64,000 nucleotides of DNA from Myxococcota bacterium (GTDB lineage: Bacteria > Myxococcota_A > Polyangia > Nannocystales > Nannocystaceae). Positions 1-64,000 of this stretch are shown here, in pieces. The notes beneath the pieces are model-generated. The model saw only the letters and a list, made by a program, of their open reading frames with translations, ran no database searches and had not been told where the DNA came from. The translations under genes and the position numbers were made by a program. Location of the stretch: positions 32,001 through 96,000 of the forward strand of contig JBCCHT010000025.1 of the NCBI GenBank assembly GCA_039028615.1. The letters run 5' to 3'. Position 1 is the first letter of the stretch. Each line of letters begins with the position of its first letter.

Positions 1-900
1 GACGGCGATCTACGCTTCGTCATCGACGCGATGATCGCCCGGCTGCAGGTCGGAGTCGTATTACGTTCCGTCACCCCGAAAGAAATCGAGGCTCTCTCGA
101 CACAGATAGAGCGAAAGGTCGCTGCCCTCGAAGGCGACCCGGACAACGCGGCCGTGGCCACGGGACTCGCTCCGTGGTTGAAGCTCGCCCATGCCTACAG
201 CTCGTCCCGTTCGGGGCGGGACGACGAGGCCGCAGCCCTGTTCGCCGCAGCACGAACCGCGTTCGACCGCCTGCCCCCCAGCCCCCTGCGCAACGCGATG
301 ACGGCCCACTGCATTTTGAATGAAGCCTACGCGCGCGCGAGTCATGAACTCAGAGTGGAACTCGACCCTGCGCCGCTGTTCGACGCCGTCGAGAGCTTTG
401 GTGAAGTGTACGGATGGCGACATCGACACACCCTTCGTCACATGACGAAAGCTGCCCGCGTCGTAGGTGAGGGAGGCAAGGCTAAAGAAGCGTACGAGTG
501 GCTCGCACCGCAGCTGAAGACCTTCGAGTCCGCCGACGAGTTCGATCGGATGTGGTTGCGTGCCGACATCCTCACCCTCGATCTCCGGCGCCACCTCCAG
601 CGAGAGATGAAGCGGACGACCGAAAAGACCGACGAATGGCGCCGCGAAGTGTCACAGATCCTCGAATGGCTGGACGACACCCCAGTCGGGCCCGGACGAC
701 ACGAAGACGCGTTTCACATTCGGGGCACGCTCGCCAGCATCCAACTGTTCCTCGGTGACACGAACGCCGCACGCCACAACGTGATGCAGATGGACGGGCT
801 CGCCGCGACTCCAAGGGAGGACGCCATCGTCGACTCCCTCATGAAAAGTCTGCCGACCGAGGCGGACGATAAAAAAATCGAGAAGAACCAGCCTCTGTGA
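1..900 (+). CDS. C-terminal part of a probable Ser/Thr kinase with helical/TPR-like tail (5' truncated by window edge)
   Basis: Frame 1 is open from base 1 (DGDLRFVIDAMIARL), resembling the RxxSMxxLLxxL end of the kinase domain in paralogues in this window; followed by Ala/Leu-rich helices. Confidence 0.55.
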   Translation, partial: DGDLRFVIDAMIARLQVGVVLRSVTPKEIEALSTQIERKVAALEGDPDNAAVATGLAPWLKLAHAYSSSRSGRDDEAAALFAAARTAFDRLPPSPLRNAMTAHCILNEAYARASHELRVELDPAPLFDAVESFGEVYGWRHRHTLRHMTKAARVVGEGGKAKEAYEWLAPQLKTFESADEFDRMWLRADILTLDLRRHLQREMKRTTEKTDEWRREVSQILEWLDDTPVGPGRHEDAFHIRGTLASIQLFLGDTNAARHNVMQMDGLAATPREDAIVDSLMKSLPTEADDKKIEKNQPL

Positions 901-935
901 AAATTCTGACCAGCCCTTCCGCACTTTGTGGTTGA
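898..935 (+). promoter_or_regulatory. putative ECF promoter TGAAAA-N17-GCACT-N5-GTTGA
   Basis: Same elements and spacing as 2738-2775. Confidence 0.6.
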
Positions 936-993
936 CAGGACGGTTACCCCGAAAGCCGGCCCATCTTCACCCCCACCGCAAAGGTTCACCCCA

Positions 994-1518
994 ATGCCCT
1001 CGTCCACCTCACTCGACTTCCTGATCAAGCTTCTCCCCGGCGACGACAATCCCCTCCCCAACGGCGGCACACTCGAAATGACGCCGACGTGGGCTGGCGA
1101 CCAACGTGCACCGATCAGCATTCCGCCCAACACCGAGCTGATCCAAGCCCCTCGCTACACGCTCCCGGCGGCGGGCCAGAGCGTCAACTACAAGCTGCGG
1201 TCCAGCGGGCTGCGTGTCTTCGAGTTCCAACCCGTAGTCTCTTGCGACGACGGAGTGAACGTCCTCGTCAGTTTCGAGACCCGTGGCGTGCCTCCCAATA
1301 GCCCCGCCGAAGTCCTCTCCGCCGTCAGTAACTTCGACTGGAAGGTCGTATACGCCGCCATCTTGGAAGACGACAAGATCGTGGTCACGCTGGTGCTCCA
1401 CCAAGTCTTGAAAAGCACATCGGATGTTCATCCACATAACCCCTTCGTCCGCGTGCCCTTCGTCGGAACGACCCAACCGGAGGATCAGATCATCGTCATT
1501 CCGACCCCACCGGAGTGA
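994..1518 (+). CDS. hypothetical protein, beta-rich, no signal peptide
   Basis: ATG at 994 after AAGG; 174 aa; plausible codon usage. Confidence 0.75.
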   Translation: MPSSTSLDFLIKLLPGDDNPLPNGGTLEMTPTWAGDQRAPISIPPNTELIQAPRYTLPAAGQSVNYKLRSSGLRVFEFQPVVSCDDGVNVLVSFETRGVPPNSPAEVLSAVSNFDWKVVYAAILEDDKIVVTLVLHQVLKSTSDVHPHNPFVRVPFVGTTQPEDQIIVIPTPPE

Positions 1519-1632
1519 TCGACTCGCCGCCGAGCCCCACGCTCGGCGGCGGAGAGCGGTAACGTTGAGGGGGACGACGCGAGATGGGGGCTCGGCGCAA
1601 GCGCCACGAATGGGCCACACGAGGCAGCGCCG

Positions 1633-2487
1633 ATGGACAACGACGACGACGACGACTGGGAAGACAACAAGGCTCTGTACGCCCGCTATGCCGAGCGTCT
1701 CAACCGGCTCCTTCGCAACAAGGCCGCACCCAATGCCGTACGTGATCTGATGCACGACACGTTCATCCGCGTCTTCGAGGCGCGGGAGCGCGGGCCCATC
1801 CGAGACAAGCGCGGCAACCCCTATCGCAGCCCCTGGGCGTATATCTGCGGCGTCGCGCAGAACGTGCTCCGCGAGCACTGGCGGGCCAACTCCCGCTCCG
1901 ACAAGGTCGGCGACTACTCCGACCTGTCGGTGGCGGACATGACCCGAGGCATGTCCAGCCGCATGTCGCTCGAGGAACGCCGCGTGCTGATCCACGAGCT
2001 GCTGCGAGAGCTCCCCTTCTCACACCAGATGACGGTGGAGTGCCTGTACCTCAACGCGATGACCTACAAGGAGATCTCCGAGATGCTCGGCGTTCCCATC
2101 GGCACCGTCGCCACCTGGTGCCGACGCGGCCGCAAAGAACTCCGGCAGCGACTCGAGACCCACTTCGCCGGGCAGCCGATCCCCAAGGAGCTCATCGAAG
2201 ACACCGAGGCCCAGCGCCGCGCCCGGCTCAAGGAGTACGACTGGTACGACCCCGCGACGAGTGCGATCGACCTGGTCAAGCTGGCGCTGTCGGTCGTCAA
2301 CAACGACGCCAAGCCCTCGTGTAAATGCGGCGCCATCGGGGTCCCGCGGTGGTTGTCCTCGCTCGACCTCCCTACGACCTGGCCCGAGGCCACCACCTTC
2401 GACCTCTACCAGATTGCCCGCGCCACCTGGTACGCGTGGCGTGAAGCACAGTACCCCGCTCTCGAGTGCGTCTGCGACGACGACTGA
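1633..2487 (+). CDS. ECF RNA polymerase sigma factor with C-terminal extension
   Basis: sigma2 (DLMHDTFIRVF, WAYICGVAQN) and sigma4 HTH (MTYKEISEMLGVPIGTVATWCRRGRKEL); ~90 aa tail with CKC and CVC. Confidence 0.9.
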   Translation: MDNDDDDDWEDNKALYARYAERLNRLLRNKAAPNAVRDLMHDTFIRVFEARERGPIRDKRGNPYRSPWAYICGVAQNVLREHWRANSRSDKVGDYSDLSVADMTRGMSSRMSLEERRVLIHELLRELPFSHQMTVECLYLNAMTYKEISEMLGVPIGTVATWCRRGRKELRQRLETHFAGQPIPKELIEDTEAQRRARLKEYDWYDPATSAIDLVKLALSVVNNDAKPSCKCGAIGVPRWLSSLDLPTTWPEATTFDLYQIARATWYAWREAQYPALECVCDDD

Positions 2488-2515
2488 AGACCGCCGCAAT
2501 CCCCCACCGAGCCAC

Positions 2516-2559
2516 CGAGCCCGCCTTCCTCCCCACCGAGGTCGGCGGGCTCGTTCGTT
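2516..2559 (+). terminator. putative intrinsic terminator
   Basis: CGAGCCCGCC / GGCGGGCTCG stem followed by TTCGTT, just after the ECF stop. Confidence 0.5.
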
Positions 2560-2737
2560 GGTTCGATCCCCCTCGACGTAAGAACGCCGCAGCTTGGTGA
2601 CAAAGGGACTCTCGAGCACAGGGCACGACGACATCGAGCCCGACGCCGAAGGGGAATTTCACCTCACCTGCACTTTCACCCGTGGGTTCGACACATTGAC
2701 GCACGCTACCAACAAACGCACAAAATTCGGCTGTCTC

Positions 2738-2775
2738 TGAAAAAACGAGCCCTACTTCGCGCACTCGATCAGTGA
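2738..2775 (+). promoter_or_regulatory. putative ECF promoter TGAAAA-N17-GCACT-N5-AGTGA
   Basis: Same elements and spacing as 898-935. Confidence 0.6.
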
Positions 2776-2819
2776 GCCTCGCAGCTCAGCCCCCCACGAA
2801 GAACTCGAACAGAGGCAAC

Positions 2820-3356
2820 ATGTCATCCACCAACCTCGAACTCGTATGCAAAGCCACTCTCGGCTCCCTCATCACCATTCATCGTCCTTCGGCAGATTCG
2901 GACAACACCTCTCTGTCGTGGATCACTCTGGACGAGGAGCTCAATGTCGTCCTGAGAACCGACGATGACTATAACTTGCGACTGCGCATTGCCGCCGAAG
3001 ACGGCGCGGGAGACCCTATCAGCAATCCCGCGTGGGTCGTGAAGGCCTATACCTCGACCAACGGAACGGCATGGACTCCTCTGGTCGACCGTGACTCGCA
3101 CTCGGCCCACTTCCTCACCGACCATCATCTGGTCGACATGGACACCCGGATTTATCGATTCACGGTGACCATCCCCGGCAGCGGGCTCGAGGAGAGCTTC
3201 GATATCACGGTGCATCGCCACGACCCCAACGCGGCCCCGGACGACGACGATGTGATCTTCGTCCCCGAGGACGACTTCGGACCCACCGTCGGCAACGGCA
3301 ACGGGAACACCGCCCCCGAGCCGCTCACGGCGGGAGACCTCGCCGACCCCGTCTGA
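2820..3356 (+). CDS. hypothetical protein, acidic, beta-rich, no signal peptide
   Basis: ATG at 2820 after AGAGG; 178 aa; followed by a terminator. Confidence 0.8.
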   Translation: MSSTNLELVCKATLGSLITIHRPSADSDNTSLSWITLDEELNVVLRTDDDYNLRLRIAAEDGAGDPISNPAWVVKAYTSTNGTAWTPLVDRDSHSAHFLTDHHLVDMDTRIYRFTVTIPGSGLEESFDITVHRHDPNAAPDDDDVIFVPEDDFGPTVGNGNGNTAPEPLTAGDLADPV

Positions 3357-3371
3357 CGGCACGGCAGTCGG

Positions 3372-3412
3372 GGCAGCGCCTCGTCTCTTCGGAGGCGGGG
3401 CGCTGCCTTTTT
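3372..3412 (+). terminator. rho-independent terminator
   Basis: 16-bp stem GGCAGCGCCTCGTCTC / GAGGCGGGGCGCTGCC (two G-U pairs), TTCG loop, T5 tail. Confidence 0.85.
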
Positions 3413-3535
3413 CGTGCGTTCCTTCGCTGTTTGTCGATGAGTGTCTCGTTCAAGCCAGGGGATACCTTTACCCTCTGCGACTCGGCCACGGCCCGCTCCC
3501 CCTCCACGGGGTTTTTGTCTATCCTCGCCCTGCCC

Positions 3536-4156
3536 ATGAACGAGCGGGATTTCTTCGAGGACAACGTGGGTCGAGTTCTCCGGTACTTCGCCAACAAGGT
3601 GCGAATCCCCGCGGACACCAACGATCTCGTCCAGGAGACCTTCTTGCGACTCTTCGCCCGGGTCAAGAGGGGCGACATCGACATCGAGAACCCGGCCACG
3701 TTCTTGTTGGGAATTGCACACTTTGTGCTCATGGAATATTGGAAGACCAAGGGTCGAAACCTCGAAGATCCATGGTCGGGCAATGAGTCGGTCATCCAGA
3801 TGGGTGGTGCCGAGACTTCTTTGTCATCCGTGATCATGAGAAAGCAAGTCCGCGGTCGGGTCCTCGACGCGATGAGGCACCTCAGCCTCAACTATCAAAA
3901 CGTGCTCGAGCTCCGGTACTGGCACCAGCTCACCTACGGCGAGATCGGCACGATCCTCGATCAGAACGTCAGCACGGTCGGGGTATGGCTTCGACGGGCC
4001 AAAAAGGATCTGGGCAAGCTCCTCGAAGAACTCCCCATCAGCGATGATGCCGCCCCCTTCGAGCCTCACCTGCTCGAGGACTGGCTCAACGAGTCCGGGG
4101 AACTCGACACCAAATCGGGCAAACCGAGCGAATCAGGCGAATCCGACGACGAATAG
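3536..4156 (+). CDS. ECF RNA polymerase sigma factor
   Basis: sigma2 (RYFANKV...DLVQETFLRLF...TFLLGIA) and sigma4 (LELRYWHQLTYGEIGTIL...STVGVWLRRAK). Confidence 0.92.
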   Translation: MNERDFFEDNVGRVLRYFANKVRIPADTNDLVQETFLRLFARVKRGDIDIENPATFLLGIAHFVLMEYWKTKGRNLEDPWSGNESVIQMGGAETSLSSVIMRKQVRGRVLDAMRHLSLNYQNVLELRYWHQLTYGEIGTILDQNVSTVGVWLRRAKKDLGKLLEELPISDDAAPFEPHLLEDWLNESGELDTKSGKPSESGESDDE

Positions 4157-4391
4157 CGAGGGCGGCCACCGGGCCGTTCTCTCGCCGAGCGGCGACGCGC
4201 AATAATGCGCCTTCAACTTTCTTCGACGAACTATTTTCCCGCCGTGAAATAATTCGAAGGCACCCGTCACCTACATGGAGTAGCCCTACTAGCGAAATCC
4301 GAATACGTCGCTCCCGATCTTCATCCTGATATTGCGGTATTTTTCATCCGTATCCAGACGCCAACACCCAACGCTCGAAACTCCGAGTTTG

Positions 4392-7031
<2,640 letters not shown>

Positions 7032-7178
7032 GCCCGGGCACGCCCTCGCGCTCCCGACCTCGCGGCCTCGCACCGTCCGACAACTAAATTCGACGTCCCC
7101 GAAATTCGGTGGTCCCTCGCCTCACTGACAGTTGAGGCCCCGGTAGACGGGCGCGGGGCCAAAGCTCGATGGAGCTCG

Positions 7179-8117
7179 TTGAATCTCGCCCCGCACGAAA
7201 GGCAAGAGGACGTGCCGACGACGAATCCCAGTCCCGAGGACCTGGACCCGCAGACCCTCGAGCGCGCACTCGAGGGTGACCCGCCCTCGGTGCAGGCCAC
7301 CTTGATCGCAATCGAAGAAGCGATCACCGACGCATGGAAGCACCCGTCGACGAACTCGGACTCGGCCCCGCCTGCGCCCGGACTCATCGACTCGGCCATG
7401 GCGTTCTCCCTCGCGAACGCGGAGAGCCTGTTCCGTCGCTGGAGCCCTCCCGAGGACGGTCGCTTTCATGACTACTGGGCATCGTTGGTCCGAGTCCACC
7501 TCGAGACGAGCACGCCTGCGCAAGACTCGTCGTTCGACTCCTGGACCTCGCGCCATGTCGAGTGGGCTCTCGACGGAGGTGGCTACCTCGGTCGGGTGCT
7601 CGGAGACTTGATCGTGCGGACGACGAGGAAGGTCGCGACCGGGATCTGTGGTCGCCGGCTCGGCCCTCACTTGTCCTTGTCGCGGGAAGACATCCACCAC
7701 GACACGATTCGCAAGATCTACGAGTTCCCCGGCGCCTCCGTCCGCGGGCTCAGCCGCGACCGCCGAGGGCACGCGCTCCGCCTGTGGGACCCGAGCCGCA
7801 ACCGCCTCCCAGCGTATATCGGCATCGTCGCTCGGCATCACATCTGGGCGATGCTGCGGCGCGACCGAATGCGCCCGGGGCAACCGATCTGTGAGACGAA
7901 GTGGCCCGAGCTCGCGACATCGAGCGGCTTCTATGGCCGGGCGATGAAGTGCCTCCATATCGAGCAGACGATGACCACCATGAGCGCTCGCGATCGGGCC
8001 ATCGTGCGAGAGAAGATCCTCGGCACGCCCTCCTGTCAGATCGCGAAGAAGCTCGAGATGAGCCGAGCGAACGTCGACGTCCGCTGGTACCGGTTCCGCA
8101 AGAACCTCGACCATTGA
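7179..8117 (+). CDS. atypical ECF-like sigma factor (apparent sigma2-sigma2-sigma4)
   Basis: C-terminal HTH (QIAKKLEMSRANVDVRWYRFRKNL); REDIHHDTIRKI...LRLWDPSRNRLPAYI sigma2; N-terminal region resembles a second sigma2. Confidence 0.75.
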   Translation: MNLAPHERQEDVPTTNPSPEDLDPQTLERALEGDPPSVQATLIAIEEAITDAWKHPSTNSDSAPPAPGLIDSAMAFSLANAESLFRRWSPPEDGRFHDYWASLVRVHLETSTPAQDSSFDSWTSRHVEWALDGGGYLGRVLGDLIVRTTRKVATGICGRRLGPHLSLSREDIHHDTIRKIYEFPGASVRGLSRDRRGHALRLWDPSRNRLPAYIGIVARHHIWAMLRRDRMRPGQPICETKWPELATSSGFYGRAMKCLHIEQTMTTMSARDRAIVREKILGTPSCQIAKKLEMSRANVDVRWYRFRKNLDH

Positions 8118-8135
8118 GCGCGGCGGGTCCTCGAT

Positions 8136-8624
8136 TCACTCCGGGCTCGGCGAGTCGTCGTGCAGCTCCGCGTGCAAGGCTTCGTGCATCGCCTCCGGCA
8201 GACAATGCCAGTCCGTCAGCGCCGCCCGCACCTCCTCGGCGAGCAACCGGGCCGCGTCGGGGGTCTTCGCCTCGGGGATCTGCAGCAGGGTCGACCAGAT
8301 CTTCCCCGTCGTCGGCTCGGCGAGCGGCGGCAGCACGGACTTGGCCTCGTCGAGCTCCGCGAGGGCCCGCTTCGCCTGGTCATGTTCGAAGTAGTACGCC
8401 GCCGCATGCATGCGGCGCACGAGCTCATCCGAGGGACACGCGCCCATCGGCGGCTCTTCGATGTCCTCCGCCACGTCCTCACGGGCAACCTTCCGCGGCC
8501 GCGCGTCGTGGTCGGCCGAGCCCGGGCACGACAGGCCGAGGCAACCGTTCGGCGCGGCCACGAGGGCGACGACCAAGGGCAGGGCTCGCGACACGCAGGG
8601 AGTCTCGCAGAGCGGTGGCGACAC
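8136..8624 (-). CDS. hypothetical exported/lipoprotein
   Basis: Hydrophobic N-terminus with Cys, helical body; directly downstream of the RtcR-like gene. Confidence 0.6.
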   Translation of the reverse strand: MSPPLCETPCVSRALPLVVALVAAPNGCLGLSCPGSADHDARPRKVAREDVAEDIEEPPMGACPSDELVRRMHAAAYYFEHDQAKRALAELDEAKSVLPPLAEPTTGKIWSTLLQIPEAKTPDAARLLAEEVRAALTDWHCLPEAMHEALHAELHDDSPSPE

Positions 8625-8638
8625 CGCCAGGCCAGGCT

Positions 8639-10105
8639 TCAGCGCAGGCCGAAGCGCGCGAGCTTGCGCTTGAGGGTGTTGCGATCGATCGCCAAGGCCC
8701 GCGCAGCCCCCGAGAGGGTTCCTTCTCGCTCCAGCGCCTCGGAGACCATACGCCGCTCGAGCTCGGCGGTGGCCTCGGCGAGGGTGAGCTGCGGGGCTTT
8801 GCTCGACGGGTCTTCAGCTCGACTCACCGGGGGCGCGGCGAGGCCCTGGAGCTCGGGGGACAGGTCGGCCACTTCGACGCGCTCGTCACAAAAGACGGTC
8901 CAGCGGACGACTTCGGCCCGCAGCTGTCGCACGTTGCCGGGCCACACGTAGCGATGCAGGCAGCGCCACGCGGCGGCGTTGGGCCAGGGCCGCGGACCGT
9001 CGACCTGATCGAGGAAGTGAGCGACGAGCGACTCGAGATCACCAGGCCGGTCCCGGAGCGGAGGAATGCGAACGGTGGCGCCCGAGAGCCGATAGTAGAG
9101 GTCTTCGCGGAACTCCCCCTCCGCCACGCGCTGACGAAGGTCACGATTGGTGGCGGCGATGACCCGCACGTCGACACGCAGGGGTGACTCCGCCCCCACG
9201 CGCCGGAGCACGCCTTCCTGCAGCACCCGCAGCAACATGACCTGGACCTGGGAGGTCATCTCGCCGACCTCGTCCAGGAACAGGGTGCCGCCGTCGGCTT
9301 GCTCGAAGAGACCCCGTCGCCGCGAGTGGGCCCCGGTGAACGCCCCCTTCTCGTGCCCGAACAACTCGCTGGCGAGCACGCTGGGAGTAAAGGCGCCGCA
9401 GTTTTCCGCGACGAAGGGTCGATGGGCGCGGAGGCTGCCTTCGTGCACGGCCCGGGCGGCGAGTTCCTTGCCCGTGCCGGTCTCGCCTTCAATGAGCACG
9501 GGGACGTCACTGCGGGCGATCCGGGCGATGCGACGGGCGAGCTCGTTCATGGGCGGGCTGTCGCCGACCATGGGCGAGCGCTTGGCCGCGCGTAGCCGTC
9601 CGACCTCTTCGCGGAGAGCACGTATCTCGGGGAAGCCGTCGATGTCGAGCTCGACGACGCGCACGGGATGCGGGTGGACCGAGGGCACGAAGGCGGGCGG
9701 GATCACCTGCAGCATGCGTGCGGGCAACAACCCGGCCTCGACCATGATGACCCACAGCGTCTGCATCTGCGGGGTGCCAGCCGACAGACAGACGTCGAGC
9801 GGCAACGACGGCAGGCCATCGGTGACGCCATCGAGCGCGGCGAAGATCTTCCCGTGATCGGTGGGGTCGACGATCGGCAGGATGCGAAGGTCGGCGCGCT
9901 GTCCCGTGGCTTGGATCTCGGCCAGCAGCTCACGCGCCGCGGGCTCGCCGACGGGCGAGGTCAGCAGACGGATGCACTCGTACTCGACCTCGCTGTGCTG
10001 CAGCAGCCGACGCACGGGGCCGCGGTCCTGATCGCCATGCACGATGGTCGGCCGACCCCGCGCCGTGAGGGTGCGATCGGACCACGTCAGGAGGCATCTC
10101 GGCAT
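8639..10105 (-). CDS. rtcR: RtcR-like sigma54-dependent transcriptional activator (CARF-like N-terminus, AAA+, HTH)
   Basis: GETGTGKE, GAFTGA, LFLDEVG, WPGNVRQL, Fis-type HTH; N-terminal SAGTPQMQTLW; divergent from rtcB. Confidence 0.85.
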   Translation of the reverse strand: MPRCLLTWSDRTLTARGRPTIVHGDQDRGPVRRLLQHSEVEYECIRLLTSPVGEPAARELLAEIQATGQRADLRILPIVDPTDHGKIFAALDGVTDGLPSLPLDVCLSAGTPQMQTLWVIMVEAGLLPARMLQVIPPAFVPSVHPHPVRVVELDIDGFPEIRALREEVGRLRAAKRSPMVGDSPPMNELARRIARIARSDVPVLIEGETGTGKELAARAVHEGSLRAHRPFVAENCGAFTPSVLASELFGHEKGAFTGAHSRRRGLFEQADGGTLFLDEVGEMTSQVQVMLLRVLQEGVLRRVGAESPLRVDVRVIAATNRDLRQRVAEGEFREDLYYRLSGATVRIPPLRDRPGDLESLVAHFLDQVDGPRPWPNAAAWRCLHRYVWPGNVRQLRAEVVRWTVFCDERVEVADLSPELQGLAAPPVSRAEDPSSKAPQLTLAEATAELERRMVSEALEREGTLSGAARALAIDRNTLKRKLARFGLR

Positions 10106-10168
10106 GGTGCACCGCGCACCATCAACGGTGCATCTCGCACCATACCAAGCTGGTGCACCGCTCACCAG
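10104..10168. promoter_or_regulatory. three palindromic boxes, putative activator binding sites
   Basis: ATGGTGCACCGCGCACCAT (10104-10122), ACGGTGCATCTCGCACCAT (10125-10143), CTGGTGCACCGCTCACCAG (10150-10168). Confidence 0.7.
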
Positions 10169-10196
10169 ATGAACCAAAAACCCAATGATTCTCGGT

Positions 10197-10212
10197 TGGC
10201 ACGGGTCCTGCT
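10197..10212 (+). promoter_or_regulatory. sigma54 (-24/-12) promoter
   Basis: TGGCACGGGTCCTGCT = GG-N10-GC, close to consensus TGGCACG-N4-TTGC, next to a sigma54 activator gene. Confidence 0.88.
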
Positions 10213-10227
10213 CAATGGGCTCGCATC

Positions 10228-11454
10228 ATGGGCAATCCAATCGAGAACGCGACGCCGACCGTCGAGGTGATCGACGGACCCGGGGTCCTCATCGAGTCAG
10301 AAGCCGTGGCTCAACTCCAGCGGGTGGCCGGGCTCGCGGGGTGTGTACGGACCGTCGGCATGCCCGACCTGCATCCCGGTCCGGGCATCCCCATCGGCAT
10401 GGCGACCGCTTCGGTCACGCATGTGCACCCCGCGTTGGTCGGCTCGGATGCCGGCTGCGGAGTCACGGCCGCGGTCGCTCGCAAGGTGGTGCCGCCGGCC
10501 AAGCGCCTGCGTCGAATCGAGCGGGCCACCGCCGACCCCGAGCCTGTGCCCGGCGATCCGCGGCAGGTGCTCGAGGCGATGTGGCAGCACGGCCCGCGAG
10601 GCCTCGCTCGAATCCCCGACATCGATCCCGCGCTGAAGCAGTGGGTGGAGAGGGTGCCGTGGAGCGACGCGCACGGTCCCAGCGGTCCGCTCCCCGACGA
10701 GCTGGCCTTGCCGGAGTTCGGCCGAGCGCTGGGCACGGTGGGAGGTGGCAACCACTTCATCGAGCTGGCGAAGGTCGAGCAGGTACTCGAGCAAGACGCG
10801 CTCGAGGGTCTGCGTCGAGGAGGCTTCGTCGTGCTGGCGCACTCGGGCTCGCGCGGGCTGGGCTTCGCGCTGCTCAAGCGCTGGGCGGGGGCGGCGATCC
10901 ACGATCCCGAGGAGGTCTCGCGCTACCTCGGCGAGCTGGCGGGCTGTTGTCGCTTCGCGCAGGCCAACCGCGCCTTGTTGGTGTGGCGCCTGCTCGAGGC
11001 GGTGGGCTCGGCCCGAACCGATCGCATCGGTGGCTGCATCGACCTCGTACACAACGATGTCTCCCGCGCCACGAACGACACCCCGTGGGTCCACCGCAAG
11101 GGGGCCGCGCCCGCCCGCGAGGGCGAGCTGACGATCACCCTGGGCAGCCGCGGCAGCCCCAGCTGGATCCTGCGAGGGCATGGCGACGAGGACCACTTGT
11201 GCTCGGTCGCCCACGGAGCGGGGCGCAAGATCCCTCGCAACGAGGCCAAGCCCCGACTCTCCGCTCGCTATCGACGAGCCGATCTGCGCCGCACCGAAGG
11301 CGGCGGACAGGTCCTGTGCGACCGCAGCGACCTGCTGTGGGAAGAGCACCCCGATGTCTACAAACCCATCGAGCCGGTCGTCGCCGCGCTCGAGAAGGCC
11401 CGCGTGGCGACCCGAGTGGCTTCACTCGTGCCCGTGGTGACCGTGAAGCGATGA
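10228..11454 (+). CDS. rtcB: RNA ligase RtcB family (RtcB2-type)
   Basis: GMPDLHPG, DAGCG, GTVGGGNHF, HSGSRG, HN, HRKGA, AHGAGR, EEHPDVYK. Confidence 0.95.
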   Translation: MGNPIENATPTVEVIDGPGVLIESEAVAQLQRVAGLAGCVRTVGMPDLHPGPGIPIGMATASVTHVHPALVGSDAGCGVTAAVARKVVPPAKRLRRIERATADPEPVPGDPRQVLEAMWQHGPRGLARIPDIDPALKQWVERVPWSDAHGPSGPLPDELALPEFGRALGTVGGGNHFIELAKVEQVLEQDALEGLRRGGFVVLAHSGSRGLGFALLKRWAGAAIHDPEEVSRYLGELAGCCRFAQANRALLVWRLLEAVGSARTDRIGGCIDLVHNDVSRATNDTPWVHRKGAAPAREGELTITLGSRGSPSWILRGHGDEDHLCSVAHGAGRKIPRNEAKPRLSARYRRADLRRTEGGGQVLCDRSDLLWEEHPDVYKPIEPVVAALEKARVATRVASLVPVVTVKR

Positions 11455-12089
11455 AACCCACCTACGACATTCGCATCAGCGCGGGCCGAGGGCCCACCGA
11501 GGCCCGCCGCTTCGTGGCCATGCTGACCGATGCGCTGTGTGAACGACTCGAGCGACACGACGTGACCGTGCTGGGCCGCGAGCACCATGGCGATCGCACC
11601 GCGCCCGGCCGGGTTCGTGTGCAGCTCGATCGCGATCCGGCCCGCTGCATGCCCGAGCTTCTCGGCACGCACCTGCTGCTGGCCGAGCTCCGAGGGCCTC
11701 GCGCCCGACGACGCTGGTTCGCCGCAGTGGAGCCGGGAGACGAGCAGTCGGCTGCCCCGGTCGTGCTCGGCCGCAGCGAGCTCGACATTCGGTTCGTGCG
11801 CTCGCGGGGCCCGGGCGGGCAGAACGTCAACAAGCGGGCCACCGCGGTGCAGATCACTCATCGGCCCACTTCGCTGTCGGTGTTCTGCGACGCCCACCGC
11901 AGCCAAGCCCGCAACCGGGCCCAGGCGCTGGCCAACCTGCGGCGATCGGTCACCGAGCACCTGCACGACAACGCGCGGCAGCAGCAGCGCACCGAGACCT
12001 GGCAGGCCCAGCGCGCTCTGCTCCGGTCGGAGCCGGTCATGCAGTGGCGGCTCGACCCCAAGGACCCCGACTGCGTCGTCCCGCTGTGA
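11451..12089 (+). CDS. prfH: peptide chain release factor H-like protein
   Basis: ISAGRGPTE, SRGPGGQNVNK, RSQARNR; ATGA overlap with rtcB. Confidence 0.9.
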   Translation: MKPTYDIRISAGRGPTEARRFVAMLTDALCERLERHDVTVLGREHHGDRTAPGRVRVQLDRDPARCMPELLGTHLLLAELRGPRARRRWFAAVEPGDEQSAAPVVLGRSELDIRFVRSRGPGGQNVNKRATAVQITHRPTSLSVFCDAHRSQARNRAQALANLRRSVTEHLHDNARQQQRTETWQAQRALLRSEPVMQWRLDPKDPDCVVPL

Positions 12090-12108
12090 GCGGGCAAAGG
12101 ACCCTGTC

Positions 12109-12609
12109 ATGCGATCCGATATGGACAAAGTACTGTGCGAGCGCCCGCGGGGCGGCCGTCGCCTCAAGCGACGCAGCTCCTATCGCGGACCCCTCGAAGA
12201 GGCGCCGTACTTCGAATCGAATAGCCGCCATCGAGGCGGCACCAAGTGGCTGAGCGAGCACCTGGGCCCGCTGCGCCGATGGCTGCGGTCGCAGGTCGGC
12301 CGCCCCTGGGATGCGGTCTACAGCGAGCTGCGGCAGAACATCAGCGCCAGCAATGCGGTGCAGATGCACATCTGGCAGCACGCGCAAGACTTCGTCGCCC
12401 GGCAGGTCGTGGTGCTCGATGGCCAGGTCTACCGCGAGCCGGGCGAGTACTGGGGCACGGGGCTGATGCGAGTATGGTCGTACCGAACTCCGGTCTATGT
12501 GTGCCCACAGACGGGGCTGGTGAAACCCACGCCCATCGACCCTCGCAAGCCGAGCTCGGTCGACGAGCGACGCCGTATTCGTCGACGCAAGCGCAAGCGC
12601 AAGCGGTGA
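12109..12609 (+). CDS. highly basic hypothetical protein, third gene of the rtcB-prfH operon
   Basis: AAGGA RBS; MRSDMDKVLCERPR...HLGPLRRWLRSQVGRPWDAVYSEL...YVCPQTG; Arg/Lys-rich tail. Confidence 0.8.
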   Translation: MRSDMDKVLCERPRGGRRLKRRSSYRGPLEEAPYFESNSRHRGGTKWLSEHLGPLRRWLRSQVGRPWDAVYSELRQNISASNAVQMHIWQHAQDFVARQVVVLDGQVYREPGEYWGTGLMRVWSYRTPVYVCPQTGLVKPTPIDPRKPSSVDERRRIRRRKRKRKR

Positions 12610-12626
12610 TCCTCTCTCGTTCGACC

Positions 12627-12663
12627 GTCCGCCCCCCATCCTCTTCGGCTCGGGGGGGCGGAC
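12627..12663. terminator. hairpin between convergent genes
   Basis: GTCCGCCCCCC / GGGGGGCGGAC 11-bp stem. Confidence 0.6.
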
Positions 12664-12676
12664 AATCAACGGACCT

Positions 12677-13171
12677 TCAGATCCCGGGAGGGAGATCGAA
12701 GGCGCAGGCACGGACCTGCTGCGGGGTCAGGATCTTGGCCATGGTGCCCATGGTGCGGGGCTGGATGTACACCCGCGAACCGGGCGCGAACCCACCGAGC
12801 AACGCGGCGCCGGGACGGGTCAGCCGACCGCGTCGCAGCTCGCGGCCGTCGGCGGTCATGACCCCGAAGTCGGCGATGCCGTGCGGGTTCCGGTTGCGGA
12901 TGGTGGTCGCCAACACGACGATCACGCCACCCGGCCCGACGATGGTGGGCACGGCTGCGGTCGGCGGCGAGGTGTCACCGCGCTTGTAGGCCTTCTCGCT
13001 GTGCGGACGCGGGTTGCACTCGTAGTACAGGCCCTGCATCCAGTCGGGATCGACCGCGCCCATGGGCGTACTGCTGGAGTCGTCGTCGGTGACGGTCGAG
13101 GTCGGGGCGACGGGGGTGATGGAAAGAAGCGCGGCCGCGACCGCGGAGGAGATGATGTTGATGATTGCCAT
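12677..13171 (-). CDS. hypothetical secreted protein
   Basis: Signal-like N-terminus (IISSAVAAALLSITP), two Cys. Confidence 0.65.
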   Translation of the reverse strand: MAIINIISSAVAAALLSITPVAPTSTVTDDDSSSTPMGAVDPDWMQGLYYECNPRPHSEKAYKRGDTSPPTAAVPTIVGPGGVIVVLATTIRNRNPHGIADFGVMTADGRELRRGRLTRPGAALLGGFAPGSRVYIQPRTMGTMAKILTPQQVRACAFDLPPGI

Positions 13172-13284
13172 GAGGGACGTTCTTCTTTGGGGGCCGCCGC
13201 GGCCGTAGCCGCGACGGAAGTTCGTCGTTCACCCGCCAGGACGCGGCCGGCGGATGCATGGCGCACGGGTTTTCGATCTTTTTT

Positions 13285-13791
13285 CTAGATCGGGATCTCC
13301 GTGCAGTCGTCGCCGCTCTGCGTCGGTGAGCAGCTGCGCTTCAGCGGGTCGTCCCCGACGTGTCCCGGCTCGTCATCGACCACGACCACCCCGTCACATC
13401 GGTACAGCGTGCCGCCACGGCACTCGTAGAAATCGCAGACCCCGCGAGAGCCGTTCATCCCCGAGTAGCACGAGGGCATGTTGCCCTTCGCCTTACAGGT
13501 GCCCGCCATCGTGGCCTGCGGGTGCTTGCACTGCTCGGGCTTCTTCTCCTCCTTTTCGGGCTGCTCCTCGAAGTCGTCTCGGGGCACACGATCGTCGAGC
13601 GCGGGGCGGGCCGCGGCTCGTCCCATTCGCGGCGCCTCCGCGGCGGGAGTGACTTTCGTTTCGGGCGCGGGCTTGGTCTCGGGCTTGGCCGAGGTCTTGG
13701 ATTCGCTGGAATCGCACGCGCCCACAAAGGCGATGGCGACGGCTGCCGCGAGGGTCGAACGCAGGGTCGAGAGGTGTCGTTTCGTGGTCAT
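13285..13791 (-). CDS. Cys-rich lipoprotein
   Basis: Lipobox VGAC, low-complexity linker, Cys-rich C-terminal domain. Confidence 0.75.
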   Translation of the reverse strand: MTTKRHLSTLRSTLAAAVAIAFVGACDSSESKTSAKPETKPAPETKVTPAAEAPRMGRAAARPALDDRVPRDDFEEQPEKEEKKPEQCKHPQATMAGTCKAKGNMPSCYSGMNGSRGVCDFYECRGGTLYRCDGVVVVDDEPGHVGDDPLKRSCSPTQSGDDCTEIPI

Positions 13792-13998
13792 GGTCGGTCG
13801 TTTCGTTCTGGGGGGAGCGAGGTCGAGCGGTCGTCGCCCGACCCCGCGTTTCGTCCCCCTCCACGGCCCGACCCCGGTCTACGTTTCACCATCGCGCGAG
13901 AATGCAGCAAACGATGTAGCGCTTTGGTTCGTCTCGTACACGATGCGATGCAGTGCCCGGCCTCGCGTCGCGGCCCTTCTTCCCTCATGATGAATGCC

Positions 13999-14913
13999 AT
14001 GGACGCGCGCTTCGGCTTGCTCATGGTGCTCGTCGCGGCGGGCTGCGGTCCCACCGTCGGTGCGGAGTCGACGGCTGGAGCAGGCTCGTCGACGGACGTC
14101 GCGACGAGTGATGGCCCCGGCCTCACGAGCTCGACCACGGCCGCGGACTCGACCACGACCGCGAGCCCGACCCCAGGCACCACCGCGCTCGACGAGGGCA
14201 CCAGCGTCGCCGACGACTCCACGGGAGAGTGCGTGCCCCCGCCGAAGGCCGACTGCGACCCTTGGCTTCAGAACTGCTGCCCCGGACAAAAGTGCGTGCC
14301 GTGGGCGGACGAAGACGGCGGCGGAGTCTGGAATGCACGGCGATGCAGCCCCATCGCAGCCGAGCCCAACCCCGTGGGCAGCCCATGCACCGTCGAAGAC
14401 TCCGCCGCGAGCGGGCTCGACGACTGCGACGCGACCTCGTACTGCTGGGGCGTCGACCCGAGCACGCTGCAGGGCGAGTGCGTGCCGCTATGCCAGGGCA
14501 GCCCCGAGGAGCCCGTGTGCCCCGAAGGCCAAGGGTGCTACATCGCCAACGATGGCATCTTGACCCTGTGCTTCGATCGCTGTGATCCGTCCGATCCCGC
14601 GTGCGACGACGACGAGGCGTGCATTCCCCTGAACGACGACTTCCTGTGCATCGAACACATCGGCACCGGGAAAGTCGGCCCGGGGAGCCCTTGTGATGCT
14701 CCGTGGCAGTGCCTGCCGGAGTTCGTCTGCACCGACGCCGCCAACTACCCCGGGTGCGCGGGTCCAGGCTGCTGTACTCCGTATTGCAACGCGACCACCG
14801 AGGCAGGGCAGCAGCAGTGTGCGAAGCTCGATCCCCAGCTCGCTTGCGTCGCCTTCCCGCCGGAGCTCCAGCCCGCAGGGCTCGAGCACCTCGGGTCCTG
14901 CCAGCTCCCCTAG
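13999..14913 (+). CDS. Cys-rich lipoprotein (myxobacterial CDPWxQxC family)
   Basis: Lipobox AAGC, Ser/Thr linker, CDPWLQNCCPGQKCVPW...GCCTPYC. Confidence 0.85.
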   Translation: MDARFGLLMVLVAAGCGPTVGAESTAGAGSSTDVATSDGPGLTSSTTAADSTTTASPTPGTTALDEGTSVADDSTGECVPPPKADCDPWLQNCCPGQKCVPWADEDGGGVWNARRCSPIAAEPNPVGSPCTVEDSAASGLDDCDATSYCWGVDPSTLQGECVPLCQGSPEEPVCPEGQGCYIANDGILTLCFDRCDPSDPACDDDEACIPLNDDFLCIEHIGTGKVGPGSPCDAPWQCLPEFVCTDAANYPGCAGPGCCTPYCNATTEAGQQQCAKLDPQLACVAFPPELQPAGLEHLGSCQLP

Positions 14914-14937
14914 CCCGAAGTCGGTATCATCGGATCC

Positions 14938-15480
14938 ATGGACCGGCGACGATTCCTCAAGCGCGGCGCACTCGGGGTCGGCGTGCTCGCGGTGGGAGGG
15001 TCCGCCGTATGGATCGCCTCCGGCCCGGGCTCGGCGGACGCAACCACGGCCTGGTCCCGCAAGGCGCTCGACGAGCTCGAAGCCCAAGGTCTCCAGAACC
15101 TGCGCAGCTCGGGCGCATGGTCGCCGGCGCAGATCTTCGTGCACCTCGCCCAGAGCATCGAGTACTCCATGTCCGGCTACCCCGAGCTCCGGGCCCCGAT
15201 GTTCCGCGGCACGCTCGGGCGGACCGCCTTTGCGGCGTTCTCCGCTCGAGGTCAGATCGTGCACGGCCGAAGCGACCCGATCCCCGGGGCCGAGCCGCTG
15301 CCCGAATCGGCGGCGACCGAGGTCGCGCTGAAGCGGCTCCGCGACGCGCTCGACGCCTTCGAACACCACGAAGGCACATACGAGCCGCACTTTGCCTACG
15401 GCACGCTCGCTCGTCGCGAATACGAGATCGCCCACGCCCTGCACCTGCGCGACCACCTCGTCGAGTTCGAATCGGCGTAG
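14938..15480 (+). CDS. DUF1569 / DinB-like protein with Tat signal
   Basis: RRRFLK Tat motif; WSPAQIFVHLAQSIEYS; PHFAYGTL...HLRDH. Confidence 0.8.
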   Translation: MDRRRFLKRGALGVGVLAVGGSAVWIASGPGSADATTAWSRKALDELEAQGLQNLRSSGAWSPAQIFVHLAQSIEYSMSGYPELRAPMFRGTLGRTAFAAFSARGQIVHGRSDPIPGAEPLPESAATEVALKRLRDALDAFEHHEGTYEPHFAYGTLARREYEIAHALHLRDHLVEFESA

Positions 15481-15484
15481 GCGC

Positions 15485-16411
15485 CTACGAGCCACCGCCG
15501 CGACGCACGGCGCTGGGATTGATGCCGTTGACCCGCTTGAACGCCCGGGAAAACGACGACTCGCCCTCGTAGCCGCTACGCAGTGCCGCCTCGAGCACGG
15601 AGATGCCCTCGTCGGCCAGCCAGCGATACGCCTGCTGCATGCGCCAGCGAGTGCAGTACTCCATGGGCGCCAGGCCGGACAGCTGCTTGAAGCGATCGGA
15701 GAACGCAGAGCGCGACATGCCGCCGATCGACGCCAGCTCGGTGACGCTCCACTTGCGGTCGGGCTGCTCGTGGATCTGCTCGAGCACCCGCCGGATTCGC
15801 TCGTCCCCGAGCGCCGCCGCCAGCCCCGGCGTGTCCGAGGCCTCGCCCGGCGACGCCTGCCCCGCCTCGAGCAAGTGTCGCCGCACCAGGTTCACGAACA
15901 GGATCTCCGCCAAGCGGTTGATGACGACGCCGGAGCCCTCGGTCGGGTTGAGCGACTCGTGAGTGAGCGCGGCGATGATGGGCCCGAGCAGCCCCTCGTG
16001 CACCGGGTCGGCGGTGGACAGCAGCACGTACTCGGGCAGCGCCTGGAGCACCGGGTTCGCGCCCGCGTGATCGAACTGAAAGTAGCCGCACATCAACGCC
16101 ACCGAGTCGGGCAACACGCCGTCGCTCAGCGGGCGAGACTTCGATTGGTTGACGTCCTCGAGGCCACAGTCGTCGCTGCCGAGCACGTGGGACGCATCGT
16201 GGGGCAGCACCAGCAGGTCGCCTGCGCTCAGCTCGAGCACCGCGTCCGGGGCCGAGCGCAAGCGAAAGCGGCACTGACCTCGCGCCACGAAGTGGAAGCT
16301 GGTGTGCGACGTCCCGGAAATGTCCACGCCCCACCGACCGCAGTACTGCGCGTTGTGGAAGACCGCGGCGCGGAGGCGAAACGCATCGAGCAGGGTGGAG
16401 ACGACGGACAT
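15485..16411 (-). CDS. AraC family regulator with cupin N-terminal domain
   Basis: FHFVARGQC cupin; WSVTELA...MSRSAFSDRF; GYEGESSFSRAFKR. Confidence 0.92.
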   Translation of the reverse strand: MSVVSTLLDAFRLRAAVFHNAQYCGRWGVDISGTSHTSFHFVARGQCRFRLRSAPDAVLELSAGDLLVLPHDASHVLGSDDCGLEDVNQSKSRPLSDGVLPDSVALMCGYFQFDHAGANPVLQALPEYVLLSTADPVHEGLLGPIIAALTHESLNPTEGSGVVINRLAEILFVNLVRRHLLEAGQASPGEASDTPGLAAALGDERIRRVLEQIHEQPDRKWSVTELASIGGMSRSAFSDRFKQLSGLAPMEYCTRWRMQQAYRWLADEGISVLEAALRSGYEGESSFSRAFKRVNGINPSAVRRGGGS

Positions 16412-16544
16412 GGGCTTTTGGAGGATCGGACGGATTTCTCGGTCGCTCGGTCAACGCGCGCCTCGCGACGCTGCGTAGTACCAGGCACAACCGTACCCGA
16501 AGTCGCGGGAAAGCCCGCCCGGGGACGATCACAGAAGGACCACG

Positions 16545-17015
16545 ATGAGTACGGGAAGAAACCTGGGCGCCCTGCTGGCGTTTGCCGTGACGGACATGCT
16601 GCTGGGCTGCGCCCCGAGCACCGCGCCGGGGTCACAAGCGCCCGGGGCCGAGGCCAACACGGCGTCGAGCACCGATTTGGTGCACTGCTACGGCGTCAAC
16701 CAATGCAAGGGCCACAACGACTGCAAGACCGCCGAGAACTCCTGCGCCGGCCATGCCGAGTGCAAGGGCCACGGCTTCGTCGCCACCAGCGAGAAGGCCT
16801 GCGGTGACGTCGGCGGCGAGCTCCGCGACGAGTACCGCGGAGAAGTGGCCAGCACCGATCTGGTGCACTGCTACGGCGTCAACCAATGCAAGGGCCACAA
16901 CGACTGCAAGACCGCCGAGAACGCCTGCGCCGGCCATGCCGAGTGCAAGGGCCACGGTTTCGTCGCGACCAGCGAGAAGGCATGCGGCGACCTGGGAGGA
17001 GAGGTAGGGACATGA
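16545..17015 (+). CDS. bufA: BufA2-type Cys-rich MNIO RiPP precursor, lipoprotein, two core repeats
   Basis: Two copies of [19 protein letters not shown][S/A][17 protein letters not shown] lipobox; directly upstream of DUF692 gene. Confidence 0.85.
16668..16991 (+). repeat. near-identical 141-bp direct repeat, period 183 bp
   Basis: 16668-16808 vs 16851-16991 differ at only a few, mostly synonymous, positions. Confidence 0.95.
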
Positions 17016-17908
17016 ACGGCCGTGCGGGGGCGCCCCAGTGTGTGCGGGGTGTCCCCCGCACGTCTCGTTCAACCGCGGCGGCGGGTCTGGGCTTCGGCCT
17101 CGGCCTCCGCACGCCGCACTACGACCAGGTCGCCCACGGCGTCGAAGGGGTCGACTTCTTCGAGCTGCTCTCGGAGAACTTCATGGTCGACGGCGGCAAG
17201 CCGCTGTACTACCTCGACGCCGTCGCCGAGCGCTACGACGTCGTGCTGCACGGGGTGTCGATGTCGATCGGCAGCGTCGACCCGCCCTCGCGGGAGTACC
17301 TCGACAAACTGGCCGCGCTCGCCCGCCGGGCCAAGCCGGCGTGGGTCTCCGACCACCTGTGCTGGACGATCGCCGGGGGGATCAACAGCCACGATCTCTT
17401 GCCGCTGCCGCTGAGCTACCAGGCCCTGCAGATGGTGATCGAGCGGGTGAACTACGTGCAGGACGTGCTCGAGCGGCCGTTCGTGCTGGAGAACATCTCG
17501 ACCTACAGCACGCTGCAGCCCACGCAAATGGAAGAGTGGGAGTTCATCAACACCCTCACCTGCGCCACCGGGGCCAAGGTCCTGCTCGACGTCAACAACG
17601 TCTACGTCAACGCACGCAACCACGGTTTCGACCCTCACCGTTTTCTCGACGCGATCGACCCGGATAGCGTGCAACAGATTCATCTGGCCGGGCATACCGA
17701 TCTCGGCGACCACGTCATCGACACCCACGATGATGCCGTCACCGATGAAGTGCTCGACCTGTACGCCTACACCATTGCTCGACTCGGCCCGGTGAGCACA
17801 TCGATCGAACGCGACGACGACATCCCCCCGCTCGAAGTCTTGCTCGAGGAGCTCGACCATGTCCGCGACATCGCCCGTGACCAACAATCCGTATCTCTCG
17901 CTTCGTGA
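17012..17908 (+). CDS. bufB: multinuclear non-heme iron oxidative enzyme (DUF692/MNIO)
   Basis: [54 protein letters not shown] overlap. Confidence 0.95.
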
Positions 17909-18674
17909 GCAGCAGGCCGAGTTCCTCGCCGGGCTGCTCGACCCCCGCACGGGCGTGCCCAGCTCTGTACAAGCCCAGGAAGGCCTGGGCCGCGAGGCTC
18001 GCTTCGACATCTACCGCACCGCGTACCGCCAGCGACTGAAGGGCGTGCTGCGAAGCGATCATCCGGCCGTGGCCCACGTCGTGGACTGCCGCTTCGACCG
18101 ACTCGCCGACGCGTACATCGACGCCACTCCCTCCACGTGGCACTCCCTGCGCAACTTTGGCGACGAGTTCCCGAAGTTCCTGACCACCACCGACCTGCCC
18201 GACTCCATGGCCGTGGCCGCGCTCGCCGGCTTCGAGCGCAGCCTGCTCGATGCCTTCGATGCTCCGGACGCACCGCGCCGCGGCTCGTCGGACCTCCTCG
18301 CCGTAGGCGCCGACGGGCGCTCGCTCAGCGGCATCGTGCTGCACCCCAGCGTGCGGCGGATCGCCCCCGGCTTCAACGTCGTCGAGCAGTGGCACGCCTA
18401 CCAAGAGGGTCGGCCACCCGTGCCCTGGGTCGGGCAGCGCACCGCCTGGGCCCTGTGGCGAGGCACCGATCGCCGCACCAGCTTTCGCGCCCTCAGCCCC
18501 TTCGAGGCCATGTTGCTGCCGCGGGTGCTCGTCGGTGACTCGCTCGCCGAGCAGTGCGAAGCGTTGGCCGACATCTACGAGCCCACGCAGATCCCCCCGT
18601 TGGTCGCCAGTGCGCTGCGACGCTGGCTTGCCGAAGGCTGGGTCTCGGAGCTGCTCTCCGAGCCCGCCGACTGA
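17859..18674 (+). CDS. bufC: DUF2063 family MNIO partner protein
   Basis: QAEFLAGL...RFDIYRTAY...FGDEFPKFL...LAGFE; GAGGAG RBS; follows DUF692. Confidence 0.85.
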   Translation: MSATSPVTNNPYLSLREQQAEFLAGLLDPRTGVPSSVQAQEGLGREARFDIYRTAYRQRLKGVLRSDHPAVAHVVDCRFDRLADAYIDATPSTWHSLRNFGDEFPKFLTTTDLPDSMAVAALAGFERSLLDAFDAPDAPRRGSSDLLAVGADGRSLSGIVLHPSVRRIAPGFNVVEQWHAYQEGRPPVPWVGQRTAWALWRGTDRRTSFRALSPFEAMLLPRVLVGDSLAEQCEALADIYEPTQIPPLVASALRRWLAEGWVSELLSEPAD

Positions 18675-18681
18675 TCGGTGA

Positions 18682-19512
18682 CTACGGGATCGCGACTCCC
18701 GGCGGTTGGTCATCATACGTGACGGACGCCAGCATCGTCGTCGCCATGCGCTGAAGTTCGTCCACCTGACACAGGATGGGCGGGTCCTGCAGCCCCTCGT
18801 GCCCGTGCGGATAGCAGCGCCCGAGGTGGCCCGGCTCGAAGCCGGGATGGCTCTGCCAGAACTCCATGATCGGGCCCGAGACTGCGTCGGGATTCTTGGT
18901 CGCGATCGCGGCTAGCATCGCCGATCGAGTCGCGTGGAGCATGGCCAAGCTCGCCTCGGTGTCCAGCACCAGGCGCACGTTGGGTGGTGCCATCGGCTCG
19001 TTGTCCGCGGAGATGTTGAGGTCCCAGCCCAGGGTGATCTGCAGTGACTGGTGCACCAGCACCCGCGCCCCGTACAGCTGCGCCGAGTCGTTGGCGTAGT
19101 CGGCCATCTCTTCCCACTGGGTCTCGTCCGCGATGCCGCCCCCGTTGGCGATGGCGGGGATGATGGAATCAAAGCCGGTCCCGACCAGCTGCATGCCCTG
19201 CGGCGTCGTGGTGGTGCCCGGCTCGCCGCCGGGGTCTCCCACGCCGCCTTCGCCTCCCTCGCAGACCCCGTCGAACTTACCGTTGTTGGCACAGTTCGCG
19301 CCGCCGAAGTTCCAGTGGCAGGTCTGGCCCTCGGCGCAGTCAGAGGACAGGTAGCAGGTACAGGGAGGGCCGGTCTCGATGATGATCGGTGGGGTGCCGG
19401 TCGTGCCACCGTTGCAGTTGTTGTTGCCGCCCGCCGCGAGGAAGAAGAGGCCGGCGGCGCCGATCTTGAGCAGGGGGTGGCGTTTGAAGGTCGGGGCTGG
19501 TCCGTTCCGCAT
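18682..19512 (-). CDS. hypothetical exported protein with small Cys-rich module
   Basis: Signal-like N-terminus, CTCYLSSDCAEGQTC module, C-terminal HLGRCYPHGH. Confidence 0.7.
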   Translation of the reverse strand: MRNGPAPTFKRHPLLKIGAAGLFFLAAGGNNNCNGGTTGTPPIIIETGPPCTCYLSSDCAEGQTCHWNFGGANCANNGKFDGVCEGGEGGVGDPGGEPGTTTTPQGMQLVGTGFDSIIPAIANGGGIADETQWEEMADYANDSAQLYGARVLVHQSLQITLGWDLNISADNEPMAPPNVRLVLDTEASLAMLHATRSAMLAAIATKNPDAVSGPIMEFWQSHPGFEPGHLGRCYPHGHEGLQDPPILCQVDELQRMATTMLASVTYDDQPPGVAIP

Positions 19513-19588
19513 GGCGGAGGGGGTAGAGCCGGAGCCTGACTGCCGGATCACGGAAAACCACCGAACACTGTTCGAACGCCGTAGCGAC

Positions 19589-20314
19589 CTACGTAACCTC
19601 CGGCAGCGCCTTCCGCTCGTTCCCCACGATCGCCACGATCTCCCCAAACGCCCGCGAAAGCTGAGTCTCCCGCCCATCACTCCGCCGCTTCCAGATCGCC
19701 CGACCCACCAACCAGCCGAGCCCCACACCAACCCCGATCAACGGCCCCCAGGCGAGCATCATCGTTGCCTTCCCGAGCAACGCCTTGAGCGGAATCACCG
19801 TCGAAAACCCGCCCATACCGCCCGTGAACGCGCCCAAGCCCACGGTCGACTTGGCGTCCATGGGCATGCGCTCCTCGAGCCGCACGGTGGTCTTGCCGGA
19901 GTGCTCGACGACGCTCAAGTGCACCCGCCGCGTGGTCGCCTTCGACGTAGACCAGATCCGCGAGGTCCCTTCGTTCTTCAGCTCCCCCGGGTCACCGAGG
20001 CTCCGTCGCAGCACCTCGATGATCGGGGTCAACGCGGCGTCATCGAGCCGGCCATCGACGGAGGTCTCAAACATCAAGTCGGTCTTGCCGCCCAGCATCC
20101 ACTTGGGGCGCGTGCGCTGGTCGGCGACGGAGACCTCGGACACGGCCCGGGCGACGAGGGCCTTGGAGATGCCCAGCTCGGTGACGACTTGCTCGATCTC
20201 CGCTTCGCTCATCGAGCGGGCGTCGGTCTTGTCGCCCGCGCGCTCGTGCAGCTCGGCGACGCGCTTGAGGATCAGGCCAACTTCTCGATCGTCGTAGCGG
20301 CGTTCGTCCGTCAC
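19589..20314 (-). CDS. hypothetical membrane protein
   Basis: RRYDDREVGLILKR...ELGI N-terminus, two C-terminal TM segments; start uncertain (20314 GTG or 20347). Confidence 0.75.
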   Translation of the reverse strand: MTDERRYDDREVGLILKRVAELHERAGDKTDARSMSEAEIEQVVTELGISKALVARAVSEVSVADQRTRPKWMLGGKTDLMFETSVDGRLDDAALTPIIEVLRRSLGDPGELKNEGTSRIWSTSKATTRRVHLSVVEHSGKTTVRLEERMPMDAKSTVGLGAFTGGMGGFSTVIPLKALLGKATMMLAWGPLIGVGVGLGWLVGRAIWKRRSDGRETQLSRAFGEIVAIVGNERKALPEVT

Positions 20315-20365
20315 TTGGAAAAACGATACCGCGGGCCGGTCGGGCATGTTCCCGGCCCGTCGCGC

Positions 20366-21049
20366 TCAGCCGGGGGGCAAGGCGCGGCGCTTCTTCTTCT
20401 CGGCCTTGAGGCGCTTGCGGGCCTGCTTGCGACGCTTGCGGGCCTGCCACCACGACTCGCCCAGCTCGCGATCTTTGACGGTGACGCTGCCCAAGACCAT
20501 GGTGCCAGTCACGCGAATGCGCGGGGCATTGGGCGGCAGGGGGTCGGTGCGGTCGGGCTGGGAGACCTCGCCCAAGATGGCGGAGCAGTCGATCTCGACG
20601 CCGACGTCCGGCGGGACGAACAGCTCGACTTCGGCCATGACCGCGGTGATGTCGACTTCGGTGACGCCGGGGCCGAGCCGGGCTTCGCGGTAGTCGAGCA
20701 CGACGCTGGCGGCGACGGCCTTGACCCGCGAGTGCCGCGCGGGCGTCCACTGACCCGTGCGCTTGGTCTCGGACAGGATGGCGACCATGTTGCCGTTGGT
20801 GGGCACCTCCCCCAGCGGCACGAGGGCCCGCGGGGCCTCGACGGGAGACAGCGCAGTCTCGGCGGGGGCGAGGTCCGTGGTGAGGGCGTCGAGCCGCGCG
20901 AGGGTGCCGGCCTGCTCCACCGCCTCCAAACGCCGCTCGAGCTCGTCTTCGCCGATGAGATCGCGCGCAAACCCGTCGCCGATGCGGTCCCGCGCCAGCG
21001 ACCGCGCGGCCTCGAGCTGGTCGGGAGACAGCGGCTCGGCGGGGCTCAT
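20366..21049 (-). CDS. DUF1707 (SHOCT-like) protein with LiaF-like C-terminal domain
   Basis: ELERRLE...LTTDL; VLDYREA...VELFVPP...ILGEV. Confidence 0.8.
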   Translation of the reverse strand: MSPAEPLSPDQLEAARSLARDRIGDGFARDLIGEDELERRLEAVEQAGTLARLDALTTDLAPAETALSPVEAPRALVPLGEVPTNGNMVAILSETKRTGQWTPARHSRVKAVAASVVLDYREARLGPGVTEVDITAVMAEVELFVPPDVGVEIDCSAILGEVSQPDRTDPLPPNAPRIRVTGTMVLGSVTVKDRELGESWWQARKRRKQARKRLKAEKKKRRALPPG

Positions 21050-21292
21050 GACGGGGTTATACCCCGACCAAAGACCCGCCGGGTCCAGGGCGTGTGCGTT
21101 CGATTCGGCCACCGGTCGCCTACCACCGTGCCGCCCGGTGTTTCATTCCCGATCAAGACGATCGAGGCGCCGACGAGCGGAACGACCCGGCCCGTGTCCA
21201 AGGGAGCGTCGCGAGCTCGGCGCGAGCGTATCCCCCGGGTGCCGCAGGGGATCTCTTGCCCCGTCGCGCTCGGCCGTGCTTCGCTGCCCACC

Positions 21293-21946
21293 GTGACTGC
21301 GGAGATCGTTCAGCTCGAGGTGGGCCTTTTGCAGAACTTCTGCGAGGTCATCGGCTGCGTCGAGACCAAGCAAGCGGCGCTGGTGGACCCGGCGTTCGAG
21401 GTCGACCGTCTGCTGCGAGCGGCGGCGGAACGCGACTGGACGATCACCACGATCCTGCTGACGCATACCCACGACGATCACGTGGCGGGGCTGGACGAGG
21501 CGGTGGAGGCCACGGGCGCGGTGGTGCGCTGCCACCCGGTCGAGGTCGAGGTCGCCAAGCGCTTCGCGTCGAAGGTGGAGCCGGTACAGGACGGCGAGAT
21601 CATCGAGCTCGGGCAGCAGCAGGTGCAGACGATCTATACGCCCGGGCACACGCCGGGGTGCATCTGCTGGTTTCTGCCGGAGCCCGCGGCCGTGATCACG
21701 GGGGATGTGCTGTTCGTGGGCTCGTGCGGCGGGGTGTCGTATCCGGGCTCGGACCCGGCGGCGATGGTGGACAGCCTGCAGAGAAAACTCGGTTCTCTGC
21801 CCGACCACACGCAGGTGTACCCGGGGCACGACTACGGCAAGACGCCGACGAGTCGGTTGGCGTGGGAACTGGCCAACAACCCGGCCTTGCTGGCGGATAC
21901 GGTCGAGAAATTCTGCACGTACAAGAACGTGCCGGTTCCGCAATAG
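21293..21946 (+). CDS. MBL-fold metallo-hydrolase (glyoxalase II-like)
   Basis: THTHDDH, TPGHTPG, TGDVLF, PGHDY. Confidence 0.92.
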   Translation: MTAEIVQLEVGLLQNFCEVIGCVETKQAALVDPAFEVDRLLRAAAERDWTITTILLTHTHDDHVAGLDEAVEATGAVVRCHPVEVEVAKRFASKVEPVQDGEIIELGQQQVQTIYTPGHTPGCICWFLPEPAAVITGDVLFVGSCGGVSYPGSDPAAMVDSLQRKLGSLPDHTQVYPGHDYGKTPTSRLAWELANNPALLADTVEKFCTYKNVPVPQ

Positions 21947-22000
21947 ACCGGTGAATTCACCGGGGAGCGCGGTACTCGCAGTGGTACCGTCGCTCGGCAC

Positions 22001-23647
22001 ATGCACCTGCCCACGCTGCCCGATCCCAAGAAAGTCCCCGTTGCCACTTGGAGCGAGCTCGCCGATCGCAAGCCCGCGTATGCCTGCGTCGCCGATATCG
22101 ACCTGGTGGTGGTGCGATGGGACGAGCAGGTTTCGGTGCTCTACGGTCGCTGCCTGCACCGCGGGGCGCTGATGGCCGACGGCTCGGTGGTGGGTGACGA
22201 CCTCATCTGCGGCGTGCATCAGTGGGACTACCGGCTCGAGACCGGCGTCAGCGCGTACGACAACAAGGAAGCGCTGGCTCGCTTCACCGCGTGGGTCGAC
22301 ATCGACTCGGACCAGGTCCTGGTCGACGAAAACGAGATCGTCGCATGGGCGGAGAAGCACCCGCAGCCCTACGCGCGCGAGCAGTACCACGGGCTGTACG
22401 CCGATCACCACGGCACGCCGGAAGAGCCCTACACCAAGCACATCCAAGAGCTCGCGCGGCACGGGCTCACGCGGCTGGGGCACCACGGGCCCGTGTCGGC
22501 GATGGGCATGCCGCTGACCGATCTGCCGCGCTGGGACGACATCCAAGTCATCACGGCTCAGCTCGCTCGTCGGCCCCTGCTCGACGACGACGCGGTCGGC
22601 ACGGACGTGGTCATCGGACCCCGCGCCAACAAGCCGCTGCACCTGAAGATCCCGCTGTTCGTCAGCGACATGAGCTTCGGGGCCCTGTCCGAGGAGGCCA
22701 AGGTCGCGCTGTCGGTCGGGGCGGACCAGGCGGGCACGGGCATCTGCTCGGGCGAGGGCGGCATGCTGCCCGAGGAGCAGGACGCGAACTCCCGCTACCT
22801 GTACGAGCTGGCTTCGGGTCGCTTCGGCTGGTCGATCGACAAGGTCAAGCGCTGCCAAGCCTTCCACTTCAAGGCGGGTCAGGGCGCCAAGACGGGTACG
22901 GGCGGGCACCTGCCGGGCACCAAGGTCATCGGCAAGATCGCTCAGGTCCGCGGTCTGAAAGAGGGCGAGCCCGCGATCAGCCCGGCCACCTTTCCCGACC
23001 TGAACGGGGTGGCAGACTACCGCCGCGTGGCGGCCGAGGTCCGCGAGGCGACGGAGGGGATCCCCATCGGCTTCAAGATGTCGGCCCAGCACATCGAGGA
23101 CGACATCGACTTTGCCCTCGATGTGGGTGTGGACTACATCATCCTCGACGGGCGCGGCGGAGCCACGGGAGCCGCTCCCAACATCTTCAAGCACAACATC
23201 TCGGTGCCCACCATCGCAGCGCTGGCCCGGGCCCGGCGCCATCTCGATCGCCGCGGCTGCTCCGATGTAAGTCTCGTCATCACGGGCGGTCTTCGCACGG
23301 AAAGCGACTTCGCCAAGGCGATGGCGTTGGGAGCCACGGCGGTAGCGATCTCCAATAGCGCCTTGCAGGCGATCGGCTGTCTAGGCATGCGTGCGTGTCA
23401 CACCAACAACTGCCCGGTCGGTATCGCGACCCAGCAGGAGCACCTTCGGGCAAGGCTGGATGTACAGCGCTCCGCCCAGCAGCTCACGAATTACCTCGAG
23501 GCCACCGTCGACCTCATGAAGATCCTGGCGCGCGCTTGCGGGCATGATCACCTCCGGGGCATGTGCCCGGACGACCTGACCAGCTGGAAACGAGACGTCG
23601 CGGAGTTGGCGGGAATTGCGTACGCTGGTGTCGGCGGATGGGGTTGA
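22001..23647 (+). CDS. FMN-binding glutamate synthase-family protein with N-terminal Rieske domain
   Basis: Rieske CLH...CGVH; DMSFGALS, SGEGG, GQGAKTGTGGHLPG, CLGMRACHTNNCPVG. Confidence 0.92.
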   Translation: MHLPTLPDPKKVPVATWSELADRKPAYACVADIDLVVVRWDEQVSVLYGRCLHRGALMADGSVVGDDLICGVHQWDYRLETGVSAYDNKEALARFTAWVDIDSDQVLVDENEIVAWAEKHPQPYAREQYHGLYADHHGTPEEPYTKHIQELARHGLTRLGHHGPVSAMGMPLTDLPRWDDIQVITAQLARRPLLDDDAVGTDVVIGPRANKPLHLKIPLFVSDMSFGALSEEAKVALSVGADQAGTGICSGEGGMLPEEQDANSRYLYELASGRFGWSIDKVKRCQAFHFKAGQGAKTGTGGHLPGTKVIGKIAQVRGLKEGEPAISPATFPDLNGVADYRRVAAEVREATEGIPIGFKMSAQHIEDDIDFALDVGVDYIILDGRGGATGAAPNIFKHNISVPTIAALARARRHLDRRGCSDVSLVITGGLRTESDFAKAMALGATAVAISNSALQAIGCLGMRACHTNNCPVGIATQQEHLRARLDVQRSAQQLTNYLEATVDLMKILARACGHDHLRGMCPDDLTSWKRDVAELAGIAYAGVGGWG

Positions 23648-23718
23648 TTTGGGACGCGTCCGCGGCTAAGGCTCAAAGCGGCACCCACCCCAGCAGCGAA
23701 GCGCGATCCGTGCTTTGA

Positions 23719-24030
23719 TTGCCTCTGCACGGGCCTGGCCACCCGGTCCTCGAAACGAGCGAGATGATACGCGACGAACCGACTTCGGCGATGATCAGCT
23801 TCACGAGCCCTCGGGATCCCAACGACGATACCCACGCTCGGATCACGCTCGGCTCGGAAGCGCCCGAGCCCGGAGAAGCGCCCTACTCGTTCACGATCAT
23901 GATCGCGAACGCCAAGGTCACCCTCTCGGGCATCCAGACCTCGGCCAACGTGGTCGAGCGAGTGCCGCTGTCGCATCAGGACATCGAGGCGCTCAAGCAG
24001 TGGCTCGAGCAAGAGACCAGCCGCGCCTGA
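23719..24030 (+). CDS. hypothetical protein
   Basis: Short ORF with GC3-biased codons; start uncertain (ATG 23764 possible). Confidence 0.55.
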   Translation: MPLHGPGHPVLETSEMIRDEPTSAMISFTSPRDPNDDTHARITLGSEAPEPGEAPYSFTIMIANAKVTLSGIQTSANVVERVPLSHQDIEALKQWLEQETSRA

Positions 24031-24047
24031 GTCGAACGGACCGGTCT

Positions 24048-24079
24048 CGTCACCGCGGTGTAACGGCAACGCGGTGACG
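24048..24079. terminator. hairpin between convergent genes
   Basis: CGTCACCGCG / CGCGGTGACG perfect 10-bp stem. Confidence 0.6.
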
Positions 24080-24124
24080 CGCCACCCCGCTCGCGATTGC
24101 TGAGCGGGTGACGGCGGCTGCCGA

Positions 24125-24583
24125 TCAGTCCCGGCGCTCGAAGGTCAGCGTGCCCTCGACCTTCCACGGCCGCAGGTGACCGAGGCCGACCAGCGGCAGG
24201 GGCAACGAGAACACCGACTCCTCGTCGAGCCACACGTTGATGACGCCGCCCGGGCCCCAGCCTTCGGCCTTGAACCGCCCGACCTGTCCAGCGAGTCGGT
24301 GAAGCGGGAGCGCGGCGTAGGGCAGGTTCGGTCGGCCGCCACCGCCGCCGAACTCGCCCTCGAAGTGCTCGATGTCCTTGGCGCTCATGTAGATCTTGCC
24401 CTCGTCGTAGGTGATCCAGCCGCGCATCCCGGCTTGGCCGCTCTCGATGCCGACCGAAGCGCTGATGGCTGCGGGCACGTACTTGAGCGCGTCGTCGGCC
24501 TTGGATTGAGCGTCGACGAACTGCTTGGCGAGGGCAGAAACGGCGGCGGTGTCGGTGTTCTGAGTGATGCTGGGAGTGTCCAT
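24125..24583 (-). CDS. hypothetical Gly-rich beta protein
   Basis: AAGGA RBS, A/C-rich leader, strong GC3 bias. Confidence 0.75.
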   Translation of the reverse strand: MDTPSITQNTDTAAVSALAKQFVDAQSKADDALKYVPAAISASVGIESGQAGMRGWITYDEGKIYMSAKDIEHFEGEFGGGGGRPNLPYAALPLHRLAGQVGRFKAEGWGPGGVINVWLDEESVFSLPLPLVGLGHLRPWKVEGTLTFERRD

Positions 24584-24756
24584 GGTCTTCGTCCTTCTGT
24601 TGTCGTTCGTTCGTGTGTTGGTGGTTTGGTTGGTGGTGGTAGTTCAAGCCAAGGCGCAGCCCGCCGAGGTCCGTCCTCACGACGGATCCCTCGCTCATCG
24701 GGACTACTGTCAGTTTTTCTAGACTCTACGTTCGGGCGCCGGGTCGGCGCGCTCGA

Positions 24757-25140
24757 CTACTTGCTGCCCTTTTTGATCAACTTGACGGTGACGCGGGGCC
24801 GCGGTGGTTCGGTGGTCAGGTCATCGGCGGCCGCGGGCGGTGCCTCGCCCTTGGCGCTCCCGTCCTTCATTGGCCAATCGCAATTCACGAAGTTCAACGT
24901 GAGCGTCTGTTCGTGGCTGCTCAACGTAATCTCGGGGGACTTCTCCCCTTGTCCGAGGCGTCCCGAGTTGTTTCCGAGACTCCAGCTCACGCTGGGATCC
25001 GACCCGTCGCAGCCGCGGTTGTTGGCAATGACCACTTTGTAGGGAGGGGCCACATCGATCTTCGACCCGTCCGCGGGGTAGTCGAGCATGCAACCCAGCA
25101 TGGGAATGCACTCTACGGTCGATACACTAATCGTCGTCAT
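24757..25140 (-). CDS. small hypothetical protein downstream of kinase
   Basis: AGGAG RBS right after kinase stop; 127 aa; 4 Cys; ends VTVKLIKKGSK. Confidence 0.75.
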   Translation of the reverse strand: MTTISVSTVECIPMLGCMLDYPADGSKIDVAPPYKVVIANNRGCDGSDPSVSWSLGNNSGRLGQGEKSPEITLSSHEQTLTLNFVNCDWPMKDGSAKGEAPPAAADDLTTEPPRPRVTVKLIKKGSK

Positions 25141-25157
25141 CGTCGTTTCTCCTGTCA

Positions 25158-27782
25158 CTATCGCTGGGTCCCCGCGCGGAGCTGCTTCGCGTCCACGACG
25201 AGTTCGTGTTCATCACCAAAGGTCTTCGTCAAGATGGGGATCGCGTGGTCGAGCAGCACGTTGGCTCGCGCCTGCTCCCCCGCATCGATCGCAGCGCTGG
25301 CCAGGTTGTGCTCGGCGAGCGCGACCTCGAGCGAGTCGGCGGGCTTGAGCCGCTGCACGATCACCAGCGCCCGCTCGAACGCATGCACGGCATCCGCGGT
25401 TCGCTCTTGGTAGGTCGCCGCCACGCCGACCGCCGACAGCACGTCCGTGCGGATGGGATGCGTGGGGCCGACCGCTTCGAGCGAGATCTGGTCGGCCAGC
25501 TCGGCATGGCGCGCCACGTCGTCGGCCCGGTCGAGATAGTCGTAGGCGGCCACCAGAGCCACATGAGCGCGGGCCACCATCTCGCTGCGCGGGCCGTACT
25601 CGAGCTGCGCGTCGCGCAAGACCTGGCCCAGGTGCTGGACGGCGTCGTCGTAGTCTCCGCTGCCGATCATCGCCAAGCCTTCGTCGAAGCGGCGATCGAG
25701 GGTCTGCGGGGAGAACTGGCCCGGCTTGGTGGCCACGCCCGAGGGTCCGAGCTCGAGGTCGCGGGCGCGCTCGAGCAGCGCGCGTCCCTGCTCGGGTCGA
25801 CCGCCGTGGGCGAGGATGTTGCCCAGCCGATGCAGCACCGAGGCCTGATCCCACGCGGTCGCGGCTCCCTCGGCTTCGAGCAAGGCCAGCGCCTCCCGGA
25901 GCGAGGCTTCGGCCGCCTCGACGTCGCCCGCCAGCTCGAGGGTCTGGCCGCGATCGCTCAACAGACGTGCCCGCTGCCGTACCGAGGGCTCGACCTCGCC
26001 GAGCAGGGCGGCGTGCCGTTGCTGCGCCCACTGGGCCCGATCGATGTCGAGCTCCACCAGGCGCTCGACCTGGTTGAGCGCGCTCCAGGCGTAGGCCTGC
26101 AGCTGCACGTCGCGAGCGGCCTCGCTGATGTCGAGCGCCTCGCCCAGCCGGGCTCGCGCTCGAGTGCCGTCCCCCGCCACGATGTGCAGACGCCCCAACA
26201 CCAGGGCGGCCTCGCCGACGAGCGGGCGCCAGCCGAGGGTGTGGCTGCGCTGCAGGATGTGCTCGGCGGTGGCGATCCGCTCGGCCACGCTACGGCCACG
26301 GGTCAGCTCCAGGCGCACCAGGGCCCGTCGAAGCTCGGCGACCACCTCGACGCTGGCCTCGGGCACGGCCGCGATCTCGCTGTCGATGACGTCGGCGGCC
26401 AGGCACGACGCGGGATCCTCGAGGCGACCGAGCGCGGCGACGAGCTGCCCACGGCCCTCGAGGTCACCGCCCAGCAGGCTCTGCGTGACCGCCTCGAAGC
26501 CGGCGAGGCGACGGCCGAGGCACACGCCGCGGCGGTCGAGACTCTGCGCGGACAAGCTCTGGCGCACATGCACGTCTTCGCAGCTGGTCTGCGCTGCGTC
26601 TCGCCACCCGGCCGCCCATGCATCGAGCACCTGCACGGTGGCGGGGCTGCCCAGTGCCCCGAGGGCCTCGGCGACCACCTCACGCGTGCCCGAAGACCAC
26701 GCCTCGTCGAGGGGGGCCGCCACCGCAACGCACGGATCGACCTCGGCCGCGGGTGACTCGGTGAATCGAGAGCTGAGCGCCATCCCGCCGAGCGCGGCCA
26801 AGCCCAGCGCTACCAACGACTCGGGCCAGCGCCGACGCGAGCGCGGCATGACCTCGTCGAGCAGCTCGCCCACGCTGGCGAAACGATCGTGCGGCTCGAG
26901 GCTCAGCCCTCGGCTCAGCGCCCGATGCAATCGCCCGGACAGCCGCGCCCCCTCGGGCAGCGGCACCAGGCCCTCGTCGAAGGTCTGCCGCGGCCGGGAC
27001 CCACACAGCGCCTCCCAGAGGCACACGCACAGGGCGTACTGGTCCGCCCGCGCATCGACCTCGCCGCCGCGCTGCTCGGGCGCGGCATAGGCCGGGGTGC
27101 CGAGGAAGCCATCGTGCTCGGTGATGGGCGCCCACTCGCGCTCCACCCGAGAGACCGTCTGCCCGCCGTCGGTCGTGACCTCGTTCGCCGCCGTCACCAA
27201 GCCGAAGTCGACCAGGCGCACCCGTCCGTCGTCGCCGAGCAAGACGTTGTCCGGCTTGATGTCGCGATGCACCAGCCCTGCGTCGTGGACCGCGGCCAGC
27301 CCTCGCCCCGCCTCGACCCAGCGAGTGAGGATCTCGGTGCGCGTGCGCGGCTGCGCCTTGGCCCACGCACGCAGGGTCTGTCCGGGCACGTACTCCATTG
27401 CCACCCAGACCCGGCCTTCGTGCCGACCCACGTCGTACACGGGCACCACGTTGGGATGGGACAGCTGCGCCAGGCCCTGGGCCTCGCGAAACAGCCGTAG
27501 CTCGGCCGCCTCGTCGCCGCCGACCCGCCGCAAGAACTTGAGCGCGACCTGGCGCTGCAGCTCGGTGTCCCAGCCCTCGTACACTGTGCCCATGCCGCCG
27601 GAGCCGAGTTCTCGCTCGAGCCGAAAGCGACCGACCTGCACCTTGGGCGCCTCCCCGAGCATGCGCTCGTGAATGCGGGCCGCGAACACCTCACCCCGCA
27701 GGGCGCTGATGGGCCCGCTCGAACCGGATTCGGCCGAAGTCAGGCGGTCACGGTCGGGGTGGTCGGCGGTCATCTCGGTCAC
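25158..27782 (-). CDS. Ser/Thr protein kinase with TM and TPRs
   Basis: GSGGMG, VALK, HRDIKPDN, DFG, APEQ; TPR tail. Confidence 0.95.
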   Translation of the reverse strand: MTEMTADHPDRDRLTSAESGSSGPISALRGEVFAARIHERMLGEAPKVQVGRFRLERELGSGGMGTVYEGWDTELQRQVALKFLRRVGGDEAAELRLFREAQGLAQLSHPNVVPVYDVGRHEGRVWVAMEYVPGQTLRAWAKAQPRTRTEILTRWVEAGRGLAAVHDAGLVHRDIKPDNVLLGDDGRVRLVDFGLVTAANEVTTDGGQTVSRVEREWAPITEHDGFLGTPAYAAPEQRGGEVDARADQYALCVCLWEALCGSRPRQTFDEGLVPLPEGARLSGRLHRALSRGLSLEPHDRFASVGELLDEVMPRSRRRWPESLVALGLAALGGMALSSRFTESPAAEVDPCVAVAAPLDEAWSSGTREVVAEALGALGSPATVQVLDAWAAGWRDAAQTSCEDVHVRQSLSAQSLDRRGVCLGRRLAGFEAVTQSLLGGDLEGRGQLVAALGRLEDPASCLAADVIDSEIAAVPEASVEVVAELRRALVRLELTRGRSVAERIATAEHILQRSHTLGWRPLVGEAALVLGRLHIVAGDGTRARARLGEALDISEAARDVQLQAYAWSALNQVERLVELDIDRAQWAQQRHAALLGEVEPSVRQRARLLSDRGQTLELAGDVEAAEASLREALALLEAEGAATAWDQASVLHRLGNILAHGGRPEQGRALLERARDLELGPSGVATKPGQFSPQTLDRRFDEGLAMIGSGDYDDAVQHLGQVLRDAQLEYGPRSEMVARAHVALVAAYDYLDRADDVARHAELADQISLEAVGPTHPIRTDVLSAVGVAATYQERTADAVHAFERALVIVQRLKPADSLEVALAEHNLASAAIDAGEQARANVLLDHAIPILTKTFGDEHELVVDAKQLRAGTQR

Positions 27783-27837
27783 GCTTCAATGGGTTGGTTC
27801 TGCGACCGACCGAACCGATCAACGAAAGTTCGACTTT

Positions 27838-28452
27838 TTATGCGTCCCGTTTCCGCAGCGACCGCGCCCAGTCGTCGAGGCGTCCCACCGTGGACTCCAG
27901 CTCGGCCCGATCCCGCGCCAGTCGGTCGATGGCCGCCCGCAGGTCGAGCTTGGCCTTGCGGATGCGACCCCGCGCCGTGCCCTCGGGGATGCCCAGGACC
28001 GCCCCCAGCTGCGACGCCGACAGGTCCTCCCAGTAGTAGAGTTCGAGGATCGTCTGCGACTCGACCGGAATCTCCCGCAGCCCGAGCAGCAGCAGCCGAC
28101 GCTCACGCTTGGCGTCGACGGCCGAGCCCGGGCCCACGCCCAGCGCCACCACCGAGTCGACTTCGTCGTCGATCGCCTCCCGCTTGGTGCGCTCGATGAT
28201 CCACTTGCGCAGCCGATTGCGGGCAATGGCGAACATCCAGGTGCGGAACTCGGCGTCCTCGCGAAAGCGATCGACGCCCTCCACACAGGCGGCAAAGGTC
28301 TGCTGGACGAGTTCCTCGAGCTGCTGCGGGTCGCCGACCTTGTTGAAGAAGAACCGATGCAGCGCGTCCACGTGGCGCGAGATGATCTCGCTGCCCGCAT
28401 TGCGATCACCGTTGCGCCATGCGAGCAGCAGCGCGTGCTCCGAGGACTCCAC
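27838..28452 (-). CDS. ECF RNA polymerase sigma factor
   Basis: LLLAWRNGD, RFFFNKV, LVQQTF, FRTWMFAIARN, LELYYWE, GTARGRIRKAK. Confidence 0.93.
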   Translation of the reverse strand: MESSEHALLLAWRNGDRNAGSEIISRHVDALHRFFFNKVGDPQQLEELVQQTFAACVEGVDRFREDAEFRTWMFAIARNRLRKWIIERTKREAIDDEVDSVVALGVGPGSAVDAKRERRLLLLGLREIPVESQTILELYYWEDLSASQLGAVLGIPEGTARGRIRKAKLDLRAAIDRLARDRAELESTVGRLDDWARSLRKRDA

Positions 28453-28493
28453 CGGGCTCGATGGTACGCCAAGCCCCGTGCCCGCGGGGATTC

Positions 28494-29228
28494 CTACGCG
28501 GACCAGCCCCCGTCGACGTCGATGACTTGCCCCGTGATGTAGCCCGAGCCCTCGTCGAGCAGGAACGACACCAGAGGCGCGACATCCATAGGAACGCCGA
28601 CCCGCCGCAGCGGAACCTCGGTTGCGTAGGCATCGTAGCCGGCCTCGCCCACGTCGGCGGTCATGTCCGTGCGCAGCAGGCCGGGCGCGACCGCGTTGAT
28701 GCGGACACCCCGGGGGCCGAGCTCATGCGCCAACGAACGCACCGCGCCCTCGAGACCGCCCTTGGCCGCGGCGTAGGCCGTCTTGCCGGCCAGGCCGCGA
28801 TGACCCAGGTTGGAGCCGATCACCACCACCGAGGCGCCATCACCCAGCGCGAACTTCCGCAGCAAGGCCCGCAGCAGTCGCAGCGGGGCCTCGAGGTTGA
28901 CCCGCAGCTGCTCGACCAGCGGATCGACGCCGTCTTCACCTTTGGCGTCGAGCCGACCGCGATGACCGATGCCCGCACACAGCACCAGCCCGGAGATTTC
29001 GTGCGCCCCGGACAGCACCGTGGTCACGAGTTCGTCGACCTGCTCCGGCTCGCTCAGGTCGGCCTGGAGCATGCGCAAGGGCCCTTGCACCGAGCGCACC
29101 AGCGTCTGGGCGTCGTCCTTGCTGGAGCGATAGACCCCGATCACGTCGTGGCCGATCTGCGTCAGCAAGCGACACACCGAGCGCCCGATGCCGCGGGAGG
29201 CTCCCGTCACGAGGATGGGCGGGCTCAT
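28494..29228 (-). CDS. SDR family oxidoreductase
   Basis: TGASRGIG, YAAAK, RINAVAPG, ITGQVIDVDGG; overlaps folB stop. Confidence 0.92.
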   Translation of the reverse strand: MSPPILVTGASRGIGRSVCRLLTQIGHDVIGVYRSSKDDAQTLVRSVQGPLRMLQADLSEPEQVDELVTTVLSGAHEISGLVLCAGIGHRGRLDAKGEDGVDPLVEQLRVNLEAPLRLLRALLRKFALGDGASVVVIGSNLGHRGLAGKTAYAAAKGGLEGAVRSLAHELGPRGVRINAVAPGLLRTDMTADVGEAGYDAYATEVPLRRVGVPMDVAPLVSFLLDEGSGYITGQVIDVDGGWSA

Positions 29229-29917
29229 GGGGCGACCCCTTGCAGCTCGATCTCGTCCTCGGGGATGAACGGCGGCACGTCGCAGCAAAACAGCGTGGCC
29301 GGGTCGTCGCCCGGGTTGCGGTACTCGTGCGCCTGGCCGTGCTCCCACTCCACGGGCACCGTGGCATCGACCGCTTGCCCGCCGCGCTCGAGGTGGCCGC
29401 GCACCAGCCACTCCAGCTCTCGCATCACCCGATGGTGATGGCGGGGAATCTCGTGCCCCGGGGCGACGTGCAGCAGGTACAGGCCCGCTTCCTTGGTCTC
29501 GAGCAGGATCTCGACCTCGCCGAACACGGCCGACTCGCGCCGCACGGGAAAGTCGGCCCGGGTCCGCTGCACTCGGACCGCGCTCGCCTGCGCCTGGCCC
29601 AGCAGCGCGCGGGGCTTGGCGACACGCAGCTCCAGCTCCTCGAGCGCGGCGTACTCGCCAAAGAGCATCGCCGAGATTTCGTGCGCCGCGTTCTCGAGCA
29701 GGCGATAGCGACGAAACCGCAGCAGCGCCCCGATGGTGGTGGCCACCTTCGCGTAGTCGATGGTGTCCAGGATGCTCGCGCTCTTGCCCGCGGGGGCCAG
29801 GTCGAGGCCCATGCGCAGATCGACGACGACCGGTTGCTCACGTTCGCGCTCGTCGGGGAGCACGCCCAGCACACAGTCGAGGCCAAGGCCGTCCAGCTCG
29901 ATGAAGTCGCGCGCCAC
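29225..29917 (-). CDS. folB: dihydroneopterin aldolase fused to a cupin domain
   Basis: GVLPDERExxQPVVVDL, TIDY, LLE, VAKP; C-terminal HHH...E...H cupin. Confidence 0.85.
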   Translation of the reverse strand: MARDFIELDGLGLDCVLGVLPDEREREQPVVVDLRMGLDLAPAGKSASILDTIDYAKVATTIGALLRFRRYRLLENAAHEISAMLFGEYAALEELELRVAKPRALLGQAQASAVRVQRTRADFPVRRESAVFGEVEILLETKEAGLYLLHVAPGHEIPRHHHRVMRELEWLVRGHLERGGQAVDATVPVEWEHGQAHEYRNPGDDPATLFCCDVPPFIPEDEIELQGVAP

Positions 29918-29988
29918 GGGGCGCGTAGCTATACCACCTTGTCCCCATGGCACGGGACCACCATCCGTTCTACGGTTAGCGAACTACC

Positions 29989-30462
29989 ATGTCTCGACGC
30001 TTGACCTTAGCGGCGCTGGCCGGGCTGCTCGTCGCCTCCGCTTGCATCATCAACACCACGGACGACGACGATTCCTCGGGCGATTCGTCCAACGCCACCA
30101 CCACCGGCAACGGCAACGACTCCTCCGGCTCGAGCGCGACCCCGGCGTCCAGCACCAGCGACGCCAACAGCAGCACCGCGGCCCCGGGAGAAAGCACCGC
30201 CGCGGCGGAAACCTCCAGCGCAGGCGGCGCATGCGGCTGGGGCCAGACGGGCGACGCCGACGTCCCCGAGGGCTACATCTGTGGCGGCGAGGGGGCGGAC
30301 CCCAGCGAAAACTTCCCCATGGACTGCCCCGCCGAGGCCACCCTCGAGGTCGGGGCGGCCTGCGCGGGCATCGAAGGCCCGGGCTGCTGCGATGCCGACG
30401 GCAACGTCTGGTTCTGCGGCGACGACGGCTCGGGCCCCGCGCTCGTGCGCACCGAGTGCTGA
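29989..30462 (+). CDS. small Cys-rich lipoprotein
   Basis: Lipobox ASAC, Ser/Thr linker, 8-Cys domain. Confidence 0.8.
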   Translation: MSRRLTLAALAGLLVASACIINTTDDDDSSGDSSNATTTGNGNDSSGSSATPASSTSDANSSTAAPGESTAAAETSSAGGACGWGQTGDADVPEGYICGGEGADPSENFPMDCPAEATLEVGAACAGIEGPGCCDADGNVWFCGDDGSGPALVRTEC

Positions 30463-30481
30463 GCGCTCAGCGGGTCGGGAC

Positions 30482-32299
30482 TCAGGACCGCACGATCACG
30501 GTGGTGCCGGGGCTGCCCTCGTGGGCGTGCACGCCGTGCCAGCCCTCGGGGAGGAACGGCGTGGTCCAGTTGAACAGCCAGCGCGCATCGGTGGGCCCCA
30601 GGTTCACGCAGCCGTGGCTGCGCACGCGACCGAAGCCGTTGTGCCAGAAGGCGCCGTGTAGGGCGTAGCTGCCCTCGAAGAACATCGCCCACGGAACGTC
30701 CTGAATGGAGTAGTTGCCGTCCGAGGCCGTGCCGCCGTCCATGGTGGTGGACACGTGCTTGCTGCGGATGCGGAAGCGACCGGGCGGGGTGTCGAAGGGC
30801 TCTTCTTCCGTGCCCTTGCGACCGGTGGACACGAGCGTGACGAAGACCGGCTTGTCTCCCTCGTAGGCCACGAGCATCTGCTTGGCGAGGCTGACGTCGA
30901 CCCAGCGCTCCCAGGGCTCGACGCCCTCGGGCACGGGCTGGGGCTCGGCGAGGCGTAGCTCCTTCTTGCGGAGGAGCTGACCGTCGGTGGTCATCATGTA
31001 CGCCTTGCCGTCCACGTCGATCTCCTCGGTGAGGTCCACGAAGGTGCGGCGCTCGAGCGACTTGCCCGTGGGCTTGACCTTGCCGTCCTCGTCGAGCTCG
31101 AACAGCTTGGCCTCTTTGACCATGGCGTAGCCGAACGGGAAGTTGGACTCCTCGCCGAGCTGCACGCCCTGGAAGTCTTTGGCCTCGTACTTGTACGCCG
31201 CGCCCGTCTCCACGTAGGCCCCGCGCGCGGTGTGCCACCAGGTCTTGCCCTCTTCGGTCAGCTTGTCGCCCAAGCTGATGAAGAAACCCTTCTCGAGCCA
31301 CGGGTTCTGGGGGTTGAGCGGCAGGGGAGGCAGCGCGGGCTCTTCGGGCTCGGCCTCCGCGAGCACGGTGGGCTCGGCGGATCCCGGCGCGGGCGTGGCG
31401 GGCTCGGCTGCGGGTGCGGCCGGCGTGGGCTCGGCGGCGGCGGGCGCAGGTGCGGGCGCGGGCGGATCGTCGACCGAAGGCAACGCGGACAGATCGGTGG
31501 GCTTGGCGGGCTCGGCCTTGGCCGGCTCGGCGGCGGGATCGGCCTTCACGGGCGTGGCCGTGGGCTCGGCCTTGGCCGGCTCGGACCCGGGCAGCGGCTT
31601 GCCCTCGCGGATCGCCTCGCGAACCTCTCGCTCGTCGGTGGCTCGCTTCTGCTCGGCGGCGTTGGGCACCCGCCACCACATGGCGCTGTTCCACTTGCGC
31701 ACGTAGGCGTAGTCGTAGGGCAGCGCCTCGTCGGTCCGCGGGGGCGGAGGCGGCCGATGCAGATACGGCGGCCGCTTGCGATCGACCACCAGGCCTCGGC
31801 TCGCACACGCGAAGCCGCCCTCGGGCAGGCCGTACCACCCCTTGGGGCAGCCATCGGTGCCGGCCTTCTCGGTGACCATCATGCGCGTGCCCAAGCGCAG
31901 GTAGCCGAGCTTGGGCGCGTCGATGTCGGCGCGGGCATAGACCGCGACCACCTCGTAGCCCGCCATCGCGTGGATGACGAGGTCCTCGGCCGCAGGCACG
32001 GGCTCGGGGGGCACGATGAGCCCGTAGCCCTCGGGGGGCTGCGGCTCCTCGGGAATCTCCAGCTCGGGCTCGATGTCGGCGAGCGTCACCGCATCGGCAT
32101 CGGGCGTGGGGCTTGGGGGTGCGCCTGCATCCTCGGCCGGGGCCGGTCGGGGGCTCGCCTCCTCGCGCGGCCGGGCGGGCGCCGTGGCCTCGGCCGGAGC
32201 GCCCGCAGACGGCGTGGCCGGAGCCGTGCGGGGCTCGGGTTTGTCGCAGGCAGCCAGGAGCAGGCATGCCAGTCCGATCGTCGCGGCTTCGGTGCGCAT
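30482..32299 (-). CDS. L,D-transpeptidase family lipoprotein
   Basis: Lipobox LAAC; TLVSTG, ALHGAFWH...SHGCVNL catalytic motif. Confidence 0.93.
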   Translation of the reverse strand: MRTEAATIGLACLLLAACDKPEPRTAPATPSAGAPAEATAPARPREEASPRPAPAEDAGAPPSPTPDADAVTLADIEPELEIPEEPQPPEGYGLIVPPEPVPAAEDLVIHAMAGYEVVAVYARADIDAPKLGYLRLGTRMMVTEKAGTDGCPKGWYGLPEGGFACASRGLVVDRKRPPYLHRPPPPPRTDEALPYDYAYVRKWNSAMWWRVPNAAEQKRATDEREVREAIREGKPLPGSEPAKAEPTATPVKADPAAEPAKAEPAKPTDLSALPSVDDPPAPAPAPAAAEPTPAAPAAEPATPAPGSAEPTVLAEAEPEEPALPPLPLNPQNPWLEKGFFISLGDKLTEEGKTWWHTARGAYVETGAAYKYEAKDFQGVQLGEESNFPFGYAMVKEAKLFELDEDGKVKPTGKSLERRTFVDLTEEIDVDGKAYMMTTDGQLLRKKELRLAEPQPVPEGVEPWERWVDVSLAKQMLVAYEGDKPVFVTLVSTGRKGTEEEPFDTPPGRFRIRSKHVSTTMDGGTASDGNYSIQDVPWAMFFEGSYALHGAFWHNGFGRVRSHGCVNLGPTDARWLFNWTTPFLPEGWHGVHAHEGSPGTTVIVRS

Positions 32300-32412
32300 G
32301 CGGTTCGTGCATAACGTACGCGCCGGGACCGGGGGAAGATTCCGACGAACGCCGCCGCCTTGCGCGATTTCCGCCCCCCCACGAGACCGAGGGGACGTTA
32401 TGGTCCTCGCCG

Positions 32413-33087
32413 ATGCGCCCCTTCCAGCATCCAGCATGGCCCCACGTGCGCGCCGTGTTGATCGCGCTCCACGTCGCGTCGCTGGTAGTGCTTTCCCTGC
32501 CCACGCCGTCGACCGTGCACAACAAGGCCCGCTGGAAGACCGCCAACGCGCAGGCCGATCTCGAGCAGATGGCCAAGCGCCTGCGCGGCTGGGGCATCGA
32601 TACCGACCGTGAGCGTTTGACCCAGAGCCTGTGGGATCTCGGCGGCGCCTACCTGAAGGTCCAGCGCCCCTTGGTCGCGCCCTTCCACTGGTACTCGAAG
32701 CACAGCGGCTCACGGCAGGGCTGGCGCATGTTCGCCAGTCCCCAGCGTCACCCGGCCGAGCTGCACGTCGACATCGAGCTCGATGGCGTCTGGGTGCCGA
32801 TCTACCAGCCGCACTCCGACGAGTACGACTGGAACCGCGCCCAGTTCGAGCACAACCGCTTCCGCAAGTTCCTCGGTCGCTTCGCCCGCGGCTTCGTCCG
32901 CACCCACTACGACCACGCCACCCGCTGGATCGCCACCAAGGCCGCCCGCGAGCATCCCGAGGCCACGCGGGTGCGGATCCAGCTGTATCGCTACGCCACG
33001 CCCGGGCCCGAGCAGGTCAAGGCCGGCATCCAACCCAAGGGTCGCTACCAGCACCCGCGACGCTTCGATGCGGAGGCCCTGCGATGA
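32413..33087 (+). CDS. membrane-anchored partner of HTTM protein (SdpA/DUF5819-like)
   Basis: N-terminal TM, QGWRMFASP motif, coupled to HTTM gene. Confidence 0.7.
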   Translation: MRPFQHPAWPHVRAVLIALHVASLVVLSLPTPSTVHNKARWKTANAQADLEQMAKRLRGWGIDTDRERLTQSLWDLGGAYLKVQRPLVAPFHWYSKHSGSRQGWRMFASPQRHPAELHVDIELDGVWVPIYQPHSDEYDWNRAQFEHNRFRKFLGRFARGFVRTHYDHATRWIATKAAREHPEATRVRIQLYRYATPGPEQVKAGIQPKGRYQHPRRFDAEALR

Positions 33088-34028
33088 AGTGGCTGGCCGG
33101 GGTCTGGCGTGCCTGGGTGCAGCTGATGTCCACGCGCGAGCGCGGCACCTCGCTGGCCCGCTTCCGCATCGCGGTGGGCGTGGTCATCCTCTACTCGCTG
33201 CTGTCGATGGTCCTCGGCGACATGGTCGAGGTGATGTGGGTCGACGCCGAGTACGGCGGACTCATCCCCACCGACACCAGTCACTGGCTGGTCGCCACGC
33301 TGGGCGGACGCACGCCGACCGTGGCCTGGACGCTCGTGGGTAGCGGCCTGGCCCTCGCCACCGCGATGGTGCTGGGGCTCGGCGGGCGCATCACCGTGTT
33401 CGCAACCTTGCAGGTCTACTACGCGCTGGCCACCGCCGGGAGCACGCTGACCGGGGGCTACGACACGCTCATCACCAATGCCCTATGGCTGCTGGTGTTC
33501 GCCGACACCACGGCCACCCTGTCGCTCGACTGCCGTCTGCGCACCAAGCGGTGGCGCAGCGATCGTCTGGTGATGGCCTGGCCGCGCTACCTGGTCATCG
33601 CCCAGCTCATCGTGGTCTACGGCTGTACGGGGCTGTACAAGCTGAGCCCCGTGTGGACTCCGGGTGGGGACCTCAGTGCGCTCTACTGGGTGTTCCAGGA
33701 GCCCACGTGGCGGCGCTTCGACATGAGCTTCACCGCCGACGTGTTCTGGGCGACGCAGTTCATGACCGGGGTGACGTGGTGGTGGGAGGTCCTGGCGCCG
33801 CTGATGTTCCTCGTCTACTGGTTCCGCTACACCGCGGACCGCGGCGGGCGGCTGCGCGGGTGGGTCAACCGCTATGACCTGCGCAAGCCGTGGGCGGCGA
33901 TTGGGGTGAGCCTGCACCTGGGGATCTTGGTGCTGCTCAACGTCGGACCGTTTTCGCCGATCAGCCTCGCCTACTACTTGTGCCTCATCCCGCCGCGAGC
34001 CCCGGACGAGCCCGCGGAGCCCAGCTGA
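33084..34028 (+). CDS. HTTM domain membrane protein (SdpB / gamma-carboxylase-like)
   Basis: SLARFRI, GGYD, SLD, QLIVVY...GLYKL...W, WE, LHLGI...GPFS; many TMs. Confidence 0.85.
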   Translation: MKWLAGVWRAWVQLMSTRERGTSLARFRIAVGVVILYSLLSMVLGDMVEVMWVDAEYGGLIPTDTSHWLVATLGGRTPTVAWTLVGSGLALATAMVLGLGGRITVFATLQVYYALATAGSTLTGGYDTLITNALWLLVFADTTATLSLDCRLRTKRWRSDRLVMAWPRYLVIAQLIVVYGCTGLYKLSPVWTPGGDLSALYWVFQEPTWRRFDMSFTADVFWATQFMTGVTWWWEVLAPLMFLVYWFRYTADRGGRLRGWVNRYDLRKPWAAIGVSLHLGILVLLNVGPFSPISLAYYLCLIPPRAPDEPAEPS

Positions 34029-35117
34029 CTACTGGTGGAGCCCCATCCCGCCCATCTCTTCCATGTGCCCGTCTTGGCCGACGAGCTCCATGGGGCGGCC
34101 CATCTGGCGGGCGACCTGGACGGCGTCTTGGAGGCGCTCGAAGAGCTGGCGATGCTCGGGCAGGCCGTACAGCAGCAGCTCGGGATCGGACTTGTCGGTG
34201 CCGATGAGGGTGATGCGGCCGTTGCCCGTGAGGCGGTCGGCGAGGGTCTGGTTGTAGCGGACGTCGAGCACACGCCACAGCTCGAGACCGTCGACCTCGC
34301 GGTTGAGGATGCCGCGCTCGTACTCGACCCGCCGCGCGGTGATCTTGAAGCGGGTGGTCCGGTGGCGCAGGAACACCAGGAACAGGCCGGGCAGCGACGC
34401 CAGGCCGAGCAGCCATAGCGGCCACTTCGAGAAGAACTCGATCTGCATCAGGCCGATCCCGACCGCGACGCCGGCGATGAGCACCAAGATCCAGCGGGCG
34501 TAGGCGCCGGCATGGGCGCTGTGCTTGCCGAGACCTTCGTAGATGGTCTCGGGTTGCTGGTGACCGGTGGCTCCGGCGGGGGCGTGGGCGCGGGGGGCTT
34601 GCGGGGAATTCGGCATGGGGTCTGGACCGGTGGTGGGTGGGGCGGACGATGGATGGCCGTAGCCCGCACCAGCGTAACCCGGCGCGGGCGCAGCTGGCTG
34701 CCCCACGGGCGCACCAACTGGCTGGCCGTGCGGTGGATTCCCATACGGGGCCGCATGCGGCACGTGCATGTGTGGGGGATACGCCGGCGGAACGGCGACC
34801 GGCGGCGACGCGTGGCCATGCGCGGGAGCGGCCGGGTGACCGGGTGCGGCCGCGTGCCCCCCGGGATGCGCGGGGGCGTGACCGGGGGCGACGGCATGGC
34901 CCGCGGCATAGCCGGGCGCGGCATGAGCCGGGGCCGCATGGCCGGCAGGCGCAGCCGGTGGCGCCGCAGGTGGAGGACCGCCCGCATAGCCGGGCGGCAC
35001 CGCGGCGGGGTCGGCCCGCAGCTCCCCCGGCAGGGGAGCAGTCCCCGAGTCCTCGGGTACGAGATGCGACCAACCCGGCGGCTGCCCGGCTCCTCCACCC
35101 GATGGGCCTTGGCTCAT
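34029..35117 (-). CDS. bacterial PH-domain membrane protein with long Pro/Ala/His-rich N-terminus
   Basis: Two TMs then FKITARRVEYERGIL...RVLDVRYNQTLADRLTGNG. Confidence 0.8.
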   Translation of the reverse strand: MSQGPSGGGAGQPPGWSHLVPEDSGTAPLPGELRADPAAVPPGYAGGPPPAAPPAAPAGHAAPAHAAPGYAAGHAVAPGHAPAHPGGHAAAPGHPAAPAHGHASPPVAVPPAYPPHMHVPHAAPYGNPPHGQPVGAPVGQPAAPAPGYAGAGYGHPSSAPPTTGPDPMPNSPQAPRAHAPAGATGHQQPETIYEGLGKHSAHAGAYARWILVLIAGVAVGIGLMQIEFFSKWPLWLLGLASLPGLFLVFLRHRTTRFKITARRVEYERGILNREVDGLELWRVLDVRYNQTLADRLTGNGRITLIGTDKSDPELLLYGLPEHRQLFERLQDAVQVARQMGRPMELVGQDGHMEEMGGMGLHQ

Positions 35118-35285
35118 GCCCAGCAGTTTCTCAGACGGGCGCCATCACCGACAAGGGTGGCTGTGCCCGTGTGTGCCCCCGCCGAGCAACGACCGGGCCG
35201 GCCACCACCGATTCGGCGAGCTCCCCGACGACGCGCCCCCGCCCGATTCGGTACCGACCGATTCCTCGGTACCATCGCGTCCACC

Positions 35286-36356
35286 ATGCGTCTGGCTCAT
35301 GCCACGCTCCGCGGCATCGCTCCCTTCGGTGAGCTGGAGGTCGATTTCTGCGACGCCCACGGTGACCCGCGACCGGTCATGGTCGTGCACGGCGGCGCCG
35401 GGGTGGGCAAGACCATGCTGCTCAACGCACTAGCGTGTACGCGGCCGGGGCACATGACGATCGGCAGCAACCTGTGCGCCGCCGATGGCGAGTCTCCGCA
35501 GGTCACCTGTGCCTGGAACCTGGGCGAAGACGAGCCCTCGCGCCCGCATCCGCTGCTCGTGCACACCCCGGGCACGACGCCCGCCTCCGAGGACGCCGCC
35601 ATGCTCCGCCGCGAGCAGTCGCTCTTCGATCGGCGCGCCCGCGAGCAGGGCGGCTTCGTGTTCCTGCTCTTCCCCGCCAACCGCTGGTTCTCGCGGCAGG
35701 CCGTCTCCATGCACGCGCCCCTGCGCAACGTGATGCGGTACGACGTGCGGAGCACGACCTCCCTCGAGCAGAGCAGCCACGCCGACCTCACCCGCGAGAC
35801 CAAGCAAGCCCTGGCCTACGCCGCCATCAGCTCCGCCCTCGTGCCCCGCAGCCAGCGCGAGCGCCACGACGCAGGCGGGCGCGGCCGCATCGACACCCGC
35901 CTGCTCGGCTCGGCCATGCACGAGACAGTCGACACCATGGTCCGCCTCGGCGGGTTTGCCTACCAGGGCCTCGACCCGCTGAGCTTCGAGCCCCGCTTCT
36001 CCAGCCCCGGCGGACGGCAGCTGAGCTTCGACGCCCTGCCCACGCGCACCCGCCACCTGGTGGCCTACGCCGCCATCACCATCCGTACCCTCTTCGCCGC
36101 CTACCCCACCATTGACCCCCGCACCGCCCAGGGGGTCGTGGCGATCGACGATGCCGAGCTGCACCAGGACGCCTCCGTGCTGGCCGAGCTCATCCCCACC
36201 TTGCGGGCTGCGCTGCTCGGCGTGCAGTGGATCTTCACCACCTCGTCCCCTCAGCTCGCCGCCGCCGCAGCCCCCGGTCAGGTCGTCGCGCTGCGCAGGC
36301 TCGACGAAGACGACGAGGTGACCCTCTTTCGCGACGAGCACGCCCGCACGCACTGA
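35286..36356 (+). CDS. ABC/SMC-like P-loop ATPase with degenerate motifs
   Basis: GGAGVGKT Walker A; IDDAELH Walker B; TTSSP in place of TTHSP. Confidence 0.75.
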   Translation: MRLAHATLRGIAPFGELEVDFCDAHGDPRPVMVVHGGAGVGKTMLLNALACTRPGHMTIGSNLCAADGESPQVTCAWNLGEDEPSRPHPLLVHTPGTTPASEDAAMLRREQSLFDRRAREQGGFVFLLFPANRWFSRQAVSMHAPLRNVMRYDVRSTTSLEQSSHADLTRETKQALAYAAISSALVPRSQRERHDAGGRGRIDTRLLGSAMHETVDTMVRLGGFAYQGLDPLSFEPRFSSPGGRQLSFDALPTRTRHLVAYAAITIRTLFAAYPTIDPRTAQGVVAIDDAELHQDASVLAELIPTLRAALLGVQWIFTTSSPQLAAAAAPGQVVALRRLDEDDEVTLFRDEHARTH

Positions 36357-36377
36357 CGTGCCGCGAGCCCGACCCGC

Positions 36378-37409
36378 TCAGGGTTTGAAGCGGACGTGGA
36401 AGTGGTCGCGGTGACCCTTCCAGTGGCGGATGATGCCGTGGGCGGCACGGCGCCCGTGCGGGTACTGGAAGATGCGGTCGAGCTCGTTGGGGTCGATGCC
36501 CTGGTCGCGGACGTGCTCGTAGAGCAGGCGCTGGAGGTCGTAGTCGACGAAGATGTAGACGACGGCATCGGTGTCGAGCAGGGCCTGCAGCAGCTCCCAG
36601 GTGCGGGCTCGGTCGAGGGTCGTGGCGTTGGCGATGCCGAAGCGGGCGCGCGAGTGATGGAGCACGTAGGCGATGTCGGCGTCCCGGCCTTCGCGGTGGC
36701 TGATGTGCGGCGGGAAGGGGCCGCCGTGCTCGCGGCTGATGTCGCCGATGTGCACCTTGGGCACGGTGCGGCCTCGCGCGTAGGCGTGGATGGCATCGCG
36801 GAGCAGCGCGACGGTACGGGGCGTGGCCCAGGCGTAGGCACCCGCCTTGATCGTGTAGTGCGGACCGGGCGGGAGCTGGATGGCATCCGTCATCGAGCCG
36901 GACAGGCGCAGGTCGTCGACGAGGTCGGGATAGAAGACGTCCTGGGCCGAAAGCTCGATGGGGATCTCCGAGACGCTGAGGTACTCGACTTCACCCGCGT
37001 GGCTCAGCTCGATGACGCCGTCTTCGATGCCCAGCAGCTTCACGCCCTCCCGCAGGTCGTCGCCGGGTCGAAAGTTGGCGATGACCCCGGTGTCGTCGTC
37101 ACGAATCGTGGCGCGAGATTGCGAGGCGTCCGCGGCTTCCATCGTGGCCAGCAGCGCGAGCGGCAAGGTGGTCGGTGGCCAGGGTCGACGGCGCACGACT
37201 TCAGTCGGCTCGGCGGGGCTCGGAGGGCTCGCCTCGGGCTCGGGTACAGGCGGGCTCGCGATGGCCTCGGGCGTAGGCTGGGCGTCCTGCTCCACCGAGG
37301 GGTCCGCCGTCGGTGGCTCGGGCTCGGGATCGCACGCCATGGCCCCCGAAAGCAGCGCGACCATCACCGCGATTCGTGTGCCCATGCGGCCGTGCTGCCC
37401 AGTGCTCAT
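36378..37409 (-). CDS. penicillin-insensitive murein endopeptidase (MepA-like) lipoprotein with GspC-like domain
   Basis: GDISREHGG...HISHREGRDADI...HRDHFHVRF; lipobox AMAC; central LLAT...ATI...GDDL...IEDGVIEL domain. Confidence 0.85.
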   Translation of the reverse strand: MSTGQHGRMGTRIAVMVALLSGAMACDPEPEPPTADPSVEQDAQPTPEAIASPPVPEPEASPPSPAEPTEVVRRRPWPPTTLPLALLATMEAADASQSRATIRDDDTGVIANFRPGDDLREGVKLLGIEDGVIELSHAGEVEYLSVSEIPIELSAQDVFYPDLVDDLRLSGSMTDAIQLPPGPHYTIKAGAYAWATPRTVALLRDAIHAYARGRTVPKVHIGDISREHGGPFPPHISHREGRDADIAYVLHHSRARFGIANATTLDRARTWELLQALLDTDAVVYIFVDYDLQRLLYEHVRDQGIDPNELDRIFQYPHGRRAAHGIIRHWKGHRDHFHVRFKP

Positions 37410-37638
37410 CGGTCTTGAGGTCGAGCAAGTCTCGTACCACGACGCTGATCCAGCACCTTCGGCGTGGTCGCCCGAGGCTGGCGGAGCACCGCGACCCTCA
37501 GCCTCCGACACGATGTCACGATCGCACGCGGCCCCCGGGCGAGACGTCATCCGGCTCGCGGGCTCGAATAGGGCCGACATGAAAAAGCGACAACCCCGCG
37601 ATTTTATGTTACGTTTGTGTTACGGAACGATGTCGCCC

Positions 37639-37914
37639 ATGAAACACCTACTCATTGAATCCGTATCGGTGGGCATCGCGATGATTGGCGTCTTGCTGCT
37701 GCATCCCATGACCGCGAGCTCAAATGTCGAGAATCATACGTCTTTGAGCGAATCCCGCGCCCAGCAGGAGTCCGCGCTCTATCTCGACAATGAGCCGCAA
37801 AGCGCGCATTTCGACCTCTCCTCGAAGCGCTGGTCTGTGACCGACGGCGAATCCACCGCATGGCTCGATGCCCGGACGGGCGAGCTGGTCGAGATCGAGT
37901 TCGGGGCGCCGTAA
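37639..37914 (+). CDS. small exported protein, PepSY-like C-terminus
   Basis: Hydrophobic N-terminus; W-x-V...LDARTGELV. Confidence 0.6.
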   Translation: MKHLLIESVSVGIAMIGVLLLHPMTASSNVENHTSLSESRAQQESALYLDNEPQSAHFDLSSKRWSVTDGESTAWLDARTGELVEIEFGAP

Positions 37915-38075
37915 CGCACTCTTCGACACCGACCGCTCCTTGGCGGCGCCCCGGACCTCAGCGTCCGGCGACGCGAGCCGACGAGGAGCCGGGGTCGGGA
38001 TCGCAACAACAACTCGGGGCGACGGCCAGTACGCAGCCCGGGCGGAAGCCCGGCGCGGGCTGGCATGCGGCCACG

Positions 38076-41366
<3,291 letters not shown>

Positions 41367-41460
41367 TCACGTGATCTCGACGCCCGACCGACCCGCTTGA
41401 AAACGGTACGGAGGACGGTCGCCGCCATGCGGCACGGGCATGTCACCGAGCCCGCCAACG

Positions 41461-43308
41461 CTACCGCTGGGCCGGGGCCACGGCACGAGCAACCAGTGCG
41501 GTCTGGCTGACGGGCACCACCTCCCCAGTGCTTCGATCGGCGAGCTGGAGGGCGTAGGCCGAGTCCTCGCTGATGTCGGCGCAGGCGTCGCGAGCCGGAC
41601 TGCATTCGAAGAACAGGGCAAACGAGGCATCCCAGGCCGGCTCGATGAACCACGAGAGGATCCAGTCACGGGCGAGAGGGCCGTCGAGTCGTTGCGGACG
41701 ACCGGGTCGCGACGCGCCGATGTCCACCGCGTGAAGGCTTCGCTCGCCCGTCTTCGGGTGCACCGCGCTGTACATCATGGTCGCGGGATCGCGCGTGGGA
41801 AAGAAGGAGAACAGAAACGGTGGCGCGGCAGCCCCCACCCGCTGGGACAGGCCCGGCTCGGCCCCCGAGAGATTGGTGCGGGCCAGCTCGTGCTCTTGCT
41901 CGTAGTACAGCCACGTCGAGGTCGGGTCGAACCATGGCCGATCGTGGTTGACCGAAGGCAGGTCGGTGAGCGGCACGGAGGGCCCGAGACCGGAGCCCGT
42001 GTACTCGGCCAGGTGCAGGACATCGGCTCCGGTCGGCATCCGCACGAGGTACAGCAGCCACCGCCCGTCTGGGGACCAGTCGAAGTGCTGGTGGAGGACC
42101 TGGCCGGGCGGGTCGGTATGAACGAGGCTCGCGGGCGATGGCGAGCCCGTCGCCAGATCCACGAAGTAGAGGTCCCCGCCGACCGCAACGCCACTCCAGT
42201 ACACGAGCGCGCTGCCGTCGGGGGCGAACGCGGGGCCCACCAGCCAGGGCCGCTCCGGGGGCACCGTGTCGATGCGGATCGGGTCAGCGGGCGTCGGTCC
42301 GGACAGATCGACGAAGTACAGCGCGTCCGGCAGCTCGGGCGAAGACCAGGGCGTCTCGAGGTAGGTCAGGGCCTGCCCTCCCGGAGCGACACGGGGCTCC
42401 ACCGCACGCCGCTGTGGATCGAGCACGGCGCTGACCCTGGCGATCGAGGCCGGATCGGGAGCGGTGAGCGAGGCGAGATAGACCTCGCCGGGCCCCTGTG
42501 CGGGGTTGGTCGCGAACGCCAACGTCTGACCATCGGGGCTGGGGTGCATGTCGTACAGGTCAAAGGGCGCGTCTTCGTCGTGGGGCACCGTCAACTCGGG
42601 CGCCTCGAGGACCCCGTCCTGATAGATCAACGTGAAGAGAGCCGCGTTGTCCGGCGGTGCGCCCTCGGCATGGTCACGAGCCCAGACGAGAAAGGTCTGC
42701 GTCTGCGGGATGTACTGCTCGATGGACAGCTGCGACGCCGCGGGCAGAGGGTCGACCCCGAAGGGCTGCGAAGCACCGGGTGTATCCGTGGAGATGTTCA
42801 CGACGAAGCACGACGTGTTGGGGTCCTCGTCGTCGCGGGTGCAGTAGGCCACCCCGTGCCCGTCGTCGACGACCTCGATCGAGTGGGTGAAGGTCGTGGG
42901 CGGCAGCGCGGGCGTCAGGGTCTGGGGTGCCGACAGCTCGCCCTCGGCATAGGTGTACAGCAGCGGCTCTCCGAGCCCACGAAACGAGGCGGTGTCGAAC
43001 ACGACAAAGCGTCCTCCACTGGGCTGCGCCCCTTCGGTGGTCTCCTCACCCTCGGACGATTCCTCGACGCCCATGGTGGTGTCGAGCGACCCCGTGCTGC
43101 CGGTCGCACCGACCTGGCCCGTCATCGATTCGGTGCCCGTGCCGAAGACCGTCGTGGACTCCTCCGCCACGCCCGTGGACTCTTCTGGGTCGATCGGGAC
43201 GATGGGGTCGCTGCAGGCCGCCCACGCCAGCGGGCTCGTGAGCGCGAGGGCCTGGAGGGTTCGTCGAACGCAGCGCCGTGACACGCCGAGCAACACTGCA
43301 TGGGCCAT
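41461..43308 (-). CDS. TolB-like/PD40 beta-propeller lipoprotein
   Basis: WAAC lipobox; repeated SPDG/APGG/APDG...LY.VDL motifs. Confidence 0.85.
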   Translation of the reverse strand: MAHAVLLGVSRRCVRRTLQALALTSPLAWAACSDPIVPIDPEESTGVAEESTTVFGTGTESMTGQVGATGSTGSLDTTMGVEESSEGEETTEGAQPSGGRFVVFDTASFRGLGEPLLYTYAEGELSAPQTLTPALPPTTFTHSIEVVDDGHGVAYCTRDDEDPNTSCFVVNISTDTPGASQPFGVDPLPAASQLSIEQYIPQTQTFLVWARDHAEGAPPDNAALFTLIYQDGVLEAPELTVPHDEDAPFDLYDMHPSPDGQTLAFATNPAQGPGEVYLASLTAPDPASIARVSAVLDPQRRAVEPRVAPGGQALTYLETPWSSPELPDALYFVDLSGPTPADPIRIDTVPPERPWLVGPAFAPDGSALVYWSGVAVGGDLYFVDLATGSPSPASLVHTDPPGQVLHQHFDWSPDGRWLLYLVRMPTGADVLHLAEYTGSGLGPSVPLTDLPSVNHDRPWFDPTSTWLYYEQEHELARTNLSGAEPGLSQRVGAAAPPFLFSFFPTRDPATMMYSAVHPKTGERSLHAVDIGASRPGRPQRLDGPLARDWILSWFIEPAWDASFALFFECSPARDACADISEDSAYALQLADRSTGEVVPVSQTALVARAVAPAQR

Positions 43309-43431
43309 GCCCAGCGAAACACCCAGTGACTCGACGCGGGCCGCACACCGTAGGTGCCATCGGTGACGCGTTCCGCGACCCACTCTGCAAAGTTTACGCA
43401 CCCACGGGTCGCCGATGGCAGGATGGGGGCG

Positions 43432-46245
43432 ATGCCGAGGCCGCAAGGCATACGCAGCGCCCGTCGGTGGCGAGCCCTCGTGATGGCCGCCCTCGTGAGC
43501 GCGTGCGGTGAGGCTCCAGAAGCGGAGGCCACTTCCCAGCCCATTGCCACCCGCGACGTAACGCCGAAACCTACGACCGCGGAACCGGTGACGATGGGGG
43601 CCGCCTTCTCCGGCTGCGAGCGGGTTCTCGTGGGCCCGGTGTGCCAGTTTCACCCCGGCAAGCTACCGCTGCGCGTATGGCTGGACCTCGACCCGCGGAT
43701 CCCCGCCTCGGTGCACATCGATGGCCGGCGGATCGACGCCCCCTCGATCCCCGTCGAGGGTGGTCAGCGCTTCGAGATCACGCCTCCCGACGACGCCCGG
43801 CACCTGGAGTTTCGCGCCACCCTCGACGAGGGACCGGGCGTGTTCCGGCTCCGGCTGGCACTGAGCACGCCGCAGAACCAGGTGCTGACCAACCTGTGGA
43901 TCCGCAGCAACGACCCCGCGAAACGGGCCGCGGTGCGCCGCGAACTCGAGACGCTGCCCGACACCCTGAATCCCGACGACCGCGCGGAGGCCCTGACGCT
44001 GCGCGCCGCCTTGGCCCGCGACGCCGAGCTCCAGAGCAACAGCTGGTACGACGAATACGACGACGCGATCGAGGCAGCGCTGAAGGTGGGGCGGCACAGC
44101 GACGCGGCCAACCTGGCGCATCAGGGGTCGTTCTTCGCCCTGCACTTCCGCAACGACGACCAGGCCAGCGAGGCGTGGCTTCGCCGGGCCGCGGAGTATG
44201 CCCGGGACGATCCCGAGCGCCGCATGGCTCAGGCGTACCACGAGGGGTTGCTCGAGCGAGCCCGCGGCAACACCCGGGCCGCCCTTCAGGCCTTCGAACG
44301 CAACGAGATCGAGACCCGCAAGCTGGGCTTGCCCGCCCGAGAAGCCAGCGTGTTGAGCGAGCAAGCCAACCTCGCCACCCGGCTGGGCGCCCACGACCGG
44401 GCGCGCGAGCTGGCGGCGAGAGCCCGGGAGCTCGAGGACGAGCTGGAGCCCGCCACTCGGGCCCAGCTGCGCAGCAACCTGGGGTGGATGATGCTCGAAG
44501 CACGCAGCCGGGGCGTCGCGACCGAAGATCCGCTGCCGCTGCTGACGGCCGCCTACGAAGAGCTCCACCCGGAGGATCCCCTGCGGCCCGACGTGCAGCT
44601 CAACCTGGGCTACGCCGCGATCTTGCGGGGCGATGCCGACGAGGGCCAACGGTGGCTCGACATGGTCGACGCGCCCTCGCTCGATCGCGTGGATGGTCTG
44701 TGGCTTCGTCTGTTCCGCGCCCGGGTCGCCCTGCTGCTCGGCAAGGCGGGCCGAGCCCAACGCGAGCTGCAAGCCCTGCTCGACGGGATTGAGCCCCACG
44801 ACGAGCTCGAGCTGCGCCTGCTGGCGCGAGTGGGCCTGGGGGAGACCCACGAGGCCCTCGGGCGAGCCGATCGGGCGCTGGCCGACTACCGAGCGGCCCA
44901 AGCCCTGCTCGACCGGCAGCTCCCGCGCATCGCCATCAACACGGGTCGCGGGCGCTTCGCGGCGGAGCGCAACGAGAGCACGCGTCGCATGGTCGATCTG
45001 CAGCTACGCCAGGGCGACACGGCGCAGGCGCTGTGCATCGCCCGACGCTCGCGAACTCGCGTGCTCCGAGTGCTCTCCCGGCAGCTCCGCCACCGCGCCG
45101 AGGCCTCGCCCGCCCACCTGAGCGCCCTGCAGCAGTATCGACGGCGCCGCAGCGAGCTCGAGTCCCGCTTCGACGAGAGCTTCACCATGGCCACGATCGC
45201 GGGTGAGCGCGAGCGCCGAGACCTGAAGGCCGCGCTCCTCGAAAACGAGCAGGCCCTCGATCGAGTCCTCGACGCGCTCGGGGCCACCGCTCCCGAGCCG
45301 GTCGCCTGCGAAGACCTACCCGCGCCCGGACCGGGACAGCTCGACCTGCACTACATGCGCCTGGACGACGGCTGGGTGGTCTTCGCTCACGACGACCGAG
45401 AACTCGCCGTGCACCGACTGGGGCCGCTGCCCCTCGACCGTGAGCCGGGGCCGATCGATTTCGATGCCGATCGCCTCGCCGCCTTGGGACAGACGCTGCT
45501 CGGTCCCCACGCGGAGGCCTTGGCCCGAGCGACGCAGGTCCGCGTCATGGCCACGGGCGCGCTGGGTCAGGTGCCCTTCCATGCGCTCCCCGTGGCGGGT
45601 GCGGGCTCGCCTCGGCTGCTCGAGCGCGTGGCGGTCGGGTACGGCCTCGACTTGCCGGGGCCACGGACCGCTGCGGCCGGGGGCTCGACGCTCGCCGTCG
45701 TCGTGGCGCCACCGAGCAACCTCGCCCATGCCCCGGCCGAAGTCGAAGCGATCGAGGCCTCGCTCGCCGCGTCGTTCAGCACGGTGCGGCGCCTGCAAGA
45801 TGGCCACGCCACCGGGCAGCAGGTCCGAGAAGTGCTGCCCCGCGCCACGCTGCTCCACTACGTCGGTCATGCCCGCGCCGAGGGCCTCGAAGGCTGGGAC
45901 AGCGCGCTGCAGCTGGCCCGCAACACCACGCTCGGCATCGGGGACATCCTCTCCACGGACCACGCCCTCCGCACGGTGGTGCTCAACGGCTGCGAGACGG
46001 GCACCGTCGATCCGCAGACCTTGGCGGGCGGCATGAGCCTGGCCCATGCCTTCGTGCTGTCGGGGGCGAGCACGGTCATCGCCACGACCCGGACCGTGGA
46101 CGACGCGGCCGCAGCGGAGCTGATGCGTGCCTTCCATGCCGAGCTGGCCACGGGCGCCACTGCGCTGCAGGCCCTTCGACAGGCCCAACGAGCCCGTCCG
46201 GCCACCGACGAGACCATGCTGCACGCACGCGCGTGGGTGCCCTGA
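43432..46245 (+). CDS. TPR-CHAT (caspase-like) protease, predicted lipoprotein
   Basis: VSAC lipobox; TPR helices; CHAT motifs VPFHAL, LHYVGHA (His), VVLNGCETG (Cys), AFVLSGA. Confidence 0.92.
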   Translation: MPRPQGIRSARRWRALVMAALVSACGEAPEAEATSQPIATRDVTPKPTTAEPVTMGAAFSGCERVLVGPVCQFHPGKLPLRVWLDLDPRIPASVHIDGRRIDAPSIPVEGGQRFEITPPDDARHLEFRATLDEGPGVFRLRLALSTPQNQVLTNLWIRSNDPAKRAAVRRELETLPDTLNPDDRAEALTLRAALARDAELQSNSWYDEYDDAIEAALKVGRHSDAANLAHQGSFFALHFRNDDQASEAWLRRAAEYARDDPERRMAQAYHEGLLERARGNTRAALQAFERNEIETRKLGLPAREASVLSEQANLATRLGAHDRARELAARARELEDELEPATRAQLRSNLGWMMLEARSRGVATEDPLPLLTAAYEELHPEDPLRPDVQLNLGYAAILRGDADEGQRWLDMVDAPSLDRVDGLWLRLFRARVALLLGKAGRAQRELQALLDGIEPHDELELRLLARVGLGETHEALGRADRALADYRAAQALLDRQLPRIAINTGRGRFAAERNESTRRMVDLQLRQGDTAQALCIARRSRTRVLRVLSRQLRHRAEASPAHLSALQQYRRRRSELESRFDESFTMATIAGERERRDLKAALLENEQALDRVLDALGATAPEPVACEDLPAPGPGQLDLHYMRLDDGWVVFAHDDRELAVHRLGPLPLDREPGPIDFDADRLAALGQTLLGPHAEALARATQVRVMATGALGQVPFHALPVAGAGSPRLLERVAVGYGLDLPGPRTAAAGGSTLAVVVAPPSNLAHAPAEVEAIEASLAASFSTVRRLQDGHATGQQVREVLPRATLLHYVGHARAEGLEGWDSALQLARNTTLGIGDILSTDHALRTVVLNGCETGTVDPQTLAGGMSLAHAFVLSGASTVIATTRTVDDAAAAELMRAFHAELATGATALQALRQAQRARPATDETMLHARAWVP

Positions 46246-46279
46246 ACGGGCTCACGCGCGCACGTGGTGTCGTCCGTCG

Positions 46280-47635
46280 TCAGCGAACCCAGACCAGCGC
46301 GTCGCCGTCTCCGACCGCCTCGAACTCGACCGTATCGCCCGGCTCCAGCCCCACGACCAACTCGTGCCGTTGGTGCCCCTGCAGGGAGTCCAAGGCCCCT
46401 ACGCGAACGCCATTGACGAGGATCTGGACCCCTCGAACCGAGACCGCCCCGCCGACGTGCTTGACGGTCATCGAGCTGCGCCCGTCGGTCCGCACGGGCA
46501 CCCGTACCCGGGCGGGACACAGGTACTCCCGACCTCGACCGTCGCTGCGCTCGAGGCTCCAGCGATCGCCCGGCTCCTCGCCGAACGAGTAGTTCTGCAC
46601 GATCTTCGGGCCCGCGACCGGACGACTCGACAAGGTCCGCAGCTCGGACCGAATGGCCGCCAGCGCCTCCAGCACCGTGCTCCACAGCCCCTCGCCGCTC
46701 GCCTCCGCGTCGTCGACCCACCCGAACATGTGGCGGCGCTCGCCGAAGTGGAAGTCGTTGACGTAGGGCGGCACCTCGAACTCTCCGCCGGGCAGCGGCT
46801 TGCGGTCGCGAGTCCACCACGCCCGCGTGATCCAGCCGCCCGGCGACAAGATCAAGTGCACGTCGTTGCAGCCCATGGGCGCCTCGTCGGGATCGCGCTC
46901 GCTGTCGGGCATGGGCTTGCCGTCGCGGGTCCAGTACACGCGCCACACTCGGAACGAGTCACCGTCGCGCTCGAAGTCGATGCCGATGTCGTTGGCGCCC
47001 TCGGGGGCCTTGCGACGCCGCATCTCCTTGCCGTCCTTGGTGTAGACCACCTCCGCACCAGCCGCCACGAACTCGAGGTGGAGGTCGTTGGCCTCGATCG
47101 GGGGTCGCTCGGCCGGGCCATAGCGTTGGCCGTCCCGCGTCCACACCAGCTGAATGTCCTCGGGCGGCTCTTGCTTCGGCCGCCACGGGAAATTCTCGAG
47201 GAGCCCGAAGTGCACGTCGTTGGGCTTCAGCGTCTCGAAGGGAAACTTGATGTCGCCGATCGGCGTGCCGTCGCGAGTCCACCACGCCGCCGTGATGTGA
47301 CCGCCGCCCCGCGGGAGGATCAGGTGACCGTCGTCCGCGCCCTCGGGCGCGGGCTGGGCCCCTCCCTTCATGCGCTCACCGTCGCGAGTCCAGTACATCC
47401 GCCGGATCGACGGCGCCCCTGCCGAGTACAGCTCGAAGTCGAACCCGACGTCGTTGGCTCCCTCGGGCGCGGGGATGGGCTTGCCGATCGGTTTGCCGCC
47501 ACGGGTGAACTGGGCGAAAGCCCCTCCCTGGCCGCCATTGAAGCGCAGATGCAGATCGTTGGCACCTTCGGGGATCCAGTCGATCGGCCTCCCGATGGGC
47601 ATGCCGTTGCGGGTAAATCGAAGTCTGGGGGTCAT
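46280..47635 (-). CDS. orphan protein with eight [WFY]T[RK]xG...ND repeats
   Basis: AAGGA RBS; strong GC3 bias; 2x4 internal repeats. Confidence 0.85.
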   Translation of the reverse strand: MTPRLRFTRNGMPIGRPIDWIPEGANDLHLRFNGGQGGAFAQFTRGGKPIGKPIPAPEGANDVGFDFELYSAGAPSIRRMYWTRDGERMKGGAQPAPEGADDGHLILPRGGGHITAAWWTRDGTPIGDIKFPFETLKPNDVHFGLLENFPWRPKQEPPEDIQLVWTRDGQRYGPAERPPIEANDLHLEFVAAGAEVVYTKDGKEMRRRKAPEGANDIGIDFERDGDSFRVWRVYWTRDGKPMPDSERDPDEAPMGCNDVHLILSPGGWITRAWWTRDRKPLPGGEFEVPPYVNDFHFGERRHMFGWVDDAEASGEGLWSTVLEALAAIRSELRTLSSRPVAGPKIVQNYSFGEEPGDRWSLERSDGRGREYLCPARVRVPVRTDGRSSMTVKHVGGAVSVRGVQILVNGVRVGALDSLQGHQRHELVVGLEPGDTVEFEAVGDGDALVWVR

Positions 47636-47727
47636 TGCGGGCGTCCTTTTTTGTCGATGACGTGACCCATCGCCCTCGGCCGCCCACACCCGGGCGACCG
47701 AGCCCACGGGTCCGGTTGTGCGGGCCA

Positions 47728-47755
47728 TGGACGGCCACGAGCCCCCGCGTGACGG
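47728..47755 (-). promoter_or_regulatory. putative ECF promoter CCGTCAC-N15-CGTCCA (repeat-protein gene)
   Basis: Exact match to copies at 47871 and 51676. Confidence 0.8.
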
Positions 47756-47870
47756 ATCGATTTCGACCCCACCGAGGCCCACGTCGGCCCCGCCCTGCCG
47801 CCGAGGACCGACCACGGATCGAGGCCGTGGCGACCCGAAAACGGCGCTCCGCAATTTTGTTGCCGCGAAG

Positions 47871-47898
47871 CCGTCACATTCGATGACGATCGCGTCCA
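47871..47898 (+). promoter_or_regulatory. putative ECF promoter CCGTCAC-N15-CGTCCA (subtilase-sigma-anti-sigma operon)
   Basis: Ends 10 nt before ATG 47909. Confidence 0.8.
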
Positions 47899-47908
47899 GG
47901 ACTCTCCG

Positions 47909-50098
47909 ATGGACCTTCGTCTCCCGTGCGTCTTTGGCTTGGTCGGCTCGCTCGCCTTGGTGGGCTGCCTCAACTCCAATCCTTCACAAACGTCCGCGAC
48001 CGGCCCCGGCGACGACAAGGGCGACGAAGGCACCATCATCGTTCCGCCCCCGCCCCCGCCTCCGCCTCCACCTCCGCCCCCGCCGCCCGTGGTCGAACCC
48101 GCGTGCCCCGGGAATCCGAATCCGACGCGGTACATCGCGATCATGGAGGACCCCGCCGCCTGCGTCGGCACGGAGGAGTGGAGCGCCGCGCCGCTGTTCC
48201 GAGCGCCGGGAACCGGGCTCGCCGTCGGTGCGCCCGGCCCGGTCGAGGTCGAGGCCAAAGCGGCGGCCGAGGCTCAGGTCCCGGCCGAGGTCGAAGAACT
48301 GGAGGCACCGCCCTCGCCCTGGCCGGAGCCCCTGCGGAGCTTCTGCGAGTACGAGTGGCGAGGCGAGACCGAAGTCCCCGGGCCTCCCGAGGTCGATGCC
48401 ATCGAGATCGATCCCGACTGCAATCGCTTGCTGCCCCAAGCCCCCGCGCGCAACACCATCGAAGACGACCGCAAGGAGCTGCGCCGACGGCAGGCGGTCC
48501 GCACCGAACTGGAGCTCGGGTTCCCCGATCGTCGCGGCCCCTCCCCGGTCGTCGCGAACGGACCCTACGTCGCCATCGTCGATACGGCCGACACCACCGC
48601 CCCGGGTGCCCCGACGCCTCCCTATTGGTCCGCCGACCCGAACCGAGCGTCCCAGCGACATGGCCTGATGATGCAGGGCCTGGTCGATGCGGTGCGCTGC
48701 TCCGAAAGCCCCGGCGACACCTGCCGCAACCGACGGTTCACGGTGCAGGCGTTCACTCGCGGCACCATCCCCGGTCAGCTCGGCAGCCTCGGCTCGCTGG
48801 CGCAAGCGCTGAGCGTAGCGATGGTGCAGTGGCAGGCCCAGCCCGACGCCGCCAATTCCGGTCTGGTGATCAACATGAGCCTCGGCTGGGATCTGCTGCC
48901 GTCGGAGGCCCTGGACGACAACCACATGAACCTGCTGCAGAACGGGCCCGACCCGGTCCCCGTGCCCGCCCGCGCGGTGCATGCCGCGTTGGCCTGGGCC
49001 GCCTGCCGTGGTGCGCTGAGCTTTGCGTCGTCGGGCAACGATCGGGGCATTGCGTGCGAGCAGACCGGGGCGATGGGCCCCGCCGCCTGGGAACAATGGG
49101 CCGCCCCCACGGCGGCCGCCTGCACGCCGCACTTCGGGGCGCCCCCCGCCAGCGTCACCGCGGGCAACGGTGCTCGCCTCGTGGCCGCGGTCGGCGGAGT
49201 GGAGATGAACGATCAACCGCTCGCGATCACCCGCCGCGGCAGCCTGCCCACACGAGTCATGTACGCCCACGAGGCGGTCATTGCCGTCGAGGGCGGTGCG
49301 TTCTCCGAGCCCTGGACGGGGACCTCGGTGCCCACCGCCGTGGCCTCCGCCCTCGCGAGCGCCCTGCCCAACCGCGGTCCCACGCCGACCCCCGCCGAGC
49401 GCCTGCAACGCATCGACGCCAGCGGAACGGCGATCGGCAAGCAGGCCGAGCTGTACCCCGGAACCCAGAGCTCCCCGGCCAAGCGCATCGACGTCCGCCA
49501 GGCCTCGGCCTTGGTCCGCCGCTTGGTGCAGCCGCCGAGCGCCCGGCCCCCGAAGGTCGACGAGGCCTTCGCCGCGCTGGTCTCCGGGCACTTCCCCGCC
49601 CCGGCCACGATGCTCGGCGTCAACCGACCGCGGTCGGGAGGCCCCGTCTGCGAAAACGCCGACGTGGACGCCTTCGGCACCAGCCCCGCCCGGCGGCAGC
49701 CCCAAGTCACGGACCTGGCCGCCGCCACCCGGCCGCAGCCCCACGTGCCGATCTGCCCCGACTGCACCATCTTCCGCCCCACGGGCACCACGCAGTACCA
49801 AATGACGGTCGACCTCGAGCCCGAGTACGAGCAGACCCGGATCGATCGAACGACGCTCAGCTTCTTCGACGAGAGCACCAACACCTTCCTGGTCGTGGAG
49901 CTCGATGACACCATCGACCCCGACGCGCTCCAGGTCCTCTCGCTCAATCGCCCGCAGCTGCCGGGCGGGGGCTCGCTCGCCGACTGGCTCGAAAATCGCC
50001 CTGCCGTCGTCAAGGGACGCGTCTCGTTCTCGGTCGACGACGGGAGCGGCAACCCGCCACAGATGGTCAACGAAGAGATCATCATCTCGCGACGATGA
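47909..50098 (+). CDS. S8 subtilase-like serine peptidase, lipoprotein
   Basis: LVGC lipobox; VAIVDT (Asp), RHG (His), VINMSLGW, SSGND, GTSVPTAVAS (Ser). Confidence 0.85.
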   Translation: MDLRLPCVFGLVGSLALVGCLNSNPSQTSATGPGDDKGDEGTIIVPPPPPPPPPPPPPPPVVEPACPGNPNPTRYIAIMEDPAACVGTEEWSAAPLFRAPGTGLAVGAPGPVEVEAKAAAEAQVPAEVEELEAPPSPWPEPLRSFCEYEWRGETEVPGPPEVDAIEIDPDCNRLLPQAPARNTIEDDRKELRRRQAVRTELELGFPDRRGPSPVVANGPYVAIVDTADTTAPGAPTPPYWSADPNRASQRHGLMMQGLVDAVRCSESPGDTCRNRRFTVQAFTRGTIPGQLGSLGSLAQALSVAMVQWQAQPDAANSGLVINMSLGWDLLPSEALDDNHMNLLQNGPDPVPVPARAVHAALAWAACRGALSFASSGNDRGIACEQTGAMGPAAWEQWAAPTAAACTPHFGAPPASVTAGNGARLVAAVGGVEMNDQPLAITRRGSLPTRVMYAHEAVIAVEGGAFSEPWTGTSVPTAVASALASALPNRGPTPTPAERLQRIDASGTAIGKQAELYPGTQSSPAKRIDVRQASALVRRLVQPPSARPPKVDEAFAALVSGHFPAPATMLGVNRPRSGGPVCENADVDAFGTSPARRQPQVTDLAAATRPQPHVPICPDCTIFRPTGTTQYQMTVDLEPEYEQTRIDRTTLSFFDESTNTFLVVELDDTIDPDALQVLSLNRPQLPGGGSLADWLENRPAVVKGRVSFSVDDGSGNPPQMVNEEIIISRR
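48044..48088 (+). repeat. poly-proline tract (15 codons)
   Basis: CCN x15 within the subtilase N-terminus. Confidence 0.9.
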
Positions 50099-50745
50099 AC
50101 CTCGGGGCGACGGCTCTCGGACAGGAGGTCGTGATATGGTGCCGTCGCCCGAGCATGACGCCCGAGGAGATCGACAGTGCGTGTCGCGGCGATGGCGACG
50201 CCCTGACCTCCCTGGTCGAGGTTCTGCTACCGGTGATCAAGGTCGAGGTCGTGGTGGCCCTCCAGCAACGATCGGGAGCCCGCGGGCGTGACGTCCGGCA
50301 AGACGTCGACGACTTCGTGCAGGACGTGATGCTGCATCTGCTCGACAACGACGGTCGCGTCCTCCAAGACTGGGACCCCGCGCGCGGGCGCTCGCTGCCG
50401 AGCTTCGTGCGCATGGTGACCCGCCACCGCGTCGCCCGGGTCCTCGAAGGATTCCGCGGCAATCCCTGGAGCACCGATCCGGTCGAGCACGAGGACCTCG
50501 AGCAGCTCCGCGCGGACACCAGCGGCACCTTTCGCCGCCTCGCCTCCCGCGACGAGCTCGCCCATGTGCTCGAGGCCCTGTGGGCACGGCTCGACGCCCG
50601 CGGCCGCGAGCTGTTCCAGCTGCTCTTCGTCGAGCAGCGCCCCACCGCCGAGGTCTGCGAGCGCATGCAGATGACCCCCGCCGCCGTTCGGCAGTGGACG
50701 GCTCGAATGCGCCGAAACCTGCGCAAGCTGGAGGAGGCGGCATGA
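50095..50745 (+). CDS. ECF RNA polymerase sigma factor
   Basis: DVDDFVQDVMLHL...WDPARG.SLPSFV sigma2; EVCERMQMTPAAVRQWTARMR sigma4; start may be 50155. Confidence 0.88.
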   Translation: MNLGATALGQEVVIWCRRPSMTPEEIDSACRGDGDALTSLVEVLLPVIKVEVVVALQQRSGARGRDVRQDVDDFVQDVMLHLLDNDGRVLQDWDPARGRSLPSFVRMVTRHRVARVLEGFRGNPWSTDPVEHEDLEQLRADTSGTFRRLASRDELAHVLEALWARLDARGRELFQLLFVEQRPTAEVCERMQMTPAAVRQWTARMRRNLRKLEEAA

Positions 50746-51578
50746 CCGGCCCCGAGATCGACGAGCCGATGCTGGACGCGCTGGGCAAGCTCGAGCGCGA
50801 GCGCGCCGCGTCGATCCCCGCGGGGCTCGAGGACTACGTCGCGGGTCGACGCTCGGCCGAGGACGTGCTCGCCGAGGCGCCCCCCGAGGACCGAGAGCGG
50901 GTCCAAGCCATGCTCGACGCCCTCGGCCCCGCGGATCCCGAAGCGCCCCGGGCCTGGGCCACGCGGCTGACCGCTCAGCTCGAAGCTCGAGCCGCCGATC
51001 GAGCGGAGCCCGAAGCCGAACCCCCCATCGACCTGGCCGAACGCCGTCGCTCGCGGGTCGTGGTGTGGACGGTGGCGGCCACTGCCGTGGCCGCGGCCGC
51101 TGTGGCCGTGCTGACCCTGATGCCCCGGGGTCAGCCCGCACCCGAACCCGACGGAGATCCCCCTGCGGTCGGCACCTCCTTGCCCTCGTTCACGCTGACC
51201 GTGCGCGACTCTTCCGTGCAGACGATCCGCGGCGAGCCCGACCTGAGCAAACCCGCCCGCTACCTGCCGACCTCGCAGATCCACTGGGTGCTCAGCCCGC
51301 TACGCCCCCAGGACGGGCCGCTCGGCGTGCGCGTGCTGGCGCAGGACGACCAGGGCGCTCGACGCTTGCTCACCCCGGCCGAGCCGCGCCGACTCGACAA
51401 CGGGGCGATCGAGATCGAGGGTCGCTTGGCCCAGCAGCTCGAGCTTCCCGCCGGCCACTGGACGCTGCGGTTCGTCGTGGGTGAGCAAGCCTCGCTGCCG
51501 AGCGATCCGGCCGCCGTCGATCGGGGTGGCCCGTGGGTCGTCGCCGAGCCGGCCTACGTGGTGCACGTGACCGACTGA
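50742..51578 (+). CDS. putative membrane anti-sigma factor
   Basis: GGAGG RBS, ATGA overlap with sigma; ~100 aa cytoplasmic part, single TM, beta-rich C-terminal domain. Confidence 0.78.
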   Translation: MTGPEIDEPMLDALGKLERERAASIPAGLEDYVAGRRSAEDVLAEAPPEDRERVQAMLDALGPADPEAPRAWATRLTAQLEARAADRAEPEAEPPIDLAERRRSRVVVWTVAATAVAAAAVAVLTLMPRGQPAPEPDGDPPAVGTSLPSFTLTVRDSSVQTIRGEPDLSKPARYLPTSQIHWVLSPLRPQDGPLGVRVLAQDDQGARRLLTPAEPRRLDNGAIEIEGRLAQQLELPAGHWTLRFVVGEQASLPSDPAAVDRGGPWVVAEPAYVVHVTD

Positions 51579-51675
51579 TCGGCACCGCCCACGCGGCGCC
51601 ACGAAGGAGCGATCCAGCCCGGCTCTTCGCAGGTCGGTGGGTCGCTCGTTTTTTTCACCCTCCGCGGTCACGACC

Positions 51676-51703
51676 CCGTCACGCCAGGGCCTGTCGCCGT
51701 CCA
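51676..51703 (+). promoter_or_regulatory. putative ECF promoter CCGTCAC-N15-CGTCCA
   Basis: Third exact copy, upstream of 51829. Confidence 0.8.
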
Positions 51704-51828
51704 TGGAGGCGTAACCCCCCGGGCTCGCCGCTGGACTCCCCACCGCGGCGGGCCTCCGCCCGGGCGTGCGCCGCCGTACGACGGCGCACGCTCTGTCCCC
51801 CCCAAAAAAAAACAAAGAGAGACCGACA

Positions 51829-52980
51829 ATGGCGAAAGGCCGCACCTGGTGCATCGACTTTCAAACCGCCGCGACCAAGGCGGGCGACGTGAGCGTGAAG
51901 TATCGCGTCAAGCTCCCCAACGGCATGATCCAAGAGCTCAACGGTAGCTGGCAGGGCTACCCGATCGGCATGACCCCCGACGCGAAGGCGACCCGTTTTT
52001 TCAGGCGCCTGTCCACCGATCCCAACATGAGCTCGCTGGTCAACGTGTCCCGGGCCGGCAATACCGTCTGCTTTCAGCTCAAGGACGGCGCCCCCTACGA
52101 CGACATCGAGGGCATCGAGGTCGGCGACGAGACGGGACAGATCATCCACACCTACGACGATCCGCCGCCCGCCGACACCTCGCCGCTCGGGCCCCTCGAC
52201 ACGGTGCGGCTCGTGCTGTCCCCCAACGGGCGTCGCTCCGCCGAGGGCGGCAACGTGTGGCTGGGCATCGGCGTCACCGCCCCGCTCGTCTGCGTGCCCA
52301 CCCGACCCGAGGGCGGACGGCTCGACGTGGCCGCCGTGATCGAAGCGATCGTCAGAGCGTTCAACGAGGCGTACGCGGAGCTCGGCTACGAAGCCGCCCC
52401 CGGCAACGACGGCGAGGTCATCATCCCCGAGGTCCCCTGCAAGCTCGGCGTCCGCGGAGGGACCGACGACCCCGACCTGAGCTCCTCGCTCGGGCTGGTC
52501 AACCCGGCGGCGGGCGGCTTCGAACGGCCCTTCTCCAAGGCCGACGCGCTTCGGGCCGCCTTGGAGGTCATCGACGCCCGACTGCGCCGCACCTTCCCTC
52601 ATACCGCGGCCGGGGCCGGCATGGTGACCGGAGAGATCGCCCTGCAGGTGGTCGGCGGGACCGTGGCCGCGTGCCCCAACCCTTACGACGACGTCATCGC
52701 GGAACTCGAGGGCATCAAGGGCACCCTCGAGCGCCTGAAGAAGGGGCGCACCGACGCCCAGAAGAAGGCGCTCGAAGAGGCCCGCACCAAGATCCAAGAG
52801 GCGATCGACGGCCTCGAGAAGATGCGCGACTCCGACCCCAACGCGCCGAGCGAGGGTGACATCCAAAAGGCCCTCCGCGACGCGGCCGACAAGATCGACG
52901 AGGCCAACCCCAACCGCCGCAACGGCTCGCTGCGTCGCCAGGCCGACGCCCTGAGGGACATCGAGCGCAACCTGTTCTGA
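51829..52980 (+). CDS. hypothetical protein (beta-rich N-terminus, coiled-coil C-terminus)
   Basis: A-rich leader with GAGAG; strong GC3 bias; no signal peptide. Confidence 0.85.
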   Translation: MAKGRTWCIDFQTAATKAGDVSVKYRVKLPNGMIQELNGSWQGYPIGMTPDAKATRFFRRLSTDPNMSSLVNVSRAGNTVCFQLKDGAPYDDIEGIEVGDETGQIIHTYDDPPPADTSPLGPLDTVRLVLSPNGRRSAEGGNVWLGIGVTAPLVCVPTRPEGGRLDVAAVIEAIVRAFNEAYAELGYEAAPGNDGEVIIPEVPCKLGVRGGTDDPDLSSSLGLVNPAAGGFERPFSKADALRAALEVIDARLRRTFPHTAAGAGMVTGEIALQVVGGTVAACPNPYDDVIAELEGIKGTLERLKKGRTDAQKKALEEARTKIQEAIDGLEKMRDSDPNAPSEGDIQKALRDAADKIDEANPNRRNGSLRRQADALRDIERNLF

Positions 52981-53012
52981 TTCGTTTCCCGTCCCCCCGG
53001 GAACCCCGACCC

Positions 53013-53071
53013 GGCGTGCCGTCCCCCGCCCCCGTCCGCATACGAACGGGGGGCGGCGCGTCGCGGGCTTT
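53013..53071 (+). terminator. long GC hairpin after CDS
   Basis: GGCGTGCCGTCCCCCG pairs with CGGGGGGCGGCGCGTC (with G-U), then TTT. Confidence 0.5.
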
Positions 53072-53198
53072 GGTGAAGAAAAAATTCACACCGATCGAGT
53101 CGGTCGTGAATAGGAATGCGATCGGCGGGGCACTCCCTAACGTCGCCTCGCGTCGCGCGTCTCGTGGAGCCGTGGCCGCAGGTGCGGGAGTCAGGCCC

Positions 53199-54005
53199 AT
53201 GAACGATCATCATCCGCGGCTTCATCGAGCCGCAGGACTCGCCCTCGTGCTCGGCGGGTCGGCGCTCGCCGTCCTCGCGGGCGCATGCGACGTAGACCCG
53301 GCCGCGCGCACGGGCGGCCTCGTCGCCGAGGACCAGACGCGCATGCACGTCTCGGAGCTCCCCGACGGGGCGAGCGGCGATTCCTGCGTCGCGCGCTGCG
53401 GAACCTGGACCACGGGCGCCACGTGCCAGTGCGACGACGAGTGTGGCGAGTACGGAGACTGTTGCGACGACCTCGAGGTCCTGTGCACCGAGGACGATGG
53501 CGGCGTGGCCAAGGACCCCCTGGCCGAGTACTGCTACGACGTCGTCGACGAGCTATGGGACGGCATCGCGGACGAAGAGGCGATGCTCGAGGCGATCAAC
53601 GAGCGTCGCCAGCACGAGCAGGACTGCGGCACCGAAGGGGTATTTGCCCCCGCACCACCGCTGAGCCTCGATCCCTCCGCTCAGTGCGCCGCCCGCAATC
53701 ACAGCATGAACATGGCGAAGTTCGATTTCTTCGCCCACAACGATCCCGAGGGTCGACGCGTGAAGGACCGGCTCGATCTCGCGGGCGAGAGCTTCATGAG
53801 CGTGTGGGGCGAGAACATCCACGGTGGCTCCCCCACGGCCGAGGAGGCCGTCGATTCATTGATCAAGAGCGATGGCCACTGCGCCAACATCATGAGCCCC
53901 GACTTCACTCGCGTGGGCGTTGGCCATCACCCCGGTCCTACCGTCCACCCCGTCACTGCCGAGCCGCTGCATCACCTTTGGACTCAGGTGTTCTGGAGCC
54001 CCTAG
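53199..54005 (+). CDS. CAP (SCP) domain lipoprotein with somatomedin-B-like module
   Basis: LAGAC lipobox; SCVARC...CQCDDECGEYGDCCDD...C; INERR, AARNHS, FFAH, GENI, SDGHCANIM, WTQVF. Confidence 0.9.
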   Translation: MNDHHPRLHRAAGLALVLGGSALAVLAGACDVDPAARTGGLVAEDQTRMHVSELPDGASGDSCVARCGTWTTGATCQCDDECGEYGDCCDDLEVLCTEDDGGVAKDPLAEYCYDVVDELWDGIADEEAMLEAINERRQHEQDCGTEGVFAPAPPLSLDPSAQCAARNHSMNMAKFDFFAHNDPEGRRVKDRLDLAGESFMSVWGENIHGGSPTAEEAVDSLIKSDGHCANIMSPDFTRVGVGHHPGPTVHPVTAEPLHHLWTQVFWSP

Positions 54006-54152
54006 AACACCGAGCGTCGAGACTTGGGGCCATGAAGCCTGCGACCGAGGTCTCAGCCCCCCGACAGGCTGGCCTTGAACGGGCCACAACGAGCCAATTT
54101 CGACATTTTTAGATGGATCGGACGACGTCGCGACATCCACGGATGGTTGGTG

Positions 54153-55037
54153 ATGCTTCGTTCGATTGGACTCCGAGGTTCGGCCTGGTTTTGTTTGTGT
54201 CTCGCGCTCGCGTGCACGCGAGAGAACCCAGCGTTCAATGACGACGCCGAACTCGGCACCACCGCCGCGAGCGAGGCCGGGGGCGGGGTCGGGGGCGCCG
54301 ACGGTGACACCGCCGCGCCCATGGGCTCCGACTCGGCGGCCACGAGTGGCGGCGGCCAAGGCATGACCGGCGACGGCGCGGCCGACATGACCGGCGCAGA
54401 CGAAGGCTCGAGCGGAGACCAAGTGCCGCCGCCGGAGACCACGGGCGAGGTCGAAGAACCAGCCGGTGTCTTGTTCGTGAACTTCGACGGCGTGACCCTG
54501 GCCTTCGGCCTCGACAACGCGACCACCAACACCTCCGAGATCGCCGGTCGCTTCGCCGGCCTGCCCCTGGCTCCCTTCGGCCGCGGCCCGCAGCAAGAGG
54601 AGATCATGGACCGGCTGCACGAGATCTGGGACCCCTTCAACGTCGAGGTCACCGACGAGCGGCCCGAGTCGGGGAACTTCGCGATGATCGTCGTGACCCC
54701 GACCAACCCCTTCGGCTTCGAGGCGCTCGGCGTCGCCAGCCAGGATTGCGGGAACGGGAACCCGAACAGCGTGGGCTTTGCGTTCTCCAGCGTCGACGCT
54801 CAGATCTCCACCGACGTCGTCGCGCTGGCGGTGAGCCACAGCGCGGGGCGGGGCTACGGACTCGAGTCCGTCGAAGGCGAGGACATCATGAGCGGAGACC
54901 CGATCCCCGGGGTCATGTTCACCGAGCCCTGCCGAGCCCTCGCGCAGCAGCCGATGTGTGGTCAGCACCAGGACTTCTGCCCCCCCGGACAGCAAAGCTC
55001 CGCGCTCGAGCTCGAAGCCGCCCTGCCCTGGCGCTGA
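54153..55037 (+). CDS. lipoprotein with degenerate metzincin-like domain
   Basis: ALAC lipobox; LFVNFDG, PFNVEVTDERP, SHSAGRGYGLES, DIM. Confidence 0.7.
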   Translation: MLRSIGLRGSAWFCLCLALACTRENPAFNDDAELGTTAASEAGGGVGGADGDTAAPMGSDSAATSGGGQGMTGDGAADMTGADEGSSGDQVPPPETTGEVEEPAGVLFVNFDGVTLAFGLDNATTNTSEIAGRFAGLPLAPFGRGPQQEEIMDRLHEIWDPFNVEVTDERPESGNFAMIVVTPTNPFGFEALGVASQDCGNGNPNSVGFAFSSVDAQISTDVVALAVSHSAGRGYGLESVEGEDIMSGDPIPGVMFTEPCRALAQQPMCGQHQDFCPPGQQSSALELEAALPWR

Positions 55038-55206
55038 GTCGGCCGCGGTCGAAGACGAGGTCGGTGATCGACCTACCTCTTCGGAGGTGGTGTCACCGTC
55101 GCCCTACAACCGGGTACATGCCAAACGCAGTTTGGGCCGCCTGGCACTCGCCCCGACGGCCGTTGTGCGTTGAACGACCCTGGTTTTGATCGGATAGTGA
55201 GAGCGC

Positions 55207-56226
55207 ATGGTCGTCGACATCGGCACCGGTCGCATCGTGGCCGCAGCCTTCCTCGCGCTCGGGCTCTCCGGTTGCGCCGAGGAGGTCGACATCCCCATCG
55301 ACGCCAAGATCCAGGCGCCTCGGTTCTATCCCGGGGAACACGCCCCCACGATCGGCTTCGACATCATCGCCTCCACCCCCGAGCTGCAGGCCCAGGTCTG
55401 CTCGGGCGCCCTGCAGGTCTGGGTCGAGGTCTTCAATCCCGCCACCGCCGAGTGGGATCACGTGCTGCACACGGGCGTGTCGATCTCGTGCAGCAGCGAG
55501 CCAGCCAACGTCTCGCTCGTGGCCGACAACAGCGGCTCCCAGGAAGAGGTCCTCGAGCTCACCCAGGAGTCCGTCATGCAGTTCGTCGACGACATCATCG
55601 ACGGCGGCGGCAAGATGGGCCTCACCCGGGTCAGCACCGGGTCCGAAGTGCTGACCCCGCTGACCCACGAGTACGACGTGCTCACCGACGCGGTCGACAA
55701 CCTCTTCGTCAACGACGGGTGGACCGCGCTCTACGACGGCATCCGCATGGCCAACGGCAGCCTCCAGCAGTACGTCGCCGACTCGATCGACGAGGACGAC
55801 CTGTGCATGGACGGCGGCCGGCGTTCCATCGTGGTGTTCACCAACGGCCGCGAGAACAACTCGGCCGACGAGATGAACGCCAACTACTCCGACGGCATCG
55901 ACACCACCTACGAGGACGTCTTGAACCTCACCGTGGGCGACGTCACGACGCCTATGTACATCGTGGGGCTCGGCGACAACACGGATCCCGTTTTCCTCCA
56001 GGAGCTCGCCGACGAGACCAACGGCCACTACCTCGCCGTCGATGCGGCCGACGATCTGCCCGAGGCATTCGGGCTCGTGTCCGGCTACGCCACCGAAGGG
56101 GCGAGGATCTGCGCCGAGCTGACGGAAGTCTGCGGTCCGACCCAGGTGCGGATGAGCTACACCCTCGACGGCTGGGCCACCTACGTCGGGCCCAAGTACT
56201 TCGCGGTCGACGTCCCCTGCGCCTGA
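55207..56226 (+). CDS. VWA domain lipoprotein
   Basis: LSGC lipobox; DNSGS MIDAS, TALYDG, VVFTNG, LQELADETNG. Confidence 0.9.
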   Translation: MVVDIGTGRIVAAAFLALGLSGCAEEVDIPIDAKIQAPRFYPGEHAPTIGFDIIASTPELQAQVCSGALQVWVEVFNPATAEWDHVLHTGVSISCSSEPANVSLVADNSGSQEEVLELTQESVMQFVDDIIDGGGKMGLTRVSTGSEVLTPLTHEYDVLTDAVDNLFVNDGWTALYDGIRMANGSLQQYVADSIDEDDLCMDGGRRSIVVFTNGRENNSADEMNANYSDGIDTTYEDVLNLTVGDVTTPMYIVGLGDNTDPVFLQELADETNGHYLAVDAADDLPEAFGLVSGYATEGARICAELTEVCGPTQVRMSYTLDGWATYVGPKYFAVDVPCA

Positions 56227-56344
56227 ACCCCATCGGTTTCGTGCCTTTCCGCGGGGTCGAGCGGCCCGGTTTCGACCCCTCATTAGATTCACGGAAACCC
56301 ACCGCCCCCTGCGACGTGGGAGGAGGCGGAGCGGAGATTCACGC

Positions 56345-57160
56345 ATGAACTCACGATGGCAACTATGGATCGCAGCGGGCCTGCTCGCGGGCTGCAAGAC
56401 CACCGCGGCCCCCTCGAGCACCGCGCCCACCGACGCGCAGGCCCAGGCCGAGACCGCCGACGACGGACAATCCGAGCTGGCTGCGACCGATGCTCGTCGG
56501 CACGAGGCCGCCCTGGCCGAGGATCAGCAATTCCTCGCCGACCACGGTGACGACCCCGAGCAGGCCGCGCAGGTCCTGCAGGCCACCGTGCGCATCGGCA
56601 AGTCGCAGGCCGCCCTGGGGCGCCACGACGAAGCCAAGGCCAGCTATCGCGACGTCATCGCCCGCTTCGAGGCGGCCGGATTCAACAGCTCCGAGGCGGA
56701 AGCCGACGCTCCCGCCGAGGCCACCTTCCTGCTCGCCGAGTATGCCCTCGAGGACGTCCTCAACCTACAGCTCACGGGCGACGGCGAGCTCCTCGAGGAG
56801 AGCACCCGCCTGCTCATGGACGCACTCGTCGACGCCTCCGGGAAGTACGACGCCGTGTTCCCCTATCGACGCATCGACTGGGCCCTCGCCGCCATGGTTC
56901 GCAAAGGCCGGGCCTTCGAGGAGGTCGCGATCAAGGTGCGGGCGCATCCGGCTCCGTCGGAGCTCGAAGAGCAAGACGCGATCGAGGCCTATCACCGCAT
57001 CGTCGACGACTTTGCCACGCGCCTCGATCACAAGGCGGTCGAGCTCTATTCCGAGACGGTGCTGCGGGGTAAGGAACTCAGCATCGACAACGAGTGGACT
57101 CGATCCGCGCAGGAGCACCTGGCCGGGCTCCTGCCGCCCGGCGACGCCGATCAGTCGTAG
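56345..57160 (+). CDS. TPR lipoprotein
   Basis: LAGC lipobox; TPR helices; WALAA...NEWT as in myxobacterial gliding-type TPR protein tails. Confidence 0.75.
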   Translation: MNSRWQLWIAAGLLAGCKTTAAPSSTAPTDAQAQAETADDGQSELAATDARRHEAALAEDQQFLADHGDDPEQAAQVLQATVRIGKSQAALGRHDEAKASYRDVIARFEAAGFNSSEAEADAPAEATFLLAEYALEDVLNLQLTGDGELLEESTRLLMDALVDASGKYDAVFPYRRIDWALAAMVRKGRAFEEVAIKVRAHPAPSELEEQDAIEAYHRIVDDFATRLDHKAVELYSETVLRGKELSIDNEWTRSAQEHLAGLLPPGDADQS

Positions 57161-57202
57161 CGGCTCGCCTCGCGACGGGCGGGCCTCATGCCGGGGCTGA
57201 GT

Positions 57203-58804
57203 TCACGACACCCGGGGTCGGCGACTCAGCCCATGCCACGCGCTGCCCATGAGCCAGATCCCCAGGCCCCCCGCCGTCGCCCACCACAGCCACAGCCAGT
57301 CCGGGAACACAACCGTCAGCGCGGCGGACACCACGAAGGTCACCGCCGGAATGAGCATGCGGGGCAGCAGCACCGCCATCGCGCCCAGGAACAGCGCGAA
57401 GGTCAGCAGGGCCAGGCTGACCGTGGCCCGCAGGGGGAGCTGGAGGTACCAGCCCAGCGACGGGAAGGCGACCATCGCCGTCGACAACGCCAACATCATG
57501 CCGTTTTGGGTTCGGCTGACCAGGCTCATCGGTCGTCGACGCTGACTCCGGGCGCGTCGATGGATCGCGGTGATGATGTAGCCGAGGACGCAGGACGAAG
57601 ACACCACGCACAGGGTGAGCAAGAACGGATAGGCGACGTCGAGGTCGGCCGGCAGGACGTACTCTTGAGCGTAGATCGCCGCCCCGAGGTTGATCAGGCC
57701 GACGATGAACGACGCGACCACCCGGGAGCGCACGCCCACCCGCAGGTCGACGTGACGCCGAAGATCGACGATCTCCTGGTCGGCCATCGATCCCAGCAAT
57801 CGCCGCAACTTCCTCAGCAACACCTCCATCGATGGCCAGCGCCGATGGGGCTCGGAGGACAAGCCGCGCAGCAGCACCCGCCGTAGCTCGCGGGGCACCA
57901 GGCTTTCGGGCGGCGGAGGCTTGATGGTGTCGCTCGTCATCGCCTCCATCAGCTCGGGAATCGAGCCGCCGGGGAAGGGCCGCTCGCCGTAGACCGCCTC
58001 GTACAGCGAGACGCAGAAGCTGAACTGATCGCTGAGCACCGACGCGTCGTGCCCGGCCATCTGCTCCGGCGGCATATAGGCCGGCGTCCCGAGGATGGCC
58101 CCCGTCTGGGTGAGCGACACATCGAGCGGCACCGATCGCTGCGCCGCCGAGCGCACGCGCACCACGACGCTGGGCACGCTCTCGTCCGCGTCCGCCCCGT
58201 CGCGTCGCGCCAGGCCGAAGTCCAAGACCCGCACTCGGCCGTCGTTGTCGACGACCACGTTGCCGGGCTTGAAGTCGCGGTGCACCAAGCCTTTGGTATG
58301 CGCCGCCGCCAAGCCTCGCCCCGCTTGCAGGTACAGCTCGAGGCACTCGGTCCAGTCGGGGCAGGTGCCGCTGTCGTTCTGCCACTGGCGCAGGGTCTGG
58401 CCCTTCACCAGCTCCATGACCAGGAAGATCTTCTCGTCGACCTCTCCGACCTCGAAGACCTGCACCACGTTGGGGTGAGAGAGCTTGGCCATGGCCTGCG
58501 CCTCCCGCTTCAGGCGTGGCCCGTGGTTGCCGACCGGGTCCGTGTGCAGGACCTTGATCGCCACCTGTCGGTCGAGGACGTCGTCGTAGGCCTTGAGCAC
58601 CACGCCCATGGCTCCCTCGCCCAGCTCGTCGAGCACGATGTAGCGACCGAAGCGGCGCACCGTCGGCTGGGCGAAGAGCGCCCCGAGCACCTTGGCGCGA
58701 CGAGCCTCCTGCACGGCCGTGATCTCGCGGGGCTGATTGGGCACCATCCGCATGGGGTGGATGTCCACTTCGATCGTGCTCTGCTCTAGATCGACATCTT
58801 CCAC
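57203..58804 (-). CDS. Ser/Thr protein kinase with polytopic C-terminal membrane domain
   Basis: GEGAMG, HRDFKPGN, DFG, PPEQ, SDQFSFCV; about six C-terminal TMs, no TPR. Confidence 0.93.
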   Translation of the reverse strand: MEDVDLEQSTIEVDIHPMRMVPNQPREITAVQEARRAKVLGALFAQPTVRRFGRYIVLDELGEGAMGVVLKAYDDVLDRQVAIKVLHTDPVGNHGPRLKREAQAMAKLSHPNVVQVFEVGEVDEKIFLVMELVKGQTLRQWQNDSGTCPDWTECLELYLQAGRGLAAAHTKGLVHRDFKPGNVVVDNDGRVRVLDFGLARRDGADADESVPSVVVRVRSAAQRSVPLDVSLTQTGAILGTPAYMPPEQMAGHDASVLSDQFSFCVSLYEAVYGERPFPGGSIPELMEAMTSDTIKPPPPESLVPRELRRVLLRGLSSEPHRRWPSMEVLLRKLRRLLGSMADQEIVDLRRHVDLRVGVRSRVVASFIVGLINLGAAIYAQEYVLPADLDVAYPFLLTLCVVSSSCVLGYIITAIHRRARSQRRRPMSLVSRTQNGMMLALSTAMVAFPSLGWYLQLPLRATVSLALLTFALFLGAMAVLLPRMLIPAVTFVVSAALTVVFPDWLWLWWATAGGLGIWLMGSAWHGLSRRPRVS

Positions 58805-59117
58805 GGCCAAAAATCCCCCTAGACCATCAGTGTAACGGCGACACCGATTGACTGAGCGATTTCACGACTTTTCGCCAATTGGGCACCTGGTCCTTTTGGG
58901 CAATTCGATCGCCATGGCACTTCACCGCGAACCGAATGCTCGATTGGGTAACAAAGAGGGAGTCAAAGCTCCGCGGTGACGCACTCACCCTTGGGCACCC
59001 GAGGATGCCCGGGACTGACGAATGCACAACCAGACCACGCTGCAAGCCTCCATCGTCTCCGTTCACTCGGGAAGCCCGCCTGCACCGTGGCGCACCGCTC
59101 CCCGTATACTCGTCGCC

Positions 59118-59747
59118 ATGGGCGATGGTGAGTTGCTGCTGGCATGGCGCGACGGCGATCGCGCGGCCGGGGAAGAACTGTTCGAACGCCACTACCCCAC
59201 GGTGGAGCGGTTCTTTCGCAACAAGGTCTCGGAGCCCGACGAGCTCATTCAGCGGACCTTCCTCGCCTGTACCGAATCGGCGGCCCGGTTCCGTGGGGAC
59301 TCCAAGTTCCGCACCTTCTTGCTGGGCATCGCGTTCAACGTCCTGCGTACCTTCTATCGACAACTGCAGCGAGACCGAGGCCTGGACTCCATCCACGAGA
59401 GTTCCGTGGCCGATCTGGGGCAGACCCCGAGCCGGGTCGTGTGCGCCCGCGAAGAGGAAGAGCTGCTGCTCGCCGCCCTGCGACTGCTGCCGTGTGAGCT
59501 CCAGGTGCTGATCGAGCTTCGCTACTGGGAGAACCTCAAGCACGACGAGCTCGCGGAGATCCTCGAGCACCCGCGAAGTACCATCAACTCCAAGCTCCGC
59601 CGCGCTCGCAAGCTCCTCGACGAGGGCATGCGGACGCTGGCCCGAACCCCGCAGGTCTTCGACAGCACGGTGGGCAACCTCCAAGAGTGGGTCGAGCAAC
59701 AGCGGCGCCGGGGACCCCTCGGGCCCGGCAGCACACAGGAGTCCTAG
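59118..59747 (+). CDS. ECF RNA polymerase sigma factor
   Basis: LLLAWRDGD, RFFRNKV, LIQRTF, FRTFLLGIA, IELRYWE, STINSKLRRAR. Confidence 0.93.
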   Translation: MGDGELLLAWRDGDRAAGEELFERHYPTVERFFRNKVSEPDELIQRTFLACTESAARFRGDSKFRTFLLGIAFNVLRTFYRQLQRDRGLDSIHESSVADLGQTPSRVVCAREEEELLLAALRLLPCELQVLIELRYWENLKHDELAEILEHPRSTINSKLRRARKLLDEGMRTLARTPQVFDSTVGNLQEWVEQQRRRGPLGPGSTQES

Positions 59748-59751
59748 ACCG

Positions 59752-62730
59752 ATGGATGAGCACGGGAGCCTCGAACGCAAGCTCATCCGGGTCGGTCACA
59801 CCCCCGCGGACGAAGACGCCGACGCCGACCGCAAGCGCGGGATCATGGCCCGCATCTTCGGCGATCCGGCGCCGCCGCGTCGCATCGGACGCTTCATCGA
59901 CCTCGGGCTCCTGGGCCACGGCGCCATGGGTACGGTGCGACGGGCTTACGACGAGCACCTGGCCCGCGAGGTCGCGATCAAGGTCATCCGACACCGGTCG
60001 ACCCAAAAACGCCGCGACCGGCTCCTGCGAGAGGCCCAGGCCCTGGGGCAGCTGTCTCACCCGAACGTGGTGCAGGTCTACGAGGTCGGGGAAGTCGGCG
60101 AGGAGATCTTCATCGCGATGGAGCTGGTCGACGGGGTCTCGCTCGAGCAGTGGCAGGGCGAACGTCACGCCTGGCGGGCGTGCCTCGACGTCTACCTGCA
60201 AGCCGGGCGGGGACTCGCCGCCGCCCATGCCAAGGGTCTCATCCACCGCGACTTCAAGCCCGCCAACTGCATCCGCGACACCGAGGGTCGCGTGCGCGTG
60301 CTCGACTTCGGCTTGGTGCGGGCCGTCGACGCTCCGGTGTCTCCAAACGGCCGCCGCCAGAAGCTCGCCGACTCGCTCGATCCCCCGTCGTCGCTGGGAG
60401 GCACGGCCCCCTCCCACCACGGTTCCGGCACGGGCTCGTCCTCGGAGGGGTCGATGCTGGCGGTGCAGCTGACGGCCGACAACGCGGTCGTGGGCACGAT
60501 CGCCTATATGGCCCCCGAGCAGCTCGTCGGTGATGACGCGGACGCGCGGAGCGACCAATTCAGCTTCTGCGTCGCGCTGTACGAGGCGCTGTACGGTCAC
60601 CCACCCTTCGGGAGCAATCCTCAGAGCACCCTCCAAAAATTGGCCATGGGGCAACGGATCAAGCCCGCGACGGCGTCGACGCGGGCCGTTCCCCGCTGGC
60701 TCCACCGGGTGCTCGAGCGAGGCCTGGCCGCCGACCCCAGCGAGCGATGGCCATCGATGAACGCGCTGCTGCAGACGCTGGAGCGCCAGCCGCGGGCCGC
60801 CACCGTGCGACGAGCCTCGGTGTTCACCGCGGTCGTGGCCGCGGTCGGATTTTATGGGGCGTCGGCCTACGGAGAGGCGCAGTGCGACCACGACTCTCGG
60901 CGTGAAGCCTTGTGGGGCGAAGCGCAGCGGCAACACGTCCGCGAGGCCATGCACGCCACCGAGCTCCCGTACGCGGACGAGACCTGGGAGACCATCGACC
61001 GCCAACTTCAGGTCCGCACCACGGCGTGGGCCGACGCCGCACAGAGCGTTTGTCGGGCTAACGAAGCGCGACCGGAGCCCGTCGCCAACTCGGTGCAAGA
61101 CCATTGCCTCGAGCGGGAGCATGACGCCCTCGCGAGCTACGTCGAGCTCGTCTCGGCCTCGAACCCCGACACGGTGCGGTACGCGGTCGACATGGTGGCG
61201 GCCCTGCCCTCGCTGGAGGGCTGCGCCCGGGCCCTCGAGCTCGATGGTCCGCGGGCCATCGCGGGCACGGCCGACTGGGCAACGACCCTCGACGTGGCCC
61301 GCAGCTTGGACCGCGCGCGGCTGCTCGAAGCGGCGGGCCAGCTGGGCGAAGGGCTGTCCATCGCCTCCGATGCCGCCGCTCGGGCCACGGCGCTCGGTCC
61401 CCGCTGGTCGGCCGAGGCACAGCTGGTCGAAGGCCACCTGCTCATGAGCGACCACCAAGCCGAAGCCGCCGAGACCAAGCTCCGCGGCGCGCTCGGACTG
61501 GCGGCGGAGCACGGCTTCACCGATCTGAGGGTCGACTCGGCCGCCACGCTCGGTCATGTGCTCGGGGTCGAGCAGGGCAAGACCCAGGCCGCCATGGAGC
61601 GCCTGGACTCGCTCGAGACGACGCCGGGGATTTCCGATCGCGCCCGGGCCCTGGTGTGGACCCACCGCGGCAACGTGACCTCGAGTCGCGCCGAGTGGTC
61701 CGAGGCGGAAGGCCACTACCGGCAAGCACTGCAGCTGCTGGAGGCCGAACTCGGCCCCTTCGACCTCGGCCTGATCGAGGCCCTGGATGGGCTCGCCACC
61801 GTGCTCCGCAGGCAAGGAAAGCTGGACGCCGCCCTCGAGTTCCGAGCACGGGCGGTGCAGATCCACGAGCGGCTCCAAGGCGCGGATCATCCGGCCACCG
61901 CGTTCACCCGGGCGAACCAAGCCGCGATCGACCTCGACCAGGGCAACGCTCAGCGGGCAAAGCAAGCGCTCGAAGACGCGATCTCGACCTTGGAGCGGAC
62001 CCTCGGATCGGAGCACGGCGATCTCGCCTCGCCGCACAACACCCTCGCCATGGTCTTCGCCGAGCTCGGCGACCACGCCCGAGCCGAGAGCGAGTTCCTC
62101 ACCGCCATCCGCATCTGGAGCGCAACGAAGGGCCCCGACGACGCGATGGTCGCCCTGGCGCGGTTCAACCTCGGTCACTTCCTGAGCGAGCGCGGCCAGA
62201 CGACCAAAGCCATCGAGCAGCTGAGCGTCGCCGCGGAGATGTTCGACCGCGCCGATCCGTCGGACGCGAGCGTACGGGGCTACGCGCGGGCGCAACGAGT
62301 CCTGGGCAAGGCCCACCGCGCGGCCGGAGACACGGCCAACGCCGACGAGCACTTCCGGCTCGGTCTCGCCAAGCTCCGCCGCCACGGCCTCGAGTTCGAC
62401 CCCATGACCGCTCGCATCCTCAATGGGCTGGGTCGGACCGCGCTTCGACGCGGCGACGCAGCGGAGGCGGCCGACGTGCACCTGCGGGCGGTGAGGGCCT
62501 ACGACGCCCTGCTCGAAGGTGACGAGCGAGACCGGCAGGTCGCACGAACGCGCCTCTACGTGGCCGAGGCGCTCGCGCACCAGCACCAGCGCAGCGACGC
62601 CCTGAAACAAGTCGATCGCGCCATCGCGCTGTACGAGCGGCTGCTCGCCAAAGACGCCTCGTCGGCGGTCGCCCAGCGACGCCTCCGCGAGGCCCGACAG
62701 CTCCGCAGCCGGATCGCCTCCGCGCCCTGA
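59752..62730 (+). CDS. Ser/Thr protein kinase with TM and TPRs
   Basis: GHGAMG, VAIK, HRDFKPAN, DFG, APEQ; TPR tail; starts 4 nt after sigma stop. Confidence 0.96.
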   Translation: MDEHGSLERKLIRVGHTPADEDADADRKRGIMARIFGDPAPPRRIGRFIDLGLLGHGAMGTVRRAYDEHLAREVAIKVIRHRSTQKRRDRLLREAQALGQLSHPNVVQVYEVGEVGEEIFIAMELVDGVSLEQWQGERHAWRACLDVYLQAGRGLAAAHAKGLIHRDFKPANCIRDTEGRVRVLDFGLVRAVDAPVSPNGRRQKLADSLDPPSSLGGTAPSHHGSGTGSSSEGSMLAVQLTADNAVVGTIAYMAPEQLVGDDADARSDQFSFCVALYEALYGHPPFGSNPQSTLQKLAMGQRIKPATASTRAVPRWLHRVLERGLAADPSERWPSMNALLQTLERQPRAATVRRASVFTAVVAAVGFYGASAYGEAQCDHDSRREALWGEAQRQHVREAMHATELPYADETWETIDRQLQVRTTAWADAAQSVCRANEARPEPVANSVQDHCLEREHDALASYVELVSASNPDTVRYAVDMVAALPSLEGCARALELDGPRAIAGTADWATTLDVARSLDRARLLEAAGQLGEGLSIASDAAARATALGPRWSAEAQLVEGHLLMSDHQAEAAETKLRGALGLAAEHGFTDLRVDSAATLGHVLGVEQGKTQAAMERLDSLETTPGISDRARALVWTHRGNVTSSRAEWSEAEGHYRQALQLLEAELGPFDLGLIEALDGLATVLRRQGKLDAALEFRARAVQIHERLQGADHPATAFTRANQAAIDLDQGNAQRAKQALEDAISTLERTLGSEHGDLASPHNTLAMVFAELGDHARAESEFLTAIRIWSATKGPDDAMVALARFNLGHFLSERGQTTKAIEQLSVAAEMFDRADPSDASVRGYARAQRVLGKAHRAAGDTANADEHFRLGLAKLRRHGLEFDPMTARILNGLGRTALRRGDAAEAADVHLRAVRAYDALLEGDERDRQVARTRLYVAEALAHQHQRSDALKQVDRAIALYERLLAKDASSAVAQRRLREARQLRSRIASAP

Positions 62731-63226
62731 GCACTACCGCCGACGACGAATCGAGGGCGCAACGGTGAGGCCACCGCTGTGCCCTCGGCTCGTTGGTTCG
62801 CCCTCCTCCAGCCGCGCATCGGCACGCGAAATCGTCGACGAGAAAAAAGATGAAAAAATGTGCGTCAACGCCCGACACTCTCCTCATTCGCGACACTCCC
62901 TAGTTGAAGGGGTCGCGAACCCAGCGACCGGGGGAACCAATGCCAGCGTGGTCTGCCACCGCGGCATGGCATCGAACAATCTGACATCGGGCGACGCGAG
63001 TCGTCTGCGTAGATCGACTGCCCCCTGTCGATGACTTGGATAGACCGTGATTTGGATTAGTGCAGCGTCGCGCCCCTCGAAACGCAGCACCCGTTCCTCG
63101 AGCCGAGACACACGATAGCCCCATTCCTCAATCGATAGCCGTGTGACCTGATGGAAGCCATGGCGCGGGAGATGGTCCCGCGCCGCTTCGAGGCGTTGGT
63201 GCTCGAGCTCGCAAGGACGCGAACTG

Positions 63227-64000
63227 ATGAGCACGAAGGACAACCACAAAACCCCCACTCCCTTCTCGACCATTGCCCGCCATTGCCTCCCCGTAGCTCT
63301 GGCCATCGGTGCTCTCGCTCCCCTCGCCGTGAGTGCCAATGCGCCGGCCGACGACGTCGTCACCATGAGCACGAGCGACACCACCACCTGCGCGTCGACA
63401 GCCTCGGGCAAGGCCAAGTGCTGGGGCGCCAATGATGCCGGCCAGCTCGGTCGGGGCGACACCATGCCCCACGGCGACGACGAGCCGCTCACCGAGCTCG
63501 CCGCCATCGACCTGGACGGGTTCGTCGTGGACGTTCAGACCAACGGGCGACAGACCTTCGCCCTCATCGAGGACGGGCGCGTGTTCGCCTGGGGTGACAA
63601 CGGCAACGGTGAGCTCGGGCTCGGGCACACCCAGACGATGGGCGACGACGAGCCCATCAACGAGACGGAATTCGTGGTCGACCTCGGTGGGGCCGCCGCG
63701 ATACAGCTGGCGGTCGGGGATGGCTTCGCCTGTGCCTTGCTCGAGGACGGCGCCGTGCGGTGCTGGGGTGCCAACGATGTCGGGCAGCTCGGCTACGGCC
63801 ATACGGACACCATCGGCGACGACGAGACCCCCGCGAGCTCGGGCTCGGTGTCGCTGTGGGTCGGCGCCGTCCAGATCACCGCAGGCGCCGACCATGCCTG
63901 CGCGCTGCTCGACAACGGGCACGTGCGCTGCTGGGGGCTCAACGACGCGGGCCAGCTCGGCTACGGCCACACGGACACCATCGGCGACGACGAGCGACCG
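63227..64000 (+). CDS. secreted RCC1-like repeat protein (3' truncated, absent from ORF track)
   Basis: AAGGA RBS, ATG 63227; signal peptide; repeats of CWG.N..GQLG.G.T..IGDDE.P. Confidence 0.9.
   Translation, partial: MSTKDNHKTPTPFSTIARHCLPVALAIGALAPLAVSANAPADDVVTMSTSDTTTCASTASGKAKCWGANDAGQLGRGDTMPHGDDEPLTELAAIDLDGFVVDVQTNGRQTFALIEDGRVFAWGDNGNGELGLGHTQTMGDDEPINETEFVVDLGGAAAIQLAVGDGFACALLEDGAVRCWGANDVGQLGYGHTDTIGDDETPASSGSVSLWVGAVQITAGADHACALLDNGHVRCWGLNDAGQLGYGHTDTIGDDERP

Follow-up and report, generated by a model that had tools for sequence, protein, structure and literature searches.

We found that, in a marine myxobacterium, six genes at 43432..52980 of the window (the whole 64,000-nucleotide stretch of DNA that was analysed) form a cassette that, by sequence, is related to the DdvA switch of Myxococcus but is split into separate genes. 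Our preferred reading, which we hold to be moderately likely, is a regulated-proteolysis switch in which an exported CHAT protease cuts the anti-sigma factor after Arg163 and frees the sigma factor. The genes, catalytic residues, linkage, promoter class, fusion, covariation and docking in a related pair on which this reading draws are all tool-based results.

Results

Gene content of the cassette

An open-reading-frame check of the window returned all six frames, with GC3 of 0.86-0.91, and bore out the six genes, catalytic residues and common promoter-like motif of the initial annotation (Table 1). An Rfam scan of 36000-60000 gave 0 matches. The closest named relative of the host sigma factor is that of Paraliomyxa miuraensis (Myxococcota), at 67% identity.

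Table 1. Features of the cassette, in window coordinates.
Feature	Position	Strand	Remarks
TPR-CHAT lipoprotein	43432..46245	+	937 aa; beta-rich N-domain, TPR and CHAT after a signal with Cys25; His813/Cys854 dyad; Glu770 and Asp891 as candidate S1 acids
CHAT Glu770 codon	45739..45741	+	column best tracking anti-sigma Arg163
CHAT Asp891 codon	46102..46104	+	column ranked second; equivalent in predicted interface; kept in DdvA as Asp943
orfA	46280..47635	-	451 aa, no signal peptide
ECF-type promoter motif upstream of orfA	47728..47755	-	exact motif copy
ECF-type promoter motif upstream of S8	47871..47898	+	exact copy; S8 start 10 nt beyond motif end
Divergent subtilase (S8) lipoprotein	47909..50098	+	729 aa; Cys20; Asp225/His251/Asn377/Ser473
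Extended -10-like box TGnTAnnnT	50131..50140	+	probable housekeeping promoter for sigma and anti-sigma (presumed)
ECF sigma factor	50155..50745	+	frame open from 50095, start probably at 50155
Anti-sigma candidate, single-pass	50742..51578	+	278 aa; cytoplasmic domain free of zinc ligands, then TM 106-124 and a beta-rich periplasmic domain; matches no Pfam/PDB family
Arg163-Gly164 codons, anti-sigma	51228..51233	+	predicted CHAT cut (or grip) site
ECF-type promoter motif upstream of orfB	51676..51703	+	exact motif copy
orfB	51829..52980	+	383 aa, without signal peptide; N-part (~250 aa) conserved, C-part variable

The first product matched Pfam CHAT (E 1e-30), and its His/Cys dyad, read earlier from the letters, is conserved in homologs (His 57/58, Cys 58/58) and in 52/52 of a second locus set; the best PDB match of the CHAT-domain profile was DdvA (E 3e-8). 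Both proteases were called lipoproteins by a conserved Cys after a hydrophobic stretch (50/58 CHAT and 42/43 S8 homologs), lipobox-like in CHAT, which would be located outside the cytoplasm. Searched against the PDB as single sequences, the window CHAT domain and S8 each returned nothing useful, and the S8 protein alone had no Pfam match; PF00082 was matched by 36/38 members of the S8 alignment (E up to 0.01), a set to which the window protein does not belong. An S8 profile search nevertheless found subtilisins (best E 1e-11), and the triad and oxyanion Asn occur in order in 43/43 homologs at each position, in keeping with the S8 lipoprotein and Asp/His/Ser residues that had been proposed.

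The sigma factor matched TIGR02937 above the cut-off; in region 4, its Arg199 and Pro195 differ from the closest paralog. Both ATGA overlaps noted initially are present in the DNA, but the S8/sigma overlap looks incidental because the sigma factor probably starts at 50155 under its own housekeeping-type promoter: that codon aligns with a start codon in 10/10 loci of the same layout, and the extended -10-like box precedes the equivalent start in 9/10 of them. A sigma-70 consensus scan called 0 promoters. The proposal that the sigma factor switches on itself is not supported as worded; autoregulation would require transcription from the S8 promoter to run on over 56 bases.

Its partner has the single hydrophobic segment claimed for it, and presumably binds the sigma factor. 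There is no Cys or His before the transmembrane segment, and CxxC or HxxxCxxC occurs in 0/64 homologs. Searches of Pfam and the PDB found no family, and the periplasmic domain had no homology to the CHAT N-domain (probability 0.6%).

Conserved linkage and a natural fusion

The gene-neighbourhood search that the initial annotation had suggested found conserved linkage. At 60 loci chosen by sigma factor alone, from 129 matches and favouring high scores and long contigs, the anti-sigma was present in 58/60, CHAT in 51/60, S8 in 40/60 and all four in 39/60; 12 loci had CHAT without S8, one had S8 without CHAT, and nine, some at contig ends, had no CHAT nearby. Sigma, anti-sigma and CHAT occurred together in 49/80 further, shorter loci, and 20 loci of other families, picked by anti-sigma, contained sigma in 20/20, CHAT in 15/20 and S8 in 12/20. 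The host genome alone has 11 such cassettes (S8 missing from 6/11) and 25 CHAT matches.

A gene lying between sigma and S8 in one relative (L121:8730-11597) encodes a full anti-sigma homolog fused to TPR-CHAT, the anti-sigma part matching at 95.6% (HH; E 1e-8) and the TPR-CHAT part at 100% (E 2e-47). This fusion, which has neither an Arg163 equivalent nor the two CHAT acids, is by sequence a DdvA-like single protein, and points to CHAT acting on the anti-sigma.

A shared promoter motif and its cargo

The motif CCGTCAC-N15-CGTCCA has three exact copies in the window against 0.25 expected (0/100 shuffles reached three), preceding S8, orfA and orfB, as the initial annotation had noticed. The 12.3 Mb genome contains five exact copies, three of them at this locus, and six other spacer lengths gave 0-2 each; there are ten CGTCAC-N15-CGTCCA sites genome-wide, of which the seven outside the locus offered no convincing target for a distal regulon. 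A slightly shorter form of the motif was absent, even at two mismatches, from the regions preceding CHAT, the sigma gene and the CAP gene. One 2-mismatch match lies upstream of a divergent PD40 gene.

The 47871 copy has the position and spacing of the S8 promoters of close relatives. Common to the family are the -35 core and position only, the -10 being variable; we rejected the exact window motif as a family-wide S8/CHAT promoter, since in relatives it is not enriched over other spacers. Across 34 loci, promoter variants chosen by eye had 22 extra matches upstream of sigma, anti-sigma or exported genes nearby; spacer controls gave 7.2.

Because S8 sits behind an ECF promoter it looks like an output; CHAT, which has no copy of the motif upstream, is not one at this locus. 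The former bears on whether the subtilase is itself the site-1 protease, or is activated by CHAT and then cuts the anti-sigma in a cascade like that from SAVED-CHAT to PCaspase. The S8 triad is invariant (43/43), and two-protease cascades are known in myxobacteria from the available text of bioRxiv 2023.06.23.546230; against this, S8 is absent near 12/51 CHAT-bearing loci and from 6/11 host cassettes, and covariation and fusion tie the anti-sigma to CHAT rather than to S8. We consider such a role for the subtilase improbable.

The two remaining genes lack a hydrophobic N-terminus, consistent with the cytoplasmic proteins first described. In orfA, an unnamed domain of ~140 aa that carries WTRDG and ND(L/V)H repeats occurs twice (1-145, 161-297). 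The gene separates CHAT from S8, whereas in the closest relatives these two are neighbours; its product gave a poor model (pLDDT 38.9; best fold match Z 5.7) that speaks for neither a new nor a known fold. The first domain of the orfB N-part is predicted to fold like a phage tail sheath/nozzle domain; the C-part, here a four-helix bundle, matches generic four-helix bundles only. The ESM Atlas gave no usable match for orfA and only viral leads below 0.9 for orfB. One orfB homolog adjoins an unrelated CHAT/sigma cassette; a scan of the genome collection found no orfB relatives, and 0/72 related genomes yielded either gene. From these sequence comparisons, orfA and orfB are lineage-specific, promoter-linked cargo and at most putative effectors, the role initially proposed.

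Predicted complex and covarying residues

Complex prediction, also suggested initially, was carried out on a stand-in pair from a relative (L042) whose CHAT and anti-sigma are 35% and 39% identical to the window proteins. It gave a passing model with a score of 0.69, a mark reached by 116/157 solved pairs and 2/215 mismatched pairs, against 0.00 for the best of three controls; runs agreed in at least 95% of contacts, and partner pLDDT was at least 84. The interface contains the equivalents of CHAT His813, Cys854 and Asp891 and of anti-sigma 155-165 including Arg163, and the loop bearing the Arg163 equivalent lies against the catalytic His/Cys; the 25 surest contacts involve a different CHAT segment (525-532), and the contact list contains no Arg-to-Cys pair and no Glu770 equivalent. 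The predicted docking points to CHAT acting on the anti-sigma.

Arg163 is present in 57/63 anti-sigma homologs, followed by G, S or A in 53/58. Of 840 CHAT columns, that of Glu770 tracks Arg163 best and that of Asp891 second: in 69 pairs, after five gap rows had been dropped, Arg163 and Glu770 were both present in 63, both absent in six and discordant in none. Under a 'both acids' rule, the best of four definitions tried, the two acids are kept in 100/104 Arg pairs and 0/16 non-Arg pairs, the non-Arg clades being divergent and harder to align. Held-out pairs were concordant in 48/52 and disagreed in 4/52, with 14 anti-sigma matches lacking a scorable CHAT left out. On a FastTree tree (one gap row dropped), the covariation amounts to only four independent changes (sign test p 0.125); Asp891 alone is weaker, with 2.2 changes the same way, 0.2 opposite and 1.6 without difference.

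Arg-specific clan CD proteases have acids on helix 1 and loop 5, as set out in the available text of PMC4357240; judged by sequence position, the candidate acids Glu770, ahead of the dyad, and Asp891, behind it, would fit the places of the S1 acids in MALT1, gingipain R and separase. In pairs in which Arg163 has changed, CHAT retains its dyad but has an altered pocket, the pattern that a specificity switch would be expected to leave. Arg163 is placed after the first strand of the anti-sigma periplasmic domain; the two pieces might therefore hold together once cut.

An inhibitor, too, could have an Arg in the S1 pocket, by analogy with the gingipain prodomain, whose Arg126 is inserted into S1 (PMC4357240, available text). 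CHAT and anti-sigma could then make up a stable complex, the active site being plugged by the Arg loop as in securin or a prodomain, until a signal breaks the complex or turns CHAT on another target; the sigma factor would be freed as the steric block to RseP is lost, with no productive cut at Arg163. High-confidence docking with a large interface away from the active site would suit this, as would DdvA, whose bulky domain itself blocks RseP and whose dyad mutants behave like wild type (PMC11506125, available text). The small residue after Arg, the invariant dyad and the altered pocket are instead what a substrate and a specificity switch would give, and we assign a plug only a minor share of the probability.

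It is also conceivable that the cassette is a co-inherited regulon in which a general envelope protease or another route sets the sigma factor free and CHAT processes exported cargo. Sigma and anti-sigma do occur without CHAT nearby in 9/60 loci, and the 14 anti-sigma matches left out above had no scorable CHAT; yet fusion, docking and covariation all argue for direct CHAT/anti-sigma contact, and CHAT is not among the outputs here. This reading, too, strikes us as improbable.

Discussion

The core of the initial annotation is supported, in that linkage, fusion, complex model and covariation favour a CRISPR-independent envelope CHAT acting on the anti-sigma, with S8 and the orphan genes as targets; sigma self-switching, the effectors and the lack of precedent are not supported as worded. 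The layout had been thought to be without a characterised counterpart, but DdvA/DdvS is a fused, structurally solved one (PDB 8ROT, 8RW5), and CHAT with subtilase and ECF is catalogued as ECF54 (PMC11506125 and PMC7826278, available text).

DdvA/DdvS of Myxococcus xanthus shares the ECF sigma factor, the single-pass anti-sigma and an extracytoplasmic TPR-CHAT with a His/Cys dyad, the location here coming from sequence, and it keeps the Asp891 equivalent. A CHAT site-1 cut followed by RseP is proposed there, untested in the available text (PMC11506125). In DdvA, however, anti-sigma, transmembrane segment and TPR-CHAT form one polypeptide with a CHCC zinc-binding cytoplasmic domain, whereas here they are separate genes (fused in L121), CHAT is a lipoprotein, zinc ligands occur in 0/64 homologs, the anti-sigma has its own periplasmic domain, and a subtilase travels along. 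The DdvS promoter is given as GTAA-n16-CGT (PMC6061681, available text), against GTCAC-n15-CGTCC here. DdvA/DdvS controls a CRISPR/CBASS island; here we saw no such island, with PADLOC matching 0/8 local proteins and no Cas1 found in the genome (96.7% complete).

ECF54 factors lie near a subtilase and a TPR-CHAT, both present here, and proteolytic control is proposed, again untested in the available text (PMC7826278, PMC8999054). As described there, ECF54 has no anti-sigma, a carboxypeptidase-regulatory-like protein at +1 and a 100% Actinobacteria distribution, in contrast to the single-TM protein of no Pfam family at +1, myxobacterial host and exported proteases here; its predicted promoter, GTATCAG / CTCC, is similar but not identical to the family -35 CGTCAGA and window -10 CGTCC.

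DdvA is also closer than the Csx29/Csx30 pair initially taken as the nearest analogue. In type III-E Craspase, the TPR-CHAT Csx29 cleaves the anti-sigma Csx30, which stays docked on the CHAT domain, and relieves the ECF-like CASP-sigma; Craspase differs in being cytoplasmic, RNA-triggered, dependent on Cas7-11 and, in the available text, not Arg-specific (PMC10028731). The window CHAT scored 16.7 bits against the Csx29 model (cut-off 300) and is not of the Csx29 family. The switch that we favour would instead resemble the RseA/DegS/RseP type (also described in PMC11506125), with two-step cleavage of a single-pass anti-sigma, except that each cassette would encode a dedicated cysteine protease of clan CD for the site-1 cut.

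In the preferred reading, CHAT, sigma and anti-sigma would be made at a basal level from presumed basal promoters, and the anti-sigma would keep the sigma factor at the inner membrane. Docked on the anti-sigma periplasmic domain, the exported TPR-CHAT lipoprotein would respond to an envelope signal, presumably read by its TPR or N-domain, and cut after Arg163 as site-1 protease; we infer this cleavage. An RseP-type protease would then cut in the membrane: the host genome has five M50 protease matches, and DdvA without its periplasmic domain is cut by RseP, although in the available text (PMC11506125) mutating the dyad had no effect and the search for a trigger came up empty. The freed sigma factor would transcribe the GTCAC-N15-CGTCC promoters of subtilase, orfA and orfB, and each paralogous cassette in the genome would have its own promoter variant and cargo.

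A bolder extension, which we regard as doubtful, makes the cassettes a family of envelope caspase-like receptors in which each CHAT lipoprotein would sense its own external threat, cleave no anti-sigma but its own, at a residue matched to its pocket, and fire an insulated sigma factor with its own promoter code, giving 11 channels in the host genome; orfB, cytoplasmic and with a phage-tail-like domain, would be a decoy or sensor of phage assembly, and the unit a CRISPR-free antiphage pathway triggered outside the cytoplasm.

In the literature searched, no periplasmic caspase-like protease is demonstrated to cut an anti-sigma factor; in the available texts, the DdvA cut is a stated hypothesis stalled for want of a trigger, and ECF54 control is surmised from the gene neighbourhood. 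The split form, found in the named, described species Paraliomyxa miuraensis, makes the DdvA idea directly testable: the presumed enzyme and substrate are on separate soluble domains, a candidate cut site (Arg163), two putative pocket residues and a reporter promoter are named, and natural non-Arg variants, the C13 cassette of the host genome among them, offer a built-in specificity swap. If true, the preferred reading would extend bacterial transmembrane signalling by a dedicated site-1 protease of clan CD, and a large part of the host genome's 25 CHAT matches would have a role.

A conserved cassette of sigma factor, anti-sigma and TPR-CHAT protein

All six genes of the locus were found as open reading frames (GC3 0.86-0.91 in a genome of 12.3 Mb and 68% GC), and the catalytic residues claimed for them in the initial annotation are present: the TPR-CHAT lipoprotein gave a Pfam match (E 1e-30) and carries His813 and Cys854, and the Asp, His, Asn and Ser of the subtilase are conserved in 43/43 homologs. 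The subtilase itself had no Pfam match, but it belongs to an S8 family: 36 of the 38 members of its alignment matched PF00082. The sigma factor scored above the TIGR02937 cut-off; its partner, the anti-sigma, has a single transmembrane segment, and no known family was found for it in Pfam or the PDB. The flanking genes look like ordinary myxobacterial genes, and a weak sigma match elsewhere in the window (E 4e-4) is probably another ECF sigma.

Coordinates of features in the window and in related loci
Feature	Coordinates	Strand	Remark
Ser/Thr kinase	37860-41366		neighbour
PD40/TolB-like exported protein	41464-43308	-	neighbour, divergent from CHAT
TPR-CHAT lipoprotein	43432-46245	+	
orfA	46280-47635	-	two copies of a ~140-aa domain
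S8 lipoprotein	47909-50098	+	
ECF sigma	50095-50745	+	open frame
Anti-sigma	50742-51578	+	
SMB-CAP lipoprotein	53199-54005		neighbour
VWA protein	55207-56226		neighbour
Ser/Thr kinase	57203-58810	-	neighbour
Weak sigma match	7758-8108		
orfB homolog locus	L093:2291-11416		metagenome
Anti-sigma/CHAT fusion locus	L121:8152-14001		another family
RebB-like genes	L219:7295-9959		own genome, contig C1 near 371800-375200
Lipoprotein gene	L220:564-1661		own genome, contig C10 near 92028
Trypsin-like lipoprotein	L074:15685-17010		

The expected linkage of CHAT, S8, sigma and transmembrane protein was recovered well beyond this locus. Sigma matches occur in 57/73 genomes of the order, own genome counted; among 60 loci retrieved from the 129 matches outside it, with high scores and long contigs favoured, the anti-sigma lies near sigma in 58, CHAT in 51, S8 in 40 and all four genes together in 39, in highly variable order. 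Eighty additional shorter stretches held sigma, anti-sigma and CHAT in 49 cases and all four in 29. The anti-sigma domain was detected, with some weak matches, in 50/401 genomes sampled phylum-wide, and 20 such loci from other families contained sigma (20/20), CHAT (15/20) and S8 (12/20); in the regions examined of the own genome, 5 of 11 cassettes include S8. By these co-occurrence counts the core comprises CHAT, sigma and anti-sigma, usually joined by S8 as a fourth member. The cassette is real and conserved. Paraliomyxa miuraensis (Myxococcota) has all four genes, the periplasmic Arg and a promoter, without orfA and orfB; its sigma is 67% identical to that of the window, which makes a myxobacterial host very probable. 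Fragmented CHAT or S8 frames in three loci (L038, L041, L089) reflect either decay or assembly errors.

Promoters and the start of the sigma gene

The shared promoter-like motif CCGTCAC-N15-CGTCCA held up, with three exact copies in the window against 0.25 expected; all three are in the locus, only five exist genome-wide, and none was found at the flanking PD40/TolB-like, SMB-CAP, VWA or Ser/Thr kinase genes. Relatives do not share the exact motif but do share its position: close relatives carry CGTCAGA-N14-TGTAGA as far from the S8 start as the window carries CGTCACA-N14-CGTCCA, and other clades have GTCAT(C/T) with ACAAT-like -10 elements. Searching 34 loci with patterns chosen by eye gave 22 extra copies versus 7.2 in spacer controls (17 versus 4.8 with the window excluded), upstream of sigma, anti-sigma or adjacent exported genes. 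Position 199 in sigma region 4 covaries with the fifth -35 base, Asp/Tyr accompanying G (21/21), Asn-Ala T (10/10) and Asn-Thr G (2 cases), while the window sigma pairs a unique Arg with C; because this pattern follows clades, it hints at paralog insulation without proving it.

The codon at 50155 is a start codon in 10/10 loci of the window layout, with an extended -10-like box upstream in 9/10, and is most likely the start of sigma. The S8/sigma ATGA overlap from which sigma had been started is therefore probably incidental, and the sigma factor, said to switch on itself, could do so only by read-through.

Promoter variants were also seen in other arrangements. In four loci (L065, L075, L061, L064) the ECF variant lies within the 3'-terminal part of sigma, from where it would drive only the anti-sigma; this arrangement probably serves negative feedback. 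An exact copy of the variant of an own-genome cassette, C29, lies 10 nt upstream of an unnamed lipoprotein gene (L220), far from that cassette and likely its distal target. In L074 a trypsin-like lipoprotein, read as a third protease carried as cargo, follows its cassette's variant.

Cargo genes

Neither orfA nor orfB was found in any of 72 related genomes, and the closest relatives have CHAT and S8 adjacent where the window has orfA between them. A Pfam scan of 41 relatives gave no match for the unnamed orfA domain itself; its profile matched 86 collected search proteins, 29 with a hydrophobic N-terminus. It has three internal FT.DG/NDVH repeats, stands single, doubled or fused to PDZ or other domains (proteins P0010-P0115), and occurs in exported and cytoplasmic proteins alike.

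Five relatives of orfB emerged from a large protein search, sharing ~250 N-terminal residues and differing in their C-termini; some contain a segment that weakly resembles the orfA domain, at 19 bits where 900 shuffles reached at most 10.4. Fold comparison of the first orfB domain (4-111) gave Z 11.0 for a cyanophage tail sheath domain (90 residues at rmsd 2.2), 10.1 for Mu sheath, and 9.4 and 8.7 for T7-type nozzle proteins; flagellin is also among the matches, so the fold is not phage-specific. Three metagenome loci carry an orfB relative, and one of them, L093 (54% GC), is sufficiently long to assess. There, in a single case, an orfB homolog stands downstream of an unrelated cassette of TPR-CHAT with a signal-like N-terminus, sigma-like gene, transmembrane partner and secreted DUF4394 protein; the sigma-like and partner genes did not match profiles of the window families. 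Read by eye, its CHAT retains both pocket acids discussed below, and its partner has Arg-Ala. A similar motif, GAAAC...TTTCG(T/A)CATTAA, was seen by eye upstream of the partner and DUF4394 genes.

Elsewhere in the own genome, a paralogous cassette of sigma, anti-sigma and CHAT is followed, after ~2 kb, by tandem RebB-like (R-body) genes (L219); of three scanned, two passed PF11747 strongly and one weakly.

A candidate cleavage site in the anti-sigma

Arg163 in the periplasmic domain of the anti-sigma, a median of 32 residues past the membrane, is conserved in 57/63 homologs, and in 53/58 the next residue is Gly, Ser or Ala. In 69 pairs, 44 of which were the source of the hypothesis itself, Arg163 and CHAT Glu770 were both present in 63 and both absent in six, without exception; Glu770 is the sole column of 27 highly conserved ones lost in all six non-Arg pairs, and Asp891 ranks second of 840 columns. 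Held-out pairs were concordant in 48/52, and two held-out Lys variants kept Asp891 and lost Glu770. Combined, both acids are kept in 100/104 Arg pairs and 0/16 non-Arg pairs, by the best of four definitions tried; the tree requires only four changes (sign test p 0.125). In MALT1 and gingipain R the P1 Arg is bound by acidic residues, one set on helix 1 and the other on loop 5 (PMC4357240), places that Glu770 and Asp891 would fit by sequence order.

On balance we favour a mechanism, with some reserve, in which CHAT would act as site-1 protease and cut the anti-sigma at Arg163. A cascade led by S8, the less constant gene, seems very unlikely, and so does the absence of any direct link between CHAT and anti-sigma.

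The proposed CHAT/anti-sigma complex was supported in part. A related pair (L042) was predicted to dock with a score of 0.69, a level attained by 116/157 solved and 2/215 mismatched pairs; of three controls, the highest reached 0.00. Runs showed at least 95% contact agreement, and partner pLDDT was at least 84. At the predicted interface lie both catalytic residues, His and Cys, together with the Asp891 equivalent and the loop bearing the Arg. The most confident contacts lie away from the active site, and the Arg-Cys pair and Glu770 equivalent are absent from the contact and interface lists, so we only infer Arg163 as P1 in the CHAT site. The same Arg loop could instead plug the active site, a reading we hold doubtful beside site-1 cleavage.

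Relation to known systems

In a genome of another family, L121 encodes a 955-aa protein comprising an entire anti-sigma homolog (HH probability 95.6%) and TPR-CHAT, which overlaps the sigma stop and is followed by S8; as a single sequence it had no PDB match. As read from its gene, it is the architecture of DdvA, the fused Myxococcus xanthus counterpart, made from window-type parts. The fusion lacks the Arg163 equivalent and both acids and so may cut at a different residue. DdvA has Asp943 at the Asp891 column (PDB 8ROT chain B), hinting that DdvA, too, may cut after a basic residue of its linker.

The DdvA authors put CHAT forward as a putative site-1 protease and show that RseP cuts truncated DdvA (PMC11506125). 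The window cassette resembles DdvA/DdvS in working but is split, with CHAT as a lipoprotein, and lacks several defining features of DdvA/DdvS and of ECF54, a catalogued actinobacterial neighbourhood (PMC7826278). Csx29/Csx30 follows equivalent logic but is cytoplasmic (PMC10028731). We found no publication on the split, lipoprotein form in literature largely outside subscription journals. This kind of system was already foreshadowed in print; the open hypothesis becomes testable through a named candidate cut site, pocket residues, naturally occurring specificity variants and a promoter for reporter assays.

Follow-up and report, generated by a model that had tools for sequence, protein, structure and literature searches.

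Three copies of a bipartite motif beside an ECF sigma factor gene

Three exact copies of CCGTCAC-N15-CGTCCA in the window (the whole 64,000-nt stretch of Nannocystaceae DNA analyzed here) very probably serve as promoters for the ECF sigma factor encoded beside them (50095 or 50155 to 50745), as judged from sequence comparison with related loci. The fuller explanation that we favor, and consider likely, is that one sigma factor would act through these three promoters on its own operon and on two orphan genes, after being released by proteolysis. Genes were called with a simple home-made ORF caller, and the locus reads as follows.

43423..46245, plus strand: TPR-CHAT (caspase-like) predicted lipoprotein, 940 aa (Pfam CHAT, E 1e-30)
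46280..47635, minus strand: orphan 451-aa protein, predicted target behind copy 1
47728..47755, minus strand: predicted ECF promoter copy 1 (-35 CCGTCAC, -10 CGTCCA), serving the repeat-protein gene
47871..47898, plus strand: predicted ECF promoter copy 2, autoregulatory, serving the subtilase-sigma-anti-sigma operon
47909..50098, plus strand: predicted lipoprotein of 729 aa, subtilase (S8)-like with an intact D225/H251/N377/S473 set, predicted target behind copy 2
50095..50745, plus strand: ECF sigma factor (TIGR02937 above cut-off), 216 aa, or 196 aa from 50155
50742..51578, plus strand: anti-sigma-like one-pass membrane protein, 278 aa, transmembrane segment at about 106-124 and an outer domain of about 150 aa
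51607..51655, plus strand: terminator-like hairpin plus T7, 3' of the anti-sigma gene, judged by fold against shuffles
51676..51703, plus strand: predicted ECF promoter copy 3, 20 nt past the hairpin, serving the 51829 gene
51829..52980, plus strand: orphan 383-aa protein without signal peptide, predicted target behind copy 3

An exact scan of the window returned these three matches and no others, while 100 dinucleotide shuffles of the window gave a mean of 0.01 matches and never three. Each copy lies between genes, in the same sense as the gene downstream, and 93, 10 or 125 nt from its start codon (ATG at 47635 on the minus strand, 47909 and 51829, respectively). The earlier note's description of three copies identical at 13 of 13 bases, equally spaced, intergenic and correctly oriented is thus borne out by the scan and the shuffles. 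Their N15 spacers and flanks are unrelated to each other, as it had also said of the spacers, though all three also share a 14th base, a G at the second position past the final A. By analogy with ShbA/RpoE numbering, transcription is predicted to start near 47720-47721 from copy 1 and near 47905-47906 from copy 2, the latter giving a near-leaderless mRNA. Stop and start codons overlap along the subtilase, sigma and anti-sigma genes, which are presumably co-transcribed behind copy 2; the sigma start codon may be 50155 instead of 50095. The hairpin between the anti-sigma gene and copy 3 has a z of -2.45, with 5 of 200 shuffles equally stable, and is missing from the list of a simple terminator scan.

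The motif is an allele of a family-wide footprint

The sigma factor belongs to a four-gene cassette (ECF sigma, one-pass anti-sigma-like protein, TPR-CHAT lipoprotein and subtilase lipoprotein). Within the order, 56 of 73 genomes encode the cassette sigma, and its named homologs come from Nannocystaceae/Myxococcota; a metagenome scan with the single window sigma returned distant, unrelated ECFs only. Among 68 loci of at least 15 kb, an anti-sigma gene was linked in 65, CHAT in 60 and the subtilase in 48, and a gene for a transmembrane anti-sigma-like protein adjoins 90 of 94 family sigmas. The window genome, which has at least 151 sigma70-ECF matches, carries about eight paralogous cassette loci, whose own sites are local and differ in their letters.

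A de novo EM motif search in the regions upstream of 59 homologous subtilases, with the window left out, yielded cgCGTCA[G/T]-N15-xGxxAA, present in 91% of these regions. In the 750 nt upstream of the window's subtilase domain, the top match of this window-free matrix is copy 2, in the same register; by this comparison, the window motif is one allele of a family-wide promoter. The three copies are absent from the matrix's top 12 matches per strand in the window, and a pooled-matrix scan upstream of sigma genes passed 7 of 95, mostly noise, against a null contaminated by divergent promoters.

When each locus was searched for extra copies of its own site (intergenic, sense, at most one mismatch, window excluded), 14 were found at N15, spread over 10 of 52 loci, and 0-1 at each of eight other spacings. 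Matches per query fell from 0.269 for a locus's own site to 0.126 for sites of sigmas with the same recognition-helix residue and 0.006 for those with another residue. Among the genes behind the extra copies are those for the sigma, the anti-sigma and small exported proteins, and the family's site-to-start distance has its mode at 9-10 nt. Since the motif letters of related clusters shift with their own sigma, the window motif is likely the private promoter of the window sigma. It is bipartite, fixed in spacing, intergenic and oriented, near an ECF gene, and has a copy before that sigma's own operon. The proposal that the adjacent sigma reads these sites, including its own, therefore gains from the footprint, the spacing-specific extra copies and the residue-base match below, and is a prediction.

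A recognition-helix residue and the last -35 base

At one position of the recognition helix, 88 of 95 family sigma ORFs carry Asp, Asn or Tyr, and the window sigma carries Arg. We take this position to be that of RpoE Arg171, from its place in the helix and an alignment to ShbA rather than to RpoE itself. The residue pairs with the last -35 base as Asp:G (19 of 19), Tyr:G (9 of 9), Asn:T (21 of 23), Ser:T (1) and Arg:C (1), over 54 of 60 rows. Among the rows compared, an Arg sigma with a C site is found only in the window, nested inside an Asp/G clade. In published mutagenesis, the preferred base is C for Arg (0.88) and G for both Tyr (0.86) and Asp (0.44), whereas the Asn mutant favors G (0.69) over T (0.12) (PMC7776599 Dataset S3). 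The window's apparent Arg/C pairing is what these data predict, as a single event confounded by kinship; the family's Asn:T pairing conflicts with them. By corrected mutual information, the residue-base pair falls outside the top 15 because clades confound it, and contacts are not separable from ancestry.

The closest solved structure is ShbA/ECF40 (E 7e-8; PDB 9isn; PMC12019637), which has Arg at the same helix position and C at the same base of its promoter, CGTAAC-N16-CGATGA; unlike the window sigma, ShbA is actinobacterial, has no anti-sigma in its context and transcribes hrdB. The region-2.4 helix of the window sigma is identical in the C11 paralogue, yet C11 has TGTAGA as its -10, a difference for which this helix does not account. 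Upstream of the sole Lys-bearing sigma lies a GTCAC site that scores at noise level (3.7), and two Tyr-bearing loci have GTCAC matches at noise level. When 401 genomes were searched with degenerate codons for more sigmas bearing Arg, the 40 loci checked gave no sigma, and 17 additional loci held no Arg or Lys sigma among those called. Two Arg-bearing proteins, P0035 and P0064, are known as protein sequences without DNA context.

A proposed proteolytic switch

We propose that region 4 of the sigma factor would read GTCAC, with Arg reading the last C, and that region 2 would open CGTCCA. The 50742 protein would tether the sigma to the membrane. An outside signal would be sensed by the TPR-CHAT lipoprotein, which would make the first cut in the outer domain of the anti-sigma, and RseP-type intramembrane cleavage would come next, as for DdvA. 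The freed sigma would then transcribe its own operon (subtilase, sigma and anti-sigma-like genes) and the two flanking orphan genes, making the subtilase an output of the switch. TPR-CHAT is placed at the input because the motif scan found no copy upstream of its gene at 43423. Paralogous cassettes use different letters, and thus each would be insulated. That CHAT proteolysis of the anti-sigma initiates release is a step for which we put the chances at about even.

The TPR-CHAT protein, which the earlier reading overlooked and which co-occurs with this sigma family, has a lipobox-like Cys28 and an uncertain start codon; its CHAT domain and His816/Cys857 dyad mark it as a predicted protease, and H812, H816 and C857 are invariant in 21 of 21 aligned proteins. 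The subtilase's D225/H251/N377/S473, its Asp-His-Ser triad with the oxyanion Asn, are invariant in 25 of 25 aligned members. Pfam S8 matches 24 of these, the window's own copy being the one without a match, and the family profile matches mycosins/subtilisins (best E 7.5e-11), as expected of an S8 subtilase. The anti-sigma-like protein has no zinc site and no Cys or His in its first 105 residues; among its look-alikes are clusters with zf-HC2 (18%) and with DUF4384 (33%).

Both orphans gave nothing convincing in Pfam, NCBIfam, PHROGs or PADLOC, and the eight locus proteins together had 0 PADLOC matches. The 451-aa protein contains eight repeats of about 35 aa (WTRDG...ANDLH type) and has no signal peptide; it had one homolog among 8000 candidates scored and no usable match in an Atlas search. 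For the 383-aa protein, with five homologs, the predicted structure (pLDDT 68) has two beta domains, for which no sequence similarity was found, and a four-helix bundle; residues 4-110 of the model align to phage sheath/tail domains with Z up to 10.7.

The same promoters and sigma could also serve a different trigger, a reading we consider unlikely: the subtilase, through positive feedback, or a housekeeping protease would cut the anti-sigma, and TPR-CHAT would be a sensor, a scaffold or a processor of cargo proteins, all compatible with the promoter assignment. The subtilase triad is intact and its predicted compartment is the same, and the CHAT site of DdvA has been described as incomplete, with self-cleavage put forward as a possibility (PMC11506125). 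However, linkage is looser for the subtilase than for CHAT in the counts above, the promoter precedes the subtilase in 54 of 60 rows, as it would for an output, and the CHAT protease Csx29 does cut an anti-sigma in trans (PMC10028731).

Relation to known systems

The locus, a predicted protease-triggered module that resembles a split form of a known anti-phage switch, appears to work like DdvS/DdvA and ECF54 and is probably a member of neither. DdvS/DdvA of Myxococcus xanthus (PMC6061681, PMC11506125) likewise has few local promoters, autoregulation, a one-pass anti-sigma, a periplasmic TPR-CHAT and a peptidase gene nearby. Its promoter, GTAA-n16-CGT (PMC6061681), has the same geometry as GTCA-n16-CGT here and differs in one -35 base. 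In DdvA, however, a CHCC zinc-domain anti-sigma is fused to TPR-CHAT, whereas here a separate predicted lipoprotein accompanies a zinc-free 278-aa anti-sigma, a subtilase of the S8 type is the second protease, and the genome has multiple cassettes that differ in their promoters. The predicted targets are orphans, and no CBASS or CRISPR targets were seen.

ECF54 (PMC7826278 supplement, PMC8999054) also sits beside a subtilase and TPR-CHAT, with proteolytic control proposed, and its predicted -35, GTATCAG, has TCAG in common with the commonest family allele, CGTCAG. Yet ECF54 comes from Actinobacteria in 100% of cases, lacks a putative anti-sigma and has a carboxypeptidase-regulatory-like gene at +1, whereas the cassette family is myxobacterial with an anti-sigma-like gene. 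Its promoter GTATCAG/CTCC is not matched by CCGTCAC/CGTCCA, and plasmid searches found no ECF54 cassette. In the type III-E Csx29-Csx30-CASP-sigma system (PMC10028731), a separate TPR-CHAT cuts the anti-sigma in trans, as predicted here, and three sigma sites lie within the locus; that system is cytoplasmic, RNA-triggered and CRISPR-linked, whereas the window locus is predicted to be extracytoplasmic and has no Cas7-11.

An autoregulated ECF promoter by itself is ordinary; a widespread myxobacterial split cassette is less so, and the literature searched gave no description of one with sensor-protease and anti-sigma as separate genes. Because they are separate, the DdvA question, that of a periplasmic CHAT cutting an anti-sigma, becomes testable with just two proteins, both small, and a reporter promoter that is already available. 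The cassette also suggests how ECF54 may work, and its clade-specific sites are natural candidate orthogonal sigma-promoter pairs that test the published ECF recognition code, the Asn:T disagreement included. More speculatively, and with rather more doubt than belief, we suggest a split-DdvA family in which a free TPR-caspase lipoprotein would act in trans, outside the cell membrane, to cut a small anti-sigma that lacks zinc, switching on the subtilase and fast-changing cargo genes. Its many Nannocystaceae paralogues would be orthogonal by a one-residue/one-base code, and this locus would be a natural Asp-to-Arg, G-to-C switch rewiring two orphans, possibly for a conflict or anti-phage response.

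Other possible readings of the sites

It is improbable that another sigma reads the three sites, such as the product of an ECF41-like gene (contig C10) or the C11 paralogue, which is 67% identical. ECF41 has similar GTCAC and CGTC cores (TGTCACA-n16-CGTC) and a tiny local regulon (PMC3426412), an ECF41-like gene is present in the genome, though below cut-off, and a TGTCAC-N16-CGTC match lies after the C11 cassette. However, the ECF41 spacer is 2 bp longer with a tolerance of +/-1, and ECF41 differs in lacking an anti-sigma and in having a C-terminal extension, which is absent from the window sigma (196-216 aa). The 3.5 kb around the ECF41-like gene hold no GTCAC-type site, the C11 subtilase's own site is GTCAG-N15-TGTAGA, and the family footprint links the window site to the window cassette. 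Still less probable is an operator of a dimeric transcription factor: CGTCA and CGTCC do form near-direct repeats 21-22 bp apart, but in homologous loci the halves drift independently (GTCAG/TGTAGA, GTTGG/TGGATA), orientation is strictly kept, and sites often end 7-13 nt ahead of the start codon (22 of 53).

Chance or the remains of a local duplication is the least credible reading: this GC-rich genome (12.27 Mb, 68% GC) has a background of about one exact 13-mer per spacing, but the three copies fall inside 4 kb, intergenic and sense, with unrelated flanks and spacers, and conservation across the family together with the extra-copy counts largely refutes it.

Weaker and remote sites

The earlier note had also pointed to TCAC-N15-CGT at 53086-53107, before the CAP gene. 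The site exists, but its place in the regulon is doubtful: it lacks the G that has 0.99 in the family matrix, scores 6.5 against 8.2-10.0 for the three copies, and sits inside a palindrome whose folding was equalled by 0 of 200 shuffles. By sequence, it is probably not a target of the window sigma.

Genome-wide, exact 13/13 copies number five at N15 against 0-3 at 11 other spacings; the looser GTCAC-N15-CGTC is common and unenriched (363 matches, against 358, 379 and 370 at spacings 12, 18 and 21). Because other spacings give 0-3, the two exact copies outside the window are near chance level. We dropped both as targets: no sense gene was called within 700 nt of the one on C83, and the one on C8 has none nearby. 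The regulon may include one remote member, at a candidate site on contig C86.

Three exact motif copies in and beside an ECF sigma cassette

The motif CCGTCAC-N15-CGTCCA (predicted -35 and -10 elements) occurs exactly three times in the window, as the earlier note had described, against a mean of 0.01 copies in dinucleotide shuffles (0/100 with three). All three copies are intergenic and correctly oriented, again as proposed, with downstream genes starting 93, 10 and 125 nt past copies 1, 2 and 3. They share one further base, a G two positions past the final A (3/3 copies and 48/54 sites in homologous loci). The motif is a real feature of the following locus, for which genes were called with our own dicodon model.

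Features of the locus, and one remote site
43423-46245 (+), TPR-CHAT predicted lipoprotein
46280-47635 (-), orphan repeat protein, eight repeats
47728-47755 (-) and 47871-47898 (+), copies 1 and 2, putative divergent promoters between the repeat-protein and subtilase genes
47909-50098 (+), subtilase, predicted lipoprotein
50095 or 50155 to 50745 (+), ECF sigma, start uncertain between the two
50742-51578 (+), one-pass membrane protein, anti-sigma-like
51607-51655, terminator-like hairpin, missed by the terminator scan
51676-51703 (+), copy 3, putative promoter between the hairpin and the 51829 gene
51829-52980 (+), orphan protein
C86:9385-9411 (+), fourth exact CGTCAC-N15-CGTCCA site, on another contig, 61 nt upstream of the gene for a 425-aa predicted exported protein whose N-terminus looks like a signal peptide

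Across the 12.27-Mb, 68%-GC genome, the exact motif is found 5 times at N15 and 0-3 times at eleven other spacings. The two found beyond the window are no more than chance would give; one (C21) is not intergenic by the simple gene calls used here, and for the other (C83) no sense gene was called in the next 700 nt. The genome-wide scan suggested earlier gave a divided answer: in promoter position, a 12-base version favours N15 when exact (4 sites, three of them in the window, vs 0-1 at other spacings), but with one mismatch allowed N15 is not enriched genome-wide (9 vs 3-12). By its sequence, the C86 site is a candidate remote regulon member.

A weaker TCAC-N15-CGT site at 53086-53107, also put forward in the earlier note, is probably not a member and is not counted, because it lacks the near-invariant -35 G and sits inside a palindrome (53084-53111; as good a fold in 0/200 shuffles). 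This palindrome, upstream of a CAP-domain lipoprotein gene (ATG probably 53199), is reported by the terminator scan as a minus-strand terminator, and could be that or an operator.

Footprinting of the putative family promoter

An EM motif search of 59 regions upstream of subtilase domains, with the window left out, returned cgCGTCA[G/T]-N15-xGxxAAxG in 91% of them; second-rank motifs we read as coding sequence of the adjacent CHAT gene. Alleles of the motif track sigma clades (GTCAG/TGTAGA, GTTGG/TGGRTA, GTCAT/CGACAA, GTCAG/CGCGAA), and in 22/53 cases only 7-13 nt separate the family site from the first in-frame start codon. Some loci repeat their own site in further intergenic places, in the sense orientation; these extra copies number 14 at N15 vs 0-1 at other spacings with up to one mismatch (10/52 loci), and 34 vs 3-7 with up to two (23/52 loci). 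The rate of extra copies per query is 0.269 for the own site, 0.126 for sites of the same residue class and 0.006 for another class; they precede genes for sigmas, anti-sigmas and small exported proteins. These copies indicate that the local mini-regulon is, at the level of sequence, a family trait, the loci being kin and not independent.

Several other sites lie elsewhere in the genome. The GTTGG-N15-TGGATA site of the C29 cassette has remote copies at C10:92027 (0 mismatches) and C21:74893 (1 mismatch), before predicted lipoprotein genes. Directly past the paralogous cassette on C11, 4 nt before a gene, lies TGTCAC-N16-CGTC (C11:252009-252034, -), which differs from that cassette's own GTCAG site and may reflect cross-talk or chance. 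Two intergenic TGTCACAGAT...ACGTC sites (C18:201567 and C64:9386; N15 and N16) near other ECF genes are possibly the motif of another sigma.

The adjacent sigma as probable reader of the motif

The family footprint, the N15-specific extra copies and a residue-base pairing all support the earlier proposal that the neighbouring ECF sigma reads the motif as its promoter, which is very likely. The pairing was compared in 54 of 60 rows, after removal of four scoring under 9, one second subtilase fragment under 9 and one two-sigma locus. The last -35 base follows a single residue of the helix: Asp:G 19/19, Tyr:G 9/9, Asn:T 21/23, and Ser:T, gap:G and Arg:C once each. Arg is found at this position in the window sigma alone among 95 sigma ORFs, nested within an Asp/G clade. 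We take this residue to be the probable Arg171 equivalent, from its helix position and an alignment with ShbA. Todor et al. give preferences of Arg171 for C (0.88), Tyr for G (0.86), Asp for G (0.44) and Asn for G (0.69), the last in disagreement with the family's Asn:T (PMC7776599).

Against the Arg/C pairing, it is a single event, and mutual information did not single it out. At the Lys-bearing locus L039, GTCAC upstream of the sigma is at noise level only. Region 2.4 of the window sigma is identical to that of the C11 paralogue, yet the C11 -10 differs. On re-inspection the dropped row L046 (Asp), whose noise-level best match had C, has a GTGAG site; L098 and L164 were not settled by it. 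An ECF41-like sigma as reader is unlikely: ECF41 sites are 2 bp longer than the motif (PMC3426412), and no such site was found in 3.5 kb around the genome's own ECF41-like gene.

Cassette family and proposed mechanism

The source genome has 8 sigma profile matches at E<=1e-30 and nine sigma + CHAT loci. The sigma family is present in 56/73 genomes of the order and 16/151 sampled across the phylum, and its named homologs are from Nannocystaceae/Myxococcota. Among 94 sigma-bearing loci (nine from the source genome, whose paralogues supplied the profiles), 90 have an anti-sigma-like gene, 78 CHAT, 60 subtilase and 58 all of these; among the 68 that span 15 kb or more the counts are 65, 60, 48 and 47. 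Both proteases occur in 9/20 loci from other families, the sigma being uncalled in three of the 20. The CHAT His-Cys pair is invariant in 21/21 aligned sequences (a subset of 59 long homologs), as is the subtilase Asp-His-Asn-Ser set in 25/25 (of 47). Anti-sigma look-alikes in Acidobacteriota clusters, and in clusters partly with zf-HC2 or DUF4384, offer a lead only. Five loci (L106, L108, L116, L119, L165) carry a family sigma with neither CHAT nor subtilase in the retrieved stretch, and would be orphaned or rewired cassettes. L038, with a sigma match restricted to the N-terminal part and fragmented CHAT/subtilase, is possibly a frameshifted assembly or a decayed cassette.

We propose that the membrane protein (50742-51578) would hold the sigma sequestered until TPR-CHAT, as input, cut its outer domain, with RseP-type cleavage to follow. 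CHAT is taken as the input because it is more tightly linked and has no promoter copy upstream in the window; the subtilase and cargo proteins would be outputs, and autoregulation would run through copy 2 on a near-leaderless message. The cassette resembles DdvS/DdvA in promoter geometry and TPR-CHAT, but DdvA has TPR-CHAT fused to a zinc-binding anti-sigma (PMC6061681, PMC11506125) and is termed the only characterised anti-sigma with TPR-CHAT (PMC11506125). ECF54 shares both proteases (subtilase, TPR-CHAT), but is described as actinobacterial and lacking an anti-sigma (PMC7826278, PMC8999054). The cassette would act like both and probably belongs to neither. Csx29/Csx30 offers a precedent for cutting in trans (PMC10028731), and ShbA a further comparison (PMC12019637). 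Neither cassette nor promoter was found described among the best-ranked matches of literature searches, and existing ECF group tables might still place these sigmas; the motif is one allele within a myxobacterial family of ECF/anti-sigma/TPR-CHAT/subtilase cassettes that seems not to have been described.

Orphan proteins and other ECF genes

No signal peptide was found in either orphan protein; the repeat protein has one homolog and the 51829 protein five. The latter share their first ~255 residues and differ at their C-termini, and some carry ANDLH...WTxDG-like stretches similar to the repeat-protein units, a profile of which weakly matches one of them (E 0.003). In the 51829 model, the first domain is similar to beta domains of phage sheath and tail proteins (Z 10.7, rmsd 2.3, 91 aligned) and of flagellin, a predicted likeness that demonstrates no function. 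The repeat protein is inserted between CHAT and subtilase, and recent cargo capture is suggested because close relatives, like the C11 paralogue, have those two side by side. Two more ECFs in the window (27838-28452, 59022-59747) adjoin Ser/Thr kinase-TPR genes, and the genome has at least 151 sigma70-ECF matches.
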